The notes beneath the pieces were generated by a model, which was not told where the DNA came from, did no database searches, and was given only the letters and a program-made list of their open reading frames with translations. 64,000 bases of DNA from NCBI GenBank assembly GCA_021815405.1, contig JAKAGV010000007.1:181888-245887 (forward strand), read 5' to 3'. The stretch comes from Bacteroidota bacterium. Lineage in GTDB: Bacteria > Bacteroidota > Ignavibacteria > Ignavibacteriales > Ignavibacteriaceae. This document shows positions 1 to 64,000 of the stretch, one piece after another. Numbering within the stretch: the stretch's first letter is position 1; each line of letters begins with the position of its first letter. A program made the translations under genes and the position numbers.

Positions 1-300
1 TTATTTCCAATTTCTGAGCTGGAAAGAAAGACTGGATACAGCCGTCGTTATCTTGAAATGCTTTTTAAAAATCACGTAGGTTTTTCCCCAAAAGTTATTG
101 CAAGCATTTTCAGGTTTCAAAAATTTTACAGCAATTGGGCAATGGGTAGATCATACGATGAATTTAAAGAAGAACTAAACAATTATTATTTCGATCAAGC
201 TCATTTTTCAAAAGAGTTTAAAAAAATGACGGGTTTCTCTCCTCTTCAATATACTAATGAAGTTTCAAATGAATTCGGACGCAAACTTACTCTTCATTAG
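1..300 (+). CDS. AraC/XylS-family transcriptional regulator, C-terminal HTH part (5' end outside window)
   Basis: Frame 1 is open from base 1 (LFPISELERKTGYSRRYLEMLFKNHVGFSPK...FDQAHFSKEFKKMTGFSPLQY). This is the typical double-HTH AraC signature. Stop at 298-300. Confidence 0.8.
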   Translation, partial: LFPISELERKTGYSRRYLEMLFKNHVGFSPKVIASIFRFQKFYSNWAMGRSYDEFKEELNNYYFDQAHFSKEFKKMTGFSPLQYTNEVSNEFGRKLTLH

Positions 301-410
301 TAGTTCGCATTTTTACAATCCTTCTTTATAAATTTTAATTTGTTTCGCAGTGTAAATGTAAAACAAATGATTAAGAATATTTAAACTGAACGACATAGGA
401 TTTAAGTTAA

Positions 411-716
411 ATGAGCAACTCTGAAAAGAAATATTATTTTCTAAAACTAATTCCTAAGCGTTCTGATTTTTCACAGACTATGTCTGAAGAGGAACGGACA
501 ATAATGCAGCAGCATGTTGCATATTGGAAAAACTATTTGGATAGAGGCATGGTGGCGGTTTATGGTCCAGTGTTGGATCCGCGGGGTGTTTATGGTATCG
601 GCGTTGTAGCTGTTGATAATGAAAATCAACTGGACGTGCTGATAAAAAATGACCCGGCAGTTAAGATTAATGATTATGAATTTTATCTGATGAAAGCTGT
701 TGTACCGGTAATATAA
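411..716 (+). CDS. YciI-family (YCII-related) small protein
   Basis: 101 aa. Pattern H..YW..L...G....GPV.DP...YGIGVV....ENQLD.LIKNDPA is typical of the YciI/DGPF-like fold. Confidence 0.65.
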   Translation: MSNSEKKYYFLKLIPKRSDFSQTMSEEERTIMQQHVAYWKNYLDRGMVAVYGPVLDPRGVYGIGVVAVDNENQLDVLIKNDPAVKINDYEFYLMKAVVPVI

Positions 717-793
717 CTGGATCTTTAAATCCAGAGCATGAATTTCTTCTGAAGCTTAGAATAATAATAGTCAAACGGAGAGATAAAGAATAA

Positions 794-1321
794 ATGTTTA
801 AAGGTAAAGAACTTCTTTTTAGAAGAGTAATTGCTTATGTGCTTGACATAGTTCTTTTGTTTATAGTTTTAGCCCCAGCTGCTTTTCTTGCTGAAGCACT
901 TTTGGGTTTACAACCAAGAACAAGCAGCCAGATTTGGTTTTCGGCTGTAATGAGTTTCTCAATTCCTGCATGGTCATATTTCCTTTTCAGCGATTTATCA
1001 GCCGGGGTAACAATTGGGAAAAAGATAATGAAGGTAAAAATTCATTCTACCAATGGAAGCAAAATTACTTTTGTACGCGCATTAGTTAGAACTTCAGTAA
1101 AACTTTTACCTTGGGAATTAGCTCATTTATTCGGGTTTGCATTGGTAAATCAAATAAACCAAATTGCTCAAGACATAGGCTTGATTTCAGCAAATCTATT
1201 AATAATTGTTTACTTGATAATTCTTATTGTTACTTCAGGCAAAAGAAGCTTGCATGATCTGATTGCCCAAACAGAAGTTAATTTTTTAGAAGCCGATTCC
1301 AACACTCTCGGAAATTATTAG
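794..1321 (+). CDS. RDD-family membrane protein
   Basis: 175 aa. N-terminal RRVIAYVLDIVLL and C-terminal RSLHDLIAQTEV frame three hydrophobic helices, as in the RDD domain. GGAGAG RBS upstream. Confidence 0.6.
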   Translation: MFKGKELLFRRVIAYVLDIVLLFIVLAPAAFLAEALLGLQPRTSSQIWFSAVMSFSIPAWSYFLFSDLSAGVTIGKKIMKVKIHSTNGSKITFVRALVRTSVKLLPWELAHLFGFALVNQINQIAQDIGLISANLLIIVYLIILIVTSGKRSLHDLIAQTEVNFLEADSNTLGNY

Positions 1322-1691
1322 AACAAAATATAAGTAGTTAATTAATAAATATGCATATTTCGCATTTTTACAATACTTCGCCCAGAGGAGATATTAGTTT
1401 TGCATTAGAAATAGAAAATTTATTGAAGATGAGTTCGGTCTAAAAAGCCAAAATATCTGGTATGTCATAGGTCGTCCAAAAAGTGGAATAGAAGTCATTG
1501 CGAGGAGTGAAACGATGAAGCAATCTTTTATTTTTAATTCAAAATTCAGATCACTTTGCTTATCTCGTGATGACAACATTACTTTTTGGACAACCCCATA
1601 TTCTAAATAATATACTCTTTATAGATTCCTGTTTTTATGGGAATGACATTTTCAGATTAGACCCGTAGATGAATAACTGAAGAGCAATATT

Positions 1692-2120
1692 ATGTCAAAA
1701 ATAATTTTCGGAAATCATTCTGCTGTTAGAGTTCCACGAACAGAAAGAGACAGAATTCGTAAATTCTATTGTGATGTTTTAGGCGGGAAAATTGTGAGAG
1801 AATTTGACGGCAAGGACGATGTCAGAATTGGTGATGACTTCTATATTTCATTTCTTTACAGTGCCGGTGACGGAAGAGGAGCCGACAAAGGTGTAAATTA
1901 TGCTGCACAAGATGCTTTGAGCGAAGATCAATTTTTAAGGGCGATATTTCTTGAATTGAAGTCTAATAATGTTGAAGAAATGAGGAAGAAAATTGTTGAA
2001 TTCGGTGTAAAGGTGCTTGATGTTCCGGATCCTCATCTTTACTTTCAAGCTCCCGGAGGTCAGGTATTCCGACTGGTTGGGATTGATGAGGACCTATCCA
2101 AATATGAACGCCACGTTTGA
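1692..2120 (+). CDS. VOC/glyoxalase-like small protein (cassette copy A)
   Basis: 142 aa. Paralog of 2664..3155, sharing IRKFY.DVLGGKIV and LYFQAPGGQVF. The fold assignment to the glyoxalase/bleomycin-resistance superfamily is tentative. Confidence 0.5.
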   Translation: MSKIIFGNHSAVRVPRTERDRIRKFYCDVLGGKIVREFDGKDDVRIGDDFYISFLYSAGDGRGADKGVNYAAQDALSEDQFLRAIFLELKSNNVEEMRKKIVEFGVKVLDVPDPHLYFQAPGGQVFRLVGIDEDLSKYERHV

Positions 2121-2165
2121 ATTAAAGTACGAGTCATTTAACGAAAGAAATTTAAGTCAAAAAAA

Positions 2166-2609
2166 ATGGAAAAGAATAATTTTCAAAGCAGCATGTCAGC
2201 AAAAATTAGCACCGTCGAAGCTGTTAAAAAGATTAGTAATGTACCAGAGTGGTGGGGAATAACCTTCAGTGGAAATTCAGAAAAACAGAATGATAAGTTT
2301 GTAGTAAGGATGGGTGGTGATTCTTTCTTCAACTTTACTGTAACAGAATTAATCCCTGGTAAAAGAGTTGTTTGGCTGGTTACAGACTGCAATATGCCAT
2401 GGTATGCAGGTAAGAAGGAATGGGTAAACACAAAATTGATTTTTGACCTTTCTGATGATAATGGATTTACCAATCTGAATTTCACGCATGAAGGTCTTAC
2501 ACCGAATGTTGAGTGTTATCGGGACTGTGAAATAGGATGGACTCACTGGATCAAGAAAAGTTTATTTTCCTATTTTACTACAGGTAAAGGTGATTTTAAA
2601 AAACCTTAA
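2166..2609 (+). CDS. SRPBCC/AHSA1-like (START-fold) protein (cassette copy A)
   Basis: 147 aa. Motifs PEWW...F.G, VVWLVTDC and ECY.DCE.GW are shared with the paralog at 3186..3626. Size and pattern are typical of Activator-of-Hsp90-ATPase-homolog-1-like SRPBCC proteins. Confidence 0.6.
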   Translation: MEKNNFQSSMSAKISTVEAVKKISNVPEWWGITFSGNSEKQNDKFVVRMGGDSFFNFTVTELIPGKRVVWLVTDCNMPWYAGKKEWVNTKLIFDLSDDNGFTNLNFTHEGLTPNVECYRDCEIGWTHWIKKSLFSYFTTGKGDFKKP

Positions 2610-2663
2610 ATAATTTATAACTCAAGTGAAATAATTTTTTAACAATTGGACTTTAAATTAGTT

Positions 2664-3155
2664 ATGGCAAAGGTAATTATTGGAAACGCTTCGGCAATAA
2701 CAGTTCCTCGAAAAGACCGTGAAAGCATTCGTAAATTTTACTCGGATGTCCTTGGCGGTAAGATTGTAAAAGAAGATAATGACAAAGACATTTTCCATCT
2801 TGATTATGAATTCTATATTCTTTTTCGTTACGCAGATGTTCCCGAAGAAACCGAATTCTTAAGTTCGCCAAGAGCTTTATGGCTGCAGATTAAATCGGAC
2901 AATGTGGAAGAATTGTCACGGAAGATTATCGATTTCGGTGCAAAGAAGCTTGATATACCATCCGGCTTACCGGAGTCGGTTCCTTATCTTTATTTTCAAG
3001 CGCCCGGAGGACAGGTATTCCAGCTCCTTCCAATCGATGAGAACCAATCATATTACAAGGGAACTTCAGAAGGTAAGAATACAGAAAAAGAAGCCGAGGT
3101 ACTCAAAGAAAATGCGTTGAGTGAATTGGCATCAAAACATCAACAGAAGAAATAA
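2664..3155 (+). CDS. VOC/glyoxalase-like small protein (cassette copy B) with Lys/Glu-rich C-terminal tail
   Basis: The ATG at 2664 (MAKVIIGNASAI...) aligns with the N-terminus of copy A. The ORF track starts at 2646 on a TTG. Confidence 0.5.
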   Translation: MAKVIIGNASAITVPRKDRESIRKFYSDVLGGKIVKEDNDKDIFHLDYEFYILFRYADVPEETEFLSSPRALWLQIKSDNVEELSRKIIDFGAKKLDIPSGLPESVPYLYFQAPGGQVFQLLPIDENQSYYKGTSEGKNTEKEAEVLKENALSELASKHQQKK

Positions 3156-3185
3156 ATTAAAACGGCAAACTATTAAGGAGTTAAA

Positions 3186-3626
3186 ATGAAGAATCAAGAT
3201 TACCAAAAAAGCTTTATTGCAGATGTTACAGCCAAAGAGGCATTTGAAAATATTATTGACGTAGGTGAATGGTGGACAAAAAGCTTTAAAGGAAGTGCAA
3301 AAAACGTAAATGACGTTTTTGATGTTACTTTCGGCAAAACTACTGTAAACTTCAAAGTGATCGAATCGATTCAGTATAAAAAATTGGTCTGGCTGGTCAC
3401 TGATTGTTATTTGGATTGGCTTAATAACAAAACTGAATGGAAGGATACCAAAATAGTCTGGAAAATTTCCGAAGAAAATAAATCCGCTAAAGTAGAAATG
3501 ACTCACATCGGGCTCGTGCCGGGCGTTGAATGCTACAATGATTGCCGCAAAGGCTGGGACTTTTATATAGAAAAAAGCTTGTACAAGTTTTTAACCGAAG
3601 GCAAAGGTCTTCCGGATCAGGGTTAA
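3186..3626 (+). CDS. SRPBCC/AHSA1-like protein (cassette copy B)
   Basis: 146 aa paralog of 2166..2609 (GEWW, LVWLVTDC, ECYNDCRKGW). AAGGAG RBS at 3175-3180. Confidence 0.6.
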   Translation: MKNQDYQKSFIADVTAKEAFENIIDVGEWWTKSFKGSAKNVNDVFDVTFGKTTVNFKVIESIQYKKLVWLVTDCYLDWLNNKTEWKDTKIVWKISEENKSAKVEMTHIGLVPGVECYNDCRKGWDFYIEKSLYKFLTEGKGLPDQG

Positions 3627-3654
3627 AGATAGCATCATTTTAAGAAATGTCTCT

Positions 3655-4347
3655 TTAAGATAGTATTGCAAAGTCAACTATCGAAGAAGCATGTATTAAC
3701 GTTGTATCAAAAATCGGAACGGAACAATCTTCTTGTTTAATGAGAATAGGAATTTCAGTGCAGCCTAATACAATACCTTCTGCTCCATTGGAAATTAGTT
3801 TTTGAATAATTTCAAGATATCTTCGCTTAGTTTCTTCTTTGAAAATATCCTTTGCCATTTCATCCAGGATGGTAGAATGAATGAACTTTCGTTGTTCAAG
3901 TTCCGGTATTAATGTTTGAATTCCGAATCCCGATAATTTCTCTTTATAAAAAGATTGCTCCATAGTAATTCTCGTTCCAAGCAAACCGACCTTTTTAAAA
4001 TTATTTTTGGAAACTACTTTTGCCGTCTCTTCTGCAATATTTATTATAGGGATTTTAATCATCATCTGAATTTCATCTGCAATAATATGCGGAGTGTTTG
4101 CACAGAAGGCAATGCATTCGGCGCCGGCTCTTTCTAAATTTTGTGCAATACCGGAGAACTTCTTTTTTAATTCTCCCCATTCATTCGGATCGATTGGCGG
4201 ATTGAATTCAGCAAAGTTTACCGAATATAAAAGGATATTTGCGGAGTTTAATCCTCCCAGCTTTTTATTTATCTGCTTATTTATTAATCTGTAATAATCA
4301 ACAGTCGATACCCATGTTGTCCCGCCGATTAATCCAATTGTTTTCAT
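3655..4347 (-). CDS. Aspartate/glutamate/hydantoin racemase-family protein (aspartate racemase-like)
   Basis: 230 aa. N-terminal MKTIGLIGGTTWVSTVDYYRLIN and a second catalytic-Cys motif LGCTEIP. Confidence 0.8.
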   Translation of the reverse strand: MKTIGLIGGTTWVSTVDYYRLINKQINKKLGGLNSANILLYSVNFAEFNPPIDPNEWGELKKKFSGIAQNLERAGAECIAFCANTPHIIADEIQMMIKIPIINIAEETAKVVSKNNFKKVGLLGTRITMEQSFYKEKLSGFGIQTLIPELEQRKFIHSTILDEMAKDIFKEETKRRYLEIIQKLISNGAEGIVLGCTEIPILIKQEDCSVPIFDTTLIHASSIVDFAILS

Positions 4348-4382
4348 TGTTCAAATCAAGATATAATTTTATTACAGAATGC

Positions 4383-6287
4383 TTAATTTACTACCAAAAT
4401 TTTCGCAGCCCAATCTCTATTAGATAAGTTTAATCCGCCAGGAAATTTTGGAATTCTAAGCGTACCTTTTCCATCCGATATTATTAGATTTTTTTTATTC
4501 CAAATTCCATTTATCGGGTTGTACCATTGAAAATAATATTTGGTGTTCGGCTTAAAATTCTTTAAAAGCGGAATCATAGATTTGTTTTCAAAATATAGTA
4601 GAGCAAAGTCTTTTGCTTCAGTTCGCATCATATAAGACCAGCCATCTAATCCTGCTTCCGGACTTCCAGGCGCTTTATTTGGCTCCACATCTTGCCGTGC
4701 AAGTTGAAGGTCTCGATATTTTATTCCTTCTGAAAGAACAAATTTTCTTAAGAGGTGCATATAATTTGCAGCTTCATATTTGAAGGCGCTCCAAATATGC
4801 GGACGTAATCCTGCGGGTTCACCGGTTGCTGTAAAATCATAACCGGCGGTTCCATAAACATGACCCGCCAATGCACCGGATAACACCGAACCATACATTT
4901 GTGCTCGCGAAAAGTAATTATCTCTTGCCGAATTAACTGGCGGTCGCTCTCCGTTTGGATTATTTATTGAAAAATCCCAGCCTACGTAATAGGGTTCCAA
5001 ATTGATTACCGGATACGGAGGCTTAAGCTTAAATATAGTTTCAATTGAATCAGCAACTCTATGGTCTCGCGGAGTATTCCCAACGCTGTGCATCGTAAGC
5101 CAAGGACAATCATTCCCGTGTCCGAATACTCCATATGTAGAACTGCTAATAAGAGTTGTCACTGGCTGTCCAAATGGCATCGGACCGTATTTTTTCAAAT
5201 GATATTTTAACGCATCATTAAATTCGGCTGCAGTAAGACTATATTCCTTCGGTATCCAGTCGAGATGAATCTCGCTGTAAATCATATTATAAGTGCTATA
5301 CCTGGAAATAAGATATTGAACATATCTTGAATATGATTCGTTGAAATTAAAATAAGCTTTCCATGTTGGGCACATGTCGCGCCTTACAGTTTCAAGAATC
5401 GGAACAAATCCTTCATCTGATAAGTACTGCATTTTCTTATCGAGGCTTTTAAAATACTCTGGATTTATTCTGTCAAAATCCGCAACTCCCGGGTGCGCTT
5501 TCGACATTTTGAAAGGTCTGTTACCATACTCGTCGCGCATGTTCTTAGCTGTTAATTGTCCACCGGTAACATAATAGCCGAATTTTTCCCACGCATTCCT
5601 TACATAAATTCCGTTTGAATCTGCGTAAGTAGCCGGATTACAATCCGAATCCCAGTTTGGAAAAGATGCAATAATACTTACCGAATTAAAACCTTGCTGC
5701 TTCCTATAATTAACTGCGTCTTCAAATCCCATTCCCGGACCGGGGACATAATTTTTTGCGGGAGCCGCACCTCTAAAAGGAAGCCGCCAAGTAGATGCAG
5801 CCAACCATGTATCTCCGACTAAGAAAAAGGGGCTGCCGTCAGCATATTGAAGTGCATGCCCGTTTGCTGTTGGTCTTATAAATCCATGCCTGTTCGGATT
5901 TTCTTCTTTTTCTTTCTTCGTCCATGGAATAGCGATAAATGTTCCTTTATGATTGTTTAGACCATTATCATCCGGCTGGTTAGAACCGCTGATCCATTCC
6001 CATTTACCCGGATTTTCAGCAATAACTCTTACAACAAAATTATTATCGCCATTCCAGAATCCGTAAATTCGCTTATCAAATCCCGGACCCTTCAATTCTA
6101 CCCAACAGGTAACGTCGGCATAATAATTCTTATATGTCTTCTCAGCTTTAAGTTTTATTTCTTTCATTTCCCAAACATGTATCTTAACAGTTTTAGCAAG
6201 TGTAATATTGCAGCTTGAGATAAATAAAGAAATTAATATTGAAAGATTTATTATAAATTTTGTTTGAACATTCATAATGGATTTCAA
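4383..6287 (-). CDS. Secreted glycoside hydrolase-like protein (DUF5060 N-domain plus DUF4038/GH140-like catalytic domain)
   Basis: 634 aa with a signal-like N-terminus. The segment YGFWNGDNNFVVRV..PGKWEW resembles DUF5060. The segment GSPFFLVGDTWLAAS resembles DUF4038/GH140. Recognised by eye only. Confidence 0.5.
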   Translation of the reverse strand: MKSIMNVQTKFIINLSILISLFISSCNITLAKTVKIHVWEMKEIKLKAEKTYKNYYADVTCWVELKGPGFDKRIYGFWNGDNNFVVRVIAENPGKWEWISGSNQPDDNGLNNHKGTFIAIPWTKKEKEENPNRHGFIRPTANGHALQYADGSPFFLVGDTWLAASTWRLPFRGAAPAKNYVPGPGMGFEDAVNYRKQQGFNSVSIIASFPNWDSDCNPATYADSNGIYVRNAWEKFGYYVTGGQLTAKNMRDEYGNRPFKMSKAHPGVADFDRINPEYFKSLDKKMQYLSDEGFVPILETVRRDMCPTWKAYFNFNESYSRYVQYLISRYSTYNMIYSEIHLDWIPKEYSLTAAEFNDALKYHLKKYGPMPFGQPVTTLISSSTYGVFGHGNDCPWLTMHSVGNTPRDHRVADSIETIFKLKPPYPVINLEPYYVGWDFSINNPNGERPPVNSARDNYFSRAQMYGSVLSGALAGHVYGTAGYDFTATGEPAGLRPHIWSAFKYEAANYMHLLRKFVLSEGIKYRDLQLARQDVEPNKAPGSPEAGLDGWSYMMRTEAKDFALLYFENKSMIPLLKNFKPNTKYYFQWYNPINGIWNKKNLIISDGKGTLRIPKFPGGLNLSNRDWAAKILVVN

Positions 6288-6369
6288 CTTTAAGTAAAAT
6301 CAAAAACTTATCCACAATGTGGATATTCTTAATTATAATTGCTCGACTTTGCGTACATCAATAATTATT

Positions 6370-7635
6370 TTAATTAAATAGCGTAAGATCAATCGCATTC
6401 GCCATTACCTGATAGCCTTTCTCGTTTGGATGAAGATGATCGCCTGAATCAAGTCCGGGAGAAAGATGTAAAGGATTTTTAGTATCGCGCATTGCAGCAT
6501 CGAAATCAATCACTGCATCAAATTTTCCGCTGTTTCTAATCCAATCATTAACAGTCTTCCACGCAAATTCATGACCCGGTTTATCATAGAATGAACCACC
6601 GAATGGTGTCATTGTAGCACCGTAAACACGAATGCCTTTTGCGTGGGCGCTGTCTATCATATTTTGATAAGCTGCAATAAGTTCGGAAGCTACTTTAGCA
6701 GAATCTTCCGGTCGTGATCCGCCTATGTCATTTATTCCTTCAAGTATAATCAGCCACCTAACTCCGTTCTGATTCAACACGTCACGGTTAAAACGGCTTA
6801 CGGCAGATGGACCAAGACATTTACGCAGTACACAGTTTCCGCCGATTCCCATATTTAAAACGGCAACATGTTTTGTATCGGAATTTTCCTGAAGCCGCTT
6901 GGCAAGATCATCAGTCCAGCGGTCTTGTTTATTTGTACCTGAGCCGCGTCCGTCTGTAATTGAATTTCCGAGCGCTACAACTGCTGCCGAAGATTTAGGC
7001 GCTAATACATCAATACCTTCAATAACATACCAGTGATCTGTCTTTACTGCATCTGAAAAATCAGCTTTGGAAACTTCATTCCCTTTCAAAAGATATGAAG
7101 TAGTGCGCGATCCCGGATGACCTGTTACGTCTGGAGAAGTTTCGCCGAAGTAAATTGTAATTGCAACATCGCTTTCAGGCATAAGATCAAATCCTAATGG
7201 ATCTGAAGTAACAGCGGTTCCCGGTGCCATTGTTACATCCGGCTTCCCGTCAAATAAAATTTCTTTGTCGGCAGCCGTATTTATTAATCCGTTTCCTTCA
7301 GAGACTGCAATATGCACCGACTTCATTGTTACCGGACTTGTACTAAATTCATTTGAGAATCTAATTCGCAGACTGTCGCCTCCAATGGAAACTCTTACTA
7401 TCTGCCTTAAAGTATTGCTGCTTAATCCAGGCTGAGGCGGCATATTGTACGGCTCAACAAGCTGTTCAGCAGTACCCCAGGTTCCAACCCAAACTTTATG
7501 CTGATCTTTTACGGCTGCTGTTGAAGATTCTTGATATAAAATAATAATGAATGTTAAAAGCAGCGCGGCATAAGTTCTTAAGGCAGAGGATATACGAAGA
7601 GATGAATTGTCTTTAGTAAGGTTATTCTTATACAT
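6370..7635 (-). CDS. Secreted SGNH/GDSL-family hydrolase (esterase/lipase-like)
   Basis: Blocks GNSITDG, GGN, GINDIG and DHLHPN. Signal peptide present. The ATG at 7635 has a GGAG 8 nt upstream. The ORF track's earlier start at 7653 is less likely. Confidence 0.75.
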   Translation of the reverse strand: MYKNNLTKDNSSLRISSALRTYAALLLTFIIILYQESSTAAVKDQHKVWVGTWGTAEQLVEPYNMPPQPGLSSNTLRQIVRVSIGGDSLRIRFSNEFSTSPVTMKSVHIAVSEGNGLINTAADKEILFDGKPDVTMAPGTAVTSDPLGFDLMPESDVAITIYFGETSPDVTGHPGSRTTSYLLKGNEVSKADFSDAVKTDHWYVIEGIDVLAPKSSAAVVALGNSITDGRGSGTNKQDRWTDDLAKRLQENSDTKHVAVLNMGIGGNCVLRKCLGPSAVSRFNRDVLNQNGVRWLIILEGINDIGGSRPEDSAKVASELIAAYQNMIDSAHAKGIRVYGATMTPFGGSFYDKPGHEFAWKTVNDWIRNSGKFDAVIDFDAAMRDTKNPLHLSPGLDSGDHLHPNEKGYQVMANAIDLTLFN

Positions 7636-7890
7636 GTTACAATCTCCAATCAAATGAATTAACCAAAGAAGATATTATAATGCAAATTACGCAAAGTACC
7701 GAAAAAAGACTACAAAATATTTTTTCATTTAATTCTAAGTATTGTTTTTTCAAGTGAAGAGGTCTCTATCACTTATTTACAAAAAACAATTAAACTTCTT
7801 TCCCGTGAAGTCGATAATACATTCAAATGCCATTTGGACAGCCCAAAAGCATATCATATCTAATTCATACCCTAAGGAGGTGATTATATT

Positions 7891-8121
7891 ATGACAGTCG
7901 GATCGATTGGTCAATCCGGTAATATAGCTGCTGCTTCAGCATCTTATTCGCCTACAACACAAAAAGGTGGGTCTGTTTCTGTAAGTTCAAATAAAGATAC
8001 GGCAATTCTTTCTCAAAAGGCTAAAGAACTTGCTGCTTCACAATCAGGCAAGTCCGCACAGGAGGAAGCTGCTGAATCGGCAAGTGAAAAGTTAACTGAA
8101 CAAGTAAACAGCGGTAATTAA
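7891..8121 (+). CDS. Small Ser/Ala/Gln-rich hypothetical protein (76 aa)
   Basis: Strong AAGGAGGTGA RBS 6-8 nt upstream of the ATG and its own hairpin terminator downstream. Low-complexity sequence with no recognisable family. Confidence 0.5.
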   Translation: MTVGSIGQSGNIAAASASYSPTTQKGGSVSVSSNKDTAILSQKAKELAASQSGKSAQEEAAESASEKLTEQVNSGN

Positions 8122-8151
8122 CAAAGAAGAATAATTCTTTCATGAGCAGGA

Positions 8152-8182
8152 GGGAAGGTATATTATTTACCTTCCTTCTCTC
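8152..8182 (+). terminator. Rho-independent terminator after the 76-aa ORF
   Basis: GGGAAGGTA - tattatt - TACCTTCC followed by TTCTCTC. Confidence 0.55.
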
Positions 8183-8222
8183 ATTATAATTTAATATTTA
8201 TTTCAAAAAAATTAATTTACTC

Positions 8223-9223
8223 GTTGTGTGAATTAAGCGAGCGCATATTTAATATTATTAAGATTTCTATTGGTAATAAACTTCTTTATAAACTGTAAGA
8301 TGGTAAGAGCAGTAATCTTACAAAGTACTCGGGTTTTAAGTCCTTGAAAAGATTTAGCATAATTTCTTCGAATCATAAATTGATTGCAAAACTAAGAGAA
8401 AAGAGTTTCGATTCTTTTCCTAACTTTTCTAATATGAAAGCTCTGCTTCTTAAAACAGTATTGATTAACTCTAGAAGGAGTTTCAAGTTTAATTCTTGAG
8501 GAAGAAAACAAATCGGCTTGTATTTCTTCCGACAGATAAGCTTTATCACCAAGAAGGAAAGAATTTTTAATTTGCTCTTTGACATCTTGTAGATAATTTA
8601 TATCATGCACAGAAGCCTTGGTCATATCAAATGAAACGAAAATTCCATTTACCGTGCAGAACCCATGCAGTTTATATCCATAGTAAAAGGTCTTTTATGC
8701 AGCACAGTATCCTTTATCAGGTGCTGTTTCAAATGACTCTCTGCAAACTCTTAATCTTCCGGCACGCGATAATTTACAAATCTCAACTGGCATTGAATCA
8801 ACAATATGAATGTATTCTTCTTGTATAATTTTTTAGCCATTAGCTTTCTGACTTCATCGATCTTATGAAAAAGTTTTCTTCGTCTGACATTATATTGGCT
8901 TCTGTCAATTAGGTTTGGAAAATCATTCATAAATTCTTTTTTCAATTTTCCAAATAAATAATTCTCACTATCTATACCAAGAGTTTCGCTAACAAGAGAA
9001 AAAGTAATTACTTCTATATCAGAGAACTTAGGTTTAACGCCGCAACGAATGAAATTACCTTCAGTGCTTATTTGATTTTGTAAAATATTTTGGACAATAC
9101 TATAAAATTTGTCGAAATTAGTTTTTATATTGTGCATGAACAGTCTCCGAAATTTGTTTCGTTGTTTTTGGGTTAAAAACACTTTACAATTTTCAGACCC
9201 TTTCCTTTTTTAATTCACACAAC
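8223..9223 (-). mobile_element. Degenerate IS982-family insertion sequence (about 1.0 kb)
   Basis: Perfect 14-bp terminal inverted repeats: GTTGTGTGAATTAA at 8223-8236 and TTAATTCACACAAC at 9210-9223. They bracket a transposase split over at least two frames. Confidence 0.7.
8392..9182 (-). pseudogene. IS982-family DDE transposase, frameshifted
   Basis: N-terminal part is 8751..9182 (...KPKFSDIEVITFSLVSETLGIDSENYLF...RSQYNVRRRKLF). C-terminal part is 8392..8625 (ASVHDINYL...GDKAYLS). The middle section lies in another frame. Confidence 0.7.
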
Positions 9224-9380
9224 TGATTAATAATTATTTTTATATACATCATCAAATTCTGTGGCTTTGAAGGATGTACTAGAAGCCTGAAGGCTGCTCT
9301 AGAATGATGCTAAATTTCACCAATAACTTCATTTTATTTATGTATATTACCGTCAAATTATTTTAAGATTTGACTGTACA

Positions 9381-10118
9381 TTGCTTATAATTAAACCTCA
9401 TATCTTTAGCAAATTCCCACAGATTATCTTCGGATTCAGTACTAAAATCGGTGCTGAAAGAAAAGCTCCATATTATTTTAATCTTTCGAATTCGGTCGGT
9501 GATGTTAAAGAAATTGTTAATGAAAACCGGAGGTTATTTTTTGAATCACTTAATTTGGAACCGGAAAACATTGCTCTTCAAAAACAAGTTCATGGTGATA
9601 CAATAACCTATGTTTCATCAGGAGGAGAAATTGGCGAAAGCGATGCAATGATTACGGATAAATTTAATATTGCTCTTGGAATAAGTTCTGCGGACTGCGC
9701 TGCAATCTTTATTCTTGATACAAAGGAAAAAGTAATTGCGGCTGTCCATTCCGGGTGGAGAGGAACTGAGAAGAAAATTCTTTTTAAAACGCTTCAAAGG
9801 CTGAAAGTTGATTACAATTCCAGCCCCGAAAATTTAATCGCATATATCGGTCCTTCGATTAGCCAAAAGAATTATGAAGTTGGTAAAGAAGTCGTTGAGC
9901 TTTTTGATGAGAAATATTCTATTGCCTTGGGCGAAAAATATATTTTAAATGTATCTCAGGCTAATTACGACATGCTGCTGAATTTCGGATTATCGAAAAA
10001 CAATATTCAAGTTTCTTCACTCTGTTCTTATGAATTGAACAATGTTCTTCATTCATACCGCAGGGACGGTCTTCATTCCGGCAGAGCTTTGGGTGTAATT
10101 GCAATGAAAAACATTTAA
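9381..10118 (+). CDS. pgeF: Peptidoglycan editing factor PgeF / YfiH (DUF152 polyphenol-oxidase-like)
   Basis: 245 aa. Motifs QVHGD, SADCAAI and HSGWRGT, plus a C-terminal SYRRDG. Confidence 0.8.
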   Translation: MLIIKPHIFSKFPQIIFGFSTKIGAERKAPYYFNLSNSVGDVKEIVNENRRLFFESLNLEPENIALQKQVHGDTITYVSSGGEIGESDAMITDKFNIALGISSADCAAIFILDTKEKVIAAVHSGWRGTEKKILFKTLQRLKVDYNSSPENLIAYIGPSISQKNYEVGKEVVELFDEKYSIALGEKYILNVSQANYDMLLNFGLSKNNIQVSSLCSYELNNVLHSYRRDGLHSGRALGVIAMKNI

Positions 10119-10171
10119 GCAAAAAATATTAAATTGTTTCCCGAATTATTTAATTTAATTTCTAGTTACAA

Positions 10172-10549
10172 ATGTTAAACATTATTCGAATTAAAAAAGC
10201 CGTTTTCTATGCATATCACGGAGTTCTTTCGGAAGAGCAAAGTGTGGGCGGAAAATTTGAAGCTGATGTTGATATTTATACCAACTTCAAAAATGCGGCT
10301 ACAAAAGACAGTTTGAAACAGACAATCGATTACGACAAAGCTTACAAGTATATGTACCAGCTTGCTCTTGAGCAGAAATATTACTTGATAGAAACACTGG
10401 CTACAAGGATTGCCGATGGACTGCTGAATCAATTCCAGCATATTGAAAAGGTTGCGGTGCGAATAAGAAAAAATAATCCTCCGCTTGGCGGCGTTGTTGA
10501 CTGCGTTGAAGTTGAAGTTGTTAAATCCCGGGAAGATCTTGGTCAGTAA
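10172..10549 (+). CDS. folB: Dihydroneopterin aldolase
   Basis: 125 aa. F.AYHGV..EE...GGKFE.DV.. is a typical FolB N-terminus. It is followed directly by folK. Confidence 0.85.
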   Translation: MLNIIRIKKAVFYAYHGVLSEEQSVGGKFEADVDIYTNFKNAATKDSLKQTIDYDKAYKYMYQLALEQKYYLIETLATRIADGLLNQFQHIEKVAVRIRKNNPPLGGVVDCVEVEVVKSREDLGQ

Positions 10550-11042
10550 CATTGCTTATATCGGGCTTGGTTCCAACAAGGGAGATAAATTAAATTATTT
10601 AAGGAAGGCAGTTATCAAATTGAATGAAGGCTCCGCTTCCAAGGTTGTAAAGTCTTCATCAGTATATGAAACAAAGCCATTCGGGTTAAAGAAACAGGAT
10701 AATTTTTTAAATGCGGTTATTAAATTATCGACCGGTAAAAATTATCTTGAATTGATTTATCTACTAAAAAATATTGAAAAAGAACTTGGCAGGAAAGAAT
10801 CGGTTAGATGGGGTCCTAGAGAAATTGATTTGGACCTTTTATTCTTTAATAATTTGATTTATTCTGATGACAAAGTTACTATTCCGCATAAAGGGATAGC
10901 AGATCGTGATTTTGTGCTTGACCCTTTATGCGAAATAGAGGGAGAATTAGTTCACCCTGCATTAAACAAAAAAATTTGTGATATTTGTTCTGGCGTTTCT
11001 GAAAAATTTATAATCAGAAAACTATCCGCAAAAATTTTATAA
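10539..11042 (+). CDS. folK: 2-amino-4-hydroxy-6-hydroxymethyldihydropterin pyrophosphokinase
   Basis: Motifs AYIGLGSN.GD, S.YETKP.G, WGPREIDLDLL and IPH. A likely TTG start at 10539 overlaps the folB stop. The ORF track's 10485 start would overlap folB by 65 nt. Confidence 0.8.
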   Translation: MVSNIAYIGLGSNKGDKLNYLRKAVIKLNEGSASKVVKSSSVYETKPFGLKKQDNFLNAVIKLSTGKNYLELIYLLKNIEKELGRKESVRWGPREIDLDLLFFNNLIYSDDKVTIPHKGIADRDFVLDPLCEIEGELVHPALNKKICDICSGVSEKFIIRKLSAKIL

Positions 11043-11059
11043 AAAAGTGTGAGATTAAA

Positions 11060-11722
11060 TTGAGCGAAAATTCGGAAGTAAAATTCATCTCGATTGAAGG
11101 TGTAATAGGCGCAGGTAAAACTTCGCTTGCACGTAAATTAAAAGAGAGGCTTAATGCACAGTTGATTCTTGAGCAATTTGAGGTCAATCCGTTCCTTGAA
11201 AAATTTTATGGCGATAGAAGGCGATATGCATTCCAGACGCAAATGTTCTTTCTGATAAACCGCTTCAAGCAGCAGGAACAATTGAACCAAGAGAATCTAT
11301 TTACCGAATATATTGTGTGCGATTACCTATTCGAGAAGGATAAAATTTTCGCTTACTTAAACTTAACCGGCGAGGAGCTGAAGCTTTACGAAGCGCTCTT
11401 TCCGCCGTTGGCGCGGAACCTCCGCAAACCTGATTTGGTTGTTTATTTGCAGTCAAGCGTTGATCGTCTAATGTACAACATAAAGAAAAGGAACAGGAAG
11501 ATAGAGAGAAACCTTACGATGAATTACATAGAAGAGTTGAGCGAGGCGTACAACCATTTCTTCTTCAGGTACAATGAAACCCCGCTGCTGATAGTGAATT
11601 CTTCAGAGATTGATTTTGTAAACAGTGATGATGATTTTAATGAATTATTTAAGCAAATATTCAGAGAAGACCGCGGCTTTACTGAGTATTTTAAACCCGA
11701 AACGAGAAGGATAGAAAATTGA
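11060..11722 (+). CDS. Deoxynucleoside kinase family protein
   Basis: 220 aa with P-loop IEGVIGAGKTS and overall dNK/dCK/dGK-like layout. TTG start as given in the track. Confidence 0.75.
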   Translation: MSENSEVKFISIEGVIGAGKTSLARKLKERLNAQLILEQFEVNPFLEKFYGDRRRYAFQTQMFFLINRFKQQEQLNQENLFTEYIVCDYLFEKDKIFAYLNLTGEELKLYEALFPPLARNLRKPDLVVYLQSSVDRLMYNIKKRNRKIERNLTMNYIEELSEAYNHFFFRYNETPLLIVNSSEIDFVNSDDDFNELFKQIFREDRGFTEYFKPETRRIEN

Positions 11723-11934
11723 TATTCGAATTCTTTTTTTGGCTAATTATATTTTACATTTTAATGAAGGCACTTGGTGTTTTTCTGCGGTTCTTTATGC
11801 CGGCTTACCGCGGCTCAGCTCCAAAGCAGTCTCAGCAAAAGCCTAAAACAAGCGAGTCCAAGTATAAGGATGCCGAAGAAGTTGATTTTATCGAGATAAA
11901 AGAGGATAAGAAAACCACGGAAAATAAAACTTAA
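11719..11934 (+). CDS. Small membrane protein (DUF4834-like)
   Basis: 71 aa with one N-terminal TM helix and a charged Lys/Glu tail. Its start overlaps the upstream stop in an ATGA-type 4-nt overlap. Confidence 0.4.
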   Translation: MIFEFFFWLIIFYILMKALGVFLRFFMPAYRGSAPKQSQQKPKTSESKYKDAEEVDFIEIKEDKKTTENKT

Positions 11935-11940
11935 GTAACT

Positions 11941-13044
11941 GTGTGCGGTGGAATGTCGAAGGTAATTTATTGGATAGTTCGGAAGCTGTTTTCGATTAAA
12001 GAAAACAAGAGCCGCGAAATCGGCAGACCTAAAAAAGTTCTTGTCGTTCGTCAGCATAACCAGCTTGGAGATTTGCTTGCAGGGGTGTCGCTTCTTCGTG
12101 CAATAAAAGAAACTTTTCCCAAATGCAGCATTACGCTTATCGTCAGTCCTTCAAACTACCACGGGGTTATAAAGAATAAATTCATCGACAGACTTTTTAC
12201 TTTTGATAAGAAAAAAATATTTAGCCCGGTCTATCTTAAAAGTTTTTTCATCTTGCTACGCGAAGAATATGATTTAGCAATTGTGCCGGTAACGGTTTCG
12301 ATTTCATTTACAAGCAACTTGATAGCAAGATTTTCAAATTGCAAGATTAGGATAGGTGCAAACAGCCTAGACGGTAAACCAAACAAGAGCGCTTTCCTTT
12401 TTGATAGAAGGGTGGATATTGATTGGAGGAAATATCCTGACTCTAACGTTGCTGAAAGAAGCCTGGACGTAGTAAGACCGTTTGGAATAACGACAAGTAC
12501 TTTTAGTACTGAAATATCTTTTGATGAGAAAGATATTTCTTATGCAGAAAAATTCATCTCGGAATTGAAATTAAGTCCGGAAGAATATCTAATCGGATTC
12601 CATGTTGGAGCAGGAAAAATTCCCAACCGATGGTCGTTAAAAAAATATATTCAGCTAATGGAAATGCTGAAGGAGAATTTTCCGCTCAAGTTCTATTTAA
12701 CCGGAAGTTCGGCTGATAAAGAGGAGATTGATTATATAAAAGCAAATTCAAAAATAGAATTTGGTCTTTTCATAAACAGGAAGATTCCGGAGGTGGCGGC
12801 ATTGGTTTCATTATCAGATTTATTCATATCAAACGACACCGGTATAATGCATGTAGCAGGTTCGACAAAAACTCCGCAAGTGTCGCTGTTTGGTCCCACA
12901 AATCCATTTAACTGGGCACCGGTTGGGGATAATAAAAAATTTATCCGTAAATCCGAATTAATTGATGATATTACTGTGGAAGAAGTTTTTGATATGTGTA
13001 CTTCATTATTGAAGAAGAAAGAAAAAGAAGAGCATGCCGCCTAA
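11941..13044 (+). CDS. Glycosyltransferase family 9 (heptosyltransferase-like)
   Basis: LVVRQHNQLGDLL..V.LLRAIKE.FP at the N-terminus and SNDTGIMHVAG near the C-terminus. Confidence 0.75.
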   Translation: MCGGMSKVIYWIVRKLFSIKENKSREIGRPKKVLVVRQHNQLGDLLAGVSLLRAIKETFPKCSITLIVSPSNYHGVIKNKFIDRLFTFDKKKIFSPVYLKSFFILLREEYDLAIVPVTVSISFTSNLIARFSNCKIRIGANSLDGKPNKSAFLFDRRVDIDWRKYPDSNVAERSLDVVRPFGITTSTFSTEISFDEKDISYAEKFISELKLSPEEYLIGFHVGAGKIPNRWSLKKYIQLMEMLKENFPLKFYLTGSSADKEEIDYIKANSKIEFGLFINRKIPEVAALVSLSDLFISNDTGIMHVAGSTKTPQVSLFGPTNPFNWAPVGDNKKFIRKSELIDDITVEEVFDMCTSLLKKKEKEEHAA

Positions 13045-13987
13045 AAACATAGCCGCAATAGATATGGGGACAAATTCTTTTCATCTTGTTATAGCGGAGT
13101 TGAAAAAGAAAGATTCATTTAAGATAATTGACAGGGAAAAGGAAATCATTAGGCTCGGCTCGCACAAAGGTGAAGCGTTAAATTTAATTTCGAAAGAGGA
13201 AACATCGAAAGCAATTGAAGTTTTAAGAAGGTTTAAACAGCTTGCAAGCTACTACAATGCACCTATTAGAGCTGTTGCGACCAGCGCTGTAAGAGAAGCT
13301 TTTAACAGGAATGATTTCATAAGTGCAGTTAAAGAAAATACCGGTCTTCAAGTCGAAGTAATTGACGGACATAAAGAAGCGAATTTAATTTACTTGGGCA
13401 CAAAGAAAGCTCTTGAAATATCCGATAAACGTGTACTTTGCATTGATATTGGCGGGGGAAGTACTGAGTTTGTTCTTGGCGATAACAGTCATCCGGCGTT
13501 TGCGGAGAGCATAAAAATAGGTGCGGTAAGATTGACAAGGAAATATTTCCCTGGGTACATTTTATTTTCTGAACATATTACTGAATGTACAAGTTATATT
13601 GAAGAAGCTATCTCTTCAAATAAAAATATTTGTTTGAATGAGCATATTGAACTTGCCGTAGGTTCATCCGGAACTGTTCAATCAATAGCTTCAATGGTTA
13701 GCTATTTAAGAGACGGATTTCAAATTAAAAATATCAATGGATTTTCTTTTACGGCAGAAGAATTTTTGCAAGTGGCAGAAATTGTGTTAAATAAAAGAAC
13801 ACCAAGAGAACGAATGACGATCGGCGGACTCGAAGCCAAGCGGGCAGATATAATCCCTGCCGGAGTCTTAATTCTTAAAAAGATATTTGAAATGTTTAAA
13901 CTGAAAAGCATGACGGTTTCTGAATACGCTCTCCGGGAAGGAATTATACTGGATATGATTGCGAACAAGGAACAATACTTGAAATAA
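13034..13987 (+). CDS. Ppx/GppA-family phosphatase (exopolyphosphatase-like)
   Basis: AAIDMGTNSFHLVIAE and DIGGGSTEF are ASKHA-fold motifs of Ppx/GppA. Confidence 0.8.
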   Translation: MPPKNIAAIDMGTNSFHLVIAELKKKDSFKIIDREKEIIRLGSHKGEALNLISKEETSKAIEVLRRFKQLASYYNAPIRAVATSAVREAFNRNDFISAVKENTGLQVEVIDGHKEANLIYLGTKKALEISDKRVLCIDIGGGSTEFVLGDNSHPAFAESIKIGAVRLTRKYFPGYILFSEHITECTSYIEEAISSNKNICLNEHIELAVGSSGTVQSIASMVSYLRDGFQIKNINGFSFTAEEFLQVAEIVLNKRTPRERMTIGGLEAKRADIIPAGVLILKKIFEMFKLKSMTVSEYALREGIILDMIANKEQYLK

Positions 13988-14095
13988 AAATTTATTGTTG
14001 ATTTTGATACTAGATTCTGAATTCTAGGTGTAATTCCAACATCAAGTATTTGCTATACAAGTAAGTTTAATTTGTATTATTATTGAAAGCGGTTC

Positions 14096-15652
14096 CTATC
14101 TTGATTTAAGCTTAAATATTGAATCCAGCACGGTACCGTCAACCCACTTTACAATTGCAACAACTTTTTTAAAATCAAACTGCGGTTTTGCCGGCTTGCC
14201 GCAAATTGAATAAACTTCATCTTTAATTTCTCTAATTGATCTGATAGGAAGTGAAGATTTTGACATAGCTTTAATCAAATCTTTTCTTCGTGGATTTATT
14301 GCAATACCTCTTTCAGTGATTACGACGTCGATGAGTTCACCCGGTCCGCAAAGAGTTGTAACTTCATCGATAATAACAGGAATTCTATCGCGAAACGAAG
14401 GCACAGCCAGTATTGAGCACTTAGAGTAAAGGCAGTTTTGCCAACCTCCTATTCCATGAAGTAAGTAACCATCCGAATGGCTGACTACATTTGCATTAAA
14501 GTGCACATCAACTTCAGTAGCGCCAAGAACAGCTACATCAACTATAGATGCAAAATTACCTTTGCCGTGAAAGTTATAACTTGTAAACGGACTTGTGTTA
14601 ACATGGTTAGGATTATCATGCATGCTTCTCACGCCTTCAAGGTCGAAAGTTTGTCCGTCAAGAATGTAATCGGTTAAACCTTCTTCAAGAAGCTGCACTA
14701 AATATTTTGTTGAGCCGCCTCTAACAAAACGTGCTTTAACTCCCTTTGCTTTCATTCTTTCTTTTAAGTAAAGAACGAAAGCGAGATTCGTTCCACCAGA
14801 GCCTGCCTGGAATGAAAATCCATTTTTCATAATGCCGGCTTCATCAATAAACTGGGCGACGTATTCTGCAATCAAAAGTCTGTCCGGAGATTTAGTAACT
14901 TGAGTAGTTCCGGAAACGATTTTAGATGAGTCTCCAAGCGAATCAACTTGGACAACATAATCGACATTGTTGCCCTGGATCTGCCACGGGATACAAGGGA
15001 AAGGAACAAGGTTATCGGTAACAACAATGACTTTATCTGCATACTCGGAATCTACAAGAGCAAAGCCGATAAGTCCGGATGCAGATTTTCCGTTTACACC
15101 ATTTGCATTTCCAAAAGTGTCTGCTGTTGGGGCTGCGATTACTGCTATATCAATGTGCACTTCACCGTCTTGAACTGCCTGGTATCTTCCTCCATGAGAA
15201 CGCAAAACTCCAATGCCTTTCATCTTTCCTTCTGAAGTATATCTGCCAAGCGGTCCATTCATGCTTCCTTCGATATGATGGATTGTTCCGTCCTCAAGAT
15301 ATTTTATCAAGTGTTCGTGTATAGGAAAAGAAGCACTTGGAAACCAGCGGATGTTTTTTATTCCTAACTCATGTATTACATCAAATAAATAATTTGTCAG
15401 CGCATCACCATCTCTCAAATGATGATGAGTCGAAATTGTCATTCCGTTTTTTATTCCGGCTTTCTTTAAAGCTTCTTTTAAATTTCTGACAATTTTGTTT
15501 CCGTCTTCAGGATAATTTACGCAGGATTTTATAGATGGTTTAGCTTTGGTGCCTTCCGGTTCGTACTTGTTTACTCCTTTGAAAGGGATTTGCTTATGGC
15601 CGTTGACTTCCGAAGGTACCAATCTGCCTGCTGCGTTCTTTATTAATTTCAT
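14096..15652 (-). CDS. citF: Citrate lyase alpha subunit (citrate CoA-transferase)
   Basis: 518 aa, the CitF length. STHHHLRDGD motif. The start codon abuts the stop of the CitE-like gene. Confidence 0.8.
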   Translation of the reverse strand: MKLIKNAAGRLVPSEVNGHKQIPFKGVNKYEPEGTKAKPSIKSCVNYPEDGNKIVRNLKEALKKAGIKNGMTISTHHHLRDGDALTNYLFDVIHELGIKNIRWFPSASFPIHEHLIKYLEDGTIHHIEGSMNGPLGRYTSEGKMKGIGVLRSHGGRYQAVQDGEVHIDIAVIAAPTADTFGNANGVNGKSASGLIGFALVDSEYADKVIVVTDNLVPFPCIPWQIQGNNVDYVVQVDSLGDSSKIVSGTTQVTKSPDRLLIAEYVAQFIDEAGIMKNGFSFQAGSGGTNLAFVLYLKERMKAKGVKARFVRGGSTKYLVQLLEEGLTDYILDGQTFDLEGVRSMHDNPNHVNTSPFTSYNFHGKGNFASIVDVAVLGATEVDVHFNANVVSHSDGYLLHGIGGWQNCLYSKCSILAVPSFRDRIPVIIDEVTTLCGPGELIDVVITERGIAINPRRKDLIKAMSKSSLPIRSIREIKDEVYSICGKPAKPQFDFKKVVAIVKWVDGTVLDSIFKLKSR

Positions 15653-16879
15653 TTATTTTTCTTTCCAGTCTTCATCCAACAAATTATTTAAGACAGCTAA
15701 ATGAATTGTCCTCTGTGCTCGTTTAACAACCGGTGCGTCGATCATTTTTGTTCCAATTGAAACAACGCCTATTCCTTTACGTTCTGCCTCTTCAAAGGCG
15801 AGAACAATCTTTTTAGCTTTTTCTATTTCTTCCGCAGCCGGTTCAAAATATTTATGAACAACCGGAATTTGTCTTGGGTGAATGCAGCCCTTTCCTTCAA
15901 AGCCAAGTGACTTAGCTTCAATTACACTCTGTTTCAATCCTTCTATATCACCAACATCAGAAAAGACTGTATCTATGGCTTGAATACCAGCCGCCTTTGC
16001 TGCATTAACAATCATTGAACGAGCAAAGAAACTTTCTTTTCCTTCCAAAGTTCTTTGCGTTCCAATGTCGGCGGTATAATCTTCAAGTCCAATTGTAAGT
16101 GCACAGTTACTTTTAACTGCGGAGGCAATTTCATAAGCTTTAACGATTCCAAGTGCACTTTCGATAATCGGCATCAAGAATACTTCGCTCTTAATATTAT
16201 TTTCATGCCGAATTCTTTTTATTTGATCATCGACTTCAATTACCTGCTCGGCGTTTTCGCACTTTGGAATAAGTATAACATGAACATTATGAGGAACGAC
16301 GAATTCCAAATCTTCCAAGCCAAGCGGCAACTGGTTTATTCTTACCATTCTTTCTGAACTGTAAAAATCAACGCTGCGCAACGCATTCCTAACGAGAACT
16401 CTTGCAGCGTCTTTTTCAGAAGGAGCCACGCTATCTTCTAAGTCCAGAATTATTCCATCCGGTTTATGTAGACCGGCATTTAGAAAAAATTTTGGTTCAT
16501 TACCCGGAAGATAAAGCCTGCTTCTTCGAAGCTTATCTTTGGAGGAGGTGTATAAATTATTTTTATTGAATGGAAGTAAAAATTCTTTTTCGTTTTCCGG
16601 GAACAATTTTTTTACGGCAAGTTCAAACCTTGAAGCAATAACAAATGGGAGAGCACCGTAATCTTCGAAAAAGACCTTTGCATTTTTTATTTCAAAGAAC
16701 CTGCACATTTCATCTACTTGTTCTTTGATTGATCCCCCATAAAGAGAAGCAACTTTGCTCTTTAACTCTAATTTTATTCCGCCGGAGTTGGTTAGTTCAA
16801 TTTCGAAATAACAATCGGAACGAATATTTTCCCCGCGATGCCCGGCTGAGGATTTTTGGTTCTGTGTTTTCATAATCAT
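15653..16879 (-). CDS. Fused citrate lyase acyl-carrier (gamma, CitD-like) and beta (CitE, citryl-CoA lyase) subunits
   Basis: 408 aa. The first ~95 aa resemble CitD (SAGHRGENIRSD... and ...DYGALPFVIASRFELAVKK). The remaining ~300 aa are HpcH/HpaI-CitE-like (RSRLYLPGNEPKF, DLEDSV, GLEDYTADIG). Confidence 0.7.
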   Translation of the reverse strand: MIMKTQNQKSSAGHRGENIRSDCYFEIELTNSGGIKLELKSKVASLYGGSIKEQVDEMCRFFEIKNAKVFFEDYGALPFVIASRFELAVKKLFPENEKEFLLPFNKNNLYTSSKDKLRRSRLYLPGNEPKFFLNAGLHKPDGIILDLEDSVAPSEKDAARVLVRNALRSVDFYSSERMVRINQLPLGLEDLEFVVPHNVHVILIPKCENAEQVIEVDDQIKRIRHENNIKSEVFLMPIIESALGIVKAYEIASAVKSNCALTIGLEDYTADIGTQRTLEGKESFFARSMIVNAAKAAGIQAIDTVFSDVGDIEGLKQSVIEAKSLGFEGKGCIHPRQIPVVHKYFEPAAEEIEKAKKIVLAFEEAERKGIGVVSIGTKMIDAPVVKRAQRTIHLAVLNNLLDEDWKEK

Positions 16880-16883
16880 TTAT

Positions 16884-18335
16884 CTAGAAGATTAATTTAT
16901 CCATGAAATCTTTTGCTGTCTTCTTTTCACATTTGAAAATCAAGTTTTTGATTTCTTTTTGTCTTTGTTTGGAAATTAAGCCATCAGACAATGAGATAAA
17001 TTTATTTTCTAGATCTTCAATAGTCATCGGCTCCCTGGGATCGCCTTTTGGAAATTCAATATATTCCGAAAATTCTTTCCCGTCTTTTGTTTTGATAGTT
17101 ACTTTTGACGGCTGTTTGGCGGGGAACATTTTTTCAAATTCCGTTGATGCTTCTCCTTTAATTTTCTTAATCACTTCCCAGATTCTGGGATCTTTCAATT
17201 TTTCTTCTGAAAAAGATTGAGTTGTTATTTTATGATCAACAATTGCGGCGGCAATGCAGTAGGGAAGTGAATGATCTGCAGTCTCTCTTGATTCAGGATG
17301 ATACTTATGAGGATCGAAGAGAATGTCGCAAGCTCGTGCAATTGTAGCTACTTTTATCGAATCAATTTGATCATAAGTAATATCATTGTTAATCACGGTT
17401 TTTAATGCAGCAGTAATGTGAGTATGTGTCAGAGCTTCTGTTGGAAATGCTTTCATGCTGCATTCAAGAATTTTAAAATCATTTCCAAGATTTCCAATTA
17501 ATTTTTCAATATTCCATTTCCATTCTTCAGACATATCTCTTCCGTGCATCGTAATTGGATTTACTTTTTCGTTCTTAGTATCCCAGCCAAAAAAACAATC
17601 CATAAATCCTTCTTTACCTTCGAAGACTGCTTCTGTCCCGGTGTATCCTTGCTTAGCCATTAGAGCAGCGAAAACACCGGATTGAACAGCCATTGGATCG
17701 ACAGTATTTTTCATCATCGTCAATTTACCCGCAGTTGGAGCGCCAATTGTGTAATTGTGGCTTCCGCTAATTCCAATTGCGTTTACCATTTGGTCTACGG
17801 TTAATCCTAGAAGTTTTCCTGCAACAACAGGAGAAACAAACTGAGTTAATGTAGCGTGATGCCATTTCCTTTCGCGGATTCCTGGAACGGCGAACTCGCA
17901 AAGCCTTTGTTCAAATTCATAACCAAGTACAATTGCGGTGATAACATCTTTCATTGAGGCATCAACAAGCTCACCAACCGCAAGGGCTGCAGGTATTAAA
18001 TCCGAAGGATGTGAAGGATCTTCTTTCCAATAAACATCATTATAATCGAGAGCCCGAATCATTAAAGAATTTATTAAAGCAACGTTGACAGCCGGCAGCT
18101 TATCTCCAAAGCCAATTAATGTTGCTTCTTTACTCCCTCGTATTTTTTTATAAATATCTTTGAGGATTTTTACATCCTTAGTTTGACTGCCGCCGAAAGC
18201 ACAGCCTATTGAATCATACAGAAATTTTTTTGCAGTCTCAACCACCTCTAAGGGCAGATCAATGTATTTCAGATTTACTGCGAATTCTGAAATTGTTCGA
18301 GAAATTGATTTATTCATAATCTGGATTTTATCCAT
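16884..18335 (-). CDS. MmgE/PrpD-family protein (2-methylcitrate dehydratase-like)
   Basis: 483 aa, the typical PrpD-family length, with N-terminal F..NL.Y.DLP.EVV...K....DSIGCAFGG. Confidence 0.8.
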   Translation of the reverse strand: MDKIQIMNKSISRTISEFAVNLKYIDLPLEVVETAKKFLYDSIGCAFGGSQTKDVKILKDIYKKIRGSKEATLIGFGDKLPAVNVALINSLMIRALDYNDVYWKEDPSHPSDLIPAALAVGELVDASMKDVITAIVLGYEFEQRLCEFAVPGIRERKWHHATLTQFVSPVVAGKLLGLTVDQMVNAIGISGSHNYTIGAPTAGKLTMMKNTVDPMAVQSGVFAALMAKQGYTGTEAVFEGKEGFMDCFFGWDTKNEKVNPITMHGRDMSEEWKWNIEKLIGNLGNDFKILECSMKAFPTEALTHTHITAALKTVINNDITYDQIDSIKVATIARACDILFDPHKYHPESRETADHSLPYCIAAAIVDHKITTQSFSEEKLKDPRIWEVIKKIKGEASTEFEKMFPAKQPSKVTIKTKDGKEFSEYIEFPKGDPREPMTIEDLENKFISLSDGLISKQRQKEIKNLIFKCEKKTAKDFMDKLIF

Positions 18336-20299
18336 CCTTCCAAACCACCCGCAACAATTAATTCCTGCGCGGCTTTGCCAACCGGATCAAAGTAATATTT
18401 TGAAGCGTTGCCATTTTTTAGCGGTTTATTCATTTTTATTTCTGAATTCTTAAAATTAATTGAAACATTAAAATTTGTTTTAACGGTAAGTTTTTCCTTT
18501 CCAAATTTTAATTTCAAATCCATAATCAATTGGGGACACTCAATCAACATAAATCCGTTATTAAATGCATTCCGCTTGTAGGTTTCATTGAATGATCCGG
18601 CAATGACAAGTTTAATTCCTTTATACTTTAATGCAGTTGCAGCTTGTTCGCGTGAACTTCCCGTCCCGAAATTAAAGCCTCCGGCAAGAACATTTCCTTC
18701 CTGAGCAATATTTACAAACTGCGGATCATAATTTTCCATTACAACTTGCGCTTGTTGTTCAGGTGAGATGTCATCAACATATGTATATTTTCCGGGATAA
18801 ATTCCATCTGTGTTTAAGTTGTCCTGATGACAAAAGATAATTTCTCCTTCAATCGTTTCGGGGAATCCATTTATAATTTCAGTTTTAGAAATTTTCCCGT
18901 TCGTTTTTTTGTTTGATTTTATATCCGCAAAGATTTTTCCCGGACTGTATTCCCATGAGTAATCAATCTTACCTGAAATTGCCGAAGCAGCAACAACAGC
19001 CGGAGAAGCTAAATAAGTTGTTGCCATAGGCGATCCCATTCTACCCTTGAAATTTCTATTGGTTGCTGAAATACCTACTTCACCATCTTTCAGCAATCCT
19101 TCGCCTAATCCGATGCAAGGTCCGCAGCCTGGAGGCAAAGGAATAGCGCCTGCATGGATTAAAGCCTGCCAATCACCGCGTCTTTCACTCTCAGCCTGAA
19201 CTTCGCTTGATGCTGCGGCAACATACAATTTTACATGGGATGCAATTTTCTTTCCTCTTACAACTGCGGCAGCTTCTGCTAAATCATTGACTCTGCTGTT
19301 TACACAGGAGAGTAGAAATGCCTTATCAATTCTAATTTCTTTTGATTTTAATTCTGACAAAGAAAATACATTTTTAACAGAATCAGGTCCGGCTACCGTA
19401 GGCTGTACAGAAGATAAATCAACAATTATTTCTTTATGATAAAATGCATCGTTATCTGCTTTGCAGATATTTTGTTCCAGTTTTGAGATCCTCTGTAAAT
19501 TTAATCTTGGATGAACTACTTTATTATTTTCATTTGATGAAATAGGAAATTTCTTATTTGAAAGCTTTGCAGCTCTTTCCTTAAGCCATTGAATTGTTAA
19601 TTCATCAATAGAGAAAACACCAGCAAGAGCGCCCCACTCCGTCGTCATGTTTGCAATTGTAAGGCGGTTCTCAATCGACAAAGATTTTACACCATCGCCG
19701 GTAAATTCAATTCCGCAGTTAAGAACTTCATCGTTATTGAAATGTCCGCAAAGGGAAATTATTAAATCTTTTCCAGATACGCCTTCTCTCAGTTTCCCTT
19801 TAAGAATTACGTTTACAATTGGAGGGACCTGCCACCATGTTTTTCCTGTAGCCCAAATAGCAGCAGCATCTGTTCTAACAACCGGAGTTCCGAGGCAGCC
19901 TAATCCTCCGTACATATTTGAGTGGCTATCTGATGCTACAACCATTTTACCCGGAAAAGCATAGCCTTCTTCGCATAGTATCTGATGTCCTATTCCTCTG
20001 CCTGCGGAATAAAAATCAGCTCCCATTGACTTGGCAAACTCTTCAATCTTTTTATACTTGTCCAGGTTCTTATCGCTTTTATTTTGAATATCATGATCAA
20101 GTGCGATAACTACTTGTTTTGGATCTGCCAATTTTTTTGCCCCAATACTTTTGAATTTTGGAATAACAGCACCGGTATTGTCGTGTGTCATTACATAAGC
20201 AGGTTTTATTGTTAAATAATCTCCGCTTCGGACTTCATGATTTTTATCTAAACCTGTAGCAAATCGTTGTGCGATTTTTTCAATCAATGTTTGTGACAT
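18314..20299 (-). CDS. Aconitase-family hydro-lyase, fused large+small (swivel) domains (homoaconitase/aconitase-like)
   Basis: Contains ASDSHSNMYGG and the Fe-S cluster Cys region CGPCIGLG, plus a C-terminal LeuD-like GSSREQAA. The likely ATG is at 20299 (MSQTLIEKI) with a GGGAGA upstream. The track start at 20329 is a GTG. Confidence 0.75.
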   Translation of the reverse strand: MSQTLIEKIAQRFATGLDKNHEVRSGDYLTIKPAYVMTHDNTGAVIPKFKSIGAKKLADPKQVVIALDHDIQNKSDKNLDKYKKIEEFAKSMGADFYSAGRGIGHQILCEEGYAFPGKMVVASDSHSNMYGGLGCLGTPVVRTDAAAIWATGKTWWQVPPIVNVILKGKLREGVSGKDLIISLCGHFNNDEVLNCGIEFTGDGVKSLSIENRLTIANMTTEWGALAGVFSIDELTIQWLKERAAKLSNKKFPISSNENNKVVHPRLNLQRISKLEQNICKADNDAFYHKEIIVDLSSVQPTVAGPDSVKNVFSLSELKSKEIRIDKAFLLSCVNSRVNDLAEAAAVVRGKKIASHVKLYVAAASSEVQAESERRGDWQALIHAGAIPLPPGCGPCIGLGEGLLKDGEVGISATNRNFKGRMGSPMATTYLASPAVVAASAISGKIDYSWEYSPGKIFADIKSNKKTNGKISKTEIINGFPETIEGEIIFCHQDNLNTDGIYPGKYTYVDDISPEQQAQVVMENYDPQFVNIAQEGNVLAGGFNFGTGSSREQAATALKYKGIKLVIAGSFNETYKRNAFNNGFMLIECPQLIMDLKLKFGKEKLTVKTNFNVSINFKNSEIKMNKPLKNGNASKYYFDPVGKAAQELIVAGGLEGWIKSRL

Positions 20300-20324
20300 A
20301 TTCATTCTCCCATTGTCATTATGA

Positions 20325-20342
20325 ATCACGATTTATCGTGAT
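20325..20342. promoter_or_regulatory. Perfect 8-2-8 palindrome ATCACGAT-TT-ATCGTGAT upstream of the aconitase-family gene
   Basis: Read directly from the sequence. It lies 26-43 nt upstream of the 20299 start, inside the 137-nt HD-to-aconitase gap. The 2-nt loop is too tight for an RNA hairpin, so a protein operator is more likely. Confidence 0.3.
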
Positions 20343-20436
20343 GTAACAATCTATAATTTTATTTGAATTTTAAAGTTCTCTTTATTCCTTGCTTAATGAA
20401 TTTATCAAATCTTTATTATTTGAATAATCTGTAATT

Positions 20437-20967
20437 CTATTTGAACGATTCGAAACTGACAAAGTCTGCGTGATGAACAATTAAAGATTCTACGGTACGT
20501 TTTCCCAAATCTCCTTCATGTGAATGTGTTGCAATAATATGTTGAACCTCCGGCGGAATGCCGAATCTATCTGCAACAGCTAATCCGCTGAATGGATGAC
20601 GAACTAGTTTACCAGCTTCACTTGTAGTGAGTTTTCCGTTTCTTATTTCGTATTCAAGAAGCTTCCCAATGTCAATTAAGATTGCGCCGGCAATCAGAAC
20701 ATCCATATCGATTTTCATTTCATCTCCAAAATTTTGTTTCATCACTTTTGCCATTTCCGCAGCTAGTTGAACAGTCGTCCGCTTATGGATAATAAATGAA
20801 ATCTTACAATCTTTAACCAGTAAGGAAAAAGGAATCGTTTTCAAGTCATCAATAGTAAGGACGCTATTGTCTAATGCATAAATCCAGCAATTTAAAACTT
20901 TTTCCTTTAAGTCATTATTTTGAATCCAGTTTATTTCCGGCCAGATTTCTAATATTTCTTTTTTCAT
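20437..20967 (-). CDS. HD-domain metal-dependent phosphohydrolase-like protein
   Basis: 176 aa with H...HD-type residues (IIHKRT..., LIDIGK, RHPFSG, ATHSHEGD). Confidence 0.55.
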   Translation of the reverse strand: MKKEILEIWPEINWIQNNDLKEKVLNCWIYALDNSVLTIDDLKTIPFSLLVKDCKISFIIHKRTTVQLAAEMAKVMKQNFGDEMKIDMDVLIAGAILIDIGKLLEYEIRNGKLTTSEAGKLVRHPFSGLAVADRFGIPPEVQHIIATHSHEGDLGKRTVESLIVHHADFVSFESFK

Positions 20968-21064
20968 ATTTAGCTCAAGAGATTAAATTTGCATTATTAC
21001 CAATATGAAGTTTCAGATTGCTAAATTGCTTCATAATTAAAAGAACAATTTAACAATTGATCGG

Positions 21065-22243
21065 CTAAACAATTTTCTTAATAATTTCGTCCGTTATCTG
21101 TTGTGTTGTTGAAGCTCCTTTTGAAAAAACATCCGGACCTCCTTTTAACTTCATCATGTCGTAAGTTTTAACTTTTCCTTCTTCTATTACCTTTGCAACA
21201 GCGTTTCTTATTTTCTCCGCTTTTAAATTTTCTCCCAGATGATCAAGCATCATGCAGGCGCTGAGTATCATTGCAATTGGATTTACAATTGATGGATGAA
21301 GTTCCTGATATTTTGGTGCTGATCCGTGTGTAGGTTCAAATATTGCAACATCTTTGCCGATGTTTGCACTGCATGCAAATCCAAGTCCGCCTACAAGACC
21401 GGCGAAGCCGTCACTTATGATGTCGCCAAACATATTTTCTGCAACAATTACTCCGTAAATTTCAGGATTCTTTGTCAACCACATCATTTGTGCATCGATG
21501 TTGGTATCCCAGAGATCGATGTTGGGATATTCTTTAGATATTATTTTTGCTTCATTCAGCATCATACCAGAGGTTTCACGCAAGACGTTCGGCTTTTCAC
21601 AGACTGTTACATTTTTATAGCCAAATCGTTTTGCATAATCAAAAGCTTCTCTTAGTATTCTTCTGCATGCTGGTCTGGATACTATTCTTGTGGATATTGC
21701 CAGGTCTTCACCGGGTACATCTTTAAATGCTTTCATCTTCGGATGAGTTTCCAACGCATCCCGAACAGTTTTCGGTGGATTTGTCCATTCCACGCCGGAG
21801 TAAAGACCTTCGGTATTCTGTCTGAAGATAACGACATTCACATCAGGTTCTTCGAAACTTTCATCTTTTCTTCTAATAAAATTAAGTGGGTTGCCTTTAA
21901 AGGATTTGCATGGACGAATACAAATATCAAGGTTGAAGTGCTGTCTCAGTCCCACTATCGGGCTGAAATAATTATATCCTTTTCCTTGCAGCGAAGCATC
22001 AAGCTCCTGACCTGCAGCATCTTTCGGCTTACTGGTTATTGCACCAAACAAACCGACTTTATGTTTTTCAAGAAGGTCAATCGTTCTTTGTGGAAGCGCA
22101 TTTCCTTCTTTACACCAAAACTCCCAGCCGATATCAGCATGAACATATTCTGCTTCAAAACCAACTGCGGCTAGGATCTTCAATGCTTCCGGTAGAACAG
22201 TTTTTCCTATTCCATCACCGGGCATAGTAACAATAGTTTTCAT
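21065..22243 (-). CDS. Isocitrate/isopropylmalate dehydrogenase-family oxidative decarboxylase
   Basis: N-terminal MPGDGIGKTV, then NLDICIRPC, FRQNTEGLYSG, GDIISD and EPTHGSAPK motifs. The ATG at 22243 (MKTIV) is preferred over 22258. Confidence 0.8.
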   Translation of the reverse strand: MKTIVTMPGDGIGKTVLPEALKILAAVGFEAEYVHADIGWEFWCKEGNALPQRTIDLLEKHKVGLFGAITSKPKDAAGQELDASLQGKGYNYFSPIVGLRQHFNLDICIRPCKSFKGNPLNFIRRKDESFEEPDVNVVIFRQNTEGLYSGVEWTNPPKTVRDALETHPKMKAFKDVPGEDLAISTRIVSRPACRRILREAFDYAKRFGYKNVTVCEKPNVLRETSGMMLNEAKIISKEYPNIDLWDTNIDAQMMWLTKNPEIYGVIVAENMFGDIISDGFAGLVGGLGFACSANIGKDVAIFEPTHGSAPKYQELHPSIVNPIAMILSACMMLDHLGENLKAEKIRNAVAKVIEEGKVKTYDMMKLKGGPDVFSKGASTTQQITDEIIKKIV

Positions 22244-22306
22244 GAGGTAGATCCCCAATGATTATGAACAAATAATTATTTGACTCAAACTTATGCTAAA
22301 AAGAAA

Positions 22307-22347
22307 TTGAATTCAACAATAATTATGTTATTGAATTTAGATTCAAT
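22307..22347. promoter_or_regulatory. Two palindromic sites sharing a TTGAAT half-site, in the divergent promoter region
   Basis: TTGAATTCAA at 22307-22316 and ATTGAAT-TTAG-ATTCAAT at 22330-22347. They lie between the IDH-family operon and the hybrid kinase gene. Confidence 0.25.
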
Positions 22348-22442
22348 TTTTATAAATTAGCGAAAAAAATTTTGTGAATTATATTAACTTTCAAGTATTA
22401 TATTCTATTGACTCATAATTTACTATCAGCTGTATTATTCAA

Positions 22443-25400
22443 TTGAAAAAAAATATCAGCAACAATCAAAAATATAACGAGCGGGAGCTAGAAGAATTCG
22501 AAGGTCTTCTAAAAAAACTCATTGCCGAAAACAAGATTCCTGAAAGTTTTAACAGTATTGCTGAAAACCTTTCATCAATTGTTTCTTCATATAAAAAAGA
22601 ATTTGAAACTCATAAACTAATTCTTGAAACTTCGGTTGATGTTATCTTTAAGATTACTCAAGCCGGCGAAATTATATCTATCGGAGAAAAGTGTAAGGAT
22701 ATTTTCGGATACGGTCCGGATGAATTAACAAACAAATTTATTACCAGTTTTATTCCTTCAACAGAATTAAAAAAAGCTTTAAAAATTTTCACAAAGCTTT
22801 TTAAGGAAAAGAAAGTAAAGAATGAGGTCGTTTCTTTAAAACATAAAAACGGGCAGTTAATTCCTATTGAACTGACTGCAATGGTAATTAAGCAGGACGG
22901 GAAATATATTGCCCAGGGAATATTGCATGAGCTAAGCGAGCGTTATAAAGTTGAAGCCAACACAGATATTTCGGATAGTATTTTCAAAAATGTTTGGGAA
23001 AAATCTTCAAACGGAATGTGCCTTGCCGATGAAAACGGTTATGTTTTTATGTGCAACACTGCTTATTCCAAAATCTTCAGTAAAGACAAAATTGAAATTG
23101 AACATCAACTTATTACAAATGTTTTATCCGATAGTACGGCTGATACTGTCTTAAGCGATTACACTAAAAATTTCAATGATCATTCTTTCCCAAGCAGTAT
23201 TGAAAAAAAATATGAGTTGTGGAACGGCACTGCAGTAGATTTTGAAGTAAGCTATTCTTTTATTGAAGGTGTAGGAGATAAAACACTTTTACTTATAATT
23301 TTTAAAGATATTTCTCTCAGAAAAGCAAGCGAAATTCATGCAAAGAAGAGGGACAACTTGCTTCAAGGAATTGCAGCGGCTACACAAAGACTTATTTCTA
23401 CAAATGATCCGGAAATCGGATTCTCTTCTGCCTTAAAAATACTTGGCGAAGCTGTCAAAGTAAACCGGGCTTACATTTATAAACATAAATCCGTAGAAGA
23501 TACCGGCGAAATGTACGTTAGTTTGCTTTATGAATGGACGTCTGAAGATACGGAACATCAAATTGAAAATATTGAACTGCAGAAACTATCTTACTCCCGA
23601 TTCGAATCTTTGAGATTCTACGATGCATTCTCCAACGGCAAGCCTCTTAGTTTTGTAATGAAAAATTTGTCCGAAGAAGAACGCCTTCTATTCATCGATA
23701 AAAATATTAAATCGATTATACTTGCACCGATCATGGTTGACGGACTTTATTGGGGCTTTCTTGGATTCGACGATTGTGAAACTGACAGGGAATGGACACC
23801 GAATGAAGGATCACTTTTGGTAACTATGGCTTCAATGCTTGGTGCTGTAATCAAGAGGAATAATATTCAGGACGAGCTAATAAAAAAGAATGCCGAACTT
23901 GACGCAGCAATAGTTAAAGCAGAAGCTGGAACTAAGGCTAAAAGCGAATTCCTTGCTTTGATGAGCCACGAAATTAGAACTCCAATGAACGGAGTAATCG
24001 GAATGACGGGGCTCCTTTTAGATACTGATTTAAGTGATGAGCAAAGAGAATATGTTGAAACAATCCGTCTCAGCGGTGATCATCTTTTAGTAATAATAAA
24101 TGATATATTGGACTTCTCTAAGATCGAATCAGAAAAATTAGAACTTGAAATGCAGCCTTTCGATCTGAAAGATTGTGTCGAAGACTGCCTTGATTTATTG
24201 GCTTCAAAAGCGGGCGACAAAGGTCTTGATCTTGCTTACTTGATTGAAAATAATACTCCTCAAACTATTTTTGGCGATGTTACAAGGCTTAAACAAATTA
24301 TTACCAATCTTCTTAACAATGCAATCAAGTTTACCGAAAAAGGCGAAGTCTTTCTTTCTGTTTCTTCCAAAGAGATTAACAATAATAAATTCGAAATTCA
24401 ATTCTTTGTTAAAGATACCGGCATAGGAATTCCAGAGGATAGGATTGACAGATTATTCAAGGCGTTCAATCAGGTAGATGTTTCTACAACAAGAACACAT
24501 GGCGGTACGGGACTTGGATTAGTAATTAGCAAACGACTTTCCGAGATGATGAGCGGAAAAATGTGGTTCGAAAGCAAGTACGGTGCAGGTTCTACTTTTT
24601 ATTTTACAATTATTGCTGAGCAAGCTCCTTCCAAATCAAAAATATATTTGAAAGGTAAAGCAATCGAGCTTGAAGGCAAGAAAGCTTTAATAGTGGATGA
24701 TAATGCTACGAACAGAAGAATCTTAAAAATGCAGACAGGCAACTGGGGTATGCAGCCCTATGTTGTTGAATCTCCGCTTGATGCAATTAGACTGATGAAT
24801 AACGGAGAAGACTTTGACATAGCTATTTTAGATTATCATATGCCGGTTATGAACGGCGTGGAGCTTACAAAAGAAATCCGTAACACTCCAAAGGGAAAAA
24901 ATCTTCCTGTTGTAATTTTAACATCGATAGGTAAAAGAGAAGCCGACGGAGATTTTAACAATTTGAATTTAGCCGCATTTATTACTAAGCCTGTTAAACA
25001 AGTTCAGCTTTATGATTGTCTTACTTCAATCTTATCCGGTAAAGAAAAAGTACAGTCCAATATTCCTAAGAATGAAGTAAAACTAGATACGGAATTGGGG
25101 CATCGAATGCCACTCAGAATTCTTTTAGCAGAAGACAATGTTGTAAATCAAAAGGTTGCTACTAGAATTTTGGAAAGGCTGGGATTCAGAGCAGATGTTG
25201 CTGCAAACGGGTTTGAGGTAATTGAGGCAATCAAAAGAATAAATTATGATATTATCTTTATGGATATTTTTATGCCCGAAATGGACGGCTATGAAGCTAC
25301 AAAATATATCCTGGATAATTATAAAAATGATGAGAGACCAAAAATAATTGCAATGACGGCGAATGCTATGCAGGGTGATAAAGAAAAATGCCTTGAAGCC

Positions 25401-25904
25401 GGAATGGATGATTACATCGGTAAACCTGTGCGTGTTGAAGAGCTTCAGGCATCACTGCAGAAGTGGGGATTAATTATTTACGACGATAAAAATTCCAGGC
25501 TTGCTGTAGATGAAAGTAAGCAAACGTCTTTCAAATATGTTGATGAAGGTAAAATTGATTTAATCCAGGATATAAAATCCTCCGAAGATTTAAATTTCTT
25601 TATAGAGCTGCTCGATATTTATATTAAAGATTTGCCATTAAGCATTGCAAGAATTAAAAATGCTGTGGTTCAAAGAGATAAGAATCAGATCAGATTTTAT
25701 GCACACAAACTGAAAGGAAGCAGTCTTACCTTTGGAATACGCGCAATATCAGATAAATGTATCAAGATAGAAGAAGCAGTTAAACAAGATATTGATAATC
25801 CTCGTACGGCTGATTTAGTTGAAGAGCTTATAGTAAAATTTGAAGTAGTTATAAAAGAACTGGAACAACTGAAAGAAAAATATAGTCACATGTCCTTCTC
25901 ATAA
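22443..25904 (+). CDS. Hybrid sensor histidine kinase (PAS-PAS-GAF-HisKA-HATPase-REC-REC-HPt)
   Basis: 1153 aa. H-box [12 protein letters not shown] and G-box GGTGLGL. Two receiver domains ([11 protein letters not shown] and [11 protein letters not shown]) and a C-terminal HPt (AHKLKGSS). Confidence 0.85.
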
Positions 25905-25995
25905 TTCTTCCTGCATTGTAACCTGAATGTTTGTTTTGTAATTTTGTTATTATTGTTTTTAACCTTATAGTTATCCCCGAGAAGATAGGAGTAAA

Positions 25996-27099
25996 ATGTT
26001 CGAGAATGCAATAAAAAATAATGTGCTTCATTCATATTTTGAAAGGTTAGGCTACAAACCTGAAGAATCAAGCGGAAGTAAAAAGTTTAAAATATTTGAT
26101 TCTTTTGAGGATGAATTAAATTCGCTAAATAACGGAGTTGGTCTAAGAGATATTTCCGACAGTGGTATATTTGAATTAAGCGGCAAAGATGTGTTGGACT
26201 ATCTCCACCGCATCTCAACAAACTCTCTTAAAGATTTGGGAAAGGATTATGTAACTGAAACAATTTTTACTACTGAAAAAGGAAGAATTATTGATACTGC
26301 TACTATTTTAAATTTTGATGATCATCAGCTTTTAATTTGCAGTAATGCCTTTAAAGATAAAGTTAAAAGCTGGATAGAAAAGTATATCATTATGGATGAT
26401 GTAAAAATAAGTGATACAAAAGGTAAATATTCTTTATTGGAATTATTAGGACCTCAAGCTGAATCATTCATGATGCTGGTTTGCGGCAATACTATAAATG
26501 AAATTGAACCAAATAAATTTAAATCAATTATGGGGGAAGGGATACTGTTTAATCTTATCAGAATAGTTGATAAATCCGGTAACCAAAAATTCTGGATTTT
26601 GTGCAGCCCCGAAAATTCAATTAGACTTGTTGATTATATGATAAACAACAAAGGGATATTTGATTTTAACCTTGTAGGAGAGGATGCCTACAATTGCTAC
26701 CGTATAATTAAAGGAATACCTTCAGCTCCAAGCGAGCTTAACGACCAATTTAATCCGCATGAAGCTAATCTTTTAGATCTTGTTTGTTCTACTAAAGGCT
26801 GCTACATTGGTCAGGAAGTAATTGCAAGGCTTGAAACTTATGACAAAGTACAAAAGCATTTGAAAGGAATTTCATTTAATGAACCGATCAGTCGCAATGG
26901 TCAATTAAATTTGTTTGACAAAGACGGGAATGAAGCGGGTGTGGTAACTTCAACCGGTTATTCTATGAAATGCGGTAAACATGTTGGTTTGGCTTATGTT
27001 AAAAAATCTGTTGCTGAAAGCGGCAGTATATTGTTTGTAAAAGATGGCAATGGAAATAATTATCAGGCAATGGTAGAGAATTTACCTTTTAGAAAATGA
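25996..27099 (+). CDS. ygfZ: Folate-binding YgfZ/GcvT-like protein
   Basis: 367 aa with the KGCYIGQEVIARL signature of the YgfZ family and an aminomethyltransferase-like fold pattern. Confidence 0.65.
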   Translation: MFENAIKNNVLHSYFERLGYKPEESSGSKKFKIFDSFEDELNSLNNGVGLRDISDSGIFELSGKDVLDYLHRISTNSLKDLGKDYVTETIFTTEKGRIIDTATILNFDDHQLLICSNAFKDKVKSWIEKYIIMDDVKISDTKGKYSLLELLGPQAESFMMLVCGNTINEIEPNKFKSIMGEGILFNLIRIVDKSGNQKFWILCSPENSIRLVDYMINNKGIFDFNLVGEDAYNCYRIIKGIPSAPSELNDQFNPHEANLLDLVCSTKGCYIGQEVIARLETYDKVQKHLKGISFNEPISRNGQLNLFDKDGNEAGVVTSTGYSMKCGKHVGLAYVKKSVAESGSILFVKDGNGNNYQAMVENLPFRK

Positions 27100-27659
27100 C
27101 AAAGATTTATACTAAAACCGGCGATAAAGGTGAAACCGGGCTTTTCGGCGGCGATAGAGTATCAAAAGATTCGATTCGAATTGAAGCTTATGGTACAGTT
27201 GACGAACTGAACTCATTTATCGGATTAGCAGTCGTAGAGGTAAAAGATATTGAGGTAAAGAATCTTCTAGTTAAAATTCAGAATGAATTATTTGTCGTTG
27301 GTTCAAACTTAGCAATTCCTGATAATCAAAAGGATAAGAAAAATATTATTCCAAAAATATCGGAAGATTTTTTCAATGAAGCTGAAAATGCAATCGACCA
27401 TTATGAAGAGAAGCTTGAGCCGCTGAAAAATTTTATCCTTCCCGGAGGTACCAAAAGCAGTAGTATTTTAAACATTTGCAGAACAGTGTGCCGCCGGGCT
27501 GAAAGAAGAGTTGTGGCATTAAATAATGCAGAGAAAATTGACGAGAAAATAATTATTTTTCTTAACAGGTTATCGGATTTGTTTTTTGTGCTAGCAAGAT
27601 ATGAAAATCATGTTGCCGGTACCCAAGATATTATTTGGAAAGGCAATAGCCTCAAATAA
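27096..27659 (+). CDS. PduO-type ATP:cob(I)alamin adenosyltransferase
   Basis: N-terminal MTKIYTKTGDKGETGLFGG.RVSKDS.R.EAYGTVDELNS. 4-nt ATGA overlap with the upstream gene. Confidence 0.85.
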   Translation: MTKIYTKTGDKGETGLFGGDRVSKDSIRIEAYGTVDELNSFIGLAVVEVKDIEVKNLLVKIQNELFVVGSNLAIPDNQKDKKNIIPKISEDFFNEAENAIDHYEEKLEPLKNFILPGGTKSSSILNICRTVCRRAERRVVALNNAEKIDEKIIIFLNRLSDLFFVLARYENHVAGTQDIIWKGNSLK

Positions 27660-27776
27660 TTCGTTAAAATAAATTTTATATTTAAATTGCTCTTATAAAA
27701 ATTATTGATCGATTAAACATATTATTTGTGTTTTAAATTCCATAGTCATTACTTCGTTCAATGTACCTAAAATTAA

Positions 27777-28133
<357 letters not shown>

Positions 28134-28383
28134 GGCTTCGTATTAAGCGAGCTAACAGAATAGAAATTGCGGTTGCTTAGCAAAGCGAAACTGAATTAAA
28201 TTGTATTGGGAATTTTATCTCCTTCCGTGCATTTTGCTTTTAAATTTAATTGAAAAAAGTGCAGTACAAAAAATGCGCCGGTTTTGTTGAAACGCATAAG
28301 TGATTTATTTTTCTTCAATTATTGAAAGATTCCTGTAAATTTTTATTGAAATCCAATTCATATTAAGTTAAATTTGAACTGTA

Positions 28384-29250
28384 ATGGAAAAAGTTTTTTT
28401 TTACAAGATGAGCGGAGCGGGTAACGATTTTATCTTAATCGATAAAAATTCGAATCCCAGTTTTACTCTGGAATCGAAATCAATAAAAAAAATGTGCGAC
28501 AGGCGCAACGGAATTGGTGCGGATGGAGTTATTACTATTACAAATTCAAAAACTTATGATTTTGAAATGCAATATTTTAACGCTGACGGCTCTACAGGCA
28601 GCCTTTGCGGCAATGGTGCAAGATGTGCAATAAGATTTGCCGAAATAAGCGGAAGAATTAAGAATAGGAATACAAATTTTCTTTCTAACGGGCTTACGTA
28701 TTCCGGCGAGGTGTTGAACGGCAGTGAAATAAAGTTCTTTTTTAATTCTCCAAAAGGATTAAAGTACAACTTTAAAATTTTAGCTGCTAAGCAATTAATA
28801 AATGCATGCTTTGCAGATACCGGTTCGCCGCACGTAGTGATTAAGGTGGAAGATATTTTAAAAGATTCTGAGAATCCTTTATCTAAATATGAAACCCTCG
28901 ATGAAGTTCCAGTATTTGAACTTGGCAGGGAAATCAGATATCATAAAGATTTTGCACCAGGTGGTACTAACGTGAATTTTATTAAACTTGTGGATAATAA
29001 AATTCACATTCGAACTTATGAACGAGGTGTTGAAGATGAAACTTTTGCTTGCGGCACCGGCGCAACTGCCTCAGCAATAATTGGCTATTACATTTTCGGA
29101 TTAAAGCCTCCTATAAAGTTAATTACACGCGGCGGCGATGAATTAATTGTTGATTTTGAAATTGAAAATCAAAATGTAAAGGATCTATCTCTAACAGGTC
29201 CGGCTAAAGTGACCTTTACCGGTGAATTATTATTAAACCAGTATTTCTAA
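28384..29250 (+). CDS. dapF: Diaminopimelate epimerase
   Basis: 288 aa with GAGNDFILID and both catalytic Cys motifs (CGNGARC and ACGTGATAS). Confidence 0.9.
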   Translation: MEKVFFYKMSGAGNDFILIDKNSNPSFTLESKSIKKMCDRRNGIGADGVITITNSKTYDFEMQYFNADGSTGSLCGNGARCAIRFAEISGRIKNRNTNFLSNGLTYSGEVLNGSEIKFFFNSPKGLKYNFKILAAKQLINACFADTGSPHVVIKVEDILKDSENPLSKYETLDEVPVFELGREIRYHKDFAPGGTNVNFIKLVDNKIHIRTYERGVEDETFACGTGATASAIIGYYIFGLKPPIKLITRGGDELIVDFEIENQNVKDLSLTGPAKVTFTGELLLNQYF

Positions 29251-29266
29251 AATATTCGGAGAAAAA

Positions 29267-29572
29267 ATGTCTAAAGTAATTTTTACAGTTCAATACGAGT
29301 TAAAACCTGATAAGAAAGAAGAATATCTTAGTGTTGTTAAGGAATTAAAGAATTTACTTAAGACCGACTTGCTTGAAAGCTATGCGGTTTATGAAGTAAA
29401 AGGAAAACCTAATCATTTTCAGGAAGTTTATACCTTCATCTCAGAAGAAGCTTATGATTCTTTTGACGACGACCAAAATGAAAGAATGAACATCTTAATA
29501 AGCAAACTTACCGAGATGACGGTTGAGAACTCGACCAAATATACTGTCCTAAATGAACTTCAGGTTAGTTAA
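29267..29572 (+). CDS. Hypothetical small protein (possibly ABM/Dabb ferredoxin-like fold)
   Basis: 101 aa with a GGAGAAAAA RBS-like sequence upstream. No family recognised with certainty. Confidence 0.4.
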   Translation: MSKVIFTVQYELKPDKKEEYLSVVKELKNLLKTDLLESYAVYEVKGKPNHFQEVYTFISEEAYDSFDDDQNERMNILISKLTEMTVENSTKYTVLNELQVS

Positions 29573-29622
29573 TTCCTTTACCTAAGTTTTAATTAGCCTG
29601 ACTTATCTTATTAGTCATTGGA

Positions 29623-29655
29623 ATAATTATTGAAGCGATTAGTCAAATAATCGCT
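29623..29655 (+). terminator. Rho-independent terminator
   Basis: AAGCGATTA - gtcaaa - TAATCGCTT followed by TCTTTTTTT. It separates the dapF unit from the cytochrome cluster. Confidence 0.75.
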
Positions 29656-29703
29656 TTCTTTTTTTAAAGCAATTACTTTTAATCATCATTAAAAAAAGAT
29701 CCA

Positions 29704-30582
29704 ATGACGAAAACTGTACATAGATTTTATATCGCTTCCTTTTTCCTAATAACAATTACAGCAACTCTAGTCCTTTCTATTGAAGGATTCAATTATTATA
29801 AAACTCCTCTTGTTGATAGATTCTTTTCACCTCTCGATACATTACTTAAGCCAAGCGGATTAATCGGGCACGGTCTCGGCATTATAGGCAGTCTGATGAT
29901 GATTTTTGGGGTTGCAATCTATATGATACGAAAGCGAGTTAGATATTTCCATAAGTTCGGTTATCTTAAACATTGGCTGGAATTTCACATTTTCCTTTGC
30001 ACACTGGGTCCAATCTTAATTTTATTTCACACCGCATTTAAGTTTGGCGGAATTGTAGCAGTAAGTTTTTGGAGCATGGTAGCAGTAGTAATTAGTGGTG
30101 CAATAGGAAAATTTATCTATACTCAAGTACCGCATACAATTCAAGGGCAAATGATTAGCTTGCACGAATTAAATTCGCTAAGTGAAAATCTTTCGCAAGA
30201 GCTCAAAAATGATTATGGACTGTCTGACAAAATTATATCTAAAATAGAGCAAATTTCTTCCTTAGACCGCTACAAAAGATTAAAATTTGGAGCGAGTATG
30301 GCACTTGTAATACAGGATTATTTTGGTACAAAAAATGTATTGAACATGCTGAAAAAAGAATTACGCGTTGCCAATGTTCATAAAATTCAAAGGAAGAAAA
30401 TTTTAAAGACTGCTAAAGAAAAACTAGTTATTTCTAGGCGTATAGGATTATTAAATACAACGCAGAAGATACTAAAATACTGGCATGTAATTCATCTTCC
30501 TTTTGCGATCATAATGTTTATCATAATGTTCGTTCACATTGCGGTAGAAATTATATTCGGCTATACGTGGATCTTTAAGTGA
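29704..30582 (+). CDS. Polytopic membrane protein with two H-x13-H pairs (putative di-heme b-type transmembrane cytochrome)
   Basis: 292 aa with about 5 TM helices. H95-x13-H109 (EFH IFLCTLGPILILF H) and H264-x13-H278 (VIH LPFAIIMFIIMFV H) sit in two separate helices. A ~110-aa basic loop lies between TM4 and TM5. Confidence 0.5.
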   Translation: MTKTVHRFYIASFFLITITATLVLSIEGFNYYKTPLVDRFFSPLDTLLKPSGLIGHGLGIIGSLMMIFGVAIYMIRKRVRYFHKFGYLKHWLEFHIFLCTLGPILILFHTAFKFGGIVAVSFWSMVAVVISGAIGKFIYTQVPHTIQGQMISLHELNSLSENLSQELKNDYGLSDKIISKIEQISSLDRYKRLKFGASMALVIQDYFGTKNVLNMLKKELRVANVHKIQRKKILKTAKEKLVISRRIGLLNTTQKILKYWHVIHLPFAIIMFIIMFVHIAVEIIFGYTWIFK

Positions 30583-30670
30583 TTATTGGGATTTTATGGT
30601 GAGAAATAAAATGGGGAATTTTAGGGAGGGCAATTTAGATTACATATTTCATAAGTAAAGTGTGAGATAG

Positions 30671-32008
30671 ATGGAAATATTATTGGAAAATCTCGCTACC
30701 TATCTGGTAGTCTTTATTGCCGCAACTGCTGTTTTGATATTATATATTAAAAAGCTTAGAAGAAATACTCGGGAAACCAAATCAAAGATTGAAGAGTCAA
30801 TCCAATTTGGTCTTCATGAACCGGTTTCTTTGCATCCTGTAATAAATCATGATTTATGCTTTGGCTGCGGATCTTGCATTGAAGCTTGCCCCGAACAGGA
30901 TGTGCTTGGTCTTATGGAAGCACAAGCTCATATAATACACGCTTCCAGGTGCGTTGGACATGGTGCATGCTTTAGGGCATGTCCGGTTGATGCAATAACA
31001 TTATGTATAGGTACAGATCAGCGCGGTGTAGATCTTCCGCATGTTACACCTGAATATGAATCAAACATTCCCGGTTTATTTATTGCCGGCGAACTTGGAG
31101 GAATGGGATTAATTAAGAATGCAGTTGAGCAGGGGAAAATGGCTATAAATTTTCTTTCTAATAAAATTCCTTCGTCATCAAAAGCACAATATGACGTCAT
31201 CATTGTCGGAGCTGGTCCTGCCGGCATAGCTGCATCTCTTGCTGCTGAAAAAAAGAAAATGAAATATCTAACCCTGGAACAGGATAGTCTTGGTGGAACA
31301 GTTTTCAATTTTCCACGTGCAAAAATTATTATGACTGCACCAATGGATTTACCTTTACATGGAAAAGTTAAGCTTAGAGAAACTTCAAAGAGTGCGCTTA
31401 TTGAGTTATGGCGTGAGGTTTTAAGTAAGAATCGGATAGTCATTCATGAAAGTGAAAAAGTTGAATCAATAGAAAGAAAGGGGGATTATTTTTTTGAAGT
31501 CAAAACGAATAAAAGACAATATACTTCGCAAGGAATAATACTTGCAATCGGAAGAAGAGGAACACCGCGTAAACTAGGTGTCCCAGGTGAACAAAAAGAA
31601 AAAGTGGCTTATCGTTTAATTGAACCTGAATTAATATCTAATCAATCTATATTAATTGTCGGCGGAGGAGATTCTGCTGTAGAATCCGCAATGTTACTTA
31701 TGAACAATAATAAAGTTACTATTTCTTACCGGAGTGAAAATTTCTCTCGCTTGAAGCCGAAGAATCTTGAATTAATTCAGAATTCGGAAAAAAGCGGTAA
31801 GGTCAAGATTTATTTCAATTCAAACGTTAAAGAAATTTTAGATGATAAAGTTATTCTTGTCGTTTCCGGTTTAGAAAATAATGTAACTATAAAGAATGAC
31901 TTAGTATATATTTTCGCAGGCGGCTTACTGCCGACTGACTTTCTTCAGAAGATAGGCATACAAGTAATGAAGAAACACGGCGAAGCTGTTATAAAACCTG
32001 GACAATAA
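30671..32008 (+). CDS. Membrane-anchored 2x[4Fe-4S] ferredoxin-domain / FAD-NAD(P)-binding oxidoreductase (thioredoxin-reductase-like fold)
   Basis: N-terminal TM helix followed by KKLRRNTRETK. Cluster motifs CFGCGSCIEACP and CVGHGACFRACP. Rossmann motifs DVIIVGAGPAGIAAS and ILIVGGGDSAVE. Confidence 0.7.
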   Translation: MEILLENLATYLVVFIAATAVLILYIKKLRRNTRETKSKIEESIQFGLHEPVSLHPVINHDLCFGCGSCIEACPEQDVLGLMEAQAHIIHASRCVGHGACFRACPVDAITLCIGTDQRGVDLPHVTPEYESNIPGLFIAGELGGMGLIKNAVEQGKMAINFLSNKIPSSSKAQYDVIIVGAGPAGIAASLAAEKKKMKYLTLEQDSLGGTVFNFPRAKIIMTAPMDLPLHGKVKLRETSKSALIELWREVLSKNRIVIHESEKVESIERKGDYFFEVKTNKRQYTSQGIILAIGRRGTPRKLGVPGEQKEKVAYRLIEPELISNQSILIVGGGDSAVESAMLLMNNNKVTISYRSENFSRLKPKNLELIQNSEKSGKVKIYFNSNVKEILDDKVILVVSGLENNVTIKNDLVYIFAGGLLPTDFLQKIGIQVMKKHGEAVIKPGQ

Positions 32009-32111
32009 TTTGTCGTTGATTCATAAGCGGTTGAAAGGAACAGAAATTTTTAAAGCGGTTTTTTTATTGAGGCATATTAAGTGCCGGGGTAATGTCTCGG
32101 CTTATTTTGTT

Positions 32112-33725
32112 ATGAAGAAATTGACGAGCCTGTTTAGTCTTTCAATCATTATTATGATTATGGTGTCGATGAGAACAAATGCGCAAATATCACCTGGTAA
32201 TCTTACTTTGGCGCATGCAAAGTTAGAAGGCTTAAGCAATTGTACAAAATGTCATGTTCTCGGAAAGCAGGTAGAAAATTTTAAGTGCCTCGATTGCCAT
32301 ACCGAGATTAAACAGCTTATAGATGAGGGTAAGGGATACCACGCAAGCAGCGATGTTAAAAATCAAAAGTGTTATAAGTGCCATAGTGAGCATCATGGAA
32401 GAAATTTTAGAATAATCAATTTCGATCCTAATAAATTTGACCATAACAAAACCGGATTTAGATTGGACGGCAAGCATACGCAGATAAAATGCGAAGACTG
32501 CCATCAAACCAAATTTATTATTAACACTACTCTATTTGATAAAAGAAGTGGAACTTATTTAGGTTTAAGTACAAAATGCGTTTCATGTCATGAAGATGTT
32601 CATCAAAATACTCTTGGAACCAACTGCTCTTCCTGCCACAACACAGTAAAATTTAATCCTGCTGTTTTCTTCAACCATAATAATGCAAAGTTTAAACTGA
32701 CAGGCGCACACACCAAGGTTGAATGTATTAAGTGCCATGTTAAAGAAACTTTTAACGGTAAGACATTTCAGAAATTTGTAGGATTGGATTTTAAGAATTG
32801 CATGCCGTGTCATGCAGATGTTCATAAAGGGCAGTTAGGAAATAACTGCGTTAAATGCCATAATGATGAATCCTTCCTAGTAGTCAACCGTAACTCATTT
32901 GATCATGATAAGACGAGATATCCATTAAGAGGTGCCCACGTAGAAGTTTCTTGTAAAAGCTGCCACGGTAATATTCCTCTTTCTAAACCGAAGTTTGCAA
33001 AATGTACCGACTGCCATAAGGACGAACACTTCGGTGAATTTACTGTAAATCATGTTGTTGAAGACTGCAAGAACTGCCACACGGTAGAAAGTTTTAAGTC
33101 AACAATATTTACTATTCAAGAACATAATAAAGGTAATTTTGAATTAACCGACGCTCATTTAGCAGTGCCGTGTCAGTCATGTCATTATAAATCAAATGAA
33201 AAGCAATGGCACTTTAAAAATACAGGGACTAGATGCATCGACTGCCATAATAATGTTCATGGTTCGGAATTAACGGCAAAGTTTTTACCGGATAACAAAT
33301 GTCAGTCTTGTCATGTAACCGATGATTGGAATAAAATTAATTTCAATCACGATCTGACGAGCTTCAAGTTAGAAGGTAAGCATGCAGAAATATCATGCGC
33401 CGACTGCCACGAACAGAAAAGTGCCGGTGGAAAAATAATTTTCAAATTTGCGTCAACGAAATCTGATTGCGTAACATGTCATAATGATGTTCACTTCGGA
33501 CAGTTCAATTCCGAAAAAACAGACGATATCCCGGTCTGCGAAAAATGTCACGGCTTTGATAATTGGAAGCCGGTGAAGTTTGATCATGAAAAGACAGCAT
33601 TCGCGTTAAAGGGTGCTCACGAAAAAGTGAAATGTTCAGATTGTCATAAGAAAGTTACTGTAGATGGAAATGAATTTATACAATATAAGCTGAAAGATTT
33701 TAAATGCGCTGCGTGTCATTCATAA
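32112..33725 (+). CDS. Multiheme c-type cytochrome, 20 CXXCH motifs
   Basis: ATG at 32112 (MKKLTSLFSLSIIIMIMVSMRTNAQ signal/anchor). I counted 20 CXXCH motifs. The pattern F.H..(T/K).F.L.G.H....C..CH recurs throughout. Confidence 0.85.
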   Translation: MKKLTSLFSLSIIIMIMVSMRTNAQISPGNLTLAHAKLEGLSNCTKCHVLGKQVENFKCLDCHTEIKQLIDEGKGYHASSDVKNQKCYKCHSEHHGRNFRIINFDPNKFDHNKTGFRLDGKHTQIKCEDCHQTKFIINTTLFDKRSGTYLGLSTKCVSCHEDVHQNTLGTNCSSCHNTVKFNPAVFFNHNNAKFKLTGAHTKVECIKCHVKETFNGKTFQKFVGLDFKNCMPCHADVHKGQLGNNCVKCHNDESFLVVNRNSFDHDKTRYPLRGAHVEVSCKSCHGNIPLSKPKFAKCTDCHKDEHFGEFTVNHVVEDCKNCHTVESFKSTIFTIQEHNKGNFELTDAHLAVPCQSCHYKSNEKQWHFKNTGTRCIDCHNNVHGSELTAKFLPDNKCQSCHVTDDWNKINFNHDLTSFKLEGKHAEISCADCHEQKSAGGKIIFKFASTKSDCVTCHNDVHFGQFNSEKTDDIPVCEKCHGFDNWKPVKFDHEKTAFALKGAHEKVKCSDCHKKVTVDGNEFIQYKLKDFKCAACHS

Positions 33726-36664
33726 TTGTTTTATTACTGGGGGTAGTGAATGTCTTTGCACAATCACCTCATGGCAAAGATTTGAAGATGGATTGTTCGG
33801 ACTGTCATATGTCTACAAACTGGAATATTGTTCCGGCTAAGATAAAATTTAATCATAATACTATGACTTCATTTAAATTGACTGGACAGCATACAACGGT
33901 AAGCTGTCAGTCGTGTCATAAAAGTCTAATTTTTTCTGAGGCAAAATCGAATTGTATATCTTGCCACAAAGATATTCATAAAAATTCTTTAGGACCTAAT
34001 TGCGTTGAATGCCACAATACTCAGTCTTGGATTGCAGTTAATATTTTAAAATTGCATCAGGACAGCAGGTTTTCGCTGGTTGGTGTTCATCAAAATGTTG
34101 ATTGTCAAAGTTGCCACTCAGGTTTTGCTGATTTATATTTTCCGACTCAAAGTACATCGTGTTATAGCTGCCATAAAACGCAATTCGCCGCAGCCACCGC
34201 ACCAAATCATGTTCAAGCAAATTTTTCCACCGACTGCCGGCAATGCCACAGTGTAACAGATTTTTCATGGGGGACAAGCAATTTTAATCATAATTTCTTC
34301 CCGCTTGTAGGCGGGCATAATATTCAGAACTGTTTTGCCTGCCATGCAGCGGGAAGTAATTTCCAGGGATTGACAACTGCTTGCTATCCATGTCATAAAC
34401 AGGATTATGCAAATGCAAAAAATCCCGATCATGTTGCGGCTAAGTTTCCAATTGAATGTCAGGATTGCCATACTTCTACAGCTACAAGTTTTGCTCAGGC
34501 ATCAACTTTTAATCATAGTACTACCGGTTTTCCATTGACCGGTGCACACACTACTGTTTTATGCCAGTCTTGCCATAATGGAAATTATACAAGCACGCCA
34601 TCGGATTGCAACTCATGCCATAATAAAGATTATGCAGGTACAACAAATCCGAATCATGCTGCTATTGGATTGGCGACTACGTGTCAAGATTGTCATAATA
34701 CAACAACCTTTACTACAACCACTTTTAATCATTCTACAACTTCATTTGGGCTAACAGGTGCACACACAACTATTTCATGTCAATCATGCCATAAGGGAAA
34801 TGTTGCCTCAACACCGACAGATTGTTATAGCTGCCATGCAACCCAATATAATAACACAACAGATCCGAACCATGCACAGCAAGGTTTCTCGCATGATTGT
34901 TCTCAGTGTCATAGTACAACTAGTTTTGGTGATGCAAATTTCAATCATAGCAATACCGGTTTCCCATTGACTGGAGCACACACTACCGTCTCCTGCCAGT
35001 CTTGTCATAATGGAAATTATACAAGCACGCCGTCTGATTGCAACTCGTGCCATAATAAAGATTATACGGCAACTACTAATCCAAATCATTCTGCGATTGG
35101 TCTGCCGACGACATGTCAGGATTGTCATACAACAACAGACTTTACAACATCGACATTTAATCACTCGACAACACCATTCCCATTAACTGGTGCGCATACA
35201 TCTGTAACCTGTCAGTCATGTCATACAGGTAATGTAGCTTCAACACCGACAGATTGTTATAGCTGCCATGCAACCCAATATAACAACACAACAGATCCGA
35301 ACCATGCACAGCAGGGATTCTCACATGATTGTTCTCAGTGCCATAGTACAACAAGTTTCGGCGATTCAAATTTCAATCATAGTACTACCGGTTTTCCTTT
35401 GACTGGTGCACATACAACAGTTTCATGTCAGTCATGCCATAATGGAAATTATACAAGCACGCCGTCTGATTGCAACTCGTGCCATAATAAAGATTATACG
35501 GCAACTACTAATCCAAATCATTCTGCGATTGGTCTGCCGACGACATGTCAGGATTGTCATACAACAACAGACTTTACAACATCGACATTTAATCACTCGA
35601 CAACACCATTCCCATTAACTGGTGCGCATACATCTGTAACCTGTCAGTCATGTCATACAGGTAATGTAGCTTCAACACCGACAGATTGTTATAGCTGCCA
35701 TGCAACCCAATATAACAACACAACAGATCCGAACCATGCACAGCAGGGATTCTCACATGATTGTTCTCAGTGCCATAGTACAACAAGTTTCGGCGATGCA
35801 AATTTCAATCATAGCAATACCGGTTTCCCATTGACTGGAGCACATACTACCGTCTCCTGCCAGTCTTGTCATAATGGAAATTATACAAGCACGCCTTCTG
35901 ATTGCAACTCATGCCATAATAAAGATTATGTTGCAACTACAAATCCTAATCATGCTGCAATAGGATTGGCAACAACCTGTCAGGATTGCCACACAACAAC
36001 AGACTTTACAACATCGACATTTAATCACTCGACAACACCATTCCCATTAACTGGTGCGCATACGTCTGTAACCTGTCAGTCATGTCATACAGGTAATGTA
36101 GCTTCAACACCTACTGATTGCTATAGCTGTCATGCAACCCAATATAACAACACAACAGATCCAAACCATGTACAGCAAGGATTCTCGCATGACTGCTCTC
36201 AGTGTCATTCAACGACAAGTTTCGGCGATGCATCATTCAATCATAATAATACCGGATTTCCATTGACAGGTGCGCATACAACTGTCTCCTGCCAGTCATG
36301 CCATAATGGGAATTATACAAGCATACCTACTACTTGTTATTCATGCCATCAAACAGATTATAATAATACAACAAATCCTGCTCATCAAACTGCAGGGTTT
36401 CCCACGGACTGCACCCCTTGCCATACGACAACCGGTTGGACACCGTCGACTTTTAATCATACAACATATTTCCCATTGACGGGCAACCATGATATTTCTA
36501 CTTGCAATACATGCCATATAAATGCTTCAAACTTCGGAACATTTTCTTGCACTAATACATGTCACAGTCAGGCAAGTACAGATCCGCATCATACCGGGGT
36601 AAATGGATATGTTTACAGCCCAACATCATGCTACAGTTGCCATCCAACAGGGCAGGGAGATTAG
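33704..36664 (+). CDS. Giant multiheme c-type cytochrome, 39 CXXCH plus one CX3CH, built of c7-like triheme modules
   Basis: 986 aa with signal peptide MRCVSFIIVLLLGVVNVFA/QS. I counted 39 CXXCH motifs and one CTNTCH. The start overlaps the end of the upstream cytochrome gene by 22 nt. Very Thr/Ser/Asn-rich. Confidence 0.85.
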   Translation: MRCVSFIIVLLLGVVNVFAQSPHGKDLKMDCSDCHMSTNWNIVPAKIKFNHNTMTSFKLTGQHTTVSCQSCHKSLIFSEAKSNCISCHKDIHKNSLGPNCVECHNTQSWIAVNILKLHQDSRFSLVGVHQNVDCQSCHSGFADLYFPTQSTSCYSCHKTQFAAATAPNHVQANFSTDCRQCHSVTDFSWGTSNFNHNFFPLVGGHNIQNCFACHAAGSNFQGLTTACYPCHKQDYANAKNPDHVAAKFPIECQDCHTSTATSFAQASTFNHSTTGFPLTGAHTTVLCQSCHNGNYTSTPSDCNSCHNKDYAGTTNPNHAAIGLATTCQDCHNTTTFTTTTFNHSTTSFGLTGAHTTISCQSCHKGNVASTPTDCYSCHATQYNNTTDPNHAQQGFSHDCSQCHSTTSFGDANFNHSNTGFPLTGAHTTVSCQSCHNGNYTSTPSDCNSCHNKDYTATTNPNHSAIGLPTTCQDCHTTTDFTTSTFNHSTTPFPLTGAHTSVTCQSCHTGNVASTPTDCYSCHATQYNNTTDPNHAQQGFSHDCSQCHSTTSFGDSNFNHSTTGFPLTGAHTTVSCQSCHNGNYTSTPSDCNSCHNKDYTATTNPNHSAIGLPTTCQDCHTTTDFTTSTFNHSTTPFPLTGAHTSVTCQSCHTGNVASTPTDCYSCHATQYNNTTDPNHAQQGFSHDCSQCHSTTSFGDANFNHSNTGFPLTGAHTTVSCQSCHNGNYTSTPSDCNSCHNKDYVATTNPNHAAIGLATTCQDCHTTTDFTTSTFNHSTTPFPLTGAHTSVTCQSCHTGNVASTPTDCYSCHATQYNNTTDPNHVQQGFSHDCSQCHSTTSFGDASFNHNNTGFPLTGAHTTVSCQSCHNGNYTSIPTTCYSCHQTDYNNTTNPAHQTAGFPTDCTPCHTTTGWTPSTFNHTTYFPLTGNHDISTCNTCHINASNFGTFSCTNTCHSQASTDPHHTGVNGYVYSPTSCYSCHPTGQGD
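34508..36235 (+). repeat. Four in-frame tandem copies of a 432-bp (144-aa, 6-heme) unit with a 216-bp sub-period
   Basis: Units start at 34508, 34940, 35372 and 35804. Segment 35006-35365 is identical base-for-base to 35438-35797 (360 bp). A degenerate fifth unit follows to about 36470. Confidence 0.9.
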
Positions 36665-36669
36665 TATTT

Positions 36670-38346
36670 ATGAATTATGATAGGTATGAGATGAAATTGT
36701 ATCGGAGAATATTAAATAACCAATTGAAAAAGTTGTTTGAAATATTTTTGCTAATTATATTATTTTTTGGTGCTGCCTTAGCTCAAGAATCAAATACCGT
36801 TAGAAAAAGCGGAACTGTATCATTCGTTACTCCGCAAAATATTTATGTTAAGTTCGAGAATACAGAAGGAATATCCGCCGGCGATACTCTTTATTTTCAA
36901 ATAAGAAATAAAGTACTGCCTGCAATGATTGTAAAATTTATTTCTTCTATTTCAGTTGCCGGACAGAAGATAACCGATATCAATATTAAAGTTGGGGACC
37001 GGCTTTTTACAACGATAAAGAATAGCAAATCCGAAGTAGCCCAAATATCAAAAGCCGGAACTGAAAAGGACACTAATCTTGTTAATGACCATAGTAAGAT
37101 TGTAAAAGCCGATAAGTTCAATATCCCCGAATACAGATCAAATTTTTATGGAAGCATAAGTGCAAATTCGTTTTCTAATTACGCCAACTATGTTAACAGT
37201 GTAGGCATCCAGCGCTGGAATTACACTTTAAATCTTAATGCAAGAAATATAGGCGGCGGTCCGTTTTATTTTACAAATTATATGAACTTAAATTACATGA
37301 GCTCAGAATGGACGGATGTAAAAGCAAACGTATTTAATAATTTAAGAGTGTATGATTTTTCACTCGGTTATAAAGTGCATGGATTTAATGCCTGGATAGG
37401 CAGACACACAAATTATAATATTTCAAGTCTTGGTCCGGTTGACGGGATTGAATTGGAAAAATCTTTCTTGAATAACTTTGCTGTAGGTGGAGTAATTGGC
37501 TCAAGGCCGGATTTTTATAACATGGGAATTAACGGAAAGCTGTTTGAGTACGGCGGTTATTTAACAAGAAAGGATTCTGCAAACAATGGAGTTATGCAAA
37601 ATACAGTTGCCTTATTCCAGCAAACCAATTCAGGTATGACTGACAGAAGATATTTATACTTCCAGCATACAAATACTATTATTCCGAATGTATATCTATT
37701 TGCTTCCACGGAAGTTGATTTATATAAGGAACAAAACAACGTTCCGCAGAATACATTTTCTCTTACAAGCCTTTTTGTCAATACTCAGTATTCGCCTGTA
37801 AACTTTCTTTCAATTAACCTTTCATACGACGCCAGAAAGAATGTTGTTTATTATCAAACATTTAAAAGCTTCCTAGATAGTCTGTTTACAAATGAAATGA
37901 GACAAGGCGTTCAAGGCGGATTTTTTATAAGACCCGGCGGCGGGTTGTTCTTTAATATTTCAGGCGGTTACAGCTATCAGAAAGGCGACGTTAAGCCAGC
38001 GCGTAATTTAAATTTTGCTGTTACTGAAGCCGAGCTTCCTTTTATTGATATTTCTGCTACGGTAAATTATAATAAGATTTTTGGAAGCTACCAGAGCGGA
38101 ACAATGTATGGGCTGCTGCTTACCAAATTTATTAACTTTAATGTTACTACTCTTTCTTTAGGATTTTCAAATATTAATTACAATTTTGGCAATGCATTAG
38201 CCGATTTTATACAGAAGTCAGTTACCGCCGAAATTGATACAAGAATATTCGGTCCGCTCTTCTTCAATTTTTATTATGAAGGAGATTTTGACGGTGTAAC
38301 CACATATAACCGTTTTATGACGGGCTTCAATTACAGATTTAGATAA
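36670..38346 (+). CDS. Putative outer-membrane beta-barrel protein with an N-terminal soluble domain
   Basis: The ATG at 36670 (or 36691) gives the signal-like LFEIFLLIILFFGAALA/QE. The body is aromatic/Gly/Asn-rich with alternating hydrophobicity. It ends with the OMP-type C-terminus ...GFNYRF. Starts 5 nt after the cytochrome stop. Confidence 0.55.
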   Translation: MNYDRYEMKLYRRILNNQLKKLFEIFLLIILFFGAALAQESNTVRKSGTVSFVTPQNIYVKFENTEGISAGDTLYFQIRNKVLPAMIVKFISSISVAGQKITDINIKVGDRLFTTIKNSKSEVAQISKAGTEKDTNLVNDHSKIVKADKFNIPEYRSNFYGSISANSFSNYANYVNSVGIQRWNYTLNLNARNIGGGPFYFTNYMNLNYMSSEWTDVKANVFNNLRVYDFSLGYKVHGFNAWIGRHTNYNISSLGPVDGIELEKSFLNNFAVGGVIGSRPDFYNMGINGKLFEYGGYLTRKDSANNGVMQNTVALFQQTNSGMTDRRYLYFQHTNTIIPNVYLFASTEVDLYKEQNNVPQNTFSLTSLFVNTQYSPVNFLSINLSYDARKNVVYYQTFKSFLDSLFTNEMRQGVQGGFFIRPGGGLFFNISGGYSYQKGDVKPARNLNFAVTEAELPFIDISATVNYNKIFGSYQSGTMYGLLLTKFINFNVTTLSLGFSNINYNFGNALADFIQKSVTAEIDTRIFGPLFFNFYYEGDFDGVTTYNRFMTGFNYRFR

Positions 38347-38379
38347 TTAACTAAATTATAACTAAAAATTTCTTTAACT

Positions 38380-39000
38380 ATGTTTGGAAAAATAAAACCC
38401 TTATATATTTATTTGGTCGCAATATTTTTAGGTATAGTAGGACTTTTCATCTTTAATAAAATTCATAATAAAACCTCTGCGGAGATGAATGCACCGCCTA
38501 TTGATGTAAACGGTCAAGCCGTTCCTAATGATGCAATTCATAAAGGATTGGTAAATCCAGTTGCACAAAAGCCGAACAAGAACAACGTAATGCCGAGCAT
38601 TATGCAGCATATGGAAACATTAAAGAAGGCGGTTATTGATCATCCGAGAGATACTTTAAAGTTAAGAGAATATGCCGACTTTCTTGCTGAAGCTCAAATG
38701 AATGATAAAGCTTTGAATTATTATCAGAAGATTCTTCGCATAAATCCCAGAAGAACCGACGTCATGACTTCAATGGTTTACATTTATTTTGCTGAAAAAA
38801 ATTTTAAAGAAGCCGAGAGATACTTGAATAAAATTTTATTTGTAAATAGAAACGACGTTAATGCTTTGTACAACCTTGGCGCAGTTTCGGCTAATGAGGG
38901 AAACAGAGTGAAAGCTAAACAGTTGTGGACAAAAATTGTTAAGGAGTTTCCAAACTCACCTCTTGCAAAAGAAGCAAGGGCTTCATTAAGCCAACTATAG
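38380..39000 (+). CDS. Membrane-anchored TPR-repeat protein (paralog 1)
   Basis: 206 aa with an N-terminal TM helix and TPR-like repeats (A..YY.KIL..NP....). Clear paralog of 39294..39899. Confidence 0.6.
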   Translation: MFGKIKPLYIYLVAIFLGIVGLFIFNKIHNKTSAEMNAPPIDVNGQAVPNDAIHKGLVNPVAQKPNKNNVMPSIMQHMETLKKAVIDHPRDTLKLREYADFLAEAQMNDKALNYYQKILRINPRRTDVMTSMVYIYFAEKNFKEAERYLNKILFVNRNDVNALYNLGAVSANEGNRVKAKQLWTKIVKEFPNSPLAKEARASLSQL

Positions 39001-39244
39001 ATTTTTTTTCTGTGCAAATTTGTTATAGTTAATAAACATCAAAATGATCGATTCTATTTACGTCATATCAAAATTCGAATAAACATTCGCTAACGGGTAA
39101 ATCTTAATCTCTTCTTATACTTCTTCTTTCCTATTGATGAGAAAAATACAATCATATTTTATCAATTCAGAAACGAAAACTTTTCTTATCAATTTATTTC
39201 AATCAAAAATCAAGATTTTTTCATCTTCATCAGTTCTTAAAAAA

Positions 39245-39261
39245 TTGGTATAGAAACTGCC
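39245..39261 (+). promoter_or_regulatory. Possible sigma-54 (-24/-12) promoter TTGGTATAGAAACTGCC
   Basis: GG at 39247-48 and GC at 39259-60 with the exact 10-nt spacing, 33 nt upstream of the 39294 ATG. Several consensus mismatches (TGGTAT vs TGGCAC, CTGC vs TTGC). Confidence 0.25.
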
Positions 39262-39293
39262 AATTACGGCAACTGAAATTTAGGAATCTGAAG

Positions 39294-39899
39294 ATGAAAA
39301 ACATTAAACCTATTTACATATACGGAATCGGTGTAATATTAAGTGCACTGGTATTTATTTTCCTTTCACAAAAAGATGAGACAAGCTATCCTGGTAAGAC
39401 AGGAAACATGACTAACGAGCAAATGCCGAATGATAATATCCATAAAGGATTAACAAATCCGTTGCAGCTTCCAAATAAAAATAATGTTGCTGAAGCTATT
39501 ATGCAGCGGATGCAAATGCTTAAGCAGGCTGCTGAATCTAATCCGAAAGACACTGCAAAACTTAAAGCCTATGCGGATTTTCTTTCAGCGGCGCATCAGC
39601 CTGACGAAGCATTGGTTTACTACAACAAAATATTAAGTATGTATCCAAGGCGGATCGATGTTCTTTTCTCGGTTGCTTATCTAAATTATACAAAAAGAAA
39701 TTTTACCGAAGCGGAAAAGATTCTGAAAAAAGTTATTTCTTATGATAGGAATAATCTTCAGGCATATTATAATTTAGGTGCAATTGCTGCAAGCGAAGGT
39801 AACAAGGAAAAAGCAAAAGAAATCTGGACAAAATTGATTAAAGATCATCCAACTGCACAGATTGCTGCTACAGCTAGAAAATCTTTAGGTGAGATTTAA
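39294..39899 (+). CDS. Membrane-anchored TPR-repeat protein (paralog 2)
   Basis: 201 aa. Shares PND.IHKGL.NP, NKNNV, YADFL, YYN.GA..A.EGN..KAK..WTK with paralog 1. Confidence 0.6.
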   Translation: MKNIKPIYIYGIGVILSALVFIFLSQKDETSYPGKTGNMTNEQMPNDNIHKGLTNPLQLPNKNNVAEAIMQRMQMLKQAAESNPKDTAKLKAYADFLSAAHQPDEALVYYNKILSMYPRRIDVLFSVAYLNYTKRNFTEAEKILKKVISYDRNNLQAYYNLGAIAASEGNKEKAKEIWTKLIKDHPTAQIAATARKSLGEI

Positions 39900-40813
39900 A
39901 CATCATTTTTATTTATATCGTGCTTGATGTTGATTAGGCTGGTTTGTTCCTCGCTTAAATCAGCTTCAAGCTGGATTGTAGGATGATCGATATTAAATTT
40001 TTCTTTTAGTTCTCTTTCAAGCTTGGCGATTATTAAATAGCCTTTGCTTAATAGCTGATCTTCCACAACCACATGTACCGAAAGCGCATACATCTTTGAT
40101 GACAGTGACCAGATATGGAGGTGATGAATTTCTTTTACTTCAGGAAATGAAGAAATATAATTTGAGACTTGATTCAAATCTATTTTCCTCGGTGTACCTT
40201 CACTTAAAATATTTACCGTCTCAAGAATTACATCCCAGCCGCTCTTAATGATGAATAATCCTATGACGATTGAAAATATTGGGTCAAGTATAACCCAATT
40301 GAAAAAGTAGATGAAGATTCCCGCAAGTATTACAAGCAATGAATTGAGTGCATCATAAAACATATGAAGGTAAGCAGATTTCATGTTAAGGTCTTCATGT
40401 GAATTTTTATGAAGCAGGTAAGATGATAAAGCGTTTGTGGCAAATCCGAGAGCGGCAACTATTATTATCCACGGTGCTTTTATATGTTCCGGTGTAATCA
40501 ATCGTTGAGCGGCTTCATAAATAATATAAACGCCGATAATTACCAGCGCGGATGAATTTATAAAAGCTACAATTATTTCAGCCCTGATATAACCGAAAGA
40601 TTTATCAGGTGTAGCTTTCCACTTAGACATTCTTACCGCGGCAAGGCTAAGAATAAGCGACAGTAAATCTCCGAAATTATGTAGTGCATCGGAAATAAGA
40701 GCAAGGCTGTTGCTTATTATACCAGCTATAAGTTCACCAGCCACGATCAAAGAATTTAACAGGATAGAAACAATTAAATTCCTTTGAGCTGTCGGTTTAT
40801 GCTGATGCGCCAT
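39896..40813 (-). CDS. Cation diffusion facilitator (CDF) family metal efflux transporter
   Basis: 305 aa with six TM helices, SDALHNFGD and HMFYDALNS metal-site motifs, and a C-terminal cytoplasmic domain. Confidence 0.85.
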   Translation of the reverse strand: MAHQHKPTAQRNLIVSILLNSLIVAGELIAGIISNSLALISDALHNFGDLLSLILSLAAVRMSKWKATPDKSFGYIRAEIIVAFINSSALVIIGVYIIYEAAQRLITPEHIKAPWIIIVAALGFATNALSSYLLHKNSHEDLNMKSAYLHMFYDALNSLLVILAGIFIYFFNWVILDPIFSIVIGLFIIKSGWDVILETVNILSEGTPRKIDLNQVSNYISSFPEVKEIHHLHIWSLSSKMYALSVHVVVEDQLLSKGYLIIAKLERELKEKFNIDHPTIQLEADLSEEQTSLINIKHDINKNDV

Positions 40814-40883
40814 GATTTACGCCTTGTTTTTCGCTTTTCAATTTTTCTTCTGGTGAAATAATTTTAATTTTGAAATTCAAATT

Positions 40884-42275
40884 ATGATTTTGTTTTATCA
40901 TCACGACAAATTTAAACTTATTTTCAGAAATATTATGTTCAGATTGGCTAGCTATGGATTGTTACTTGTTCTTATAGTAATATTGTTTCCCAATACAATT
41001 AAGGCTCAAAACAATTCAAATGTGGAAGTTAAAAAGACATTTTATCCGAATGGTGCGTTAAAGACTCAAGGCGATTATGTTAACGGTAAGCTGAATGGCG
41101 AGTATATAGAATATTATCCCGATGGTCATCTTTGGAAAGTATGGAATTTTTCAAACGGCAAGGAAGAAGGAAAATCAAACTGGTATTTTGAAAATGGTCT
41201 TTTAAGTATTGAATGGAATTACCACAATGGAGTGAAGCAGGGAATCTCTAAATGGTATTATGAAACAGGTGAACTCTGGGCGGTTCAAAATTATGTAAAT
41301 GGAAAACTCGAAGATACAACACATACTTATTATAAAACCGGTGAGCTTGAAGGTGATTGGGTTTATGTGAACGGCAAATTAAACGGAGTATGCAAAACTT
41401 ATTTCAAAAACGGCAAAGTGGAAGTACTTAGAACTTATGTAAACGGCTTGAGAGAAGGTCCGGCTATTGTTTACAATGATAATAATACTATGGCGCTACA
41501 GGCAAATTATAAGGATGATAAATTAGATGGTGAAGTGAAGATTTTTGATCTTGCCGGTGATCTGCGTGTAAAAGATTTTTATGTTAATGGCGAGTTGAAA
41601 AATAGAATTAAATATTCTTTACTTGGTAAACTGGAATCCGAAGAAAGAAACGATAGAAGCTATCACTCCGATGGTTCAATAAAGAATGAAATACATTACA
41701 AGAACGGCATAAAGAACGGACTAGTTAGAGATTATTACGAAGATGGTTTTCTGAAAGATGAGTGGAAATACCGGAATGATACTCTGCACGGGACTTCGAA
41801 TTCCTACTATGAAGGTGGTATTTTAAAATCTTCTATTGATTATATAAATGGCGTTCAACAAGGAATAACACGTACTTATTACCCTGATGGTACGCTTGAA
41901 TCAGAGACGAACTACGAGAACAATAAAAAAAACGGGATTGAAATTATTTATTATAAAAACCATAATCTAAAAGATTATTTTTACAATAGAAATAATCTTC
42001 CTAATGGCGATTATAAAACATTCTATGACGATGGCATGCTTGAATCCGAGGCGAAATATGAAAACGGAAAAATTAGAGGGACTAAAAAATATTATTACAA
42101 ATATGGGCAACTAAAGAAGATAGAACCATATTGGGACGGCAAAGTTGACGGATATGTGAAAACTTATTTTGTAGATGGGAAATTAAAGAAAGAAGAATAT
42201 TTTGTCTCAGGCAAAATGTTTACTAGTAAAGAATACAATGAGGATGGAAAGATAATTTCGACAGTCGGATATTAA
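40884..42275 (+). CDS. MORN-variant (YwqK-type) repeat protein, secreted
   Basis: At least 15 repeats of the Y..G.L......Y.NGK..G type. The likely true start is the ATG at 40935 (MFRLASYGLLLVLIVILF signal). Confidence 0.7.
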   Translation: MILFYHHDKFKLIFRNIMFRLASYGLLLVLIVILFPNTIKAQNNSNVEVKKTFYPNGALKTQGDYVNGKLNGEYIEYYPDGHLWKVWNFSNGKEEGKSNWYFENGLLSIEWNYHNGVKQGISKWYYETGELWAVQNYVNGKLEDTTHTYYKTGELEGDWVYVNGKLNGVCKTYFKNGKVEVLRTYVNGLREGPAIVYNDNNTMALQANYKDDKLDGEVKIFDLAGDLRVKDFYVNGELKNRIKYSLLGKLESEERNDRSYHSDGSIKNEIHYKNGIKNGLVRDYYEDGFLKDEWKYRNDTLHGTSNSYYEGGILKSSIDYINGVQQGITRTYYPDGTLESETNYENNKKNGIEIIYYKNHNLKDYFYNRNNLPNGDYKTFYDDGMLESEAKYENGKIRGTKKYYYKYGQLKKIEPYWDGKVDGYVKTYFVDGKLKKEEYFVSGKMFTSKEYNEDGKIISTVGY

Positions 42276-42316
42276 TCTAATAAATAAAAATTGCATATAA
42301 ATTTCTATTAAGTAAA

Positions 42317-43210
42317 ATGAAGAATAAAAAATTTGTAGTGGGATTGGTTCAGATGTCTATGGGGAAAAATCCTAATGATAATTTGAAAAAAGCGGTATCG
42401 TGGATAGACAAAGCCTCAAAAAAGCGTGCAGATGTAATTTGTCTGCCTGAGTTGTTCCGCTCGCAGTATTTCTGCCAGGTGGAAGATATAAAAAACTTTG
42501 AATTAGCTGAGACAATTCCAGGCGAGACTACAGAAGTAATAGGCAAGACAGCCAAGAAAAACGGAGTAGTTGTAATTGTTCCATTATTTGAAAAACGTGC
42601 TGCTGGTGTTTATCATAACAGTTCTGTTATAATTGATGACAAAGGGAAGATAACAGGACTTTATCGTAAGATGCACATTCCTGATGATCCAGCTTATTAT
42701 GAAAAATTTTATTTTACTCCAGGTGATCTTGGTTTTAAATCTTTTAAGACACGCTTTGGAAATATCGGGACACTTATCTGCTGGGATCAATGGTATCCGG
42801 AAGGCGCAAGAATTACGGCTTTGCAAGGTGCTGAAGTATTATTTTACCCGACTGCTATCGGCTGGCATCCTCATGAAAAAAAAGAACACGGTAAAGCCCA
42901 ATTTGAATCCTGGATGACGGTACAGAGAGGTCACGCAATCGCAAACGGAGTTTATGTAGCGGCTGTGAACCGTGTCGGCACAGAAAAACAAATTAAAGAT
43001 TCGGCAGGCATTCAGTTCTGGGGCTCATCTTTTATTGCTGATCCGCAAGGCGTAATATTAGCTCAGGCTTCGGTTGATAAAGAAGAAATTTTGCTTGCAG
43101 AAATAAACTCATCAAGAGTTGAATATATAAGACAGAATTGGCCGTTCTTACGTGACAGACGAGTTGATGCATACAGCGGTATAGAAGAAAGATTTTTAGA
43201 CGGGAAGTAA
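42317..43210 (+). CDS. aguB: N-carbamoylputrescine amidase (carbon-nitrogen hydrolase family)
   Basis: 297 aa with CLPELF, YRKMHIP and LICWDQWYPE (catalytic Cys). Adjacent to agmatine deiminase. Confidence 0.8.
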   Translation: MKNKKFVVGLVQMSMGKNPNDNLKKAVSWIDKASKKRADVICLPELFRSQYFCQVEDIKNFELAETIPGETTEVIGKTAKKNGVVVIVPLFEKRAAGVYHNSSVIIDDKGKITGLYRKMHIPDDPAYYEKFYFTPGDLGFKSFKTRFGNIGTLICWDQWYPEGARITALQGAEVLFYPTAIGWHPHEKKEHGKAQFESWMTVQRGHAIANGVYVAAVNRVGTEKQIKDSAGIQFWGSSFIADPQGVILAQASVDKEEILLAEINSSRVEYIRQNWPFLRDRRVDAYSGIEERFLDGK

Positions 43211-44281
43211 ATGGCAAAAGAATCTACTGCTTCAAACATTTCGACAAATAAAGATTTTCGTTTACCGGCAGAGTGGGAAAAGCATGAAGCCACATGGCTT
43301 GGCTGGGCGCATAATAAAGAAGATTGGCCCGGCAAGTTTACTCCGATTCCCTGGGTATATGCAGAAATAGTTAAGAATCTTTATCCCGGTGAGATTGTTC
43401 GCATTGTTTCTGAATCAAAAGAACACGTAAAAAAAATAAAAAGCGTTTTAGCTGCCGCTAATGTTGAATCTAAAAATGTTGAGTTCTTTATTCTTAAGAC
43501 TGACCGGGGATGGATGCGGGATTCTGGTCCTGCTTTTGTTAAGGAAGGTGAAGATACTATTCTTATAAATTTTAGATTTAACGGCTGGGCAAAATATTCT
43601 AATTATAAGAAGGATGAGAAGTTTCCGAAGTTTGTAGCAGATAAGCTTGGATTAAAAAGAATAAAAGCAGAACATAATGGAAGAGATGTCGTTCTCGAAG
43701 GCGGCTCAATTGATATCAACGGCTGCGGAACTTTAATTACAACTGAAGAATGTCTGCTTGATGAGAAAATTCAGACAAGGAACCTGGGATTTTCTAAAAA
43801 AGATTATGGAGAAGTTTTTAAGAAATATCTCGGCATTACAAATACGATCTGGCTAGGGAAGGGGATCGCCGGCGACGATACACACGGTCATGTTGATGAC
43901 CTTTGCAGGTTTGTAAACAAAAATACTGTTGTGCTTGTGCAGGAAAAAAAACAAGCAGATGAAAATTATAAACCATTGAAAGAGAATAAAGAACGCCTTC
44001 AGGATGTTATTCTTGAAGATGGTTCTTCAATCGAAGTGGTCGACTTTCCAATGCCAAAGCCAGTAATATTTAAAGGACAAAGACTTCCCGCAAGCTATGC
44101 AAATTTTTATATTTCAAATGCTGCCGTTCTTGTTCCAACTTTCAACGATGCCAATGACAGAATTGCTCTAGGCATCCTTTCAGAACTGATAACTGATAGA
44201 CCGGTAATAGGTATTCATGCTGTAGATTTAGTATGGGGGTTAGGAACTCTGCATTGTCTTACGCATGAACAGCCAGCTTGA
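43211..44281 (+). CDS. aguA: Agmatine deiminase
   Basis: 356 aa with LPAEWEKHEATWLGWAH, GHVDD and the C-terminal GTLHCLTHEQP. Confidence 0.85.
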   Translation: MAKESTASNISTNKDFRLPAEWEKHEATWLGWAHNKEDWPGKFTPIPWVYAEIVKNLYPGEIVRIVSESKEHVKKIKSVLAAANVESKNVEFFILKTDRGWMRDSGPAFVKEGEDTILINFRFNGWAKYSNYKKDEKFPKFVADKLGLKRIKAEHNGRDVVLEGGSIDINGCGTLITTEECLLDEKIQTRNLGFSKKDYGEVFKKYLGITNTIWLGKGIAGDDTHGHVDDLCRFVNKNTVVLVQEKKQADENYKPLKENKERLQDVILEDGSSIEVVDFPMPKPVIFKGQRLPASYANFYISNAAVLVPTFNDANDRIALGILSELITDRPVIGIHAVDLVWGLGTLHCLTHEQPA

Positions 44282-44282
44282 A

Positions 44283-44681
44283 TTATTTTTTCTTTGATAC
44301 CCATGCATCCACACTCCAAGGTCCGGAACCGTATGCAATTGTATATAAGAAGAAAAGAAAATAAAGCACTGCCAGTTCACCTCCGTTCTCAATCGGCCAT
44401 GTACCGCGCGGAAAGTGAACTGTCAAATAAGCATAGATCATTTCACATGCAGTAACAATTGCAGCATATCTTGCACGAATTCCCAACGCTATTGCTATTC
44501 CGCCTATGACTTCGATTATGCCAGCCAATAACATTTCGCTGCTTCCCATTGTACCGTGTCCGCCAAAAGCCCCGAATAACTTTTGCGCACCATGACTAAA
44601 AAATAGAAATCCGAAAAAAAATCTAATGATAGAAAATATTATATGAGATTGTTTGCTCAAGAACCGTTCGAATGTATTCAC
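44283..44681 (-). CDS. DoxX-family membrane protein
   Basis: 132 aa with 4 TM helices. RFFFGFLFFSHGAQKLFG is typical of DoxX. Confidence 0.75.
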   Translation of the reverse strand: MNTFERFLSKQSHIIFSIIRFFFGFLFFSHGAQKLFGAFGGHGTMGSSEMLLAGIIEVIGGIAIALGIRARYAAIVTACEMIYAYLTVHFPRGTWPIENGGELAVLYFLFFLYTIAYGSGPWSVDAWVSKKK

Positions 44682-44752
44682 TGTTATATCTCCGTAATAG
44701 TTTTTCTGATTGTAAAGCTAAAGATAAGAATAGGAATAGATTTGAAGAAGAC

Positions 44753-44782
44753 ATAAAAGCCGGCTTATGATGCAGCCGGCTT
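44753..44782 (-). terminator. Hairpin terminator after the 281-aa gene
   Basis: AAGCCGGCT - 8 nt - AGCCGGCTT. On the minus strand it is followed by TTTTAT. Confidence 0.55.
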
Positions 44783-44884
44783 AATAAATTAATTGTGATA
44801 TACCTAAAAAATCATTTTTCTTTTTTGTGCTAAGTAAATCAAAGAATATTTCGTCTCTTCAATTTTAGTAGCAACATGATAAGA

Positions 44885-45730
44885 TCATTGTTGAATCAGG
44901 GACTGAGTCGCTATAACTGACTGTGTAATCGGGATAACCATACTTTGAGCACCTGAAGTTGCCATAGTCATATTATTATCCATATTTGATTCTTGATAGA
45001 CAAGTAAACCGTCCTCAGCATCGAAATAAATTGTCCCGGTAGCCTTTCCGGTTCCATTAATATATAATTCCATTCCTTGCATATTTCCATTCCCAGATAA
45101 CTTAAGGTTTGAAGTGAATGGGATTTTTACGCAGCTATGACCAAGTTTATTTTCTTTACCAGCGATAGTATAGACATAATCTGTAGTATCAATTATAGCG
45201 CCGCCGAAGTTTTTTATAGTATCGATGACTGTACCGTTCCAGGAATCTCCGGTCTTTATTTCTTTTCCTGCAAGCCTTGCAAAAAAGCTGTTTACTACCT
45301 GTGAGATAGAAACAAATCTATTTTGAACAGAAACAGAATCTACCTCTTCAAAATTTTTAACTTCACCTAATGGTGTAATAGTTGCTTTTACTCTTTTGCC
45401 TAAGAGTGCTGAAACGTCTAGAGTAGTGTCTCTTCCCATCATTGAAGTTTTTACAACCGCTGAATCAAGTGAGAAGGTTAAATCAGCATCGCCGTTTGAG
45501 GCGACATCATTTACTAAGAAACGAACAACGTCATTTGAAATGTTGTCAAATTTCATTTCTCTTCCCATTACCTCCTGTGTCATGTTGGAAGTAGTTTCAT
45601 TCTTATAAAGATATGTTTTTCCTTTTGTGAACTTATAATTTAAGTTAAAGGATTCCTGTGCGAACAGACTGGAAGCAGATAGAAAAGCAACTGTAAATAC
45701 GGCAGCTAAAAAGTAAATATATTTTTTCAT
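44885..45730 (-). CDS. Secreted hypothetical protein
   Basis: 281 aa with signal peptide MKKYIYFLAAVFTVAFLSASSLFA/QE. AAGGAAGAAC RBS upstream. No family recognised. Confidence 0.45.
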   Translation of the reverse strand: MKKYIYFLAAVFTVAFLSASSLFAQESFNLNYKFTKGKTYLYKNETTSNMTQEVMGREMKFDNISNDVVRFLVNDVASNGDADLTFSLDSAVVKTSMMGRDTTLDVSALLGKRVKATITPLGEVKNFEEVDSVSVQNRFVSISQVVNSFFARLAGKEIKTGDSWNGTVIDTIKNFGGAIIDTTDYVYTIAGKENKLGHSCVKIPFTSNLKLSGNGNMQGMELYINGTGKATGTIYFDAEDGLLVYQESNMDNNMTMATSGAQSMVIPITQSVIATQSLIQQ

Positions 45731-46094
45731 GTTCTTCCTTTTAATTATTTATGTTATTTATTAATTGAAAAATAATTATAACCATTTCGACGGCTATATT
45801 AAGAATAATACTTTAACTTTCATGAGGCAGCCCCAAAACTATAATTATTGTATTATAAAGTTAGAGATAAATTTAGTTATATACCAGAAGAAAATGTAGA
45901 CAAGACTAAGTTCTCATTTTTTTGAATTCCTCTTCCTTATTATACTATTATGGAATGGTGCAGGCTGATTTATGTATCTCCAACTAAAGTTACCATCCTT
46001 GCAGATACTGCTTAGAAAACCGAAAATATTATAGAAGAATTATAAAAAGATAAAGCGTATTATGCTTGATTTTCTCCCTGAGATAAGATTTTTT

Positions 46095-46388
46095 TTTGAT
46101 GTTACACGTATATACTGCGAAGTTATAAGCTGCATTTACGAAGTTGTTATAACTAGCTTAGGACTTGATCGCAATCATTTAGGAGTTGGTCGCTGTTACT
46201 TCAGGGTTAGTCGCAGTCATTTCGGAGTTAGTCGAATGTGCTGCGGACTCATACATTTCAACTTCTCTGTTATGAAACTTAATTCCGGAGTTGATCGTAA
46301 AGATTTCGGAATCGTTAGGATGTGCTTCGGACTCATAAAAATCAATTTTTCTCGAGCAAAAAGCGATTTCGAAATTCAAGGGTTGAAT
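46095..46388. repeat. Degenerate tandem array, 21-bp period (about 14 units) with 84-bp higher-order structure
   Basis: The register holds from 46095. Example units: ttaggagttggtcgctgttac, ttcagggttagtcgcagtcat, ttcggagttagtcgaatgtgc, tgcggactcatacatttcaac ... tccggagttgatcgtaaagat, ttcggaatcgttaggatgtgc, ttcggactcataaaaatcaat. Units 46221-46304 resemble units 46305-46388 one-for-one. Confidence 0.7.
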
Positions 46389-46595
46389 TAGCATAAATAA
46401 ATAGGTACTTAACCTAGCCGCGCATTCATATTATTAAATACATTAAAAATATATTAAAGACCCCAATCTTATAATTATTATGTATCGCATCAAGGACTAG
46501 TTTTATTTTCTACAAATTTTTTTGATTCGAAACGGCTTCTTGCTTCCTTAAAATTTTTTCCATAAGTTTCTGTCAACAACTTCATAAGGGATAAA

Positions 46596-47879
46596 TTGGT
46601 GCTCAGATTTTCTTTCCTTGTATTGTTTTTTTCTCTCCTCGCATTGCAGGCTTTCAGCCAGACTCCGAAAGTTGTTATCATTACCTTAAACGGCGCAATA
46701 AACCCAGCAGCGGCAGATTATATTCATTACGGAATTGAGCAGGCAGTTAAGCAAAATGCAGAGTGCCTTATTCTTCGATTAAATACTCCCGGCGGATTGC
46801 TTGAATCCACCAGATCAATAGTATCAAATATTCTTCAATCTCCGGTACCGGTTGTTGTTTATGTTTCACCTCCAGGTTCAAGAGCCGCTTCGGCAGGAGT
46901 GTTTGTTACAATGTCTGCGAATATAGCTGCTATGGCTCCGGGAACAAACATAGGTGCTGCTCACCCGGTTTCACTTCAAGGACAAATGGATTCAACAATG
47001 ACTGAAAAAGTTACTAATGATGCTGCCGCATTCATTAGGTCAATCAGCGAGAAACGAAATAGAAATGTAAAATGGGCTGAGGAAGCAGTCAGGAAAAGTT
47101 TTTCAATAACTGAAACAGAAGCATTAAAAGATAGTGTTATTGATTTAATAGCTTCCAATATGCAGGATCTTCTAAATAAAATAAATGATAGAAAAGTTCA
47201 GACTATAAGCGGGGAATTTGTTTTATCAACAAAAAATGCTAAAGTAATTTATTTAGATATGAGCTTCCAGCAAAAGCTTCTTAGTTTACTTAGCGATCCA
47301 AATATTGCTTATATCTTGATGATGCTTGGATTTTACGGATTGCTATTTGAACTTTATAATCCCGGCTCTATCTTCCCCGGAGTAATTGGCGTAATTAGTC
47401 TTGTACTTGCTTTTTATTCAATGCAGACTCTTCCAATAAATTACGCGGGCTTAGCACTCATTATTTTCGGAGTTGTTCTTTTCGTAATAGAACTTAAAGT
47501 ACCAAGCCACGGGCTGCTCACAGTTGGAGGAATTGTTTCTCTTTTATTGGGCTCGCTGATGTTAATTAAAACCGATTCAGGATTTAATGTGTTAAGAGTA
47601 TCCTGGGGTGTAATAGCAACTGTGGTAATTCTAACTGTTTTGTTCTTTTCATTTGCCATCGGACTTGGAATAAAAGCACAGACACGAAAGCCTACAACAG
47701 GCTCGGAAGGTTTGGTAAATGAAACCGGAGAAGCAATTACAGATCTGAATCCTAACGGATCGGTTAAAGTTCACGGTGAAATATGGAAAGCCGAAAGCAT
47801 TGAAGGCGAAATACCAAGCGGAAGTAAAATTATTGTTACGGGAGTTTCTAATTTAAAACTAAAAATAAAGAAAGCTTAA
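46596..47879 (+). CDS. NfeD-family membrane-bound ClpP-class serine protease
   Basis: 427 aa with an N-terminal ClpP-like domain (LNTPGGLL, SRAASAG), central TM helices and a C-terminal OB-fold (VKVHGEIWKA). Precedes the stomatin gene. Confidence 0.8.
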   Translation: MVLRFSFLVLFFSLLALQAFSQTPKVVIITLNGAINPAAADYIHYGIEQAVKQNAECLILRLNTPGGLLESTRSIVSNILQSPVPVVVYVSPPGSRAASAGVFVTMSANIAAMAPGTNIGAAHPVSLQGQMDSTMTEKVTNDAAAFIRSISEKRNRNVKWAEEAVRKSFSITETEALKDSVIDLIASNMQDLLNKINDRKVQTISGEFVLSTKNAKVIYLDMSFQQKLLSLLSDPNIAYILMMLGFYGLLFELYNPGSIFPGVIGVISLVLAFYSMQTLPINYAGLALIIFGVVLFVIELKVPSHGLLTVGGIVSLLLGSLMLIKTDSGFNVLRVSWGVIATVVILTVLFFSFAIGLGIKAQTRKPTTGSEGLVNETGEAITDLNPNGSVKVHGEIWKAESIEGEIPSGSKIIVTGVSNLKLKIKKA

Positions 47880-47906
47880 TTCATCTTAATCTCAAAGGAA
47901 AAAGTT

Positions 47907-48668
47907 ATGCAAGAAGTATCTGTTTACATTTTCATTCTTGTTCTGTTTGTAATTTTTATCTTAGCTAATGCCATAAAGATTTTGCGGGAATACGAGCGCG
48001 GAGTTATTTTCCGACTTGGAAGGCTCATAAGTACAAAGGGCCCGGGCATCATCTTTTTAATTCCGATTGTTGATCGGATGATTAAGATAAGTCTCCGTAC
48101 AGTTGTAATGGATGTTCCGCCGCAGGACATCATTACAAAAGATAACGTTTCGTTAAAAGTTAACGCGGTAGTTTATTTTAGAGTTGTCCAGGCTGAGAAA
48201 GCAGTTGTTGAGGTTGCAGATTACTTGTTTGCCACTTCGCAGATTTCGCAGACAACTTTGAGAAGCATTCTCGGTCAGTCTCAGTTGGATGAAATACTTG
48301 CCGAGCGAGAAAAGATAAACCGTGAGCTTCAAAAAATTATTGATGAACAGACCGAACCATGGGGAGTTAAAGTTACTGCCGTAGAAGTAAAGCAGGTTGA
48401 TCTTCCGATTGAGATGCAGCGTGCCATTGCTATTCAAGCCCAGGCAGAACGAGAGAGACGTGCAAAGATTATAAATGCTGAAGGCGAGTTCCAGGCAAGC
48501 CAGAAGCTTTCTGAAGCTGCGGCAGTTATTCAAAAATATCCGGTTGCAATTCAGTTAAGGTTCTTACAAACTTTAACCGAAATTTCATCTGATAAAAATT
48601 CAACCATCTTATTCCCGATTCCGATTGATTTGATAACACCATTTATCGAAAAGATGAAGAAGGAGTAA
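47907..48668 (+). CDS. SPFH/Band-7 (stomatin-like) protein
   Basis: 253 aa with [15 protein letters not shown] and an [10 protein letters not shown] coiled region. This is the classic NfeD-stomatin pairing. Confidence 0.85.
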
Positions 48669-48690
48669 ACTCTGCTAAAAGCTCGATACT

Positions 48691-48724
48691 GGATACTCGA
48701 TACCGGATGGGGAATCGAGTATCC
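48691..48724 (+). terminator. Possible hairpin terminator after the stomatin gene
   Basis: GGATACTCGAT - 12 nt - ATCGAGTATCC (11-bp stem). No strong T-tract follows. Confidence 0.35.
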
Positions 48725-48871
48725 ATATTCTTAAAATAGCTAGTAAGAATTTAATAATTACATCTTTAGTTTTAACAAAATAATCAGCGTGATTTTATCT
48801 TAGCAGAATTAACTGCTTCAACTTTATTGAATTAAATTTCAAATTTTTAAAGCAACCGCTTAAAAATATAA

Positions 48872-49114
48872 GGTACTTTTATAAAGTATATTTCAGATAG
48901 AATTACTATTGACGATAAATTACTTAATGGTAAACCGGCAATAAGAGGGAAAAGGATTGCAGTATCTACAATCCTGGAGTTTTTAAGTGCAGGAGATCCC
49001 AAAGAGGATATACTTAAAGCATATCATTTTTTAGAAATAGAAGATATAAACACATGCTTAAAATATGCTGCTGAAATTATGAATAGAGACCATACCTTTA
49101 ATGGCGCAGCTTAG
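48872..49114 (+). pseudogene. DUF433-family (antitoxin-like) ORF lacking a canonical start codon
   Basis: My translation: GTFIKYISDRITIDDKLLNGKPAIRGKRIAVSTILEFLSAGDPKEDILKAYHFLEIEDINTCLKYAAEIMNRDHTFNGAA*. The DUF433 core (GKP.IRG.RI.V..IL) is intact, but there is no ATG/GTG/TTG between the upstream stop (48869-71) and the domain. Confidence 0.55.
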
Positions 49115-49290
49115 TGCTTAAGTTTTAAATCGATGTCAATCTTCCATAATATTTTCCTTTATGGAATAATGAGAAGTGTGTTCATCTTAAAGATATAAAT
49201 CAAGATTGGTCGGACGAAGAAGTTTGGAAGTATGCTGCAAAAAATAATTTAACTAAAATATTCAAGGACATTTATCTCATACTATTATCA
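49114..49290 (+). pseudogene. DUF5615/PIN-like (Mut7-C type) toxin remnant with in-frame stops
   Basis: The GTG overlaps the DUF433 stop (TAGTG). Translation: VLKF*IDVNLP*YFPLWNNEKCVHLKDINQDWSDEEVWKYAAKNNLTKIFKD.... It is truncated by the 3' end of the sigma-54 regulator gene. Confidence 0.45.
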
Positions 49291-49291
49291 A

Positions 49292-50665
49292 TTAAATACT
49301 GTTCTCCATCTTAATCGAAAGCTTCATCATCTTTCTGTAGAGAGTTGAAGTATCAATTCCCAGCACCTTAGCGGCTTCGGCTCGGTTCCAGTTTACTTTA
49401 TTTAGAACATTAGTGATATGCTGCTTTTCAAAAGATTCAAGAGCATCCGATAAATTACCGGGAAAATTTTCCGGCTGTTTTATAGAATCATCTTCAGTTT
49501 TAAAATAGGAAGGCAGATCGTTAATTGAAATGTAATCAGATGTGCATAGAAGAATGGCGCGCTCAATAATATTTTCAAGCTCGCGAAGGTTGCCTTTCCA
49601 ACTGTAATTAAGCAAAGCCTTCATTGCAATGTTGTCCACGCCTTTGATCTTCCGCTTCAAGTCCTCATTATATTTTTGGATGAAGAAATTTACGAGCAGC
49701 GGAATATCATCTTTCCTTTCAGAAAGTGGAGGCAGCTTCAACTCAACAACATTCAAGCGGTAGTATAGATCTTCCCTAAACCGTCCTTCATTAACTTCTT
49801 CTAAAAGGTTCTTGTTTGTAGCAGCAAGAACTCTGACATCAACTTTTATTGATGAGGTTGAACCAACCGGACGAATTTCTTTTTCCTGTAGAACACGAAG
49901 AAGTTTTACCTGAACATGCTCGGGAAGGTCGGCAATCTCATCTAAGAATAGTGTACCTGTGTTAGCAGCTTTGAACAATCCATCGTGGTCTGAGTTTGCA
50001 CCTGTGAAAGCTCCTTTTTTGTAACCGAAGAATTCCGATTCATAAAGATTTTCCGGTATAGCTCCGCAGTTAACAGGAATGAAAGGTTTGTCAGCTCTAT
50101 CGCTGTTTGAATGAATTGCACGTGCAATTAATTCCTTGCCGGTTCCTGATGGACCGGTGATAAGAACGTTAGTTGGTGCAGAGCTAATTTGTTTTACCAT
50201 ATCGTAAATGCTCTGCATTGATTTGCTCTGTCCGATTATATTATTAAAATTGTACCTCTTGTCAATCTGCTGACGAAGGAGTTTGTTTTCAAGCAGCAGT
50301 TGTTTCTGATTTAAAAGATGTTTGATACGGATAAGAACTTCATCGAATTCTATCGGCTTTAGAATATAATCTGATGCACCTTTTCTTAATGCACTTACTG
50401 CGGTTTCAATTGAAGCAAATGCAGTCATTATGATAACAAGTGTTTGCGGTGAAAATTGAATTGTCGTTTCCAGAAGCTTCATGCCGTCCATTTTCGGCAT
50501 GAGTATGTCTGTAATCAGAAGGTCGAAGTTGCTGTTTTTTAATTGATCAACAGCCTCAATTCCGTTTTGGACGATTGTAACATTGTATCCTTCGCTTTCT
50601 AGTATAAAAGAAAGCGACTCGCGGATATCCTTTTCATCCTCAGCAATTAATATGTGTTCGTGCAT
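49292..50665 (-). CDS. Sigma-54-dependent response regulator (NtrC family: REC-AAA+-Fis HTH)
   Basis: 457 aa with receiver Asp in DLLITDILMPKMDG, Walker A GPSGTGKE, GAFTGA loop (KKGAFTGA) and a C-terminal HTH (RAEAAKVLGIDTSTLYRKM). Confidence 0.85.
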   Translation of the reverse strand: MHEHILIAEDEKDIRESLSFILESEGYNVTIVQNGIEAVDQLKNSNFDLLITDILMPKMDGMKLLETTIQFSPQTLVIIMTAFASIETAVSALRKGASDYILKPIEFDEVLIRIKHLLNQKQLLLENKLLRQQIDKRYNFNNIIGQSKSMQSIYDMVKQISSAPTNVLITGPSGTGKELIARAIHSNSDRADKPFIPVNCGAIPENLYESEFFGYKKGAFTGANSDHDGLFKAANTGTLFLDEIADLPEHVQVKLLRVLQEKEIRPVGSTSSIKVDVRVLAATNKNLLEEVNEGRFREDLYYRLNVVELKLPPLSERKDDIPLLVNFFIQKYNEDLKRKIKGVDNIAMKALLNYSWKGNLRELENIIERAILLCTSDYISINDLPSYFKTEDDSIKQPENFPGNLSDALESFEKQHITNVLNKVNWNRAEAAKVLGIDTSTLYRKMMKLSIKMENSI

Positions 50666-50692
50666 TACTCATAAAGATTTTGAAAAATAAAA

Positions 50693-52303
50693 TTAATATC
50701 CTTTATCAAAATCTTTAATGATCTTATTCACTTCATCTTCGGTTAATCCGCTTCCGTAAACAATTGATTTTTTTTGTTTGAATGGATTTTCTGCCGATAC
50801 CGTTGTTTTCTTAGGCAGATAAGAATCTTTTAATGGGAAGTTTCCTGCTCTCGCTTTTAGCCGTTCTTCAATCTCCAACATAAAATTGCCTTTTTCAGAT
50901 GGAGAAGAAATATTGGCTGAAGGCTTAAACGAGGATACCGTTTGACCATGATTTATCGGATTGGTCTCGAATGCAAGACTTTTAATATTCATCAAATGTT
51001 TAGCAGTAACGTTATCAGAAATAATTGAGCCTCCGATTGTTCCCGGACCCAAAGTCATTGATGGCGATAATGCAGTTGTATATCCGACTGCACCGACCGA
51101 CGCAACTGTGTTTACCAAAATTCTAAATGCAGGTTTCTCAAGTGCAAACTTCATAATTATGTCGGGATCGTTGGAGTGAATTACCATTGTATGTCCGATG
51201 CCCCCGAACTGTAGAAGCTCTATGCTACGGTGGCATCCTTCCAGCCAGCCGTCAACAGTATAAAATGCCAATACCGGAGAAAGCTTTTCCATAGACAGCG
51301 GCTCTTGTCTGCCGACAAGATTGCATTCAGCAATAAGTACTTTTGTTTCTTCGGGAACGTTGAAACCTGCATACTTTGCGATAAACAATGCAGGCTGTCC
51401 GACGATATCCGGATTTATTCTGAAGTCTTTTTGAATAGCACCGGAAAGTTTTTTCTTTTCTTCTTCATTTAAGAAATAACAACCGCGGGTTTTAGCTTCG
51501 TCAATTACTTTTTCCCGAAGAGGTCGATCAACAATCATTGCTTGCTCTGAGGAACATAAAGTTCCGTTGTCGAAAGTAGTTCCGTAAATTATATCTGCGA
51601 CCGCTTTCTTGTAATCGGCAGTTTTCTCGATGAAAGCCGGAACGTTACCTGACCCGACACCGTATGCTGGTTTGCCCGCGCTGTAAGCTGCTTTAACCAT
51701 AGGATTGCTTCCGGTTGCAAGTATGATGGCAATGTTTTTGTCCTTCATTAAAGTATCTGTACCTTCAATTGTAGATGTGCTCATACATTGGATTAAGCCT
51801 TTAGGAGCGCCTGCTTTCTCTGCTGCATCAGAAAGAATGCGAAGTGCTTCAGCAGTACACTTTGGCGTACGTGGGTGAGGGCTTGCGACAATTCCATTTC
51901 GGCATTTAAGTGAAATCAATGCTTTAAACATTGCGGTTGATGTAGGATTGGTTGAAGGGATCAGTGCACAGACTACTCCCATCGGAACTGCAATCTTTAT
52001 TACTTTCCCGTTGGCTTCAGATGCTATTACTCCAACCGTTTTCAAATCTTTAATTGATTCGTAAACATTTTTAGTTGCAAACTGATTCTTGATTACTTTA
52101 TCCTGCCATTTACCGAAGCCGCTCTCTTCGCAAGCCATTTTAGCCAGATGTTCAGATTCGCTGTAACCTGCTTCCGCCATTGCTTTAATAATGCGGTCGA
52201 CTTGTCCCTGATTGAAATGCTGGAATTCAAGCTGTGCTTCCTTAGCCGCTTTTGCTAAGTTGCGGGCTTCCTGCATCGATTGAAGATCTTTATCCAAATT
52301 CAT
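50693..52303 (-). CDS. CoA-acylating aldehyde dehydrogenase (EutE/PduP/AdhE-N-like) with ~95-aa C-terminal extension
   Basis: The ATG at 52303 (MNLDKDLQSMQEARNLAKAAKEAQ) is a typical N-terminus. Catalytic Cys region FDNGTLCSSEQ. Sequence after ...AKHLMNIKSLAF extends beyond the usual family end. Confidence 0.75.
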   Translation of the reverse strand: MNLDKDLQSMQEARNLAKAAKEAQLEFQHFNQGQVDRIIKAMAEAGYSESEHLAKMACEESGFGKWQDKVIKNQFATKNVYESIKDLKTVGVIASEANGKVIKIAVPMGVVCALIPSTNPTSTAMFKALISLKCRNGIVASPHPRTPKCTAEALRILSDAAEKAGAPKGLIQCMSTSTIEGTDTLMKDKNIAIILATGSNPMVKAAYSAGKPAYGVGSGNVPAFIEKTADYKKAVADIIYGTTFDNGTLCSSEQAMIVDRPLREKVIDEAKTRGCYFLNEEEKKKLSGAIQKDFRINPDIVGQPALFIAKYAGFNVPEETKVLIAECNLVGRQEPLSMEKLSPVLAFYTVDGWLEGCHRSIELLQFGGIGHTMVIHSNDPDIIMKFALEKPAFRILVNTVASVGAVGYTTALSPSMTLGPGTIGGSIISDNVTAKHLMNIKSLAFETNPINHGQTVSSFKPSANISSPSEKGNFMLEIEERLKARAGNFPLKDSYLPKKTTVSAENPFKQKKSIVYGSGLTEDEVNKIIKDFDKGY

Positions 52304-52411
52304 TCTGATCCCTTTGTTAAGAATTATTGGGCAAATATATTCTTTGACATGATAAGTTTCAAACAAAATTTAAAATTACTTGTAGTTCGTCAGCCATGCA
52401 AGGGATATACA

Positions 52412-52490
52412 GTATAAAGATATAAGGGTATAAAGATATAAGTTATATAGTGAAAATTCATATACCATATACCTCTATACCTTTATACCA
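52412..52490. promoter_or_regulatory. Direct and inverted repeat array in a divergent intergenic region
   Basis: Perfect 15-bp direct repeat GTATAAAGATATAAG at 52412-52426 and 52428-52442. Four TATACC copies at 52461, 52468, 52476 and 52484, which are the reverse complement of the GGTATA in the left repeats. Confidence 0.3.
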
Positions 52491-52521
52491 GGTATTATTG
52501 AAGTAATGCAATTATATCTGA

Positions 52522-54108
52522 TCAGATGCTTTCTTTCTTAATTTTCTTCGGAATCAAATATGCAGCGATTACTCCCAGAACCACAATGGCAAGTAGAAAA
52601 TAATAAGAATTATGAACTGCACCAGCCAAAATATCTCTAAGCTCTTCAATATAAGATGGAGATAACTCTGCACGCTGTACAGGATCAATCAACATTTTAA
52701 TTATATCCAAATTTTTCTTAGACTGCGGCAGGTTGCTTTTCATATAATCATTTAAAAGACCTCCGAATAAAGTAGCTCCAAAAGTACCTCCTATCATTCG
52801 CATAAATGCATTTGAACTTGTGGCTACTCCTCGTTTGGACCATGATACCGCGCGTTGAACAGCAACAATTGAAGTGGTAGATGTTAGCCCTAATCCAAGT
52901 CCAATAATAAAAATAAACACAGCCGCTGAAAAATAATTTGAATTCTTAGTTACAAGCAAAAGAAGAACAGAACCAATAATAAGTATGAGAGCGCCTGCAA
53001 CCCCGGTAAACCTAAAGCCTTTTTTTAGAATCAACTTGCCGGACTGGCTTGAAGCTATGGGCCAGCCAATTGACATCGCGGCAAGAAGAAATCCTGCAGC
53101 CATTGGAGTAGCACCTAACACTCCTTGAGCAAACATTGGAATAATGGAACTAATTGATATTGTGGTTATTCCGACAATCATCGATAAAATATCCGGGAAT
53201 AATATTACTGGCATCTTCAACAGATCGAAATGTATTACCGGATCTTCAGCACGCTTTTCAACAAATCCTAATATTATGAATAGTATGATAGAGGAGATGA
53301 TCATCCCGATAAATTTTATATCCGTTAATTTCCATTGACTGCCAACTTCAAGAAGAGCTACAAGCAGAAAAGAAATTGCCAGCATCATAAGAATTGAACC
53401 GGCATAATCAATCCTGATTTGATTTTGCCGATCTGAAAATTCACTTTTTAATTTGAAGCGGACTGTTTCTTTCAGCTTTATTAAATCTTCATGTAAATAA
53501 AAGGAAGTCATGAAAGCAGCAATAATACCGATAGGTATGTTGATAAAGAATATCCATGCCCAAGCGAAGTTTTGAACAATTATTCCGCCGATAGCCGGAC
53601 CTATGACCGCAGAAATTCCCCAGACACTACTTAAGTAGCCTTGAATTTTGGCTTGTTCCTCAAGGTTATAAATATCTCCAATAATCGTTTGACTCACAGG
53701 CAGAACTGCACCAGCGCCTAATCCCTGGATAGCGCGAAATAAAATTAGAATGTACATATTACCGGCAAAACCGCATAATGCAGAACCAAGTATAAAAAGT
53801 ACTGTACCGAATGCAAAAATTTTTTTTCTTCCGTATATGTCAGATAATTTTCCGTATATTGGAATAGTAATCCCCTGAGTAAGAAGGAAAGCGGAGAATA
53901 CCCAGCTAAAAAGTCTAAAACCGCCAAGATCACTTACTATAGTAGGAATTGCGGTTGCTACTATAGTCACTTCCACTGCAGACATAAAATTTGCAAGCAT
54001 CATAGCGGACAAGATAAACTGTCTTTTGGATTTAACGGATGATTTATTTAATGATGCGAATAAAGCTTTCCCCATTATGTTTCCTTTTGTTTTTAATAAT
54101 CTTTTCAA
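52522..54108 (-). CDS. MFS transporter, DHA2 (14-TM EmrB/QacA-like) family
   Basis: 528 aa, about 14 TM helices, with motif A-like GKLSDIYGRKK. Confidence 0.8.
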   Translation of the reverse strand: MKRLLKTKGNIMGKALFASLNKSSVKSKRQFILSAMMLANFMSAVEVTIVATAIPTIVSDLGGFRLFSWVFSAFLLTQGITIPIYGKLSDIYGRKKIFAFGTVLFILGSALCGFAGNMYILILFRAIQGLGAGAVLPVSQTIIGDIYNLEEQAKIQGYLSSVWGISAVIGPAIGGIIVQNFAWAWIFFINIPIGIIAAFMTSFYLHEDLIKLKETVRFKLKSEFSDRQNQIRIDYAGSILMMLAISFLLVALLEVGSQWKLTDIKFIGMIISSIILFIILGFVEKRAEDPVIHFDLLKMPVILFPDILSMIVGITTISISSIIPMFAQGVLGATPMAAGFLLAAMSIGWPIASSQSGKLILKKGFRFTGVAGALILIIGSVLLLLVTKNSNYFSAAVFIFIIGLGLGLTSTTSIVAVQRAVSWSKRGVATSSNAFMRMIGGTFGATLFGGLLNDYMKSNLPQSKKNLDIIKMLIDPVQRAELSPSYIEELRDILAGAVHNSYYFLLAIVVLGVIAAYLIPKKIKKESI

Positions 54109-54218
54109 AGATAAAAAAGAAAATTTTTAAGAAGAAATATTCTTAATCTGATTTTAATCAGAAATTATTCTTGCCAGCATTGTTATCTTTGTAAAACTGA
54201 AAATATAAATGTTGAGTA

Positions 54219-55661
54219 ATGAACAGACCTTCAGAAATTTTAGAAAAGTATTTTGGATTCGATTCCTTCCGCGGTAAGCAGGAAGAAATAATAAACCGTA
54301 TTGTAAACGAAAGAAAGCATGCGCTTGTTCTGATGCCTACCGGTGGGGGAAAGTCGCTGTGCTATCAAGTTCCAGCTCTCTGTTTTGACGGCGGAACGAT
54401 TGTAATCAGTCCGCTTATTGCTTTAATGCAGGATCAGGTAGATGCGCTGAGAAAGAAAAATATTCCAGCGGGATTTGTCAATTCTACTTTGAGTAAGCAG
54501 GAACGTGAAAGCCGTCTTGAAAATTTTCTTAAAGGAAAGTTAAAGCTGCTTTATGTAACACCGGAGAGATTCAGAAAACCGGAGTTTATTGAGAAGATAA
54601 GAGAAATGAAAATAGATTTGCTTGCAGTGGATGAAGCTCACTGTATCTCGGAATGGGGGCATGATTTCCGTCCGGATTATTCACGCCTTGCTGAGTTTAG
54701 AAACCTAATGGGAAACCCATTGACAATTGCGTTAACGGCAACAGCAGCGTCCGAAGTGCAGAAGGATATAATCAGCAAGCTGAATATACCGAATGATGAA
54801 ATAAAAATATTTCATGAAGGTATCAATCGTCCCAACCTGCGGCTTGAAGCGTTAGATATATTTGATAATAAGGAAAAATATGCCGCTATAATTTCGGTAC
54901 TTAAAAATTATGAAGGCTCCGGTATAATTTATTTTGCTTTAATTCAAACGCTTGAAAAGTTTTCTCAGATTCTTTCCGATAACGGTTTTAGTCACGGCGT
55001 TTATCACGGTAAGCTTGAAGATAAGCAGCGTAAGCAAATGCAACGGGACTTCTTAAACGGAAAACAAAAACTCATCCTTGCAACTAATGCCTTCGGTATG
55101 GGAATAGATAAGCCGGACATAAGGTTTGTCATTCATGCTGAAGTTCCGTCTTCAATTGAGGCTTATTACCAGGAGATTGGAAGAGCGGGAAGAGATGGAA
55201 AAGATTCTTTATGCCTCCTTCTATATAACCAGGAGGATTTGTATACGCAGATGGAATTTATTAAGTGGTCTAATCCCGGTGCCGATTTTTATTCCGCACT
55301 CTTTGATTTGTTGAAGAGAGATATTCATGCGGTAAATTCAGTTGACGGTATTGAGTATCTCCGTGAACAGATGAATTTTAAGAACCGTAAAGATTTCAGA
55401 ATTGAAACTGCGCTGGGGATGCTCGACAGATACGGAGTTACTGAAGGCTCAATCGACAGCCGCGATTTAAAAATAGTTGATGAACTTTCAGATATTCTAC
55501 TTGACGAGGATTATCTAAAAGAAAAATTAATGAACGATAATAAAAAGCTTCTTTCGGTTGTAAATTATTTTAGAGGCGAGAAGTGCCGGAGAGTTTTTAT
55601 CTCTGAATATTTTGGTTTTAAAGATGAGAAGCCATGCGGGAACTGTGATAATTGTATATAG
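54219..55661 (+). CDS. recQ: RecQ-family ATP-dependent DNA helicase (short form, no HRDC)
   Basis: Walker A MPTGGGKSLCYQ, DEAH box VDEAHCISEWGHDFRPDY, and a C-terminal Cys cluster (CRRV...CGNCDNC). Confidence 0.85.
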   Translation: MNRPSEILEKYFGFDSFRGKQEEIINRIVNERKHALVLMPTGGGKSLCYQVPALCFDGGTIVISPLIALMQDQVDALRKKNIPAGFVNSTLSKQERESRLENFLKGKLKLLYVTPERFRKPEFIEKIREMKIDLLAVDEAHCISEWGHDFRPDYSRLAEFRNLMGNPLTIALTATAASEVQKDIISKLNIPNDEIKIFHEGINRPNLRLEALDIFDNKEKYAAIISVLKNYEGSGIIYFALIQTLEKFSQILSDNGFSHGVYHGKLEDKQRKQMQRDFLNGKQKLILATNAFGMGIDKPDIRFVIHAEVPSSIEAYYQEIGRAGRDGKDSLCLLLYNQEDLYTQMEFIKWSNPGADFYSALFDLLKRDIHAVNSVDGIEYLREQMNFKNRKDFRIETALGMLDRYGVTEGSIDSRDLKIVDELSDILLDEDYLKEKLMNDNKKLLSVVNYFRGEKCRRVFISEYFGFKDEKPCGNCDNCI

Positions 55662-55815
55662 TTTGTAGTTTGTTGTTGGTTGGATGGTAAGTGGTCAATT
55701 TTGCTTTGCCCATCATTCATGGTCATTCAATCATTTAAAATAAAAGATAATTATAAAGTTATGAATGACACGAAGTGAATGACCTTTGAATGATGCTCCA
55801 ATTTCTTAAAGAAAA

Positions 55816-56766
55816 TTATTTCTTACTTTTTGATGACTTCAAGAATTGTTTTTTACTGACAAATATTCTTTTCCAGAAGTCAGCTTTCTTACCGTCGAAA
55901 TATGTATTATTAAATTGAGTTGATGTAATTGCCATGTCGGAAGTATCAGCAAAGGCGGAGACGTTAATTGCACCAAGAGATGAAGTCTGGATGGTCAATG
56001 TATAAAGCGACTTCCTGAACATTGACTGGTTGGGATTATCCAGGAAGTTCGGGTCTTCAATTTGCGATAGAGTTGAAAGATAATTTACAACATTTGCGGA
56101 ATCGGCTTGGATTCCATTTAACTCCCAGCGGTTATTTTCCTTTATCAATTGGAATGAACTATCAGCCGGGTAAGTAAAAGTAAGCTTGTTCCAATTATGG
56201 TAATCATCATTTATAACATGATCATCGCGAAAATAATCAGCGTCGTGGTTAAAAGAATAAGTTAGGAAGCCGTTGGTTTGATAAACATTCGGGTCATCTT
56301 CAACACGAACGTAGGTACTCATTGTTCTTGGCTGCTGGTAAGTAAATTTACCGATTGTTATATCGAGTGTCTTGTTATTGCCTTGATAAACTTTCACTCT
56401 TGTTCCCGTGGAATCAACTTGAAATTCTTTCCACTGACTTTCATTCTGTCCAGCAACACTTTCAGGTTTAATATTTAAAAGCTGAACAAACAAATCCTGA
56501 ACTTTAGAATAAGGAACTGAAGCCGTCTTTCCGTTAGACAGATTAACGTTCCAGTAATTTCCTTCCTTGAAAATTTTTACTTCCTTATGCCCAGTAGCCT
56601 GGGGATAGAGGCTAATGGAAGTAACCTTTGCCGTATCAATCGAAACAAGAGTACTCCTGAATGAGCGCTCATTCTTGCCAGCATTGAAAATATAACGCCA
56701 GGCAACGATGATTAAAAGTAATACAAAAATAATTCCGAGAATCTTAATCGAAAATTTATTAACCAT
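55816..56766 (-). CDS. DUF4340-domain protein (GldG-associated)
   Basis: 316 aa with an N-terminal anchor. It sits immediately downstream of gldG, overlapping it by 8 nt, as is usual for DUF4340 genes. Confidence 0.55.
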   Translation of the reverse strand: MVNKFSIKILGIIFVLLLIIVAWRYIFNAGKNERSFRSTLVSIDTAKVTSISLYPQATGHKEVKIFKEGNYWNVNLSNGKTASVPYSKVQDLFVQLLNIKPESVAGQNESQWKEFQVDSTGTRVKVYQGNNKTLDITIGKFTYQQPRTMSTYVRVEDDPNVYQTNGFLTYSFNHDADYFRDDHVINDDYHNWNKLTFTYPADSSFQLIKENNRWELNGIQADSANVVNYLSTLSQIEDPNFLDNPNQSMFRKSLYTLTIQTSSLGAINVSAFADTSDMAITSTQFNNTYFDGKKADFWKRIFVSKKQFLKSSKSKK

Positions 56767-58282
56767 AAGTTTCGTTCATCCATTTGTTTCTTATTGTTCT
56801 TCTTCTCTTATAACGGAAAATTCCATAGCCGATAATCAGAAGTATTGGAAGAAGGAAGTTCAAATACTTCACAAGAGTTTTAGTGTTTTCAGAGATATTT
56901 GCATTCAAAGGTCTGGAAGTAATACCTTTTGTCCGCAGAGCAATTAAGCCGGTATCATCGGAAAGCCAGTCAATCGCATTAGCCATTAAGTTGATATTAT
57001 CCGGATTCAGTCTCTGAGCATTTTGCCCTGAGCCGTTTGTAGCAAAGTCTCCGCTGCCGAATACAACCATCTTTGAAAAAGTGTTGTTGACAATTTTTCC
57101 GTCCACAGCAACTGCAACCGGAAGAGAAGAAACAGGAAAATCATTTTTTGTCCACTGCTGTGCTGCGTTAAAATACACTGGTGGCTTTTGAATACCAGCT
57201 CTGTCAGAAGTTGTTGCCAGGGTAACAATTTGAACCGAAGGATTTTTTGCAGAGTATTTAATCGGGCTGGCGAACGGAAACATAACTTGCTCGATTCCTT
57301 TTGTAATTGGGTGGTCAGCAAAGTTTGTAATCATAGGCAGGTAAGGAAATCTTACCGGTGTATTCATTACAAACATTCCCTCCTGCTGACGCACCATAAT
57401 ACTTCCGCAACTTGCATCGACAATAAAAGCATCTTCAACATCAATCCCTTTTTGCTTCAGCCAGCTATCAAGTCCGGTATTAAGACTTTCACCGGTTGCA
57501 TTTGATAAGTTGCCTTTCACACGATCGAGTGCAATTAAAATTCTTCCGCCGTTCGAAAGGTAATTATCAAGCTGAGTTAAGTATTCAGGTTTAATAGTAT
57601 CCTGCGGAGAGATAATTATTAGAGTTTTGTAGTCACTTGGGATTGTAGTTGAATCAGTTAAAGTAACTGTGTTAATATCATAAAGAACTGAAAGCTGACC
57701 TTCAAGCTGCTGCAATTCAGAAAGAGCCGGTTCTCCGTTTCCCTGGAGAAAAGCAATCTTGGTTTTATTCTTCAAGGATAATTTTTTAATCGTCGAAGAA
57801 AGAGCATATTCCATTGCAGAGCCTGGCTGAATCAACGGTATAATTTCTTTCTTTCCTTCGTAGGATAATACGGCGCCTAAGTAGGCACGCTGCTGTTTCA
57901 TCTGGTCACGCTCACGGACGTTAATCATCACCGGCTGAATTCCAGCTTGCTGTGCCTTCATTTCCGATTCCTGGTTCTTATTCGGATTAATAAAATCATA
58001 AACTACTTTACCGTTGGAATTATCGTTGTATTCGATCAGCATATCTTTAAAATCATTTCTTACCTGCGCAATGTCCGGCGGAAGATTTTCGGAAAAGTAT
58101 GCTGTAACAGTTACCGGTGCATCAAGCGAATTCAAAATATTTTTGGTGGCTTGACTTAGTGTGTATTGATGACCTTGGGTAAAATCCAGGCGAACGAAAA
58201 AATTATCGGATACAATATTCAGAAGAACTATTATTCCGAAAATCAAGAGGATTGAATAAAGTACTTTTTGTTTTGTCAGCAT
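56759..58282 (-). CDS. gldG: GldG-family ABC-transporter auxiliary component
   Basis: 507 aa with N- and C-terminal TM anchors around a large periplasmic domain. Operonic with the gldA- and gldF-like genes. Confidence 0.7.
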   Translation of the reverse strand: MLTKQKVLYSILLIFGIIVLLNIVSDNFFVRLDFTQGHQYTLSQATKNILNSLDAPVTVTAYFSENLPPDIAQVRNDFKDMLIEYNDNSNGKVVYDFINPNKNQESEMKAQQAGIQPVMINVRERDQMKQQRAYLGAVLSYEGKKEIIPLIQPGSAMEYALSSTIKKLSLKNKTKIAFLQGNGEPALSELQQLEGQLSVLYDINTVTLTDSTTIPSDYKTLIIISPQDTIKPEYLTQLDNYLSNGGRILIALDRVKGNLSNATGESLNTGLDSWLKQKGIDVEDAFIVDASCGSIMVRQQEGMFVMNTPVRFPYLPMITNFADHPITKGIEQVMFPFASPIKYSAKNPSVQIVTLATTSDRAGIQKPPVYFNAAQQWTKNDFPVSSLPVAVAVDGKIVNNTFSKMVVFGSGDFATNGSGQNAQRLNPDNINLMANAIDWLSDDTGLIALRTKGITSRPLNANISENTKTLVKYLNFLLPILLIIGYGIFRYKRRRTIRNKWMNETYG

Positions 58283-58287
58283 AATTT

Positions 58288-59013
58288 TTATTCTACAATA
58301 TTTCTTTTAGATAAAGAAGCTTCGGCTAAAATTAATCCTAACACGGTAATGCTTAGGAAAAAGATTACGTCTCTCGAATCAACAACACCGCGTGAGATGG
58401 AATCGAAATGTGTCGAGAGGCTGAGGAAACTTAAAAGCTCGCCTAAGAAGCCGGTTAAGTTCGAAGCAAGTACATTAAATATTATTAAGAAGAAAACTCC
58501 AATGAACAATGAAAGCAAGAAAGCAACAATCTGGTTATTTGTAATACTGCTTGCAAACAAGCCAATGCCGATGAAAGACATACTCATCAATATCAAGCCG
58601 AGATAACCGCACCAGACTGCGCCGTGGTCAACCGGTCCCATAGCCCAGACACTAATGTAGTAGGGAAGTGTAAGAAGCAGTGCAATACCAATTAGCTCTA
58701 GGCAAGCGAGAAATTTTCCTAAGATGACATCCCAGTCAGTAACTGCTTTGGTTAGCAGAAGCTCAATCGTTCCGGTTTTATTTTCTTCAGCAAGCATTCG
58801 CATAGTAAGTGCCGGAGTGAAGAAAAATAAAGTCCAGTATGCAACCGAGAAAAACGGCTGGAGGCTTGCTTGCCCAATGAAGAAAATGTCTGAACCGGAA
58901 AGCCATGTAAAAAATCCGCTCAATCCTAAGAATGCTATAATAAGAATGTAAGCGGTAAGTGAATCGAAAAATGATCTAAGTTCACGTAAAGAAATAATCC
59001 AAATTTTTCTCAT
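58288..59013 (-). CDS. gldF: ABC-2-type permease, GldF-like
   Basis: 241 aa with six TM helices. N-terminus MRKIWIISLRELRSFFDSLTAYI is typical of GldF. Confidence 0.7.
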   Translation of the reverse strand: MRKIWIISLRELRSFFDSLTAYILIIAFLGLSGFFTWLSGSDIFFIGQASLQPFFSVAYWTLFFFTPALTMRMLAEENKTGTIELLLTKAVTDWDVILGKFLACLELIGIALLLTLPYYISVWAMGPVDHGAVWCGYLGLILMSMSFIGIGLFASSITNNQIVAFLLSLFIGVFFLIIFNVLASNLTGFLGELLSFLSLSTHFDSISRGVVDSRDVIFFLSITVLGLILAEASLSKRNIVE

Positions 59014-59015
59014 GA

Positions 59016-59948
59016 TTATTCTGTAGTTAGTTCTCTAAAAATATCTTCAAGTTTAGTCTCTATTGGAGTCATCTCCGAAAGGAACCATTTGTTTTGAACA
59101 CAAAGATTAAAAACATTTCGCCTTGATGAAGCGCCGGGTTTACTCTGCAGCATAAAAATTCCATTATTATCTTTAGCTGGATCAACCATCTGGATTGTCT
59201 CGATCTTCTGAAGCTCCGAAATAACGTAGTCTTTGCTGTCGTAATCCTGGATTTCTATCCGCAGCATTTCGTTTCCTTGAGCTTGCTTGCGTAAAGTTTC
59301 TGAAGTTCCGTCCGCAACAATCTTTCCATTATTTATGATTAAGATGCGGTCGCAAGTTGCTTCAACTTCCGGCAGGATATGAGTGCTTAGGATAACAGTC
59401 TTCTCTTTTCCAATATGCCTGATGAGTTTCCTAATTTCTATTATTTGGTTCGGATCAAGACCGGTTGTAGGTTCATCAAGAATTAAAATTTCCGGATCGT
59501 GAATCATTGCCTGTGCCAATCCGACTCTCTGCCTGTAGCCTTTTGAAAGCTCACCAATCTTTTTATGCTTCTCTGCATTTAAACCGCAGACATGCACCAT
59601 CTCAACAATTCTATTCTGAATTTTATTTTTCTCAATACCCTGAAGCTCTCCGACAAAATCGAGATATTCAAGTACCGGCATGTCTAAATATAATGGATTA
59701 TTTTCCGGCAGGTATCCGATTTTCTTTTTAATTTCTTCTTGGTTTGAATGGATTGAAACATCATTTACCTTTACATCCCCGTTTGTAGGCGCCATAAAAC
59801 AAGTAATGATTTTCATTGTGGTCGTTTTTCCTGCACCGTTAGGACCTAGAAATCCTAAAATCTCGCCGGTGTTTACTTTAAATGATATGTCGTCGACAGC
59901 TTTTTGCAGTCCGTATTGCTTGGTAAGATTCTCAACAATAATGCTCAT
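59016..59948 (-). CDS. gldA: ABC transporter ATP-binding protein, GldA-like
   Basis: Walker A GPNGAGKTT, signature LSKGYRQR and Walker B ILILDEP. Confidence 0.8.
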   Translation of the reverse strand: MSIIVENLTKQYGLQKAVDDISFKVNTGEILGFLGPNGAGKTTTMKIITCFMAPTNGDVKVNDVSIHSNQEEIKKKIGYLPENNPLYLDMPVLEYLDFVGELQGIEKNKIQNRIVEMVHVCGLNAEKHKKIGELSKGYRQRVGLAQAMIHDPEILILDEPTTGLDPNQIIEIRKLIRHIGKEKTVILSTHILPEVEATCDRILIINNGKIVADGTSETLRKQAQGNEMLRIEIQDYDSKDYVISELQKIETIQMVDPAKDNNGIFMLQSKPGASSRRNVFNLCVQNKWFLSEMTPIETKLEDIFRELTTE

Positions 59949-60116
59949 TTTTCCTTGTGGTAGTTTAAATGAAAAATGTTCGTACCAAAATTATTCATCT
60001 TACAATTTTGATAATTCTAAATGAAATACTTTTCTAAAAAGAATTTTTTTAGACGGAGGCGGAATTAAAAGGTTCCGTACTAAAAAAAATTTTTAATTTT
60101 CCATTAAAATAGTAAG

Positions 60117-61529
60117 ATGAATCGGAGAATGTTATATTCTCCGGAACAATTTTTAAATTTTCGAAATTCGATGAAAATAAAGTCTGATTCCCTTGAGCGA
60201 AGTCTTGGACTGCTTCACGCAACTGCTTCCAACATGGCGACAATGGTCGGTATTGGTCCGTTTATTACGATCCCTTTAATAATTTCTGCGATGGGCGGAC
60301 CGCAGGCAATGCTTGGCTGGGCGGCAGGCGCTATCATTGCAATCTCGGACGGGCAGGTCTGGGCGGAACTTAGTACTTCTCTTCCAGGCGAAGGCGGTTC
60401 ATACATCTATCTTCGTGAAGCTTATAAAAAATATTTCGGCAAGCTGATTGCCTTTCTCTTTATCTGGTCATTTCTTTTAAGCGGTCCATTTGAAATTGCT
60501 TCCGGTTTTGTTGGAATGATGGAATATCTTTCATTTATTTTTCCGTGGATGACAGGAATAAACCTGCGGCTTATTGCTTTTGCTGCCGGGGTCGTTACTA
60601 TAATTCTTCATTATAATAAGATTAAGTTTGTCGGAGTGGTGACAGTCGTTCTTTGGGTAGTAATGCTTTTGACTGTCGGGATTACAATTGTTGTTGGTGT
60701 AATTCATTTCAAACCTGAAATTGCTTTTAATTTTCCTAAAGGCTGGTTTACTTTTTCATGGGGATTTATTTTTGGATTAGGCAGCGCTACAATGATTGCA
60801 ATGTATGATTTGATGGGCTATTACAATATCTGCTATGTTGAAGAGGAGGTAAGAAATCCCGGCTACGTTTTTCCCCGAGCAATACTTTGGTCGGTTATCG
60901 GCGTAACAATTTTGTATGCCGTGATGAACTTTTCCATTATTGGTGTTTTGCCATGGCATGAAGTAGCAAAGTCAAAGCATATCGTCTCTGATATTTTTGA
61001 AAATTTTTACGGAAGGACTCCGGCAGTTCTAATAACAATTCTTGTCGCAGTTACCGCTTATGGTTCAATCTATTCGCTTATGATGAGCTACTCGCGGCTT
61101 CCGTTTGCAGCGGCTCGCGACGGTTTTTTCTTTGACTGGCTTAAAGCTGTTCATCCGACAAAACATTTCCCGAATTATTCTCTCCTTTTGGTCGGCGGAA
61201 TAACCTGCATTGCAAGTCTCTTCAATCTTGATTTTATTATAGCAGCAACTTTATCCAGCCGGATTTTAATTCAATTTTTAGGACAGATTATCGGTTTAAC
61301 AGTCTTGAGAAAAACACAACCGGAATTGAAACGACCATTTAAAATGTGGCTGTATCCAATTCCTTCAATCGTGGCTTTTATAGGCTTCACTTATATTTTT
61401 ATCAGTTCGGGAGTCGAAGCCATCAGTCTTGGGCTTGTATGGCTGATTGTAGGTGCAATTTTCTTTTTTTCCTGGGCAAAGAAAATGCATGAGTGGCCGT
61501 TCAGACTAAATGAATTTGCTGCAAAATAA
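60117..61529 (+). CDS. APC-superfamily amino acid/polyamine permease
   Basis: 470 aa, about 12 TM helices, with N-terminal motif ASNMATMVGIGPFI. Confidence 0.8.
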   Translation: MNRRMLYSPEQFLNFRNSMKIKSDSLERSLGLLHATASNMATMVGIGPFITIPLIISAMGGPQAMLGWAAGAIIAISDGQVWAELSTSLPGEGGSYIYLREAYKKYFGKLIAFLFIWSFLLSGPFEIASGFVGMMEYLSFIFPWMTGINLRLIAFAAGVVTIILHYNKIKFVGVVTVVLWVVMLLTVGITIVVGVIHFKPEIAFNFPKGWFTFSWGFIFGLGSATMIAMYDLMGYYNICYVEEEVRNPGYVFPRAILWSVIGVTILYAVMNFSIIGVLPWHEVAKSKHIVSDIFENFYGRTPAVLITILVAVTAYGSIYSLMMSYSRLPFAAARDGFFFDWLKAVHPTKHFPNYSLLLVGGITCIASLFNLDFIIAATLSSRILIQFLGQIIGLTVLRKTQPELKRPFKMWLYPIPSIVAFIGFTYIFISSGVEAISLGLVWLIVGAIFFFSWAKKMHEWPFRLNEFAAK

Positions 61530-61531
61530 AA

Positions 61532-61879
61532 TTACTGGTGAGCTTTCAAGCTATCTTTTGTAATATCAAAGTGGCTGGCTGTCCATTTTACTTTTGAGTT
61601 TCCGTCAATCCAAATTAACTGCGGCGATTGATGCAGTACTTTCAGGTCAGCAGCAATTTTAAGGCTTACTTCTCGTTTGTCGATAACATTTACCTTAGCA
61701 AGTTTCAAATTAGAATTTTCTTCTAAGTTTGAACGCCATGAAGAGAAGTCTTCCTCAACCATCGCGCTGATTGAACAGACCGGGCTGAACTTGAAAATTA
61801 CAAGCTCTTCTTTTTCGGTTAGATTATTTCTTAGTTTCTCCCACTGATCAATATTTTTTAATTCGATTATATCTTGCAT
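61532..61879 (-). CDS. ytxJ: YtxJ-family thioredoxin-like monothiol protein (bacillithiol-system associated)
   Basis: 115 aa. VIFKFSPVCSIS matches the single-Cys T/S-C-P/S-IS motif of YtxJ (DUF2847). Confidence 0.65.
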   Translation of the reverse strand: MQDIIELKNIDQWEKLRNNLTEKEELVIFKFSPVCSISAMVEEDFSSWRSNLEENSNLKLAKVNVIDKREVSLKIAADLKVLHQSPQLIWIDGNSKVKWTASHFDITKDSLKAHQ

Positions 61880-62340
61880 TATTTTCTTTTGTCGCTAAAA
61901 AGTTTCTTAAAATATTCTTGATTGTTTATTGATTCAATTCTTTTGTCTTCCTCATTGGAATCATCCTTGCTTTTAATATGCGAAGCAAACTCTTCACTCA
62001 GAATTGTTTCGCATCCGCATTTCTTTGCAAACTCTTTCAAAGCATCGTCAGAAGAAACAACAATTAGATTCCGCCGGTTCTTTACGGATTCAATTTCATT
62101 TCGAATATTTTCGTCAGCAGTTTTTTGATTGCTGTAAAAGATTTTAATCTTTTCTGTTTGAATCGGCAAGTTTTGAAAGCCGTCAAAGTGAAGAGAAACT
62201 TTTATATCCTTACCGCCGGAAAATCGCTCGATCATAAATGAAAGCTTTTCTCGCGGAGCCTGTTTATCCTTTTTCAACATCGCTTCAAGATTTCTGATTT
62301 TATGAAGTAAATTATTTCCGTCGATGATGTAATGTTTCAT
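61879..62340 (-). CDS. NYN/PIN-like YacP-family RNA-binding (ribonuclease-like) protein
   Basis: 153 aa with N-terminus MKHYIIDGNNLLHKI. The stop overlaps the ytxJ start. Confidence 0.65.
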   Translation of the reverse strand: MKHYIIDGNNLLHKIRNLEAMLKKDKQAPREKLSFMIERFSGGKDIKVSLHFDGFQNLPIQTEKIKIFYSNQKTADENIRNEIESVKNRRNLIVVSSDDALKEFAKKCGCETILSEEFASHIKSKDDSNEEDKRIESINNQEYFKKLFSDKRK

Positions 62341-62346
62341 GTTAAT

Positions 62347-64000
62347 TTACTTTCCGTTGTAAAATTCTCCGCGCTTTTCAACTTTTAAGTCCTGAAGCTG
62401 CGGTGCCTTAACTCTGATTTCAAAATAATAACCGGCAAATGTACCAACCGGATTCCACGTAAAATCCATTAGCCAGCACTCGAGGTCGCGTGAAATTCTT
62501 ATTTGCGGCGCTGCAAATTCTTTATGAGTAAAATCATAACTGCCCGTCATAGAAATTTTCCACTTAGGAGTTAAATTAAAATTCAAGCTTGCACTCATGT
62601 TAGACGAAATAGATTTATTAAAAGGATCAGTCTGAGAATAAGAATAATTGTAACTAAGTGACAGGCTCCACGGTATACTGAAGTCCGCTTCCTGATTGTT
62701 GTAAATTCCCTGGTAATTATTCCGGTTAGGCATAAAAGCCTCACTTTGAATTCTATTTGTATCCTTCTTGCTTTCGGCGGATTTTAATTTTTCACCTGAG
62801 AGACTTGTGGAAATTGAAAAGTTAAAATTCTGCAGCCGTAACAATCCTTTGCCTTCATTAATTAAAAATTTATTTATTACTCCTTTGTAAGTCGAATTGG
62901 GATCGTAATTATAATCATATAAAGTAAATCCGGAAGAACCTGAAAAGTTGAACCAATCTCCAACTTGGGTTCTATAGCTAAGATTAAGATTTGAAAATCT
63001 TAAACTATCGGCAGCAAAATTATAGCTGATTCCGGCGTTCAAATTAAGAAGCTGAATTTTATGTTCCTTGGATGTTGTGTCGGTCGGATCGGCGGCGGTC
63101 TTCATTTCAAAAACATTTCCTACATTAAAAGAAAGACTTTGCTGTTCTCCTGAAGGAGTACCGCTGAAAGGCTCAACTGCTTGACTGAATTTGTCGTACT
63201 TTATTTTGTTTCCCAGATAATCTGTGTAAGAAGAATAATAGCCCCAACTGGGTTTGGAAAAATCAGGAGTAAAATTGTATGAAACAGAAGGTGTAACAAT
63301 ATGTCTGATTGCGCTAATGCCAAACATATTCGGCTGGAACATTCCGAAAAATTTGGTTGATGCAGAAATTCCAAGATTAAAAGTCCTAACTGCAGCCAGC
63401 TTATGAATAATATCCGTAACAACAGAGTCTCCGGTACCTTCCGAATTTATTCCTACCGAATGCAATGCAGCTTGTTTGTTGTACCAATCTTCCGTGTAAG
63501 AAAAACTTGGAGAAATATTAAAGTACCCAATCTTTGGCGAAGCGCTGACATTGAAATTATGCTGGATTCCACCTTTGATTGTTAATTGTCCTCCGGCTTT
63601 ATTCCTGTCATTTAAAAAATAACCGGTATAATTATAACCTATCAACTCATACCACTTCTGGTCGGTATAATTTCCTTGCCGTCTGAACGGATACTGCTGA
63701 GGAATATTAAATGTTAAACTTGGCAGTACTTCGGAAATGTCTCCTGATTCAAGATTTTGACTTCTAATATAACCGAGTGAAAGACTGTTGCCGGATTCAT
63801 CCCAGGTTTTTGTAAGAGTAGCATTCGAATAGATATTATTAGTTAGCGCTTCATTTAAATTTGTTGTAGTTGACTGAATATAATTCTTGCCGGAAAGGAA
63901 TTGGAGGTTTGCATCAAGTCTTAAAGTCGGAGTAAAATCTTCATGGTGATTTAAAGAGAGGCTCCAATTTTTTGAAAGAGAAAATCCAGTAATTGGGTTA
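62347..64000 (-). CDS. Large outer-membrane beta-barrel protein, C-terminal part (LptD-like); 5' end outside window
   Basis: The frame stays open upstream of the track's ATG at 63645 (...QQYPFRRQGNYTDQKWYEL-MIGYNY...). Beta-strand-like alternating pattern. C-terminal WLMDFTWNPVGTFAGYYFEIRVKAPQLQDLK resembles Bacteroidota LptD-like proteins, from memory only. Confidence 0.45.
   Translation of the reverse strand, partial: NPITGFSLSKNWSLSLNHHEDFTPTLRLDANLQFLSGKNYIQSTTTNLNEALTNNIYSNATLTKTWDESGNSLSLGYIRSQNLESGDISEVLPSLTFNIPQQYPFRRQGNYTDQKWYELIGYNYTGYFLNDRNKAGGQLTIKGGIQHNFNVSASPKIGYFNISPSFSYTEDWYNKQAALHSVGINSEGTGDSVVTDIIHKLAAVRTFNLGISASTKFFGMFQPNMFGISAIRHIVTPSVSYNFTPDFSKPSWGYYSSYTDYLGNKIKYDKFSQAVEPFSGTPSGEQQSLSFNVGNVFEMKTAADPTDTTSKEHKIQLLNLNAGISYNFAADSLRFSNLNLSYRTQVGDWFNFSGSSGFTLYDYNYDPNSTYKGVINKFLINEGKGLLRLQNFNFSISTSLSGEKLKSAESKKDTNRIQSEAFMPNRNNYQGIYNNQEADFSIPWSLSLSYNYSYSQTDPFNKSISSNMSASLNFNLTPKWKISMTGSYDFTHKEFAAPQIRISRDLECWLMDFTWNPVGTFAGYYFEIRVKAPQLQDLKVEKRGEFYNGK

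Follow-up and report, generated by a model that had tools for sequence, protein, structure and literature searches.

The window, a stretch of 64,000 nucleotides (contig JAKAGV010000007.1, positions 181,888 to 245,887) from an Ignavibacteriaceae bacterium, carries two overlapping genes for multiheme cytochromes, flanked by genes for membrane-associated proteins. The genes and the overlap are as follows.

29704..30582, plus strand: inner-membrane protein (IMP) of 292 aa, a putative dihaem cytochrome b, with W91-x3-H95-x13-H109, S131-G-x-x-G135 and W260-x3-H264-x13-H278
30671..32008, plus strand: membrane-anchored FeS flavoprotein of 445 aa, with an N-terminal TM helix, two 4Fe-4S-type Cys clusters and an FAD/NAD(P)H domain
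32112..33725, plus strand: 20-heme cytochrome of 537 aa with 20 CXXCH; likely ATG start (MKKLTS...), then a signal peptide
33704..33725, plus strand: 22-nt overlap; the 40-heme gene starts (ATG) within the codons for the final CAACH of the 20-heme protein
33704..36664, plus strand: 40-heme cytochrome, ATG start, 986 aa, 39 CXXCH and one CX3CH
36691..38346, plus strand: putative outer-membrane beta-barrel ("porin") of 551 aa, secreted, with a signal peptide and an N-terminal soluble domain of ~110 aa
38380..39000, plus strand: TPR protein of 206 aa with an N-terminal TM helix and weak similarity to the CcmH/CycH TPR domain
39294..39899, plus strand: paralogous TPR protein of 201 aa with an N-terminal TM helix, co-occurring in 20 loci

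The reading frame at 33704..36664 is confirmed as a real gene for a c-type cytochrome with 40 heme motifs. Its translation contains 81 Cys, 85 His and only 4 Met, and 45 of the His lie outside the heme motifs, compared with 40 hemes. The following features are found within the gene.

33704..33760, plus strand: Sec-type signal peptide, residues 1-19 (...NVFA/QSPHG), read from the translation
33770..34420, plus strand: N-terminal region, residues 23-239, three divergent triheme modules
34421..36580, plus strand: ten regular 72-aa triheme modules, residues 240-959, two subtypes alternating
34503..36323, plus strand: DNA tandem repeat with a period of 432 bp (144 aa), 4.2 copies, 89% identity
36548..36565, plus strand: CTNTCH (CX3CH) heme-binding site, residues 949-954, the third heme position of module 13
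36581..36661, plus strand: C-terminal cap with the 40th heme site (...H.GV.GY.Y....CYxCHP.G), conserved family-wide in an alignment of homologue C-termini

The signal peptide reads MRCVSFIIVLLLGVVNVFA/QSPHG, and the mature N-terminus, (S/N)PHG, is conserved among homologues. Inspection of the translation revealed no lipobox after the signal peptide, the cleavage site being followed by QSPHG, as the initial annotation of this DNA had stated. The nine CXXCH of residues 23-239 are more loosely spaced (31/68/84, 100/134/153 and 178/210/227). From residue 252 to 903 the spacing recurs as 32 (35 once)/15/25, which gives the strict 72-aa period described earlier. The regular module follows the invariant pattern H...CxxCH...H...H..CxxCH...CxxCH. 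Two alignments, of 34 and 73 homologous segments, show no variation in the six Cys and six His of each module, including the three His outside the motifs (NPNH, FNH and GAH) to which the initial annotation had drawn attention. Its counts of 39 CXXCH and one CTNTCH were reproduced. Taken by threes, the 40 motifs form 13 triheme modules, in agreement with its estimate of about 13, to which an extra C-terminal heme site at C976 has to be added. The CTNTCH is conserved as a heme site: most homologues have CXXCH at this position and some CX4CH, the CX3CH form being that of the closest relatives.

Profile searches place the modules in the c7 family, as had been proposed. Pfam Cytochrome_C7 (PF14522) matches the protein in 12 stretches with 189.7 bits (6.7e-57), and NCBIfam TIGR04257 "nanowire_3heme" with 79.1 bits (2e-22); the curated cut-offs are 24.8 and 40 bits, respectively. 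A two-module profile compared with PDB sequences matched the dodecaheme GSU1996 (3ov0, E = 4e-7), with which the alignment is collinear across two modules, and also HmcA (1z1n, 2e-8). A Foldseek search with a confident AlphaFold model of two modules (pLDDT 86.7) gave no PDB match. At the level of sequence profiles, the comparisons support the reading of the protein as a long c7-type triheme polymer in which His are numerous enough for every heme to be bis-His-ligated. The initial annotation had called it a much longer c7-polymer. This is correct relative to GSU1996, but within its own family the protein is of ordinary length: it is not exceptional, since at least 6,630 protein clusters contain the module, in proteins with as many as 94 CXXCH, and the genome of a cultured bacterium, Emticicia oligotrophica, carries a 40-heme homologue.

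The regular modules are encoded by the tandem DNA repeat, the 432-bp unit of which corresponds to two alternating module subtypes. Versions of the protein with the same sequence are found in public assemblies with 698, 842 and 986 aa; they have identical flanks and differ by exact 144-aa units, all at the 34503..36323 repeat. One of them, locus L001 from a k141 short-read assembly, has one 432-bp unit fewer; outside the repeat its identity is 100%. Between units 2 and 3 the identity is 96.8%, and an exact stretch of 360 bp common to both exceeds the length of a typical short read. The length of 986 aa could accordingly be a product of assembly, the array being mis-joined or the true count of 144-aa units being different, but this is rather unlikely. 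Units 2 and 3 differ at about 14 positions, so that the longer version includes sequence beyond what a simple loop artefact would create; the frame and all heme and His positions are intact in every repeat copy; and arrays as long or longer are present in long-read relatives and in a finished Emticicia plasmid. The doubt concerns the copy number only, and not the gene itself.

The mechanical reading frame of the 20-heme gene begins at TTG 32010, the likely start being ATG 32112. Its product contains 43 His and is rich in Lys, Glu and Asp. It matches Pfam Cytochrome_C7 (4e-23) and resembles the DmsE family below the cut-off (59.6 bits, 3.3e-16). The two cytochromes differ strongly in composition: K+R amounts to 2.2% in the 40-heme protein versus 13.5% in the 20-heme protein, and S+T+N to 38% versus 20%. 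The richness in Thr (17%), Ser (11%) and Asn (9%) noted in the initial annotation is real, but the glycosylation suggested there found no statistical support, N-x-S/T sequons numbering 30 compared with 24.1 +/- 4.0 in shuffles of the same composition. The 22-nt overlap, correctly located earlier within the last CXXCH codons, recurs in 25 related loci and in Emticicia, and three loci have a 25-nt overlap. This conservation supports the proposed translational coupling of the two genes.

The mechanical reading frame of the 551-aa protein begins at 36559, and ATG 36691 is its likely start. The protein is rich in N, F, G, S and Y, has no TM helix and contains about 22 amphipathic period-2 segments. 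The period-2 profile calculated on 114 homologues is 0.184, compared with 0.118 +/- 0.026 in shuffles (z about 2-2.5). Searches of Pfam, NCBIfam and PDB gave no match to a porin family or a solved structure, and the protein is regarded as a putative outer-membrane beta-barrel by its signal peptide, composition and modest period-2 signal. The 206-aa TPR protein, which may be an apocytochrome chaperone, co-occurs in 22 of the 81 loci described below.

The IMP has no match in Pfam or NCBIfam, and its motif residues are 93-100% conserved among 59 homologues from related loci. Their signature equals that of the IMP of "PCC3", a porin-cytochrome cluster predicted in Proteobacteria in 2017, in which WX3HX13H, occurring twice, and SGXXG were interpreted as a dihaem cytochrome b (PMC5566968). 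A distant homologue in Methylophaga is flanked by genes for a 2Fe-2S protein and a cytochrome c. The flavoprotein matches Pfam Fer4 families and Pyr_redox_3 (4e-45), and TIGR04018 and TRX_reduct below the cut-off. Its flavoprotein domain is thioredoxin-reductase-like and lacks the CxxC disulphide: GAGPAG lies at 180 and GGGDSA at 331, and the only Cys are the eight at 63/66/69/73/94/100/104/112. In three loci (P0072, L050 and L016) the flavoprotein and the giant cytochrome form a single in-frame fusion with the topology-consistent order TM, FeS, FAD/NAD(P), hydrophobic segment, c7 module.

The IMP, the flavoprotein, the 20-heme and 40-heme cytochromes and the putative beta-barrel form a five-gene module conserved across phyla. 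Among 81 loci scanned (80 GTDB loci and L001), the IMP is present in 62 and the flavoprotein in 67; a cytochrome of about 20 hemes adjoins the giant cytochrome in most, and a barrel homologue adjoins it in 44. Ignavibacteria/Bacteroidota, Acidobacteriota and Zixibacteria have the genes in different orders, an indication that the set as such is under selection. The giant-cytochrome gene lies immediately upstream of the barrel gene in every lineage that has the barrel. In Emticicia oligotrophica the same cluster is carried on a plasmid and adjoins ccsA. Compared by published descriptions, the module matches PCC3; no mention of the flavoprotein was found in those descriptions. The 20-heme protein corresponds to the "periplasmic" multiheme cytochrome of PCC3, and the contrast in composition between the 40-heme and 20-heme proteins is that between the PCC3 "extracellular" and "periplasmic" cytochromes (PMC5566968).

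Based on these findings, the 40-heme protein probably acts as the long-wire subunit in a PCC3-like electron conduit that crosses the cell envelope. An outer position is suggested by its composition, by the abutting barrel gene and by a match of 69 bits to MtrC/MtrF domain II/IV (Pfam Mtrc-MtrF_II-IV_dom, residues 131-294). Several observations count against it. The stronger DmsE/MtrA-like similarity is that of the 20-heme and not of the 40-heme protein. In two documented proteobacterial examples of PCC3 a 66-aa triheme-type repeat occurs in the "periplasmic" and not in the "extracellular" cytochrome. A lipobox and a recognisable secretion tag are absent from both cytochromes, which leaves no explanation for how the 40-heme holoprotein would be exported across the outer membrane.

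The DmsE/MtrA-like similarity of the 20-heme protein and the missing lipobox would fit a periplasmic 40-heme protein, serving as a spanning wire, an electron store ("capacitor") or both, with the MtrA-like 20-heme protein in the barrel; this arrangement is possible but doubtful. The 40-heme protein also lacks a C-terminal sorting domain and any known secretion signal. The fusions, in which the giant cytochrome follows the cytoplasmic flavoprotein via the hydrophobic segment, place its N-terminus at the inner membrane in some lineages and so favour a periplasm-spanning role; however, the AxA-like site at the end of the segment (..VRA/QESPHG) may mean that it is simply cleaved off. Scaled from GSU1996, 13 modules would approximate the width of a periplasm. 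GSU1996, the closest solved relative, for which a capacitor role has also been proposed, is described as a periplasmic nanowire (PMC10138318). A periplasmic location agrees less well with the low charge and Thr/Ser/Asn-rich composition of the 40-heme protein, the 20-heme partner having that of a typical soluble protein, or with the invariable position of its gene before that of the barrel.

The conserved presence of the flavoprotein as a cytoplasmic NAD(P)-type partner speaks against a conduit running inward, in which the 40-heme protein would be a collecting antenna for electrons supplied by Fe(II), by reduced minerals or by cathodes. Transfer from Fe(II) to NAD(P)+ or ferredoxin would be strongly uphill, and the cluster encodes no coupling device. 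Bis-His c7-type hemes are, moreover, generally of low potential. Inward flow is nevertheless the published model for PCC3 in the neutrophilic Fe(II) oxidisers in which it was first found (PMC5566968; PMC10734462), and Mtr-type multiheme conduits are considered reversible (PMC10734462). In a bioanode biofilm, where the anode is the electron acceptor, Ignavibacteria genomes with largest cytochromes of 40 and 33 heme motifs were abundant (PMC7399161), which likewise speaks against uptake of electrons. Inward flow is thus considered improbable here.

The conserved PCC3-like cluster is the context that explains the 40-heme protein, and every functional step of this cluster type is a prediction from genomes. 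As the long-wire subunit, the protein would be Sec-exported with 40 covalently bound, bis-His-ligated hemes, and its modules, if stacked as in GSU1996, would form a single continuous heme chain of a few tens of nanometres. The membrane-tethered cytoplasmic flavoprotein would accept electrons from NAD(P)H or a ferredoxin-level donor and pass them to the five-helix IMP, with two b hemes on its two HX13H pairs; this link is favoured by the in-frame fusions and by the neighbours of the Methylophaga IMP. The IMP would reduce the 20-heme periplasmic cytochrome, which would be made in a fixed ratio to the 40-heme cytochrome by means of the 22-nt overlap and would deliver electrons to it. Together with the beta-barrel encoded downstream, the 40-heme cytochrome, placed either within the barrel or outside it, would take electrons across the outer membrane, or past it, and hand them to acceptors that are insoluble or extracellular; examples are Fe(III)/Mn(IV) minerals, humic material and electrodes.

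The longest open reading frame of the region is translated without interruption into a multiheme cytochrome of 986 residues, and its neighbours lie on the same strand, separated by short gaps. The genes of this cluster are as follows.

29704-30582, forward strand: inner-membrane protein (IMP), 292 residues, no family match
30671-32008, forward strand: flavoprotein, 445 residues, with an N-terminal helix, two 4Fe-4S-type clusters and a thioredoxin-reductase-like FAD/NAD(P)H domain
32112-33725, forward strand: 20-heme cytochrome, directly before the 40-heme cytochrome
33704-36664, forward strand: 40-heme cytochrome
36691-38346, forward strand: putative barrel protein, 551 residues, secreted, no family match
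38380-39000 and 39294-39899: two paralogous, membrane-anchored TPR proteins after the barrel gene, with weak CcmH/CycH TPR similarity

The 40-heme cytochrome carries 39 CXXCH motifs and one CTNTCH motif (residue 949), and its composition includes 81 Cys, 85 His and only four Met. Between residues 252 and 903 the CXXCH spacings recur as 32 (once 35), 15 and 25 residues, which gives a period of 72 residues. Residues 240-959 form ten regular modules in this register, and nine further motifs with looser spacing occupy residues 23-239. Taken in threes, the 40 sites make 13 modules and one additional C-terminal site at C976, the CX3CH motif being the third site of module 13. Each module has three additional His, found in NPNH, FNH and GAH; of these distal His, only one precedes the first heme motif, and the other two fall between motifs one and two. 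All six Cys and all six His of the module are invariant in alignments of 34 four-module and 73 two-module homologue segments. The whole protein has 45 non-motif His for its 40 hemes, and Met is absent from the repeat consensus. Since every module has three extra invariant His and no conserved Met, all hemes should be bis-His ligated. In the DNA, the repeat is 432 bp long, contains two alternating module subtypes and is present in 4.2 copies of 89% identity. The start codon of the gene is located within the last CAACH codons of the upstream frame, so that the two cytochrome genes overlap by 22 nt. The reading frame, the motif counts, the 72-residue period, the three extra His per module and the overlap had all been described in the initial annotation, and each of them was confirmed.

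The CX3CH site appears as CX3CH in the nearest relatives, as plain CXXCH in most homologues and as CX4CH in some. Because CX2-4CH is kept across homologues, the site is regarded as a genuine heme site with a loop of variable length. The earlier idea that the protein might be glycosylated was dropped: the 30 N-x-S/T sites are no enrichment over shuffled sequences (24.1 +/- 4.0), and the Bacteroidetes O-glycosylation motif D[ST][AILVMT] does not occur in the 40-heme cytochrome.

The relationship of the modules to cytochrome c7 was established with profiles. The Pfam model PF14522 (Cytochrome_C7) matches 12 stretches of the protein with 189.7 bits and the NCBIfam model TIGR04257 (nanowire_3heme) scores 79.1 bits, both above the curated cut-offs of 24.8 and 40, respectively. 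When the whole protein was compared with PDB sequences by phmmer, no match was found, and a single-module profile of ten sequences gave only marginal matches to c7 and GSU1996 (for example 1rwj, 0.046). The matches became significant only with a two-module profile of 73 sequences. The best of them is HmcA (1z1n, 2e-8), and the dodecaheme GSU1996 (3ov0, E = 4e-7) is matched over three stretches of two modules each with the heme motifs in register; the hexaheme fragments of GSU1996 follow (3oue, 4.6e-4; 3ouq, 3.1e-3). The segment with FNH and GAH aligns with the loop preceding the second heme motif of each GSU1996 domain. The HMM matches and the collinear alignment with GSU1996 speak for the long c7-type triheme polymer first proposed in the annotation, which stays the main interpretation, and at the level of profiles the modules are supported as homologues of c7-type domains. 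An AlphaFold2 model of four modules (34 sequences) was poor, with a pLDDT of 57.8; a two-module model based on a deeper alignment (73 sequences) was confident, with a pLDDT of 86.7 and a pTM of 0.70. Foldseek found no match in the PDB at E <= 10 for either model, a result that decides neither for nor against a c7-like fold, because the domains have very little regular secondary structure.

In common with GSU1996 and the Geobacter c7 polymers (TIGR04257; 3ov0, 3oue, 3ouq, 1rwj), the protein is built of tandem domains of about 70-80 residues with three CXXCH motifs each, and the role proposed is that of a heme wire or an electron store. It differs from GSU1996 in its length (13 modules and a cap versus four modules), in the position of one distal His, which lies between heme motifs one and two instead of upstream, and in its Thr/Ser/Asn-rich, low-charge composition. 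Each GSU1996 domain has one His-Met heme (heme IV). The 40-heme cytochrome has three invariant extra His per module in place of a Met ligand, and no His-Met ligation of the GSU1996 type was found, as none of the four Met in 986 residues falls in the repeat consensus. The genetic setting is also different, the gene being part of a porin-type cluster with the IMP and the flavoprotein. The 16-heme HmcA of Desulfovibrio (1z1n) likewise consists of concatenated c3/c7-like units. Unlike the 40-heme cytochrome, HmcA is compact and periplasmic, is a mixture of tri- and tetraheme units without a regular 72-residue repeat, and sits in a quinone-linked membrane complex.

A separate issue concerns the number of repeat units. 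Another assembly of the same sequence (L001, from short reads, k141) agrees with the window at 100% identity over 22 kb and differs only by the absence of exactly one 432-bp unit. Within the window, repeat units 2 and 3 show 96.8% identity, with an exact stretch of 360 bp in common. One protein cluster contains versions of 698, 842 and 986 residues, which differ by whole steps of 144 residues or 432 bp (P0361, P0005 and P0362; identical flanks; window 34503-36323), and its 986-residue member is identical to the window protein. The presence of these three versions with identical flanks in public assemblies raises the doubt that the copy number is other than that in the window. This is unlikely and touches the number of units only, and the extra window unit bears substitutions of its own, which makes it more likely that the longer form is real and the shorter ones are collapsed. 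The differences between versions are due either to short-read collapse or to real copy-number polymorphism; it was noted earlier that the number of heme domains in such cytochromes varies among close relatives (PMC7399161).

The conservation of the cluster was scanned in 80 loci of GTDB species representatives and in L001, a homologue being counted at a coverage of at least 0.5. The IMP has a homologue in 62 of the 81 loci, the FeS flavoprotein in 67 and the 551-residue protein in 44, and a cytochrome of about 20 hemes adjoins the giant cytochrome in most of the 81. The two cytochrome genes overlap by 22 nt in 25 loci and in Emticicia, by 25 nt in three loci and by 4 nt in five. The gene order varies between phyla, which indicates selection for the gene set and not inherited synteny. 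The five-gene unit, from the IMP to the barrel, is conserved across at least five phyla.

Several other genes surround the cluster in the window. The TPR proteins are found together with the cluster in about 20 related loci and could serve as chaperones dedicated to apocytochromes. A diaminopimelate epimerase gene (28384-29250) immediately precedes the cluster in 21 related loci of the Ignavibacteria/Bacteroidota lineage, an adjacency that is probably lineage synteny and not a functional link. A hybrid sensor kinase (22443-25904; PAS, GAF, HisKA, HATPase, two receivers and Hpt) is encoded 4 kb upstream on the same strand, and lies upstream in L001 as well. The reverse-strand genes at 14096-22258 belong to ordinary central metabolism (citrate lyase alpha and beta/ACP-like subunits, a PrpD/MmgE family protein, aconitase, isocitrate/isopropylmalate dehydrogenase). 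An origin from a mobile element or foreign DNA was rejected, the GC content of the window being unremarkable save for the repeat and the flanks consisting of ordinary chromosomal genes.

The 551-residue protein has a signal peptide and no transmembrane or hydrophobic helix, and is rich in Asn, Phe, Gly, Ser and Tyr. A profile over 114 homologues displays about 22 amphipathic segments of period 2 (signal 0.184 versus 0.118 +/- 0.026 in shuffles); a beta-moment test on the single sequence was weak (z = 2.0). Searches of Pfam, NCBIfam, the PDB and 5.8 billion proteins returned only unnamed homologues and no porin family or structure. On this modest evidence the protein is a putative outer-membrane beta-barrel.

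Porin-cytochrome clusters of the type PCC3 were defined by He et al. in 2017 in Fe(II)-oxidising and other Proteobacteria (PMC5566968). [quoted passage not shown] The cytochromes are repetitive, with about 25-30 residues per heme, and the larger one, whose label 'extracellular' is a software prediction, is rich in Thr, Ser, Ala and Gly (PMC5566968). The cluster in the window likewise encodes two heme-rich repetitive cytochromes, one of 20 hemes (25.6 residues per heme) and a larger, Thr/Ser-rich one of 40 hemes (24.2 residues per heme). Ser, Thr and Asn make up 38% of the 40-heme protein versus 20% of the 20-heme protein, and Lys and Arg 2.2% versus 13.5%; for a possible extracellular position of the larger protein, the evidence here is of this compositional kind. 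A putative barrel gene adjoins, and the 292-residue IMP has SGXXG and two WX3HX13H motifs. In this comparison of features, the cluster fits the published description of PCC3.

Three properties set it apart. PCC3 was described in Proteobacteria, and the present cluster occurs in Ignavibacteria, Bacteroidota, Acidobacteriota, Zixibacteria and Calditrichia. The conserved FeS flavoprotein has no counterpart in the PCC3 component lists of He et al. (PMC5566968) and of a Gallionellaceae pangenome study (PMC10734462), and a term search of the former paper found no mention of 'FAD' or 'pyridine nucleotide'. Finally, the large cytochrome is made of 72-residue triheme modules, unlike the documented proteobacterial 'extracellular' cytochromes, which have repeats of 16-47 residues; in the two proteobacterial examples documented, a triheme-type repeat of 66 residues is located in the 'periplasmic' and not in the 'extracellular' cytochrome (PMC5566968 supplement). 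The cluster appears to be a variant of the bioinformatically known PCC3, with a flavoprotein component that is apparently undescribed.

As in MtrCAB and OmaB-OmbB-OmcB, predicted periplasmic and outer multiheme cytochromes and a putative outer-membrane barrel are encoded together, and the 40-heme cytochrome has an above-threshold match to MtrC/MtrF domain II/IV. The matches to DmsE/MtrA (TIGR03508, 59.6 bits versus a cut-off of 192) and OmcA/MtrC (TIGR03507, 38.2 versus 209) are both below threshold, and the 551-residue barrel candidate matches neither MtrB/PioB nor any other Pfam or NCBIfam family. The large cytochrome differs from the outer cytochrome of MtrCAB in that it is not a lipoprotein, neither a lipobox nor a sorting signal being apparent on reading its sequence. 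Thus the barrel family, the decaheme cytochrome families and the lipoprotein of an MtrCAB-type system are all lacking here. The number of hemes is 60 instead of 20, and the entry at the inner membrane consists of the IMP and the flavoprotein instead of a quinol dehydrogenase of the CymA or CbcL type.

The two entry proteins have distinctive motifs. Those of the IMP are W91-x3-H95-x13-H109, S131-G132-x-x-G135 and W260-x3-H264-x13-H278, which are 93-100% conserved in 59 homologues; five hydrophobic segments are seen on inspection of the sequence, and no Pfam ferric-reductase model matches. The flavoprotein has the dinucleotide-binding motifs GAGPAG and GGGDSA and exactly eight Cys, all of which belong to the two cluster motifs. 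As Cys occur only there and a redox-active CxxC is absent, the protein does not look like a disulphide reductase; it resembles a ferredoxin-NAD(P) reductase-type module with a ferredoxin domain attached. Its catalytic part is predicted to be cytoplasmic because positive residues follow the N-terminal helix. In some loci of Acidobacteriota or Thermoanaerobaculia type the flavoprotein and a giant c7 polymer form an in-frame fusion (protein P0072; loci L050, 6314-10300, and L016, 4826-10522), in the order helix, FeS, FAD/NAD(P), hydrophobic segment ending in ..VRA/QESPHG, and c7 modules. The hydrophobic segment resembles a former signal peptide of the cytochrome. Such an order fits a topology in which the flavoprotein is cytoplasmic and the cytochrome periplasmic.

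The only proteobacterial IMP-like match, distant and in another gene context, is encoded on a plasmid of Methylophaga pinxianii (NZ_CP095734.1, 25047-28401; 23% identity, E = 3e-4), where it is flanked by a 612-residue 2Fe-2S protein and a 254-residue cytochrome c, with a full ccm operon adjoining. Possibly, this is the same transmembrane relay in its minimal form. Together, the features of the flavoprotein, the in-frame fusions and the Methylophaga context suggest that the IMP relays electrons between a cytoplasmic FeS/flavin partner and periplasmic c-type hemes. Such a relay is performed by ferric-reductase-domain proteins in NOX and in the Fre-MsrQ pair. He et al. had already compared the PCC3 IMP with the ferric-reductase domain (PMC5566968). 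As in those systems, two HX13H pairs on two helices could hold two stacked b hemes, and a cytoplasmic flavin/NAD(P)H partner is encoded. The differences are the number of helices (five versus six), the two FeS clusters of the partner and the acceptor, which would be a 60-heme c-type chain.

Based on these comparisons, the 40-heme protein is probably the long-wire subunit of a PCC3-like conduit: it would take electrons from the 20-heme cytochrome and, with the barrel, pass them to extracellular acceptors. A tentative alternative, to which a lower probability is assigned, keeps it in the periplasm as a spanning wire or store. The absence of a lipobox or sorting signal argues for such a location, as do the flavoprotein fusions, in which the giant cytochrome begins at the inner membrane, and the fact that the 20-heme protein is the more similar of the two to MtrA. 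The conduit could also operate in the opposite direction, electrons moving inward as proposed for Fe(II) oxidisers; such a flow is quite improbable here because the cytoplasmic partner is of the NAD(P) type and such Ignavibacteria were enriched on an anode (PMC7399161). The conserved FeS flavoprotein of the cytoplasm, which in a few loci is fused to the cytochrome, points to NAD(P)H instead of quinol as a possible source of the electrons. A bolder and rather doubtful extension is that the five-gene module is a quinone-independent, NOX-like electron export system, in which an NAD(P)H- or ferredoxin-oxidising flavoprotein would deliver electrons via the dihaem-b IMP to a single chain of about 60 hemes leading from the inner membrane to the exterior.

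The family to which the protein belongs is extensive. A word-indexed search yielded more than 5,400 relatives at E <= 1e-10, all unnamed or called 'cytochrome c3 family', many of which have 1,300-1,720 residues and 55-70 CXXCH motifs. In an exhaustive comparison of the module profile with 1.84 billion cluster representatives, 6,630 clusters were found at E <= 1e-3 and 1,907 at E <= 1e-30; the longest family member (P0365) has 2,321 residues and 94 CXXCH. The 80 loci of GTDB species representatives, all of them MAGs, come from Ignavibacteria, Bacteroidota, Acidobacteriota, Zixibacteria, Calditrichia and a few other hosts, with reading frames of up to 2,020 residues and 80 CXXCH (L059, 5023-11082, an Ignavibacteriaceae MAG). 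The closest species representatives are MAGs labelled Ignavibacteriaceae and 'Bacteroidetes', which makes an Ignavibacteriaceae genome the most likely origin of the window. Some homologues have an internal copy of the C-terminal cap followed by further modules, as if two proteins had been fused. Ignavibacteria genomes from Rifle bioanode communities, with largest cytochromes of 40 and 33 heme motifs, were reported without further analysis (PMC7399161). In this very large and uncharacterised family, the 40-heme cytochrome is of medium size.

A cultured relative was found in Emticicia oligotrophica DSM 17448, the sole match when plasmids were searched with the 40-heme protein. Its finished plasmid pEMTOL02 encodes a homologue of 1,001 residues, WP_015031199.1, with exactly 40 CXXCH, and the whole cluster is present:

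NC_018749.1, 81299-89995 (locus coordinates 12001-20697): Emticicia cluster on pEMTOL02

The order of genes is a fused ccsA cytochrome-maturation gene, the IMP, an 'NAD(P)-binding' flavoprotein, a 23-heme cytochrome, the 40-heme cytochrome and a 538-residue putative barrel, and the cytochrome genes have the same 22-nt overlap as in the window. Emticicia oligotrophica DSM 17448 is a tractable model organism for the cluster.

Many metagenome surveys have counted giant multiheme cytochromes beside porin-like genes, which are read as indications of extracellular electron transfer, and we know of no PCC3-type giant cytochrome that has been characterised. A single long c7 polymer in itself is mainly a matter of placement within a large, known and unstudied family. 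The value of the present analysis lies in the precise architecture (c7-type, with all hemes predicted to be bis-His, 13 modules and a cap), in the conserved five-gene unit and in a testable, cultured host with a finished genome. Entry of electrons from NAD(P)H, if true, would alter the modelling of the energetics of such conduits. The NOX-like route, if true, would be a widespread means of venting reducing power to external acceptors that bypasses the quinone pool, and would span Ignavibacteriota, Bacteroidota, Acidobacteriota, Zixibacteria and Calditrichota, including the aerobic, cultured Emticicia.
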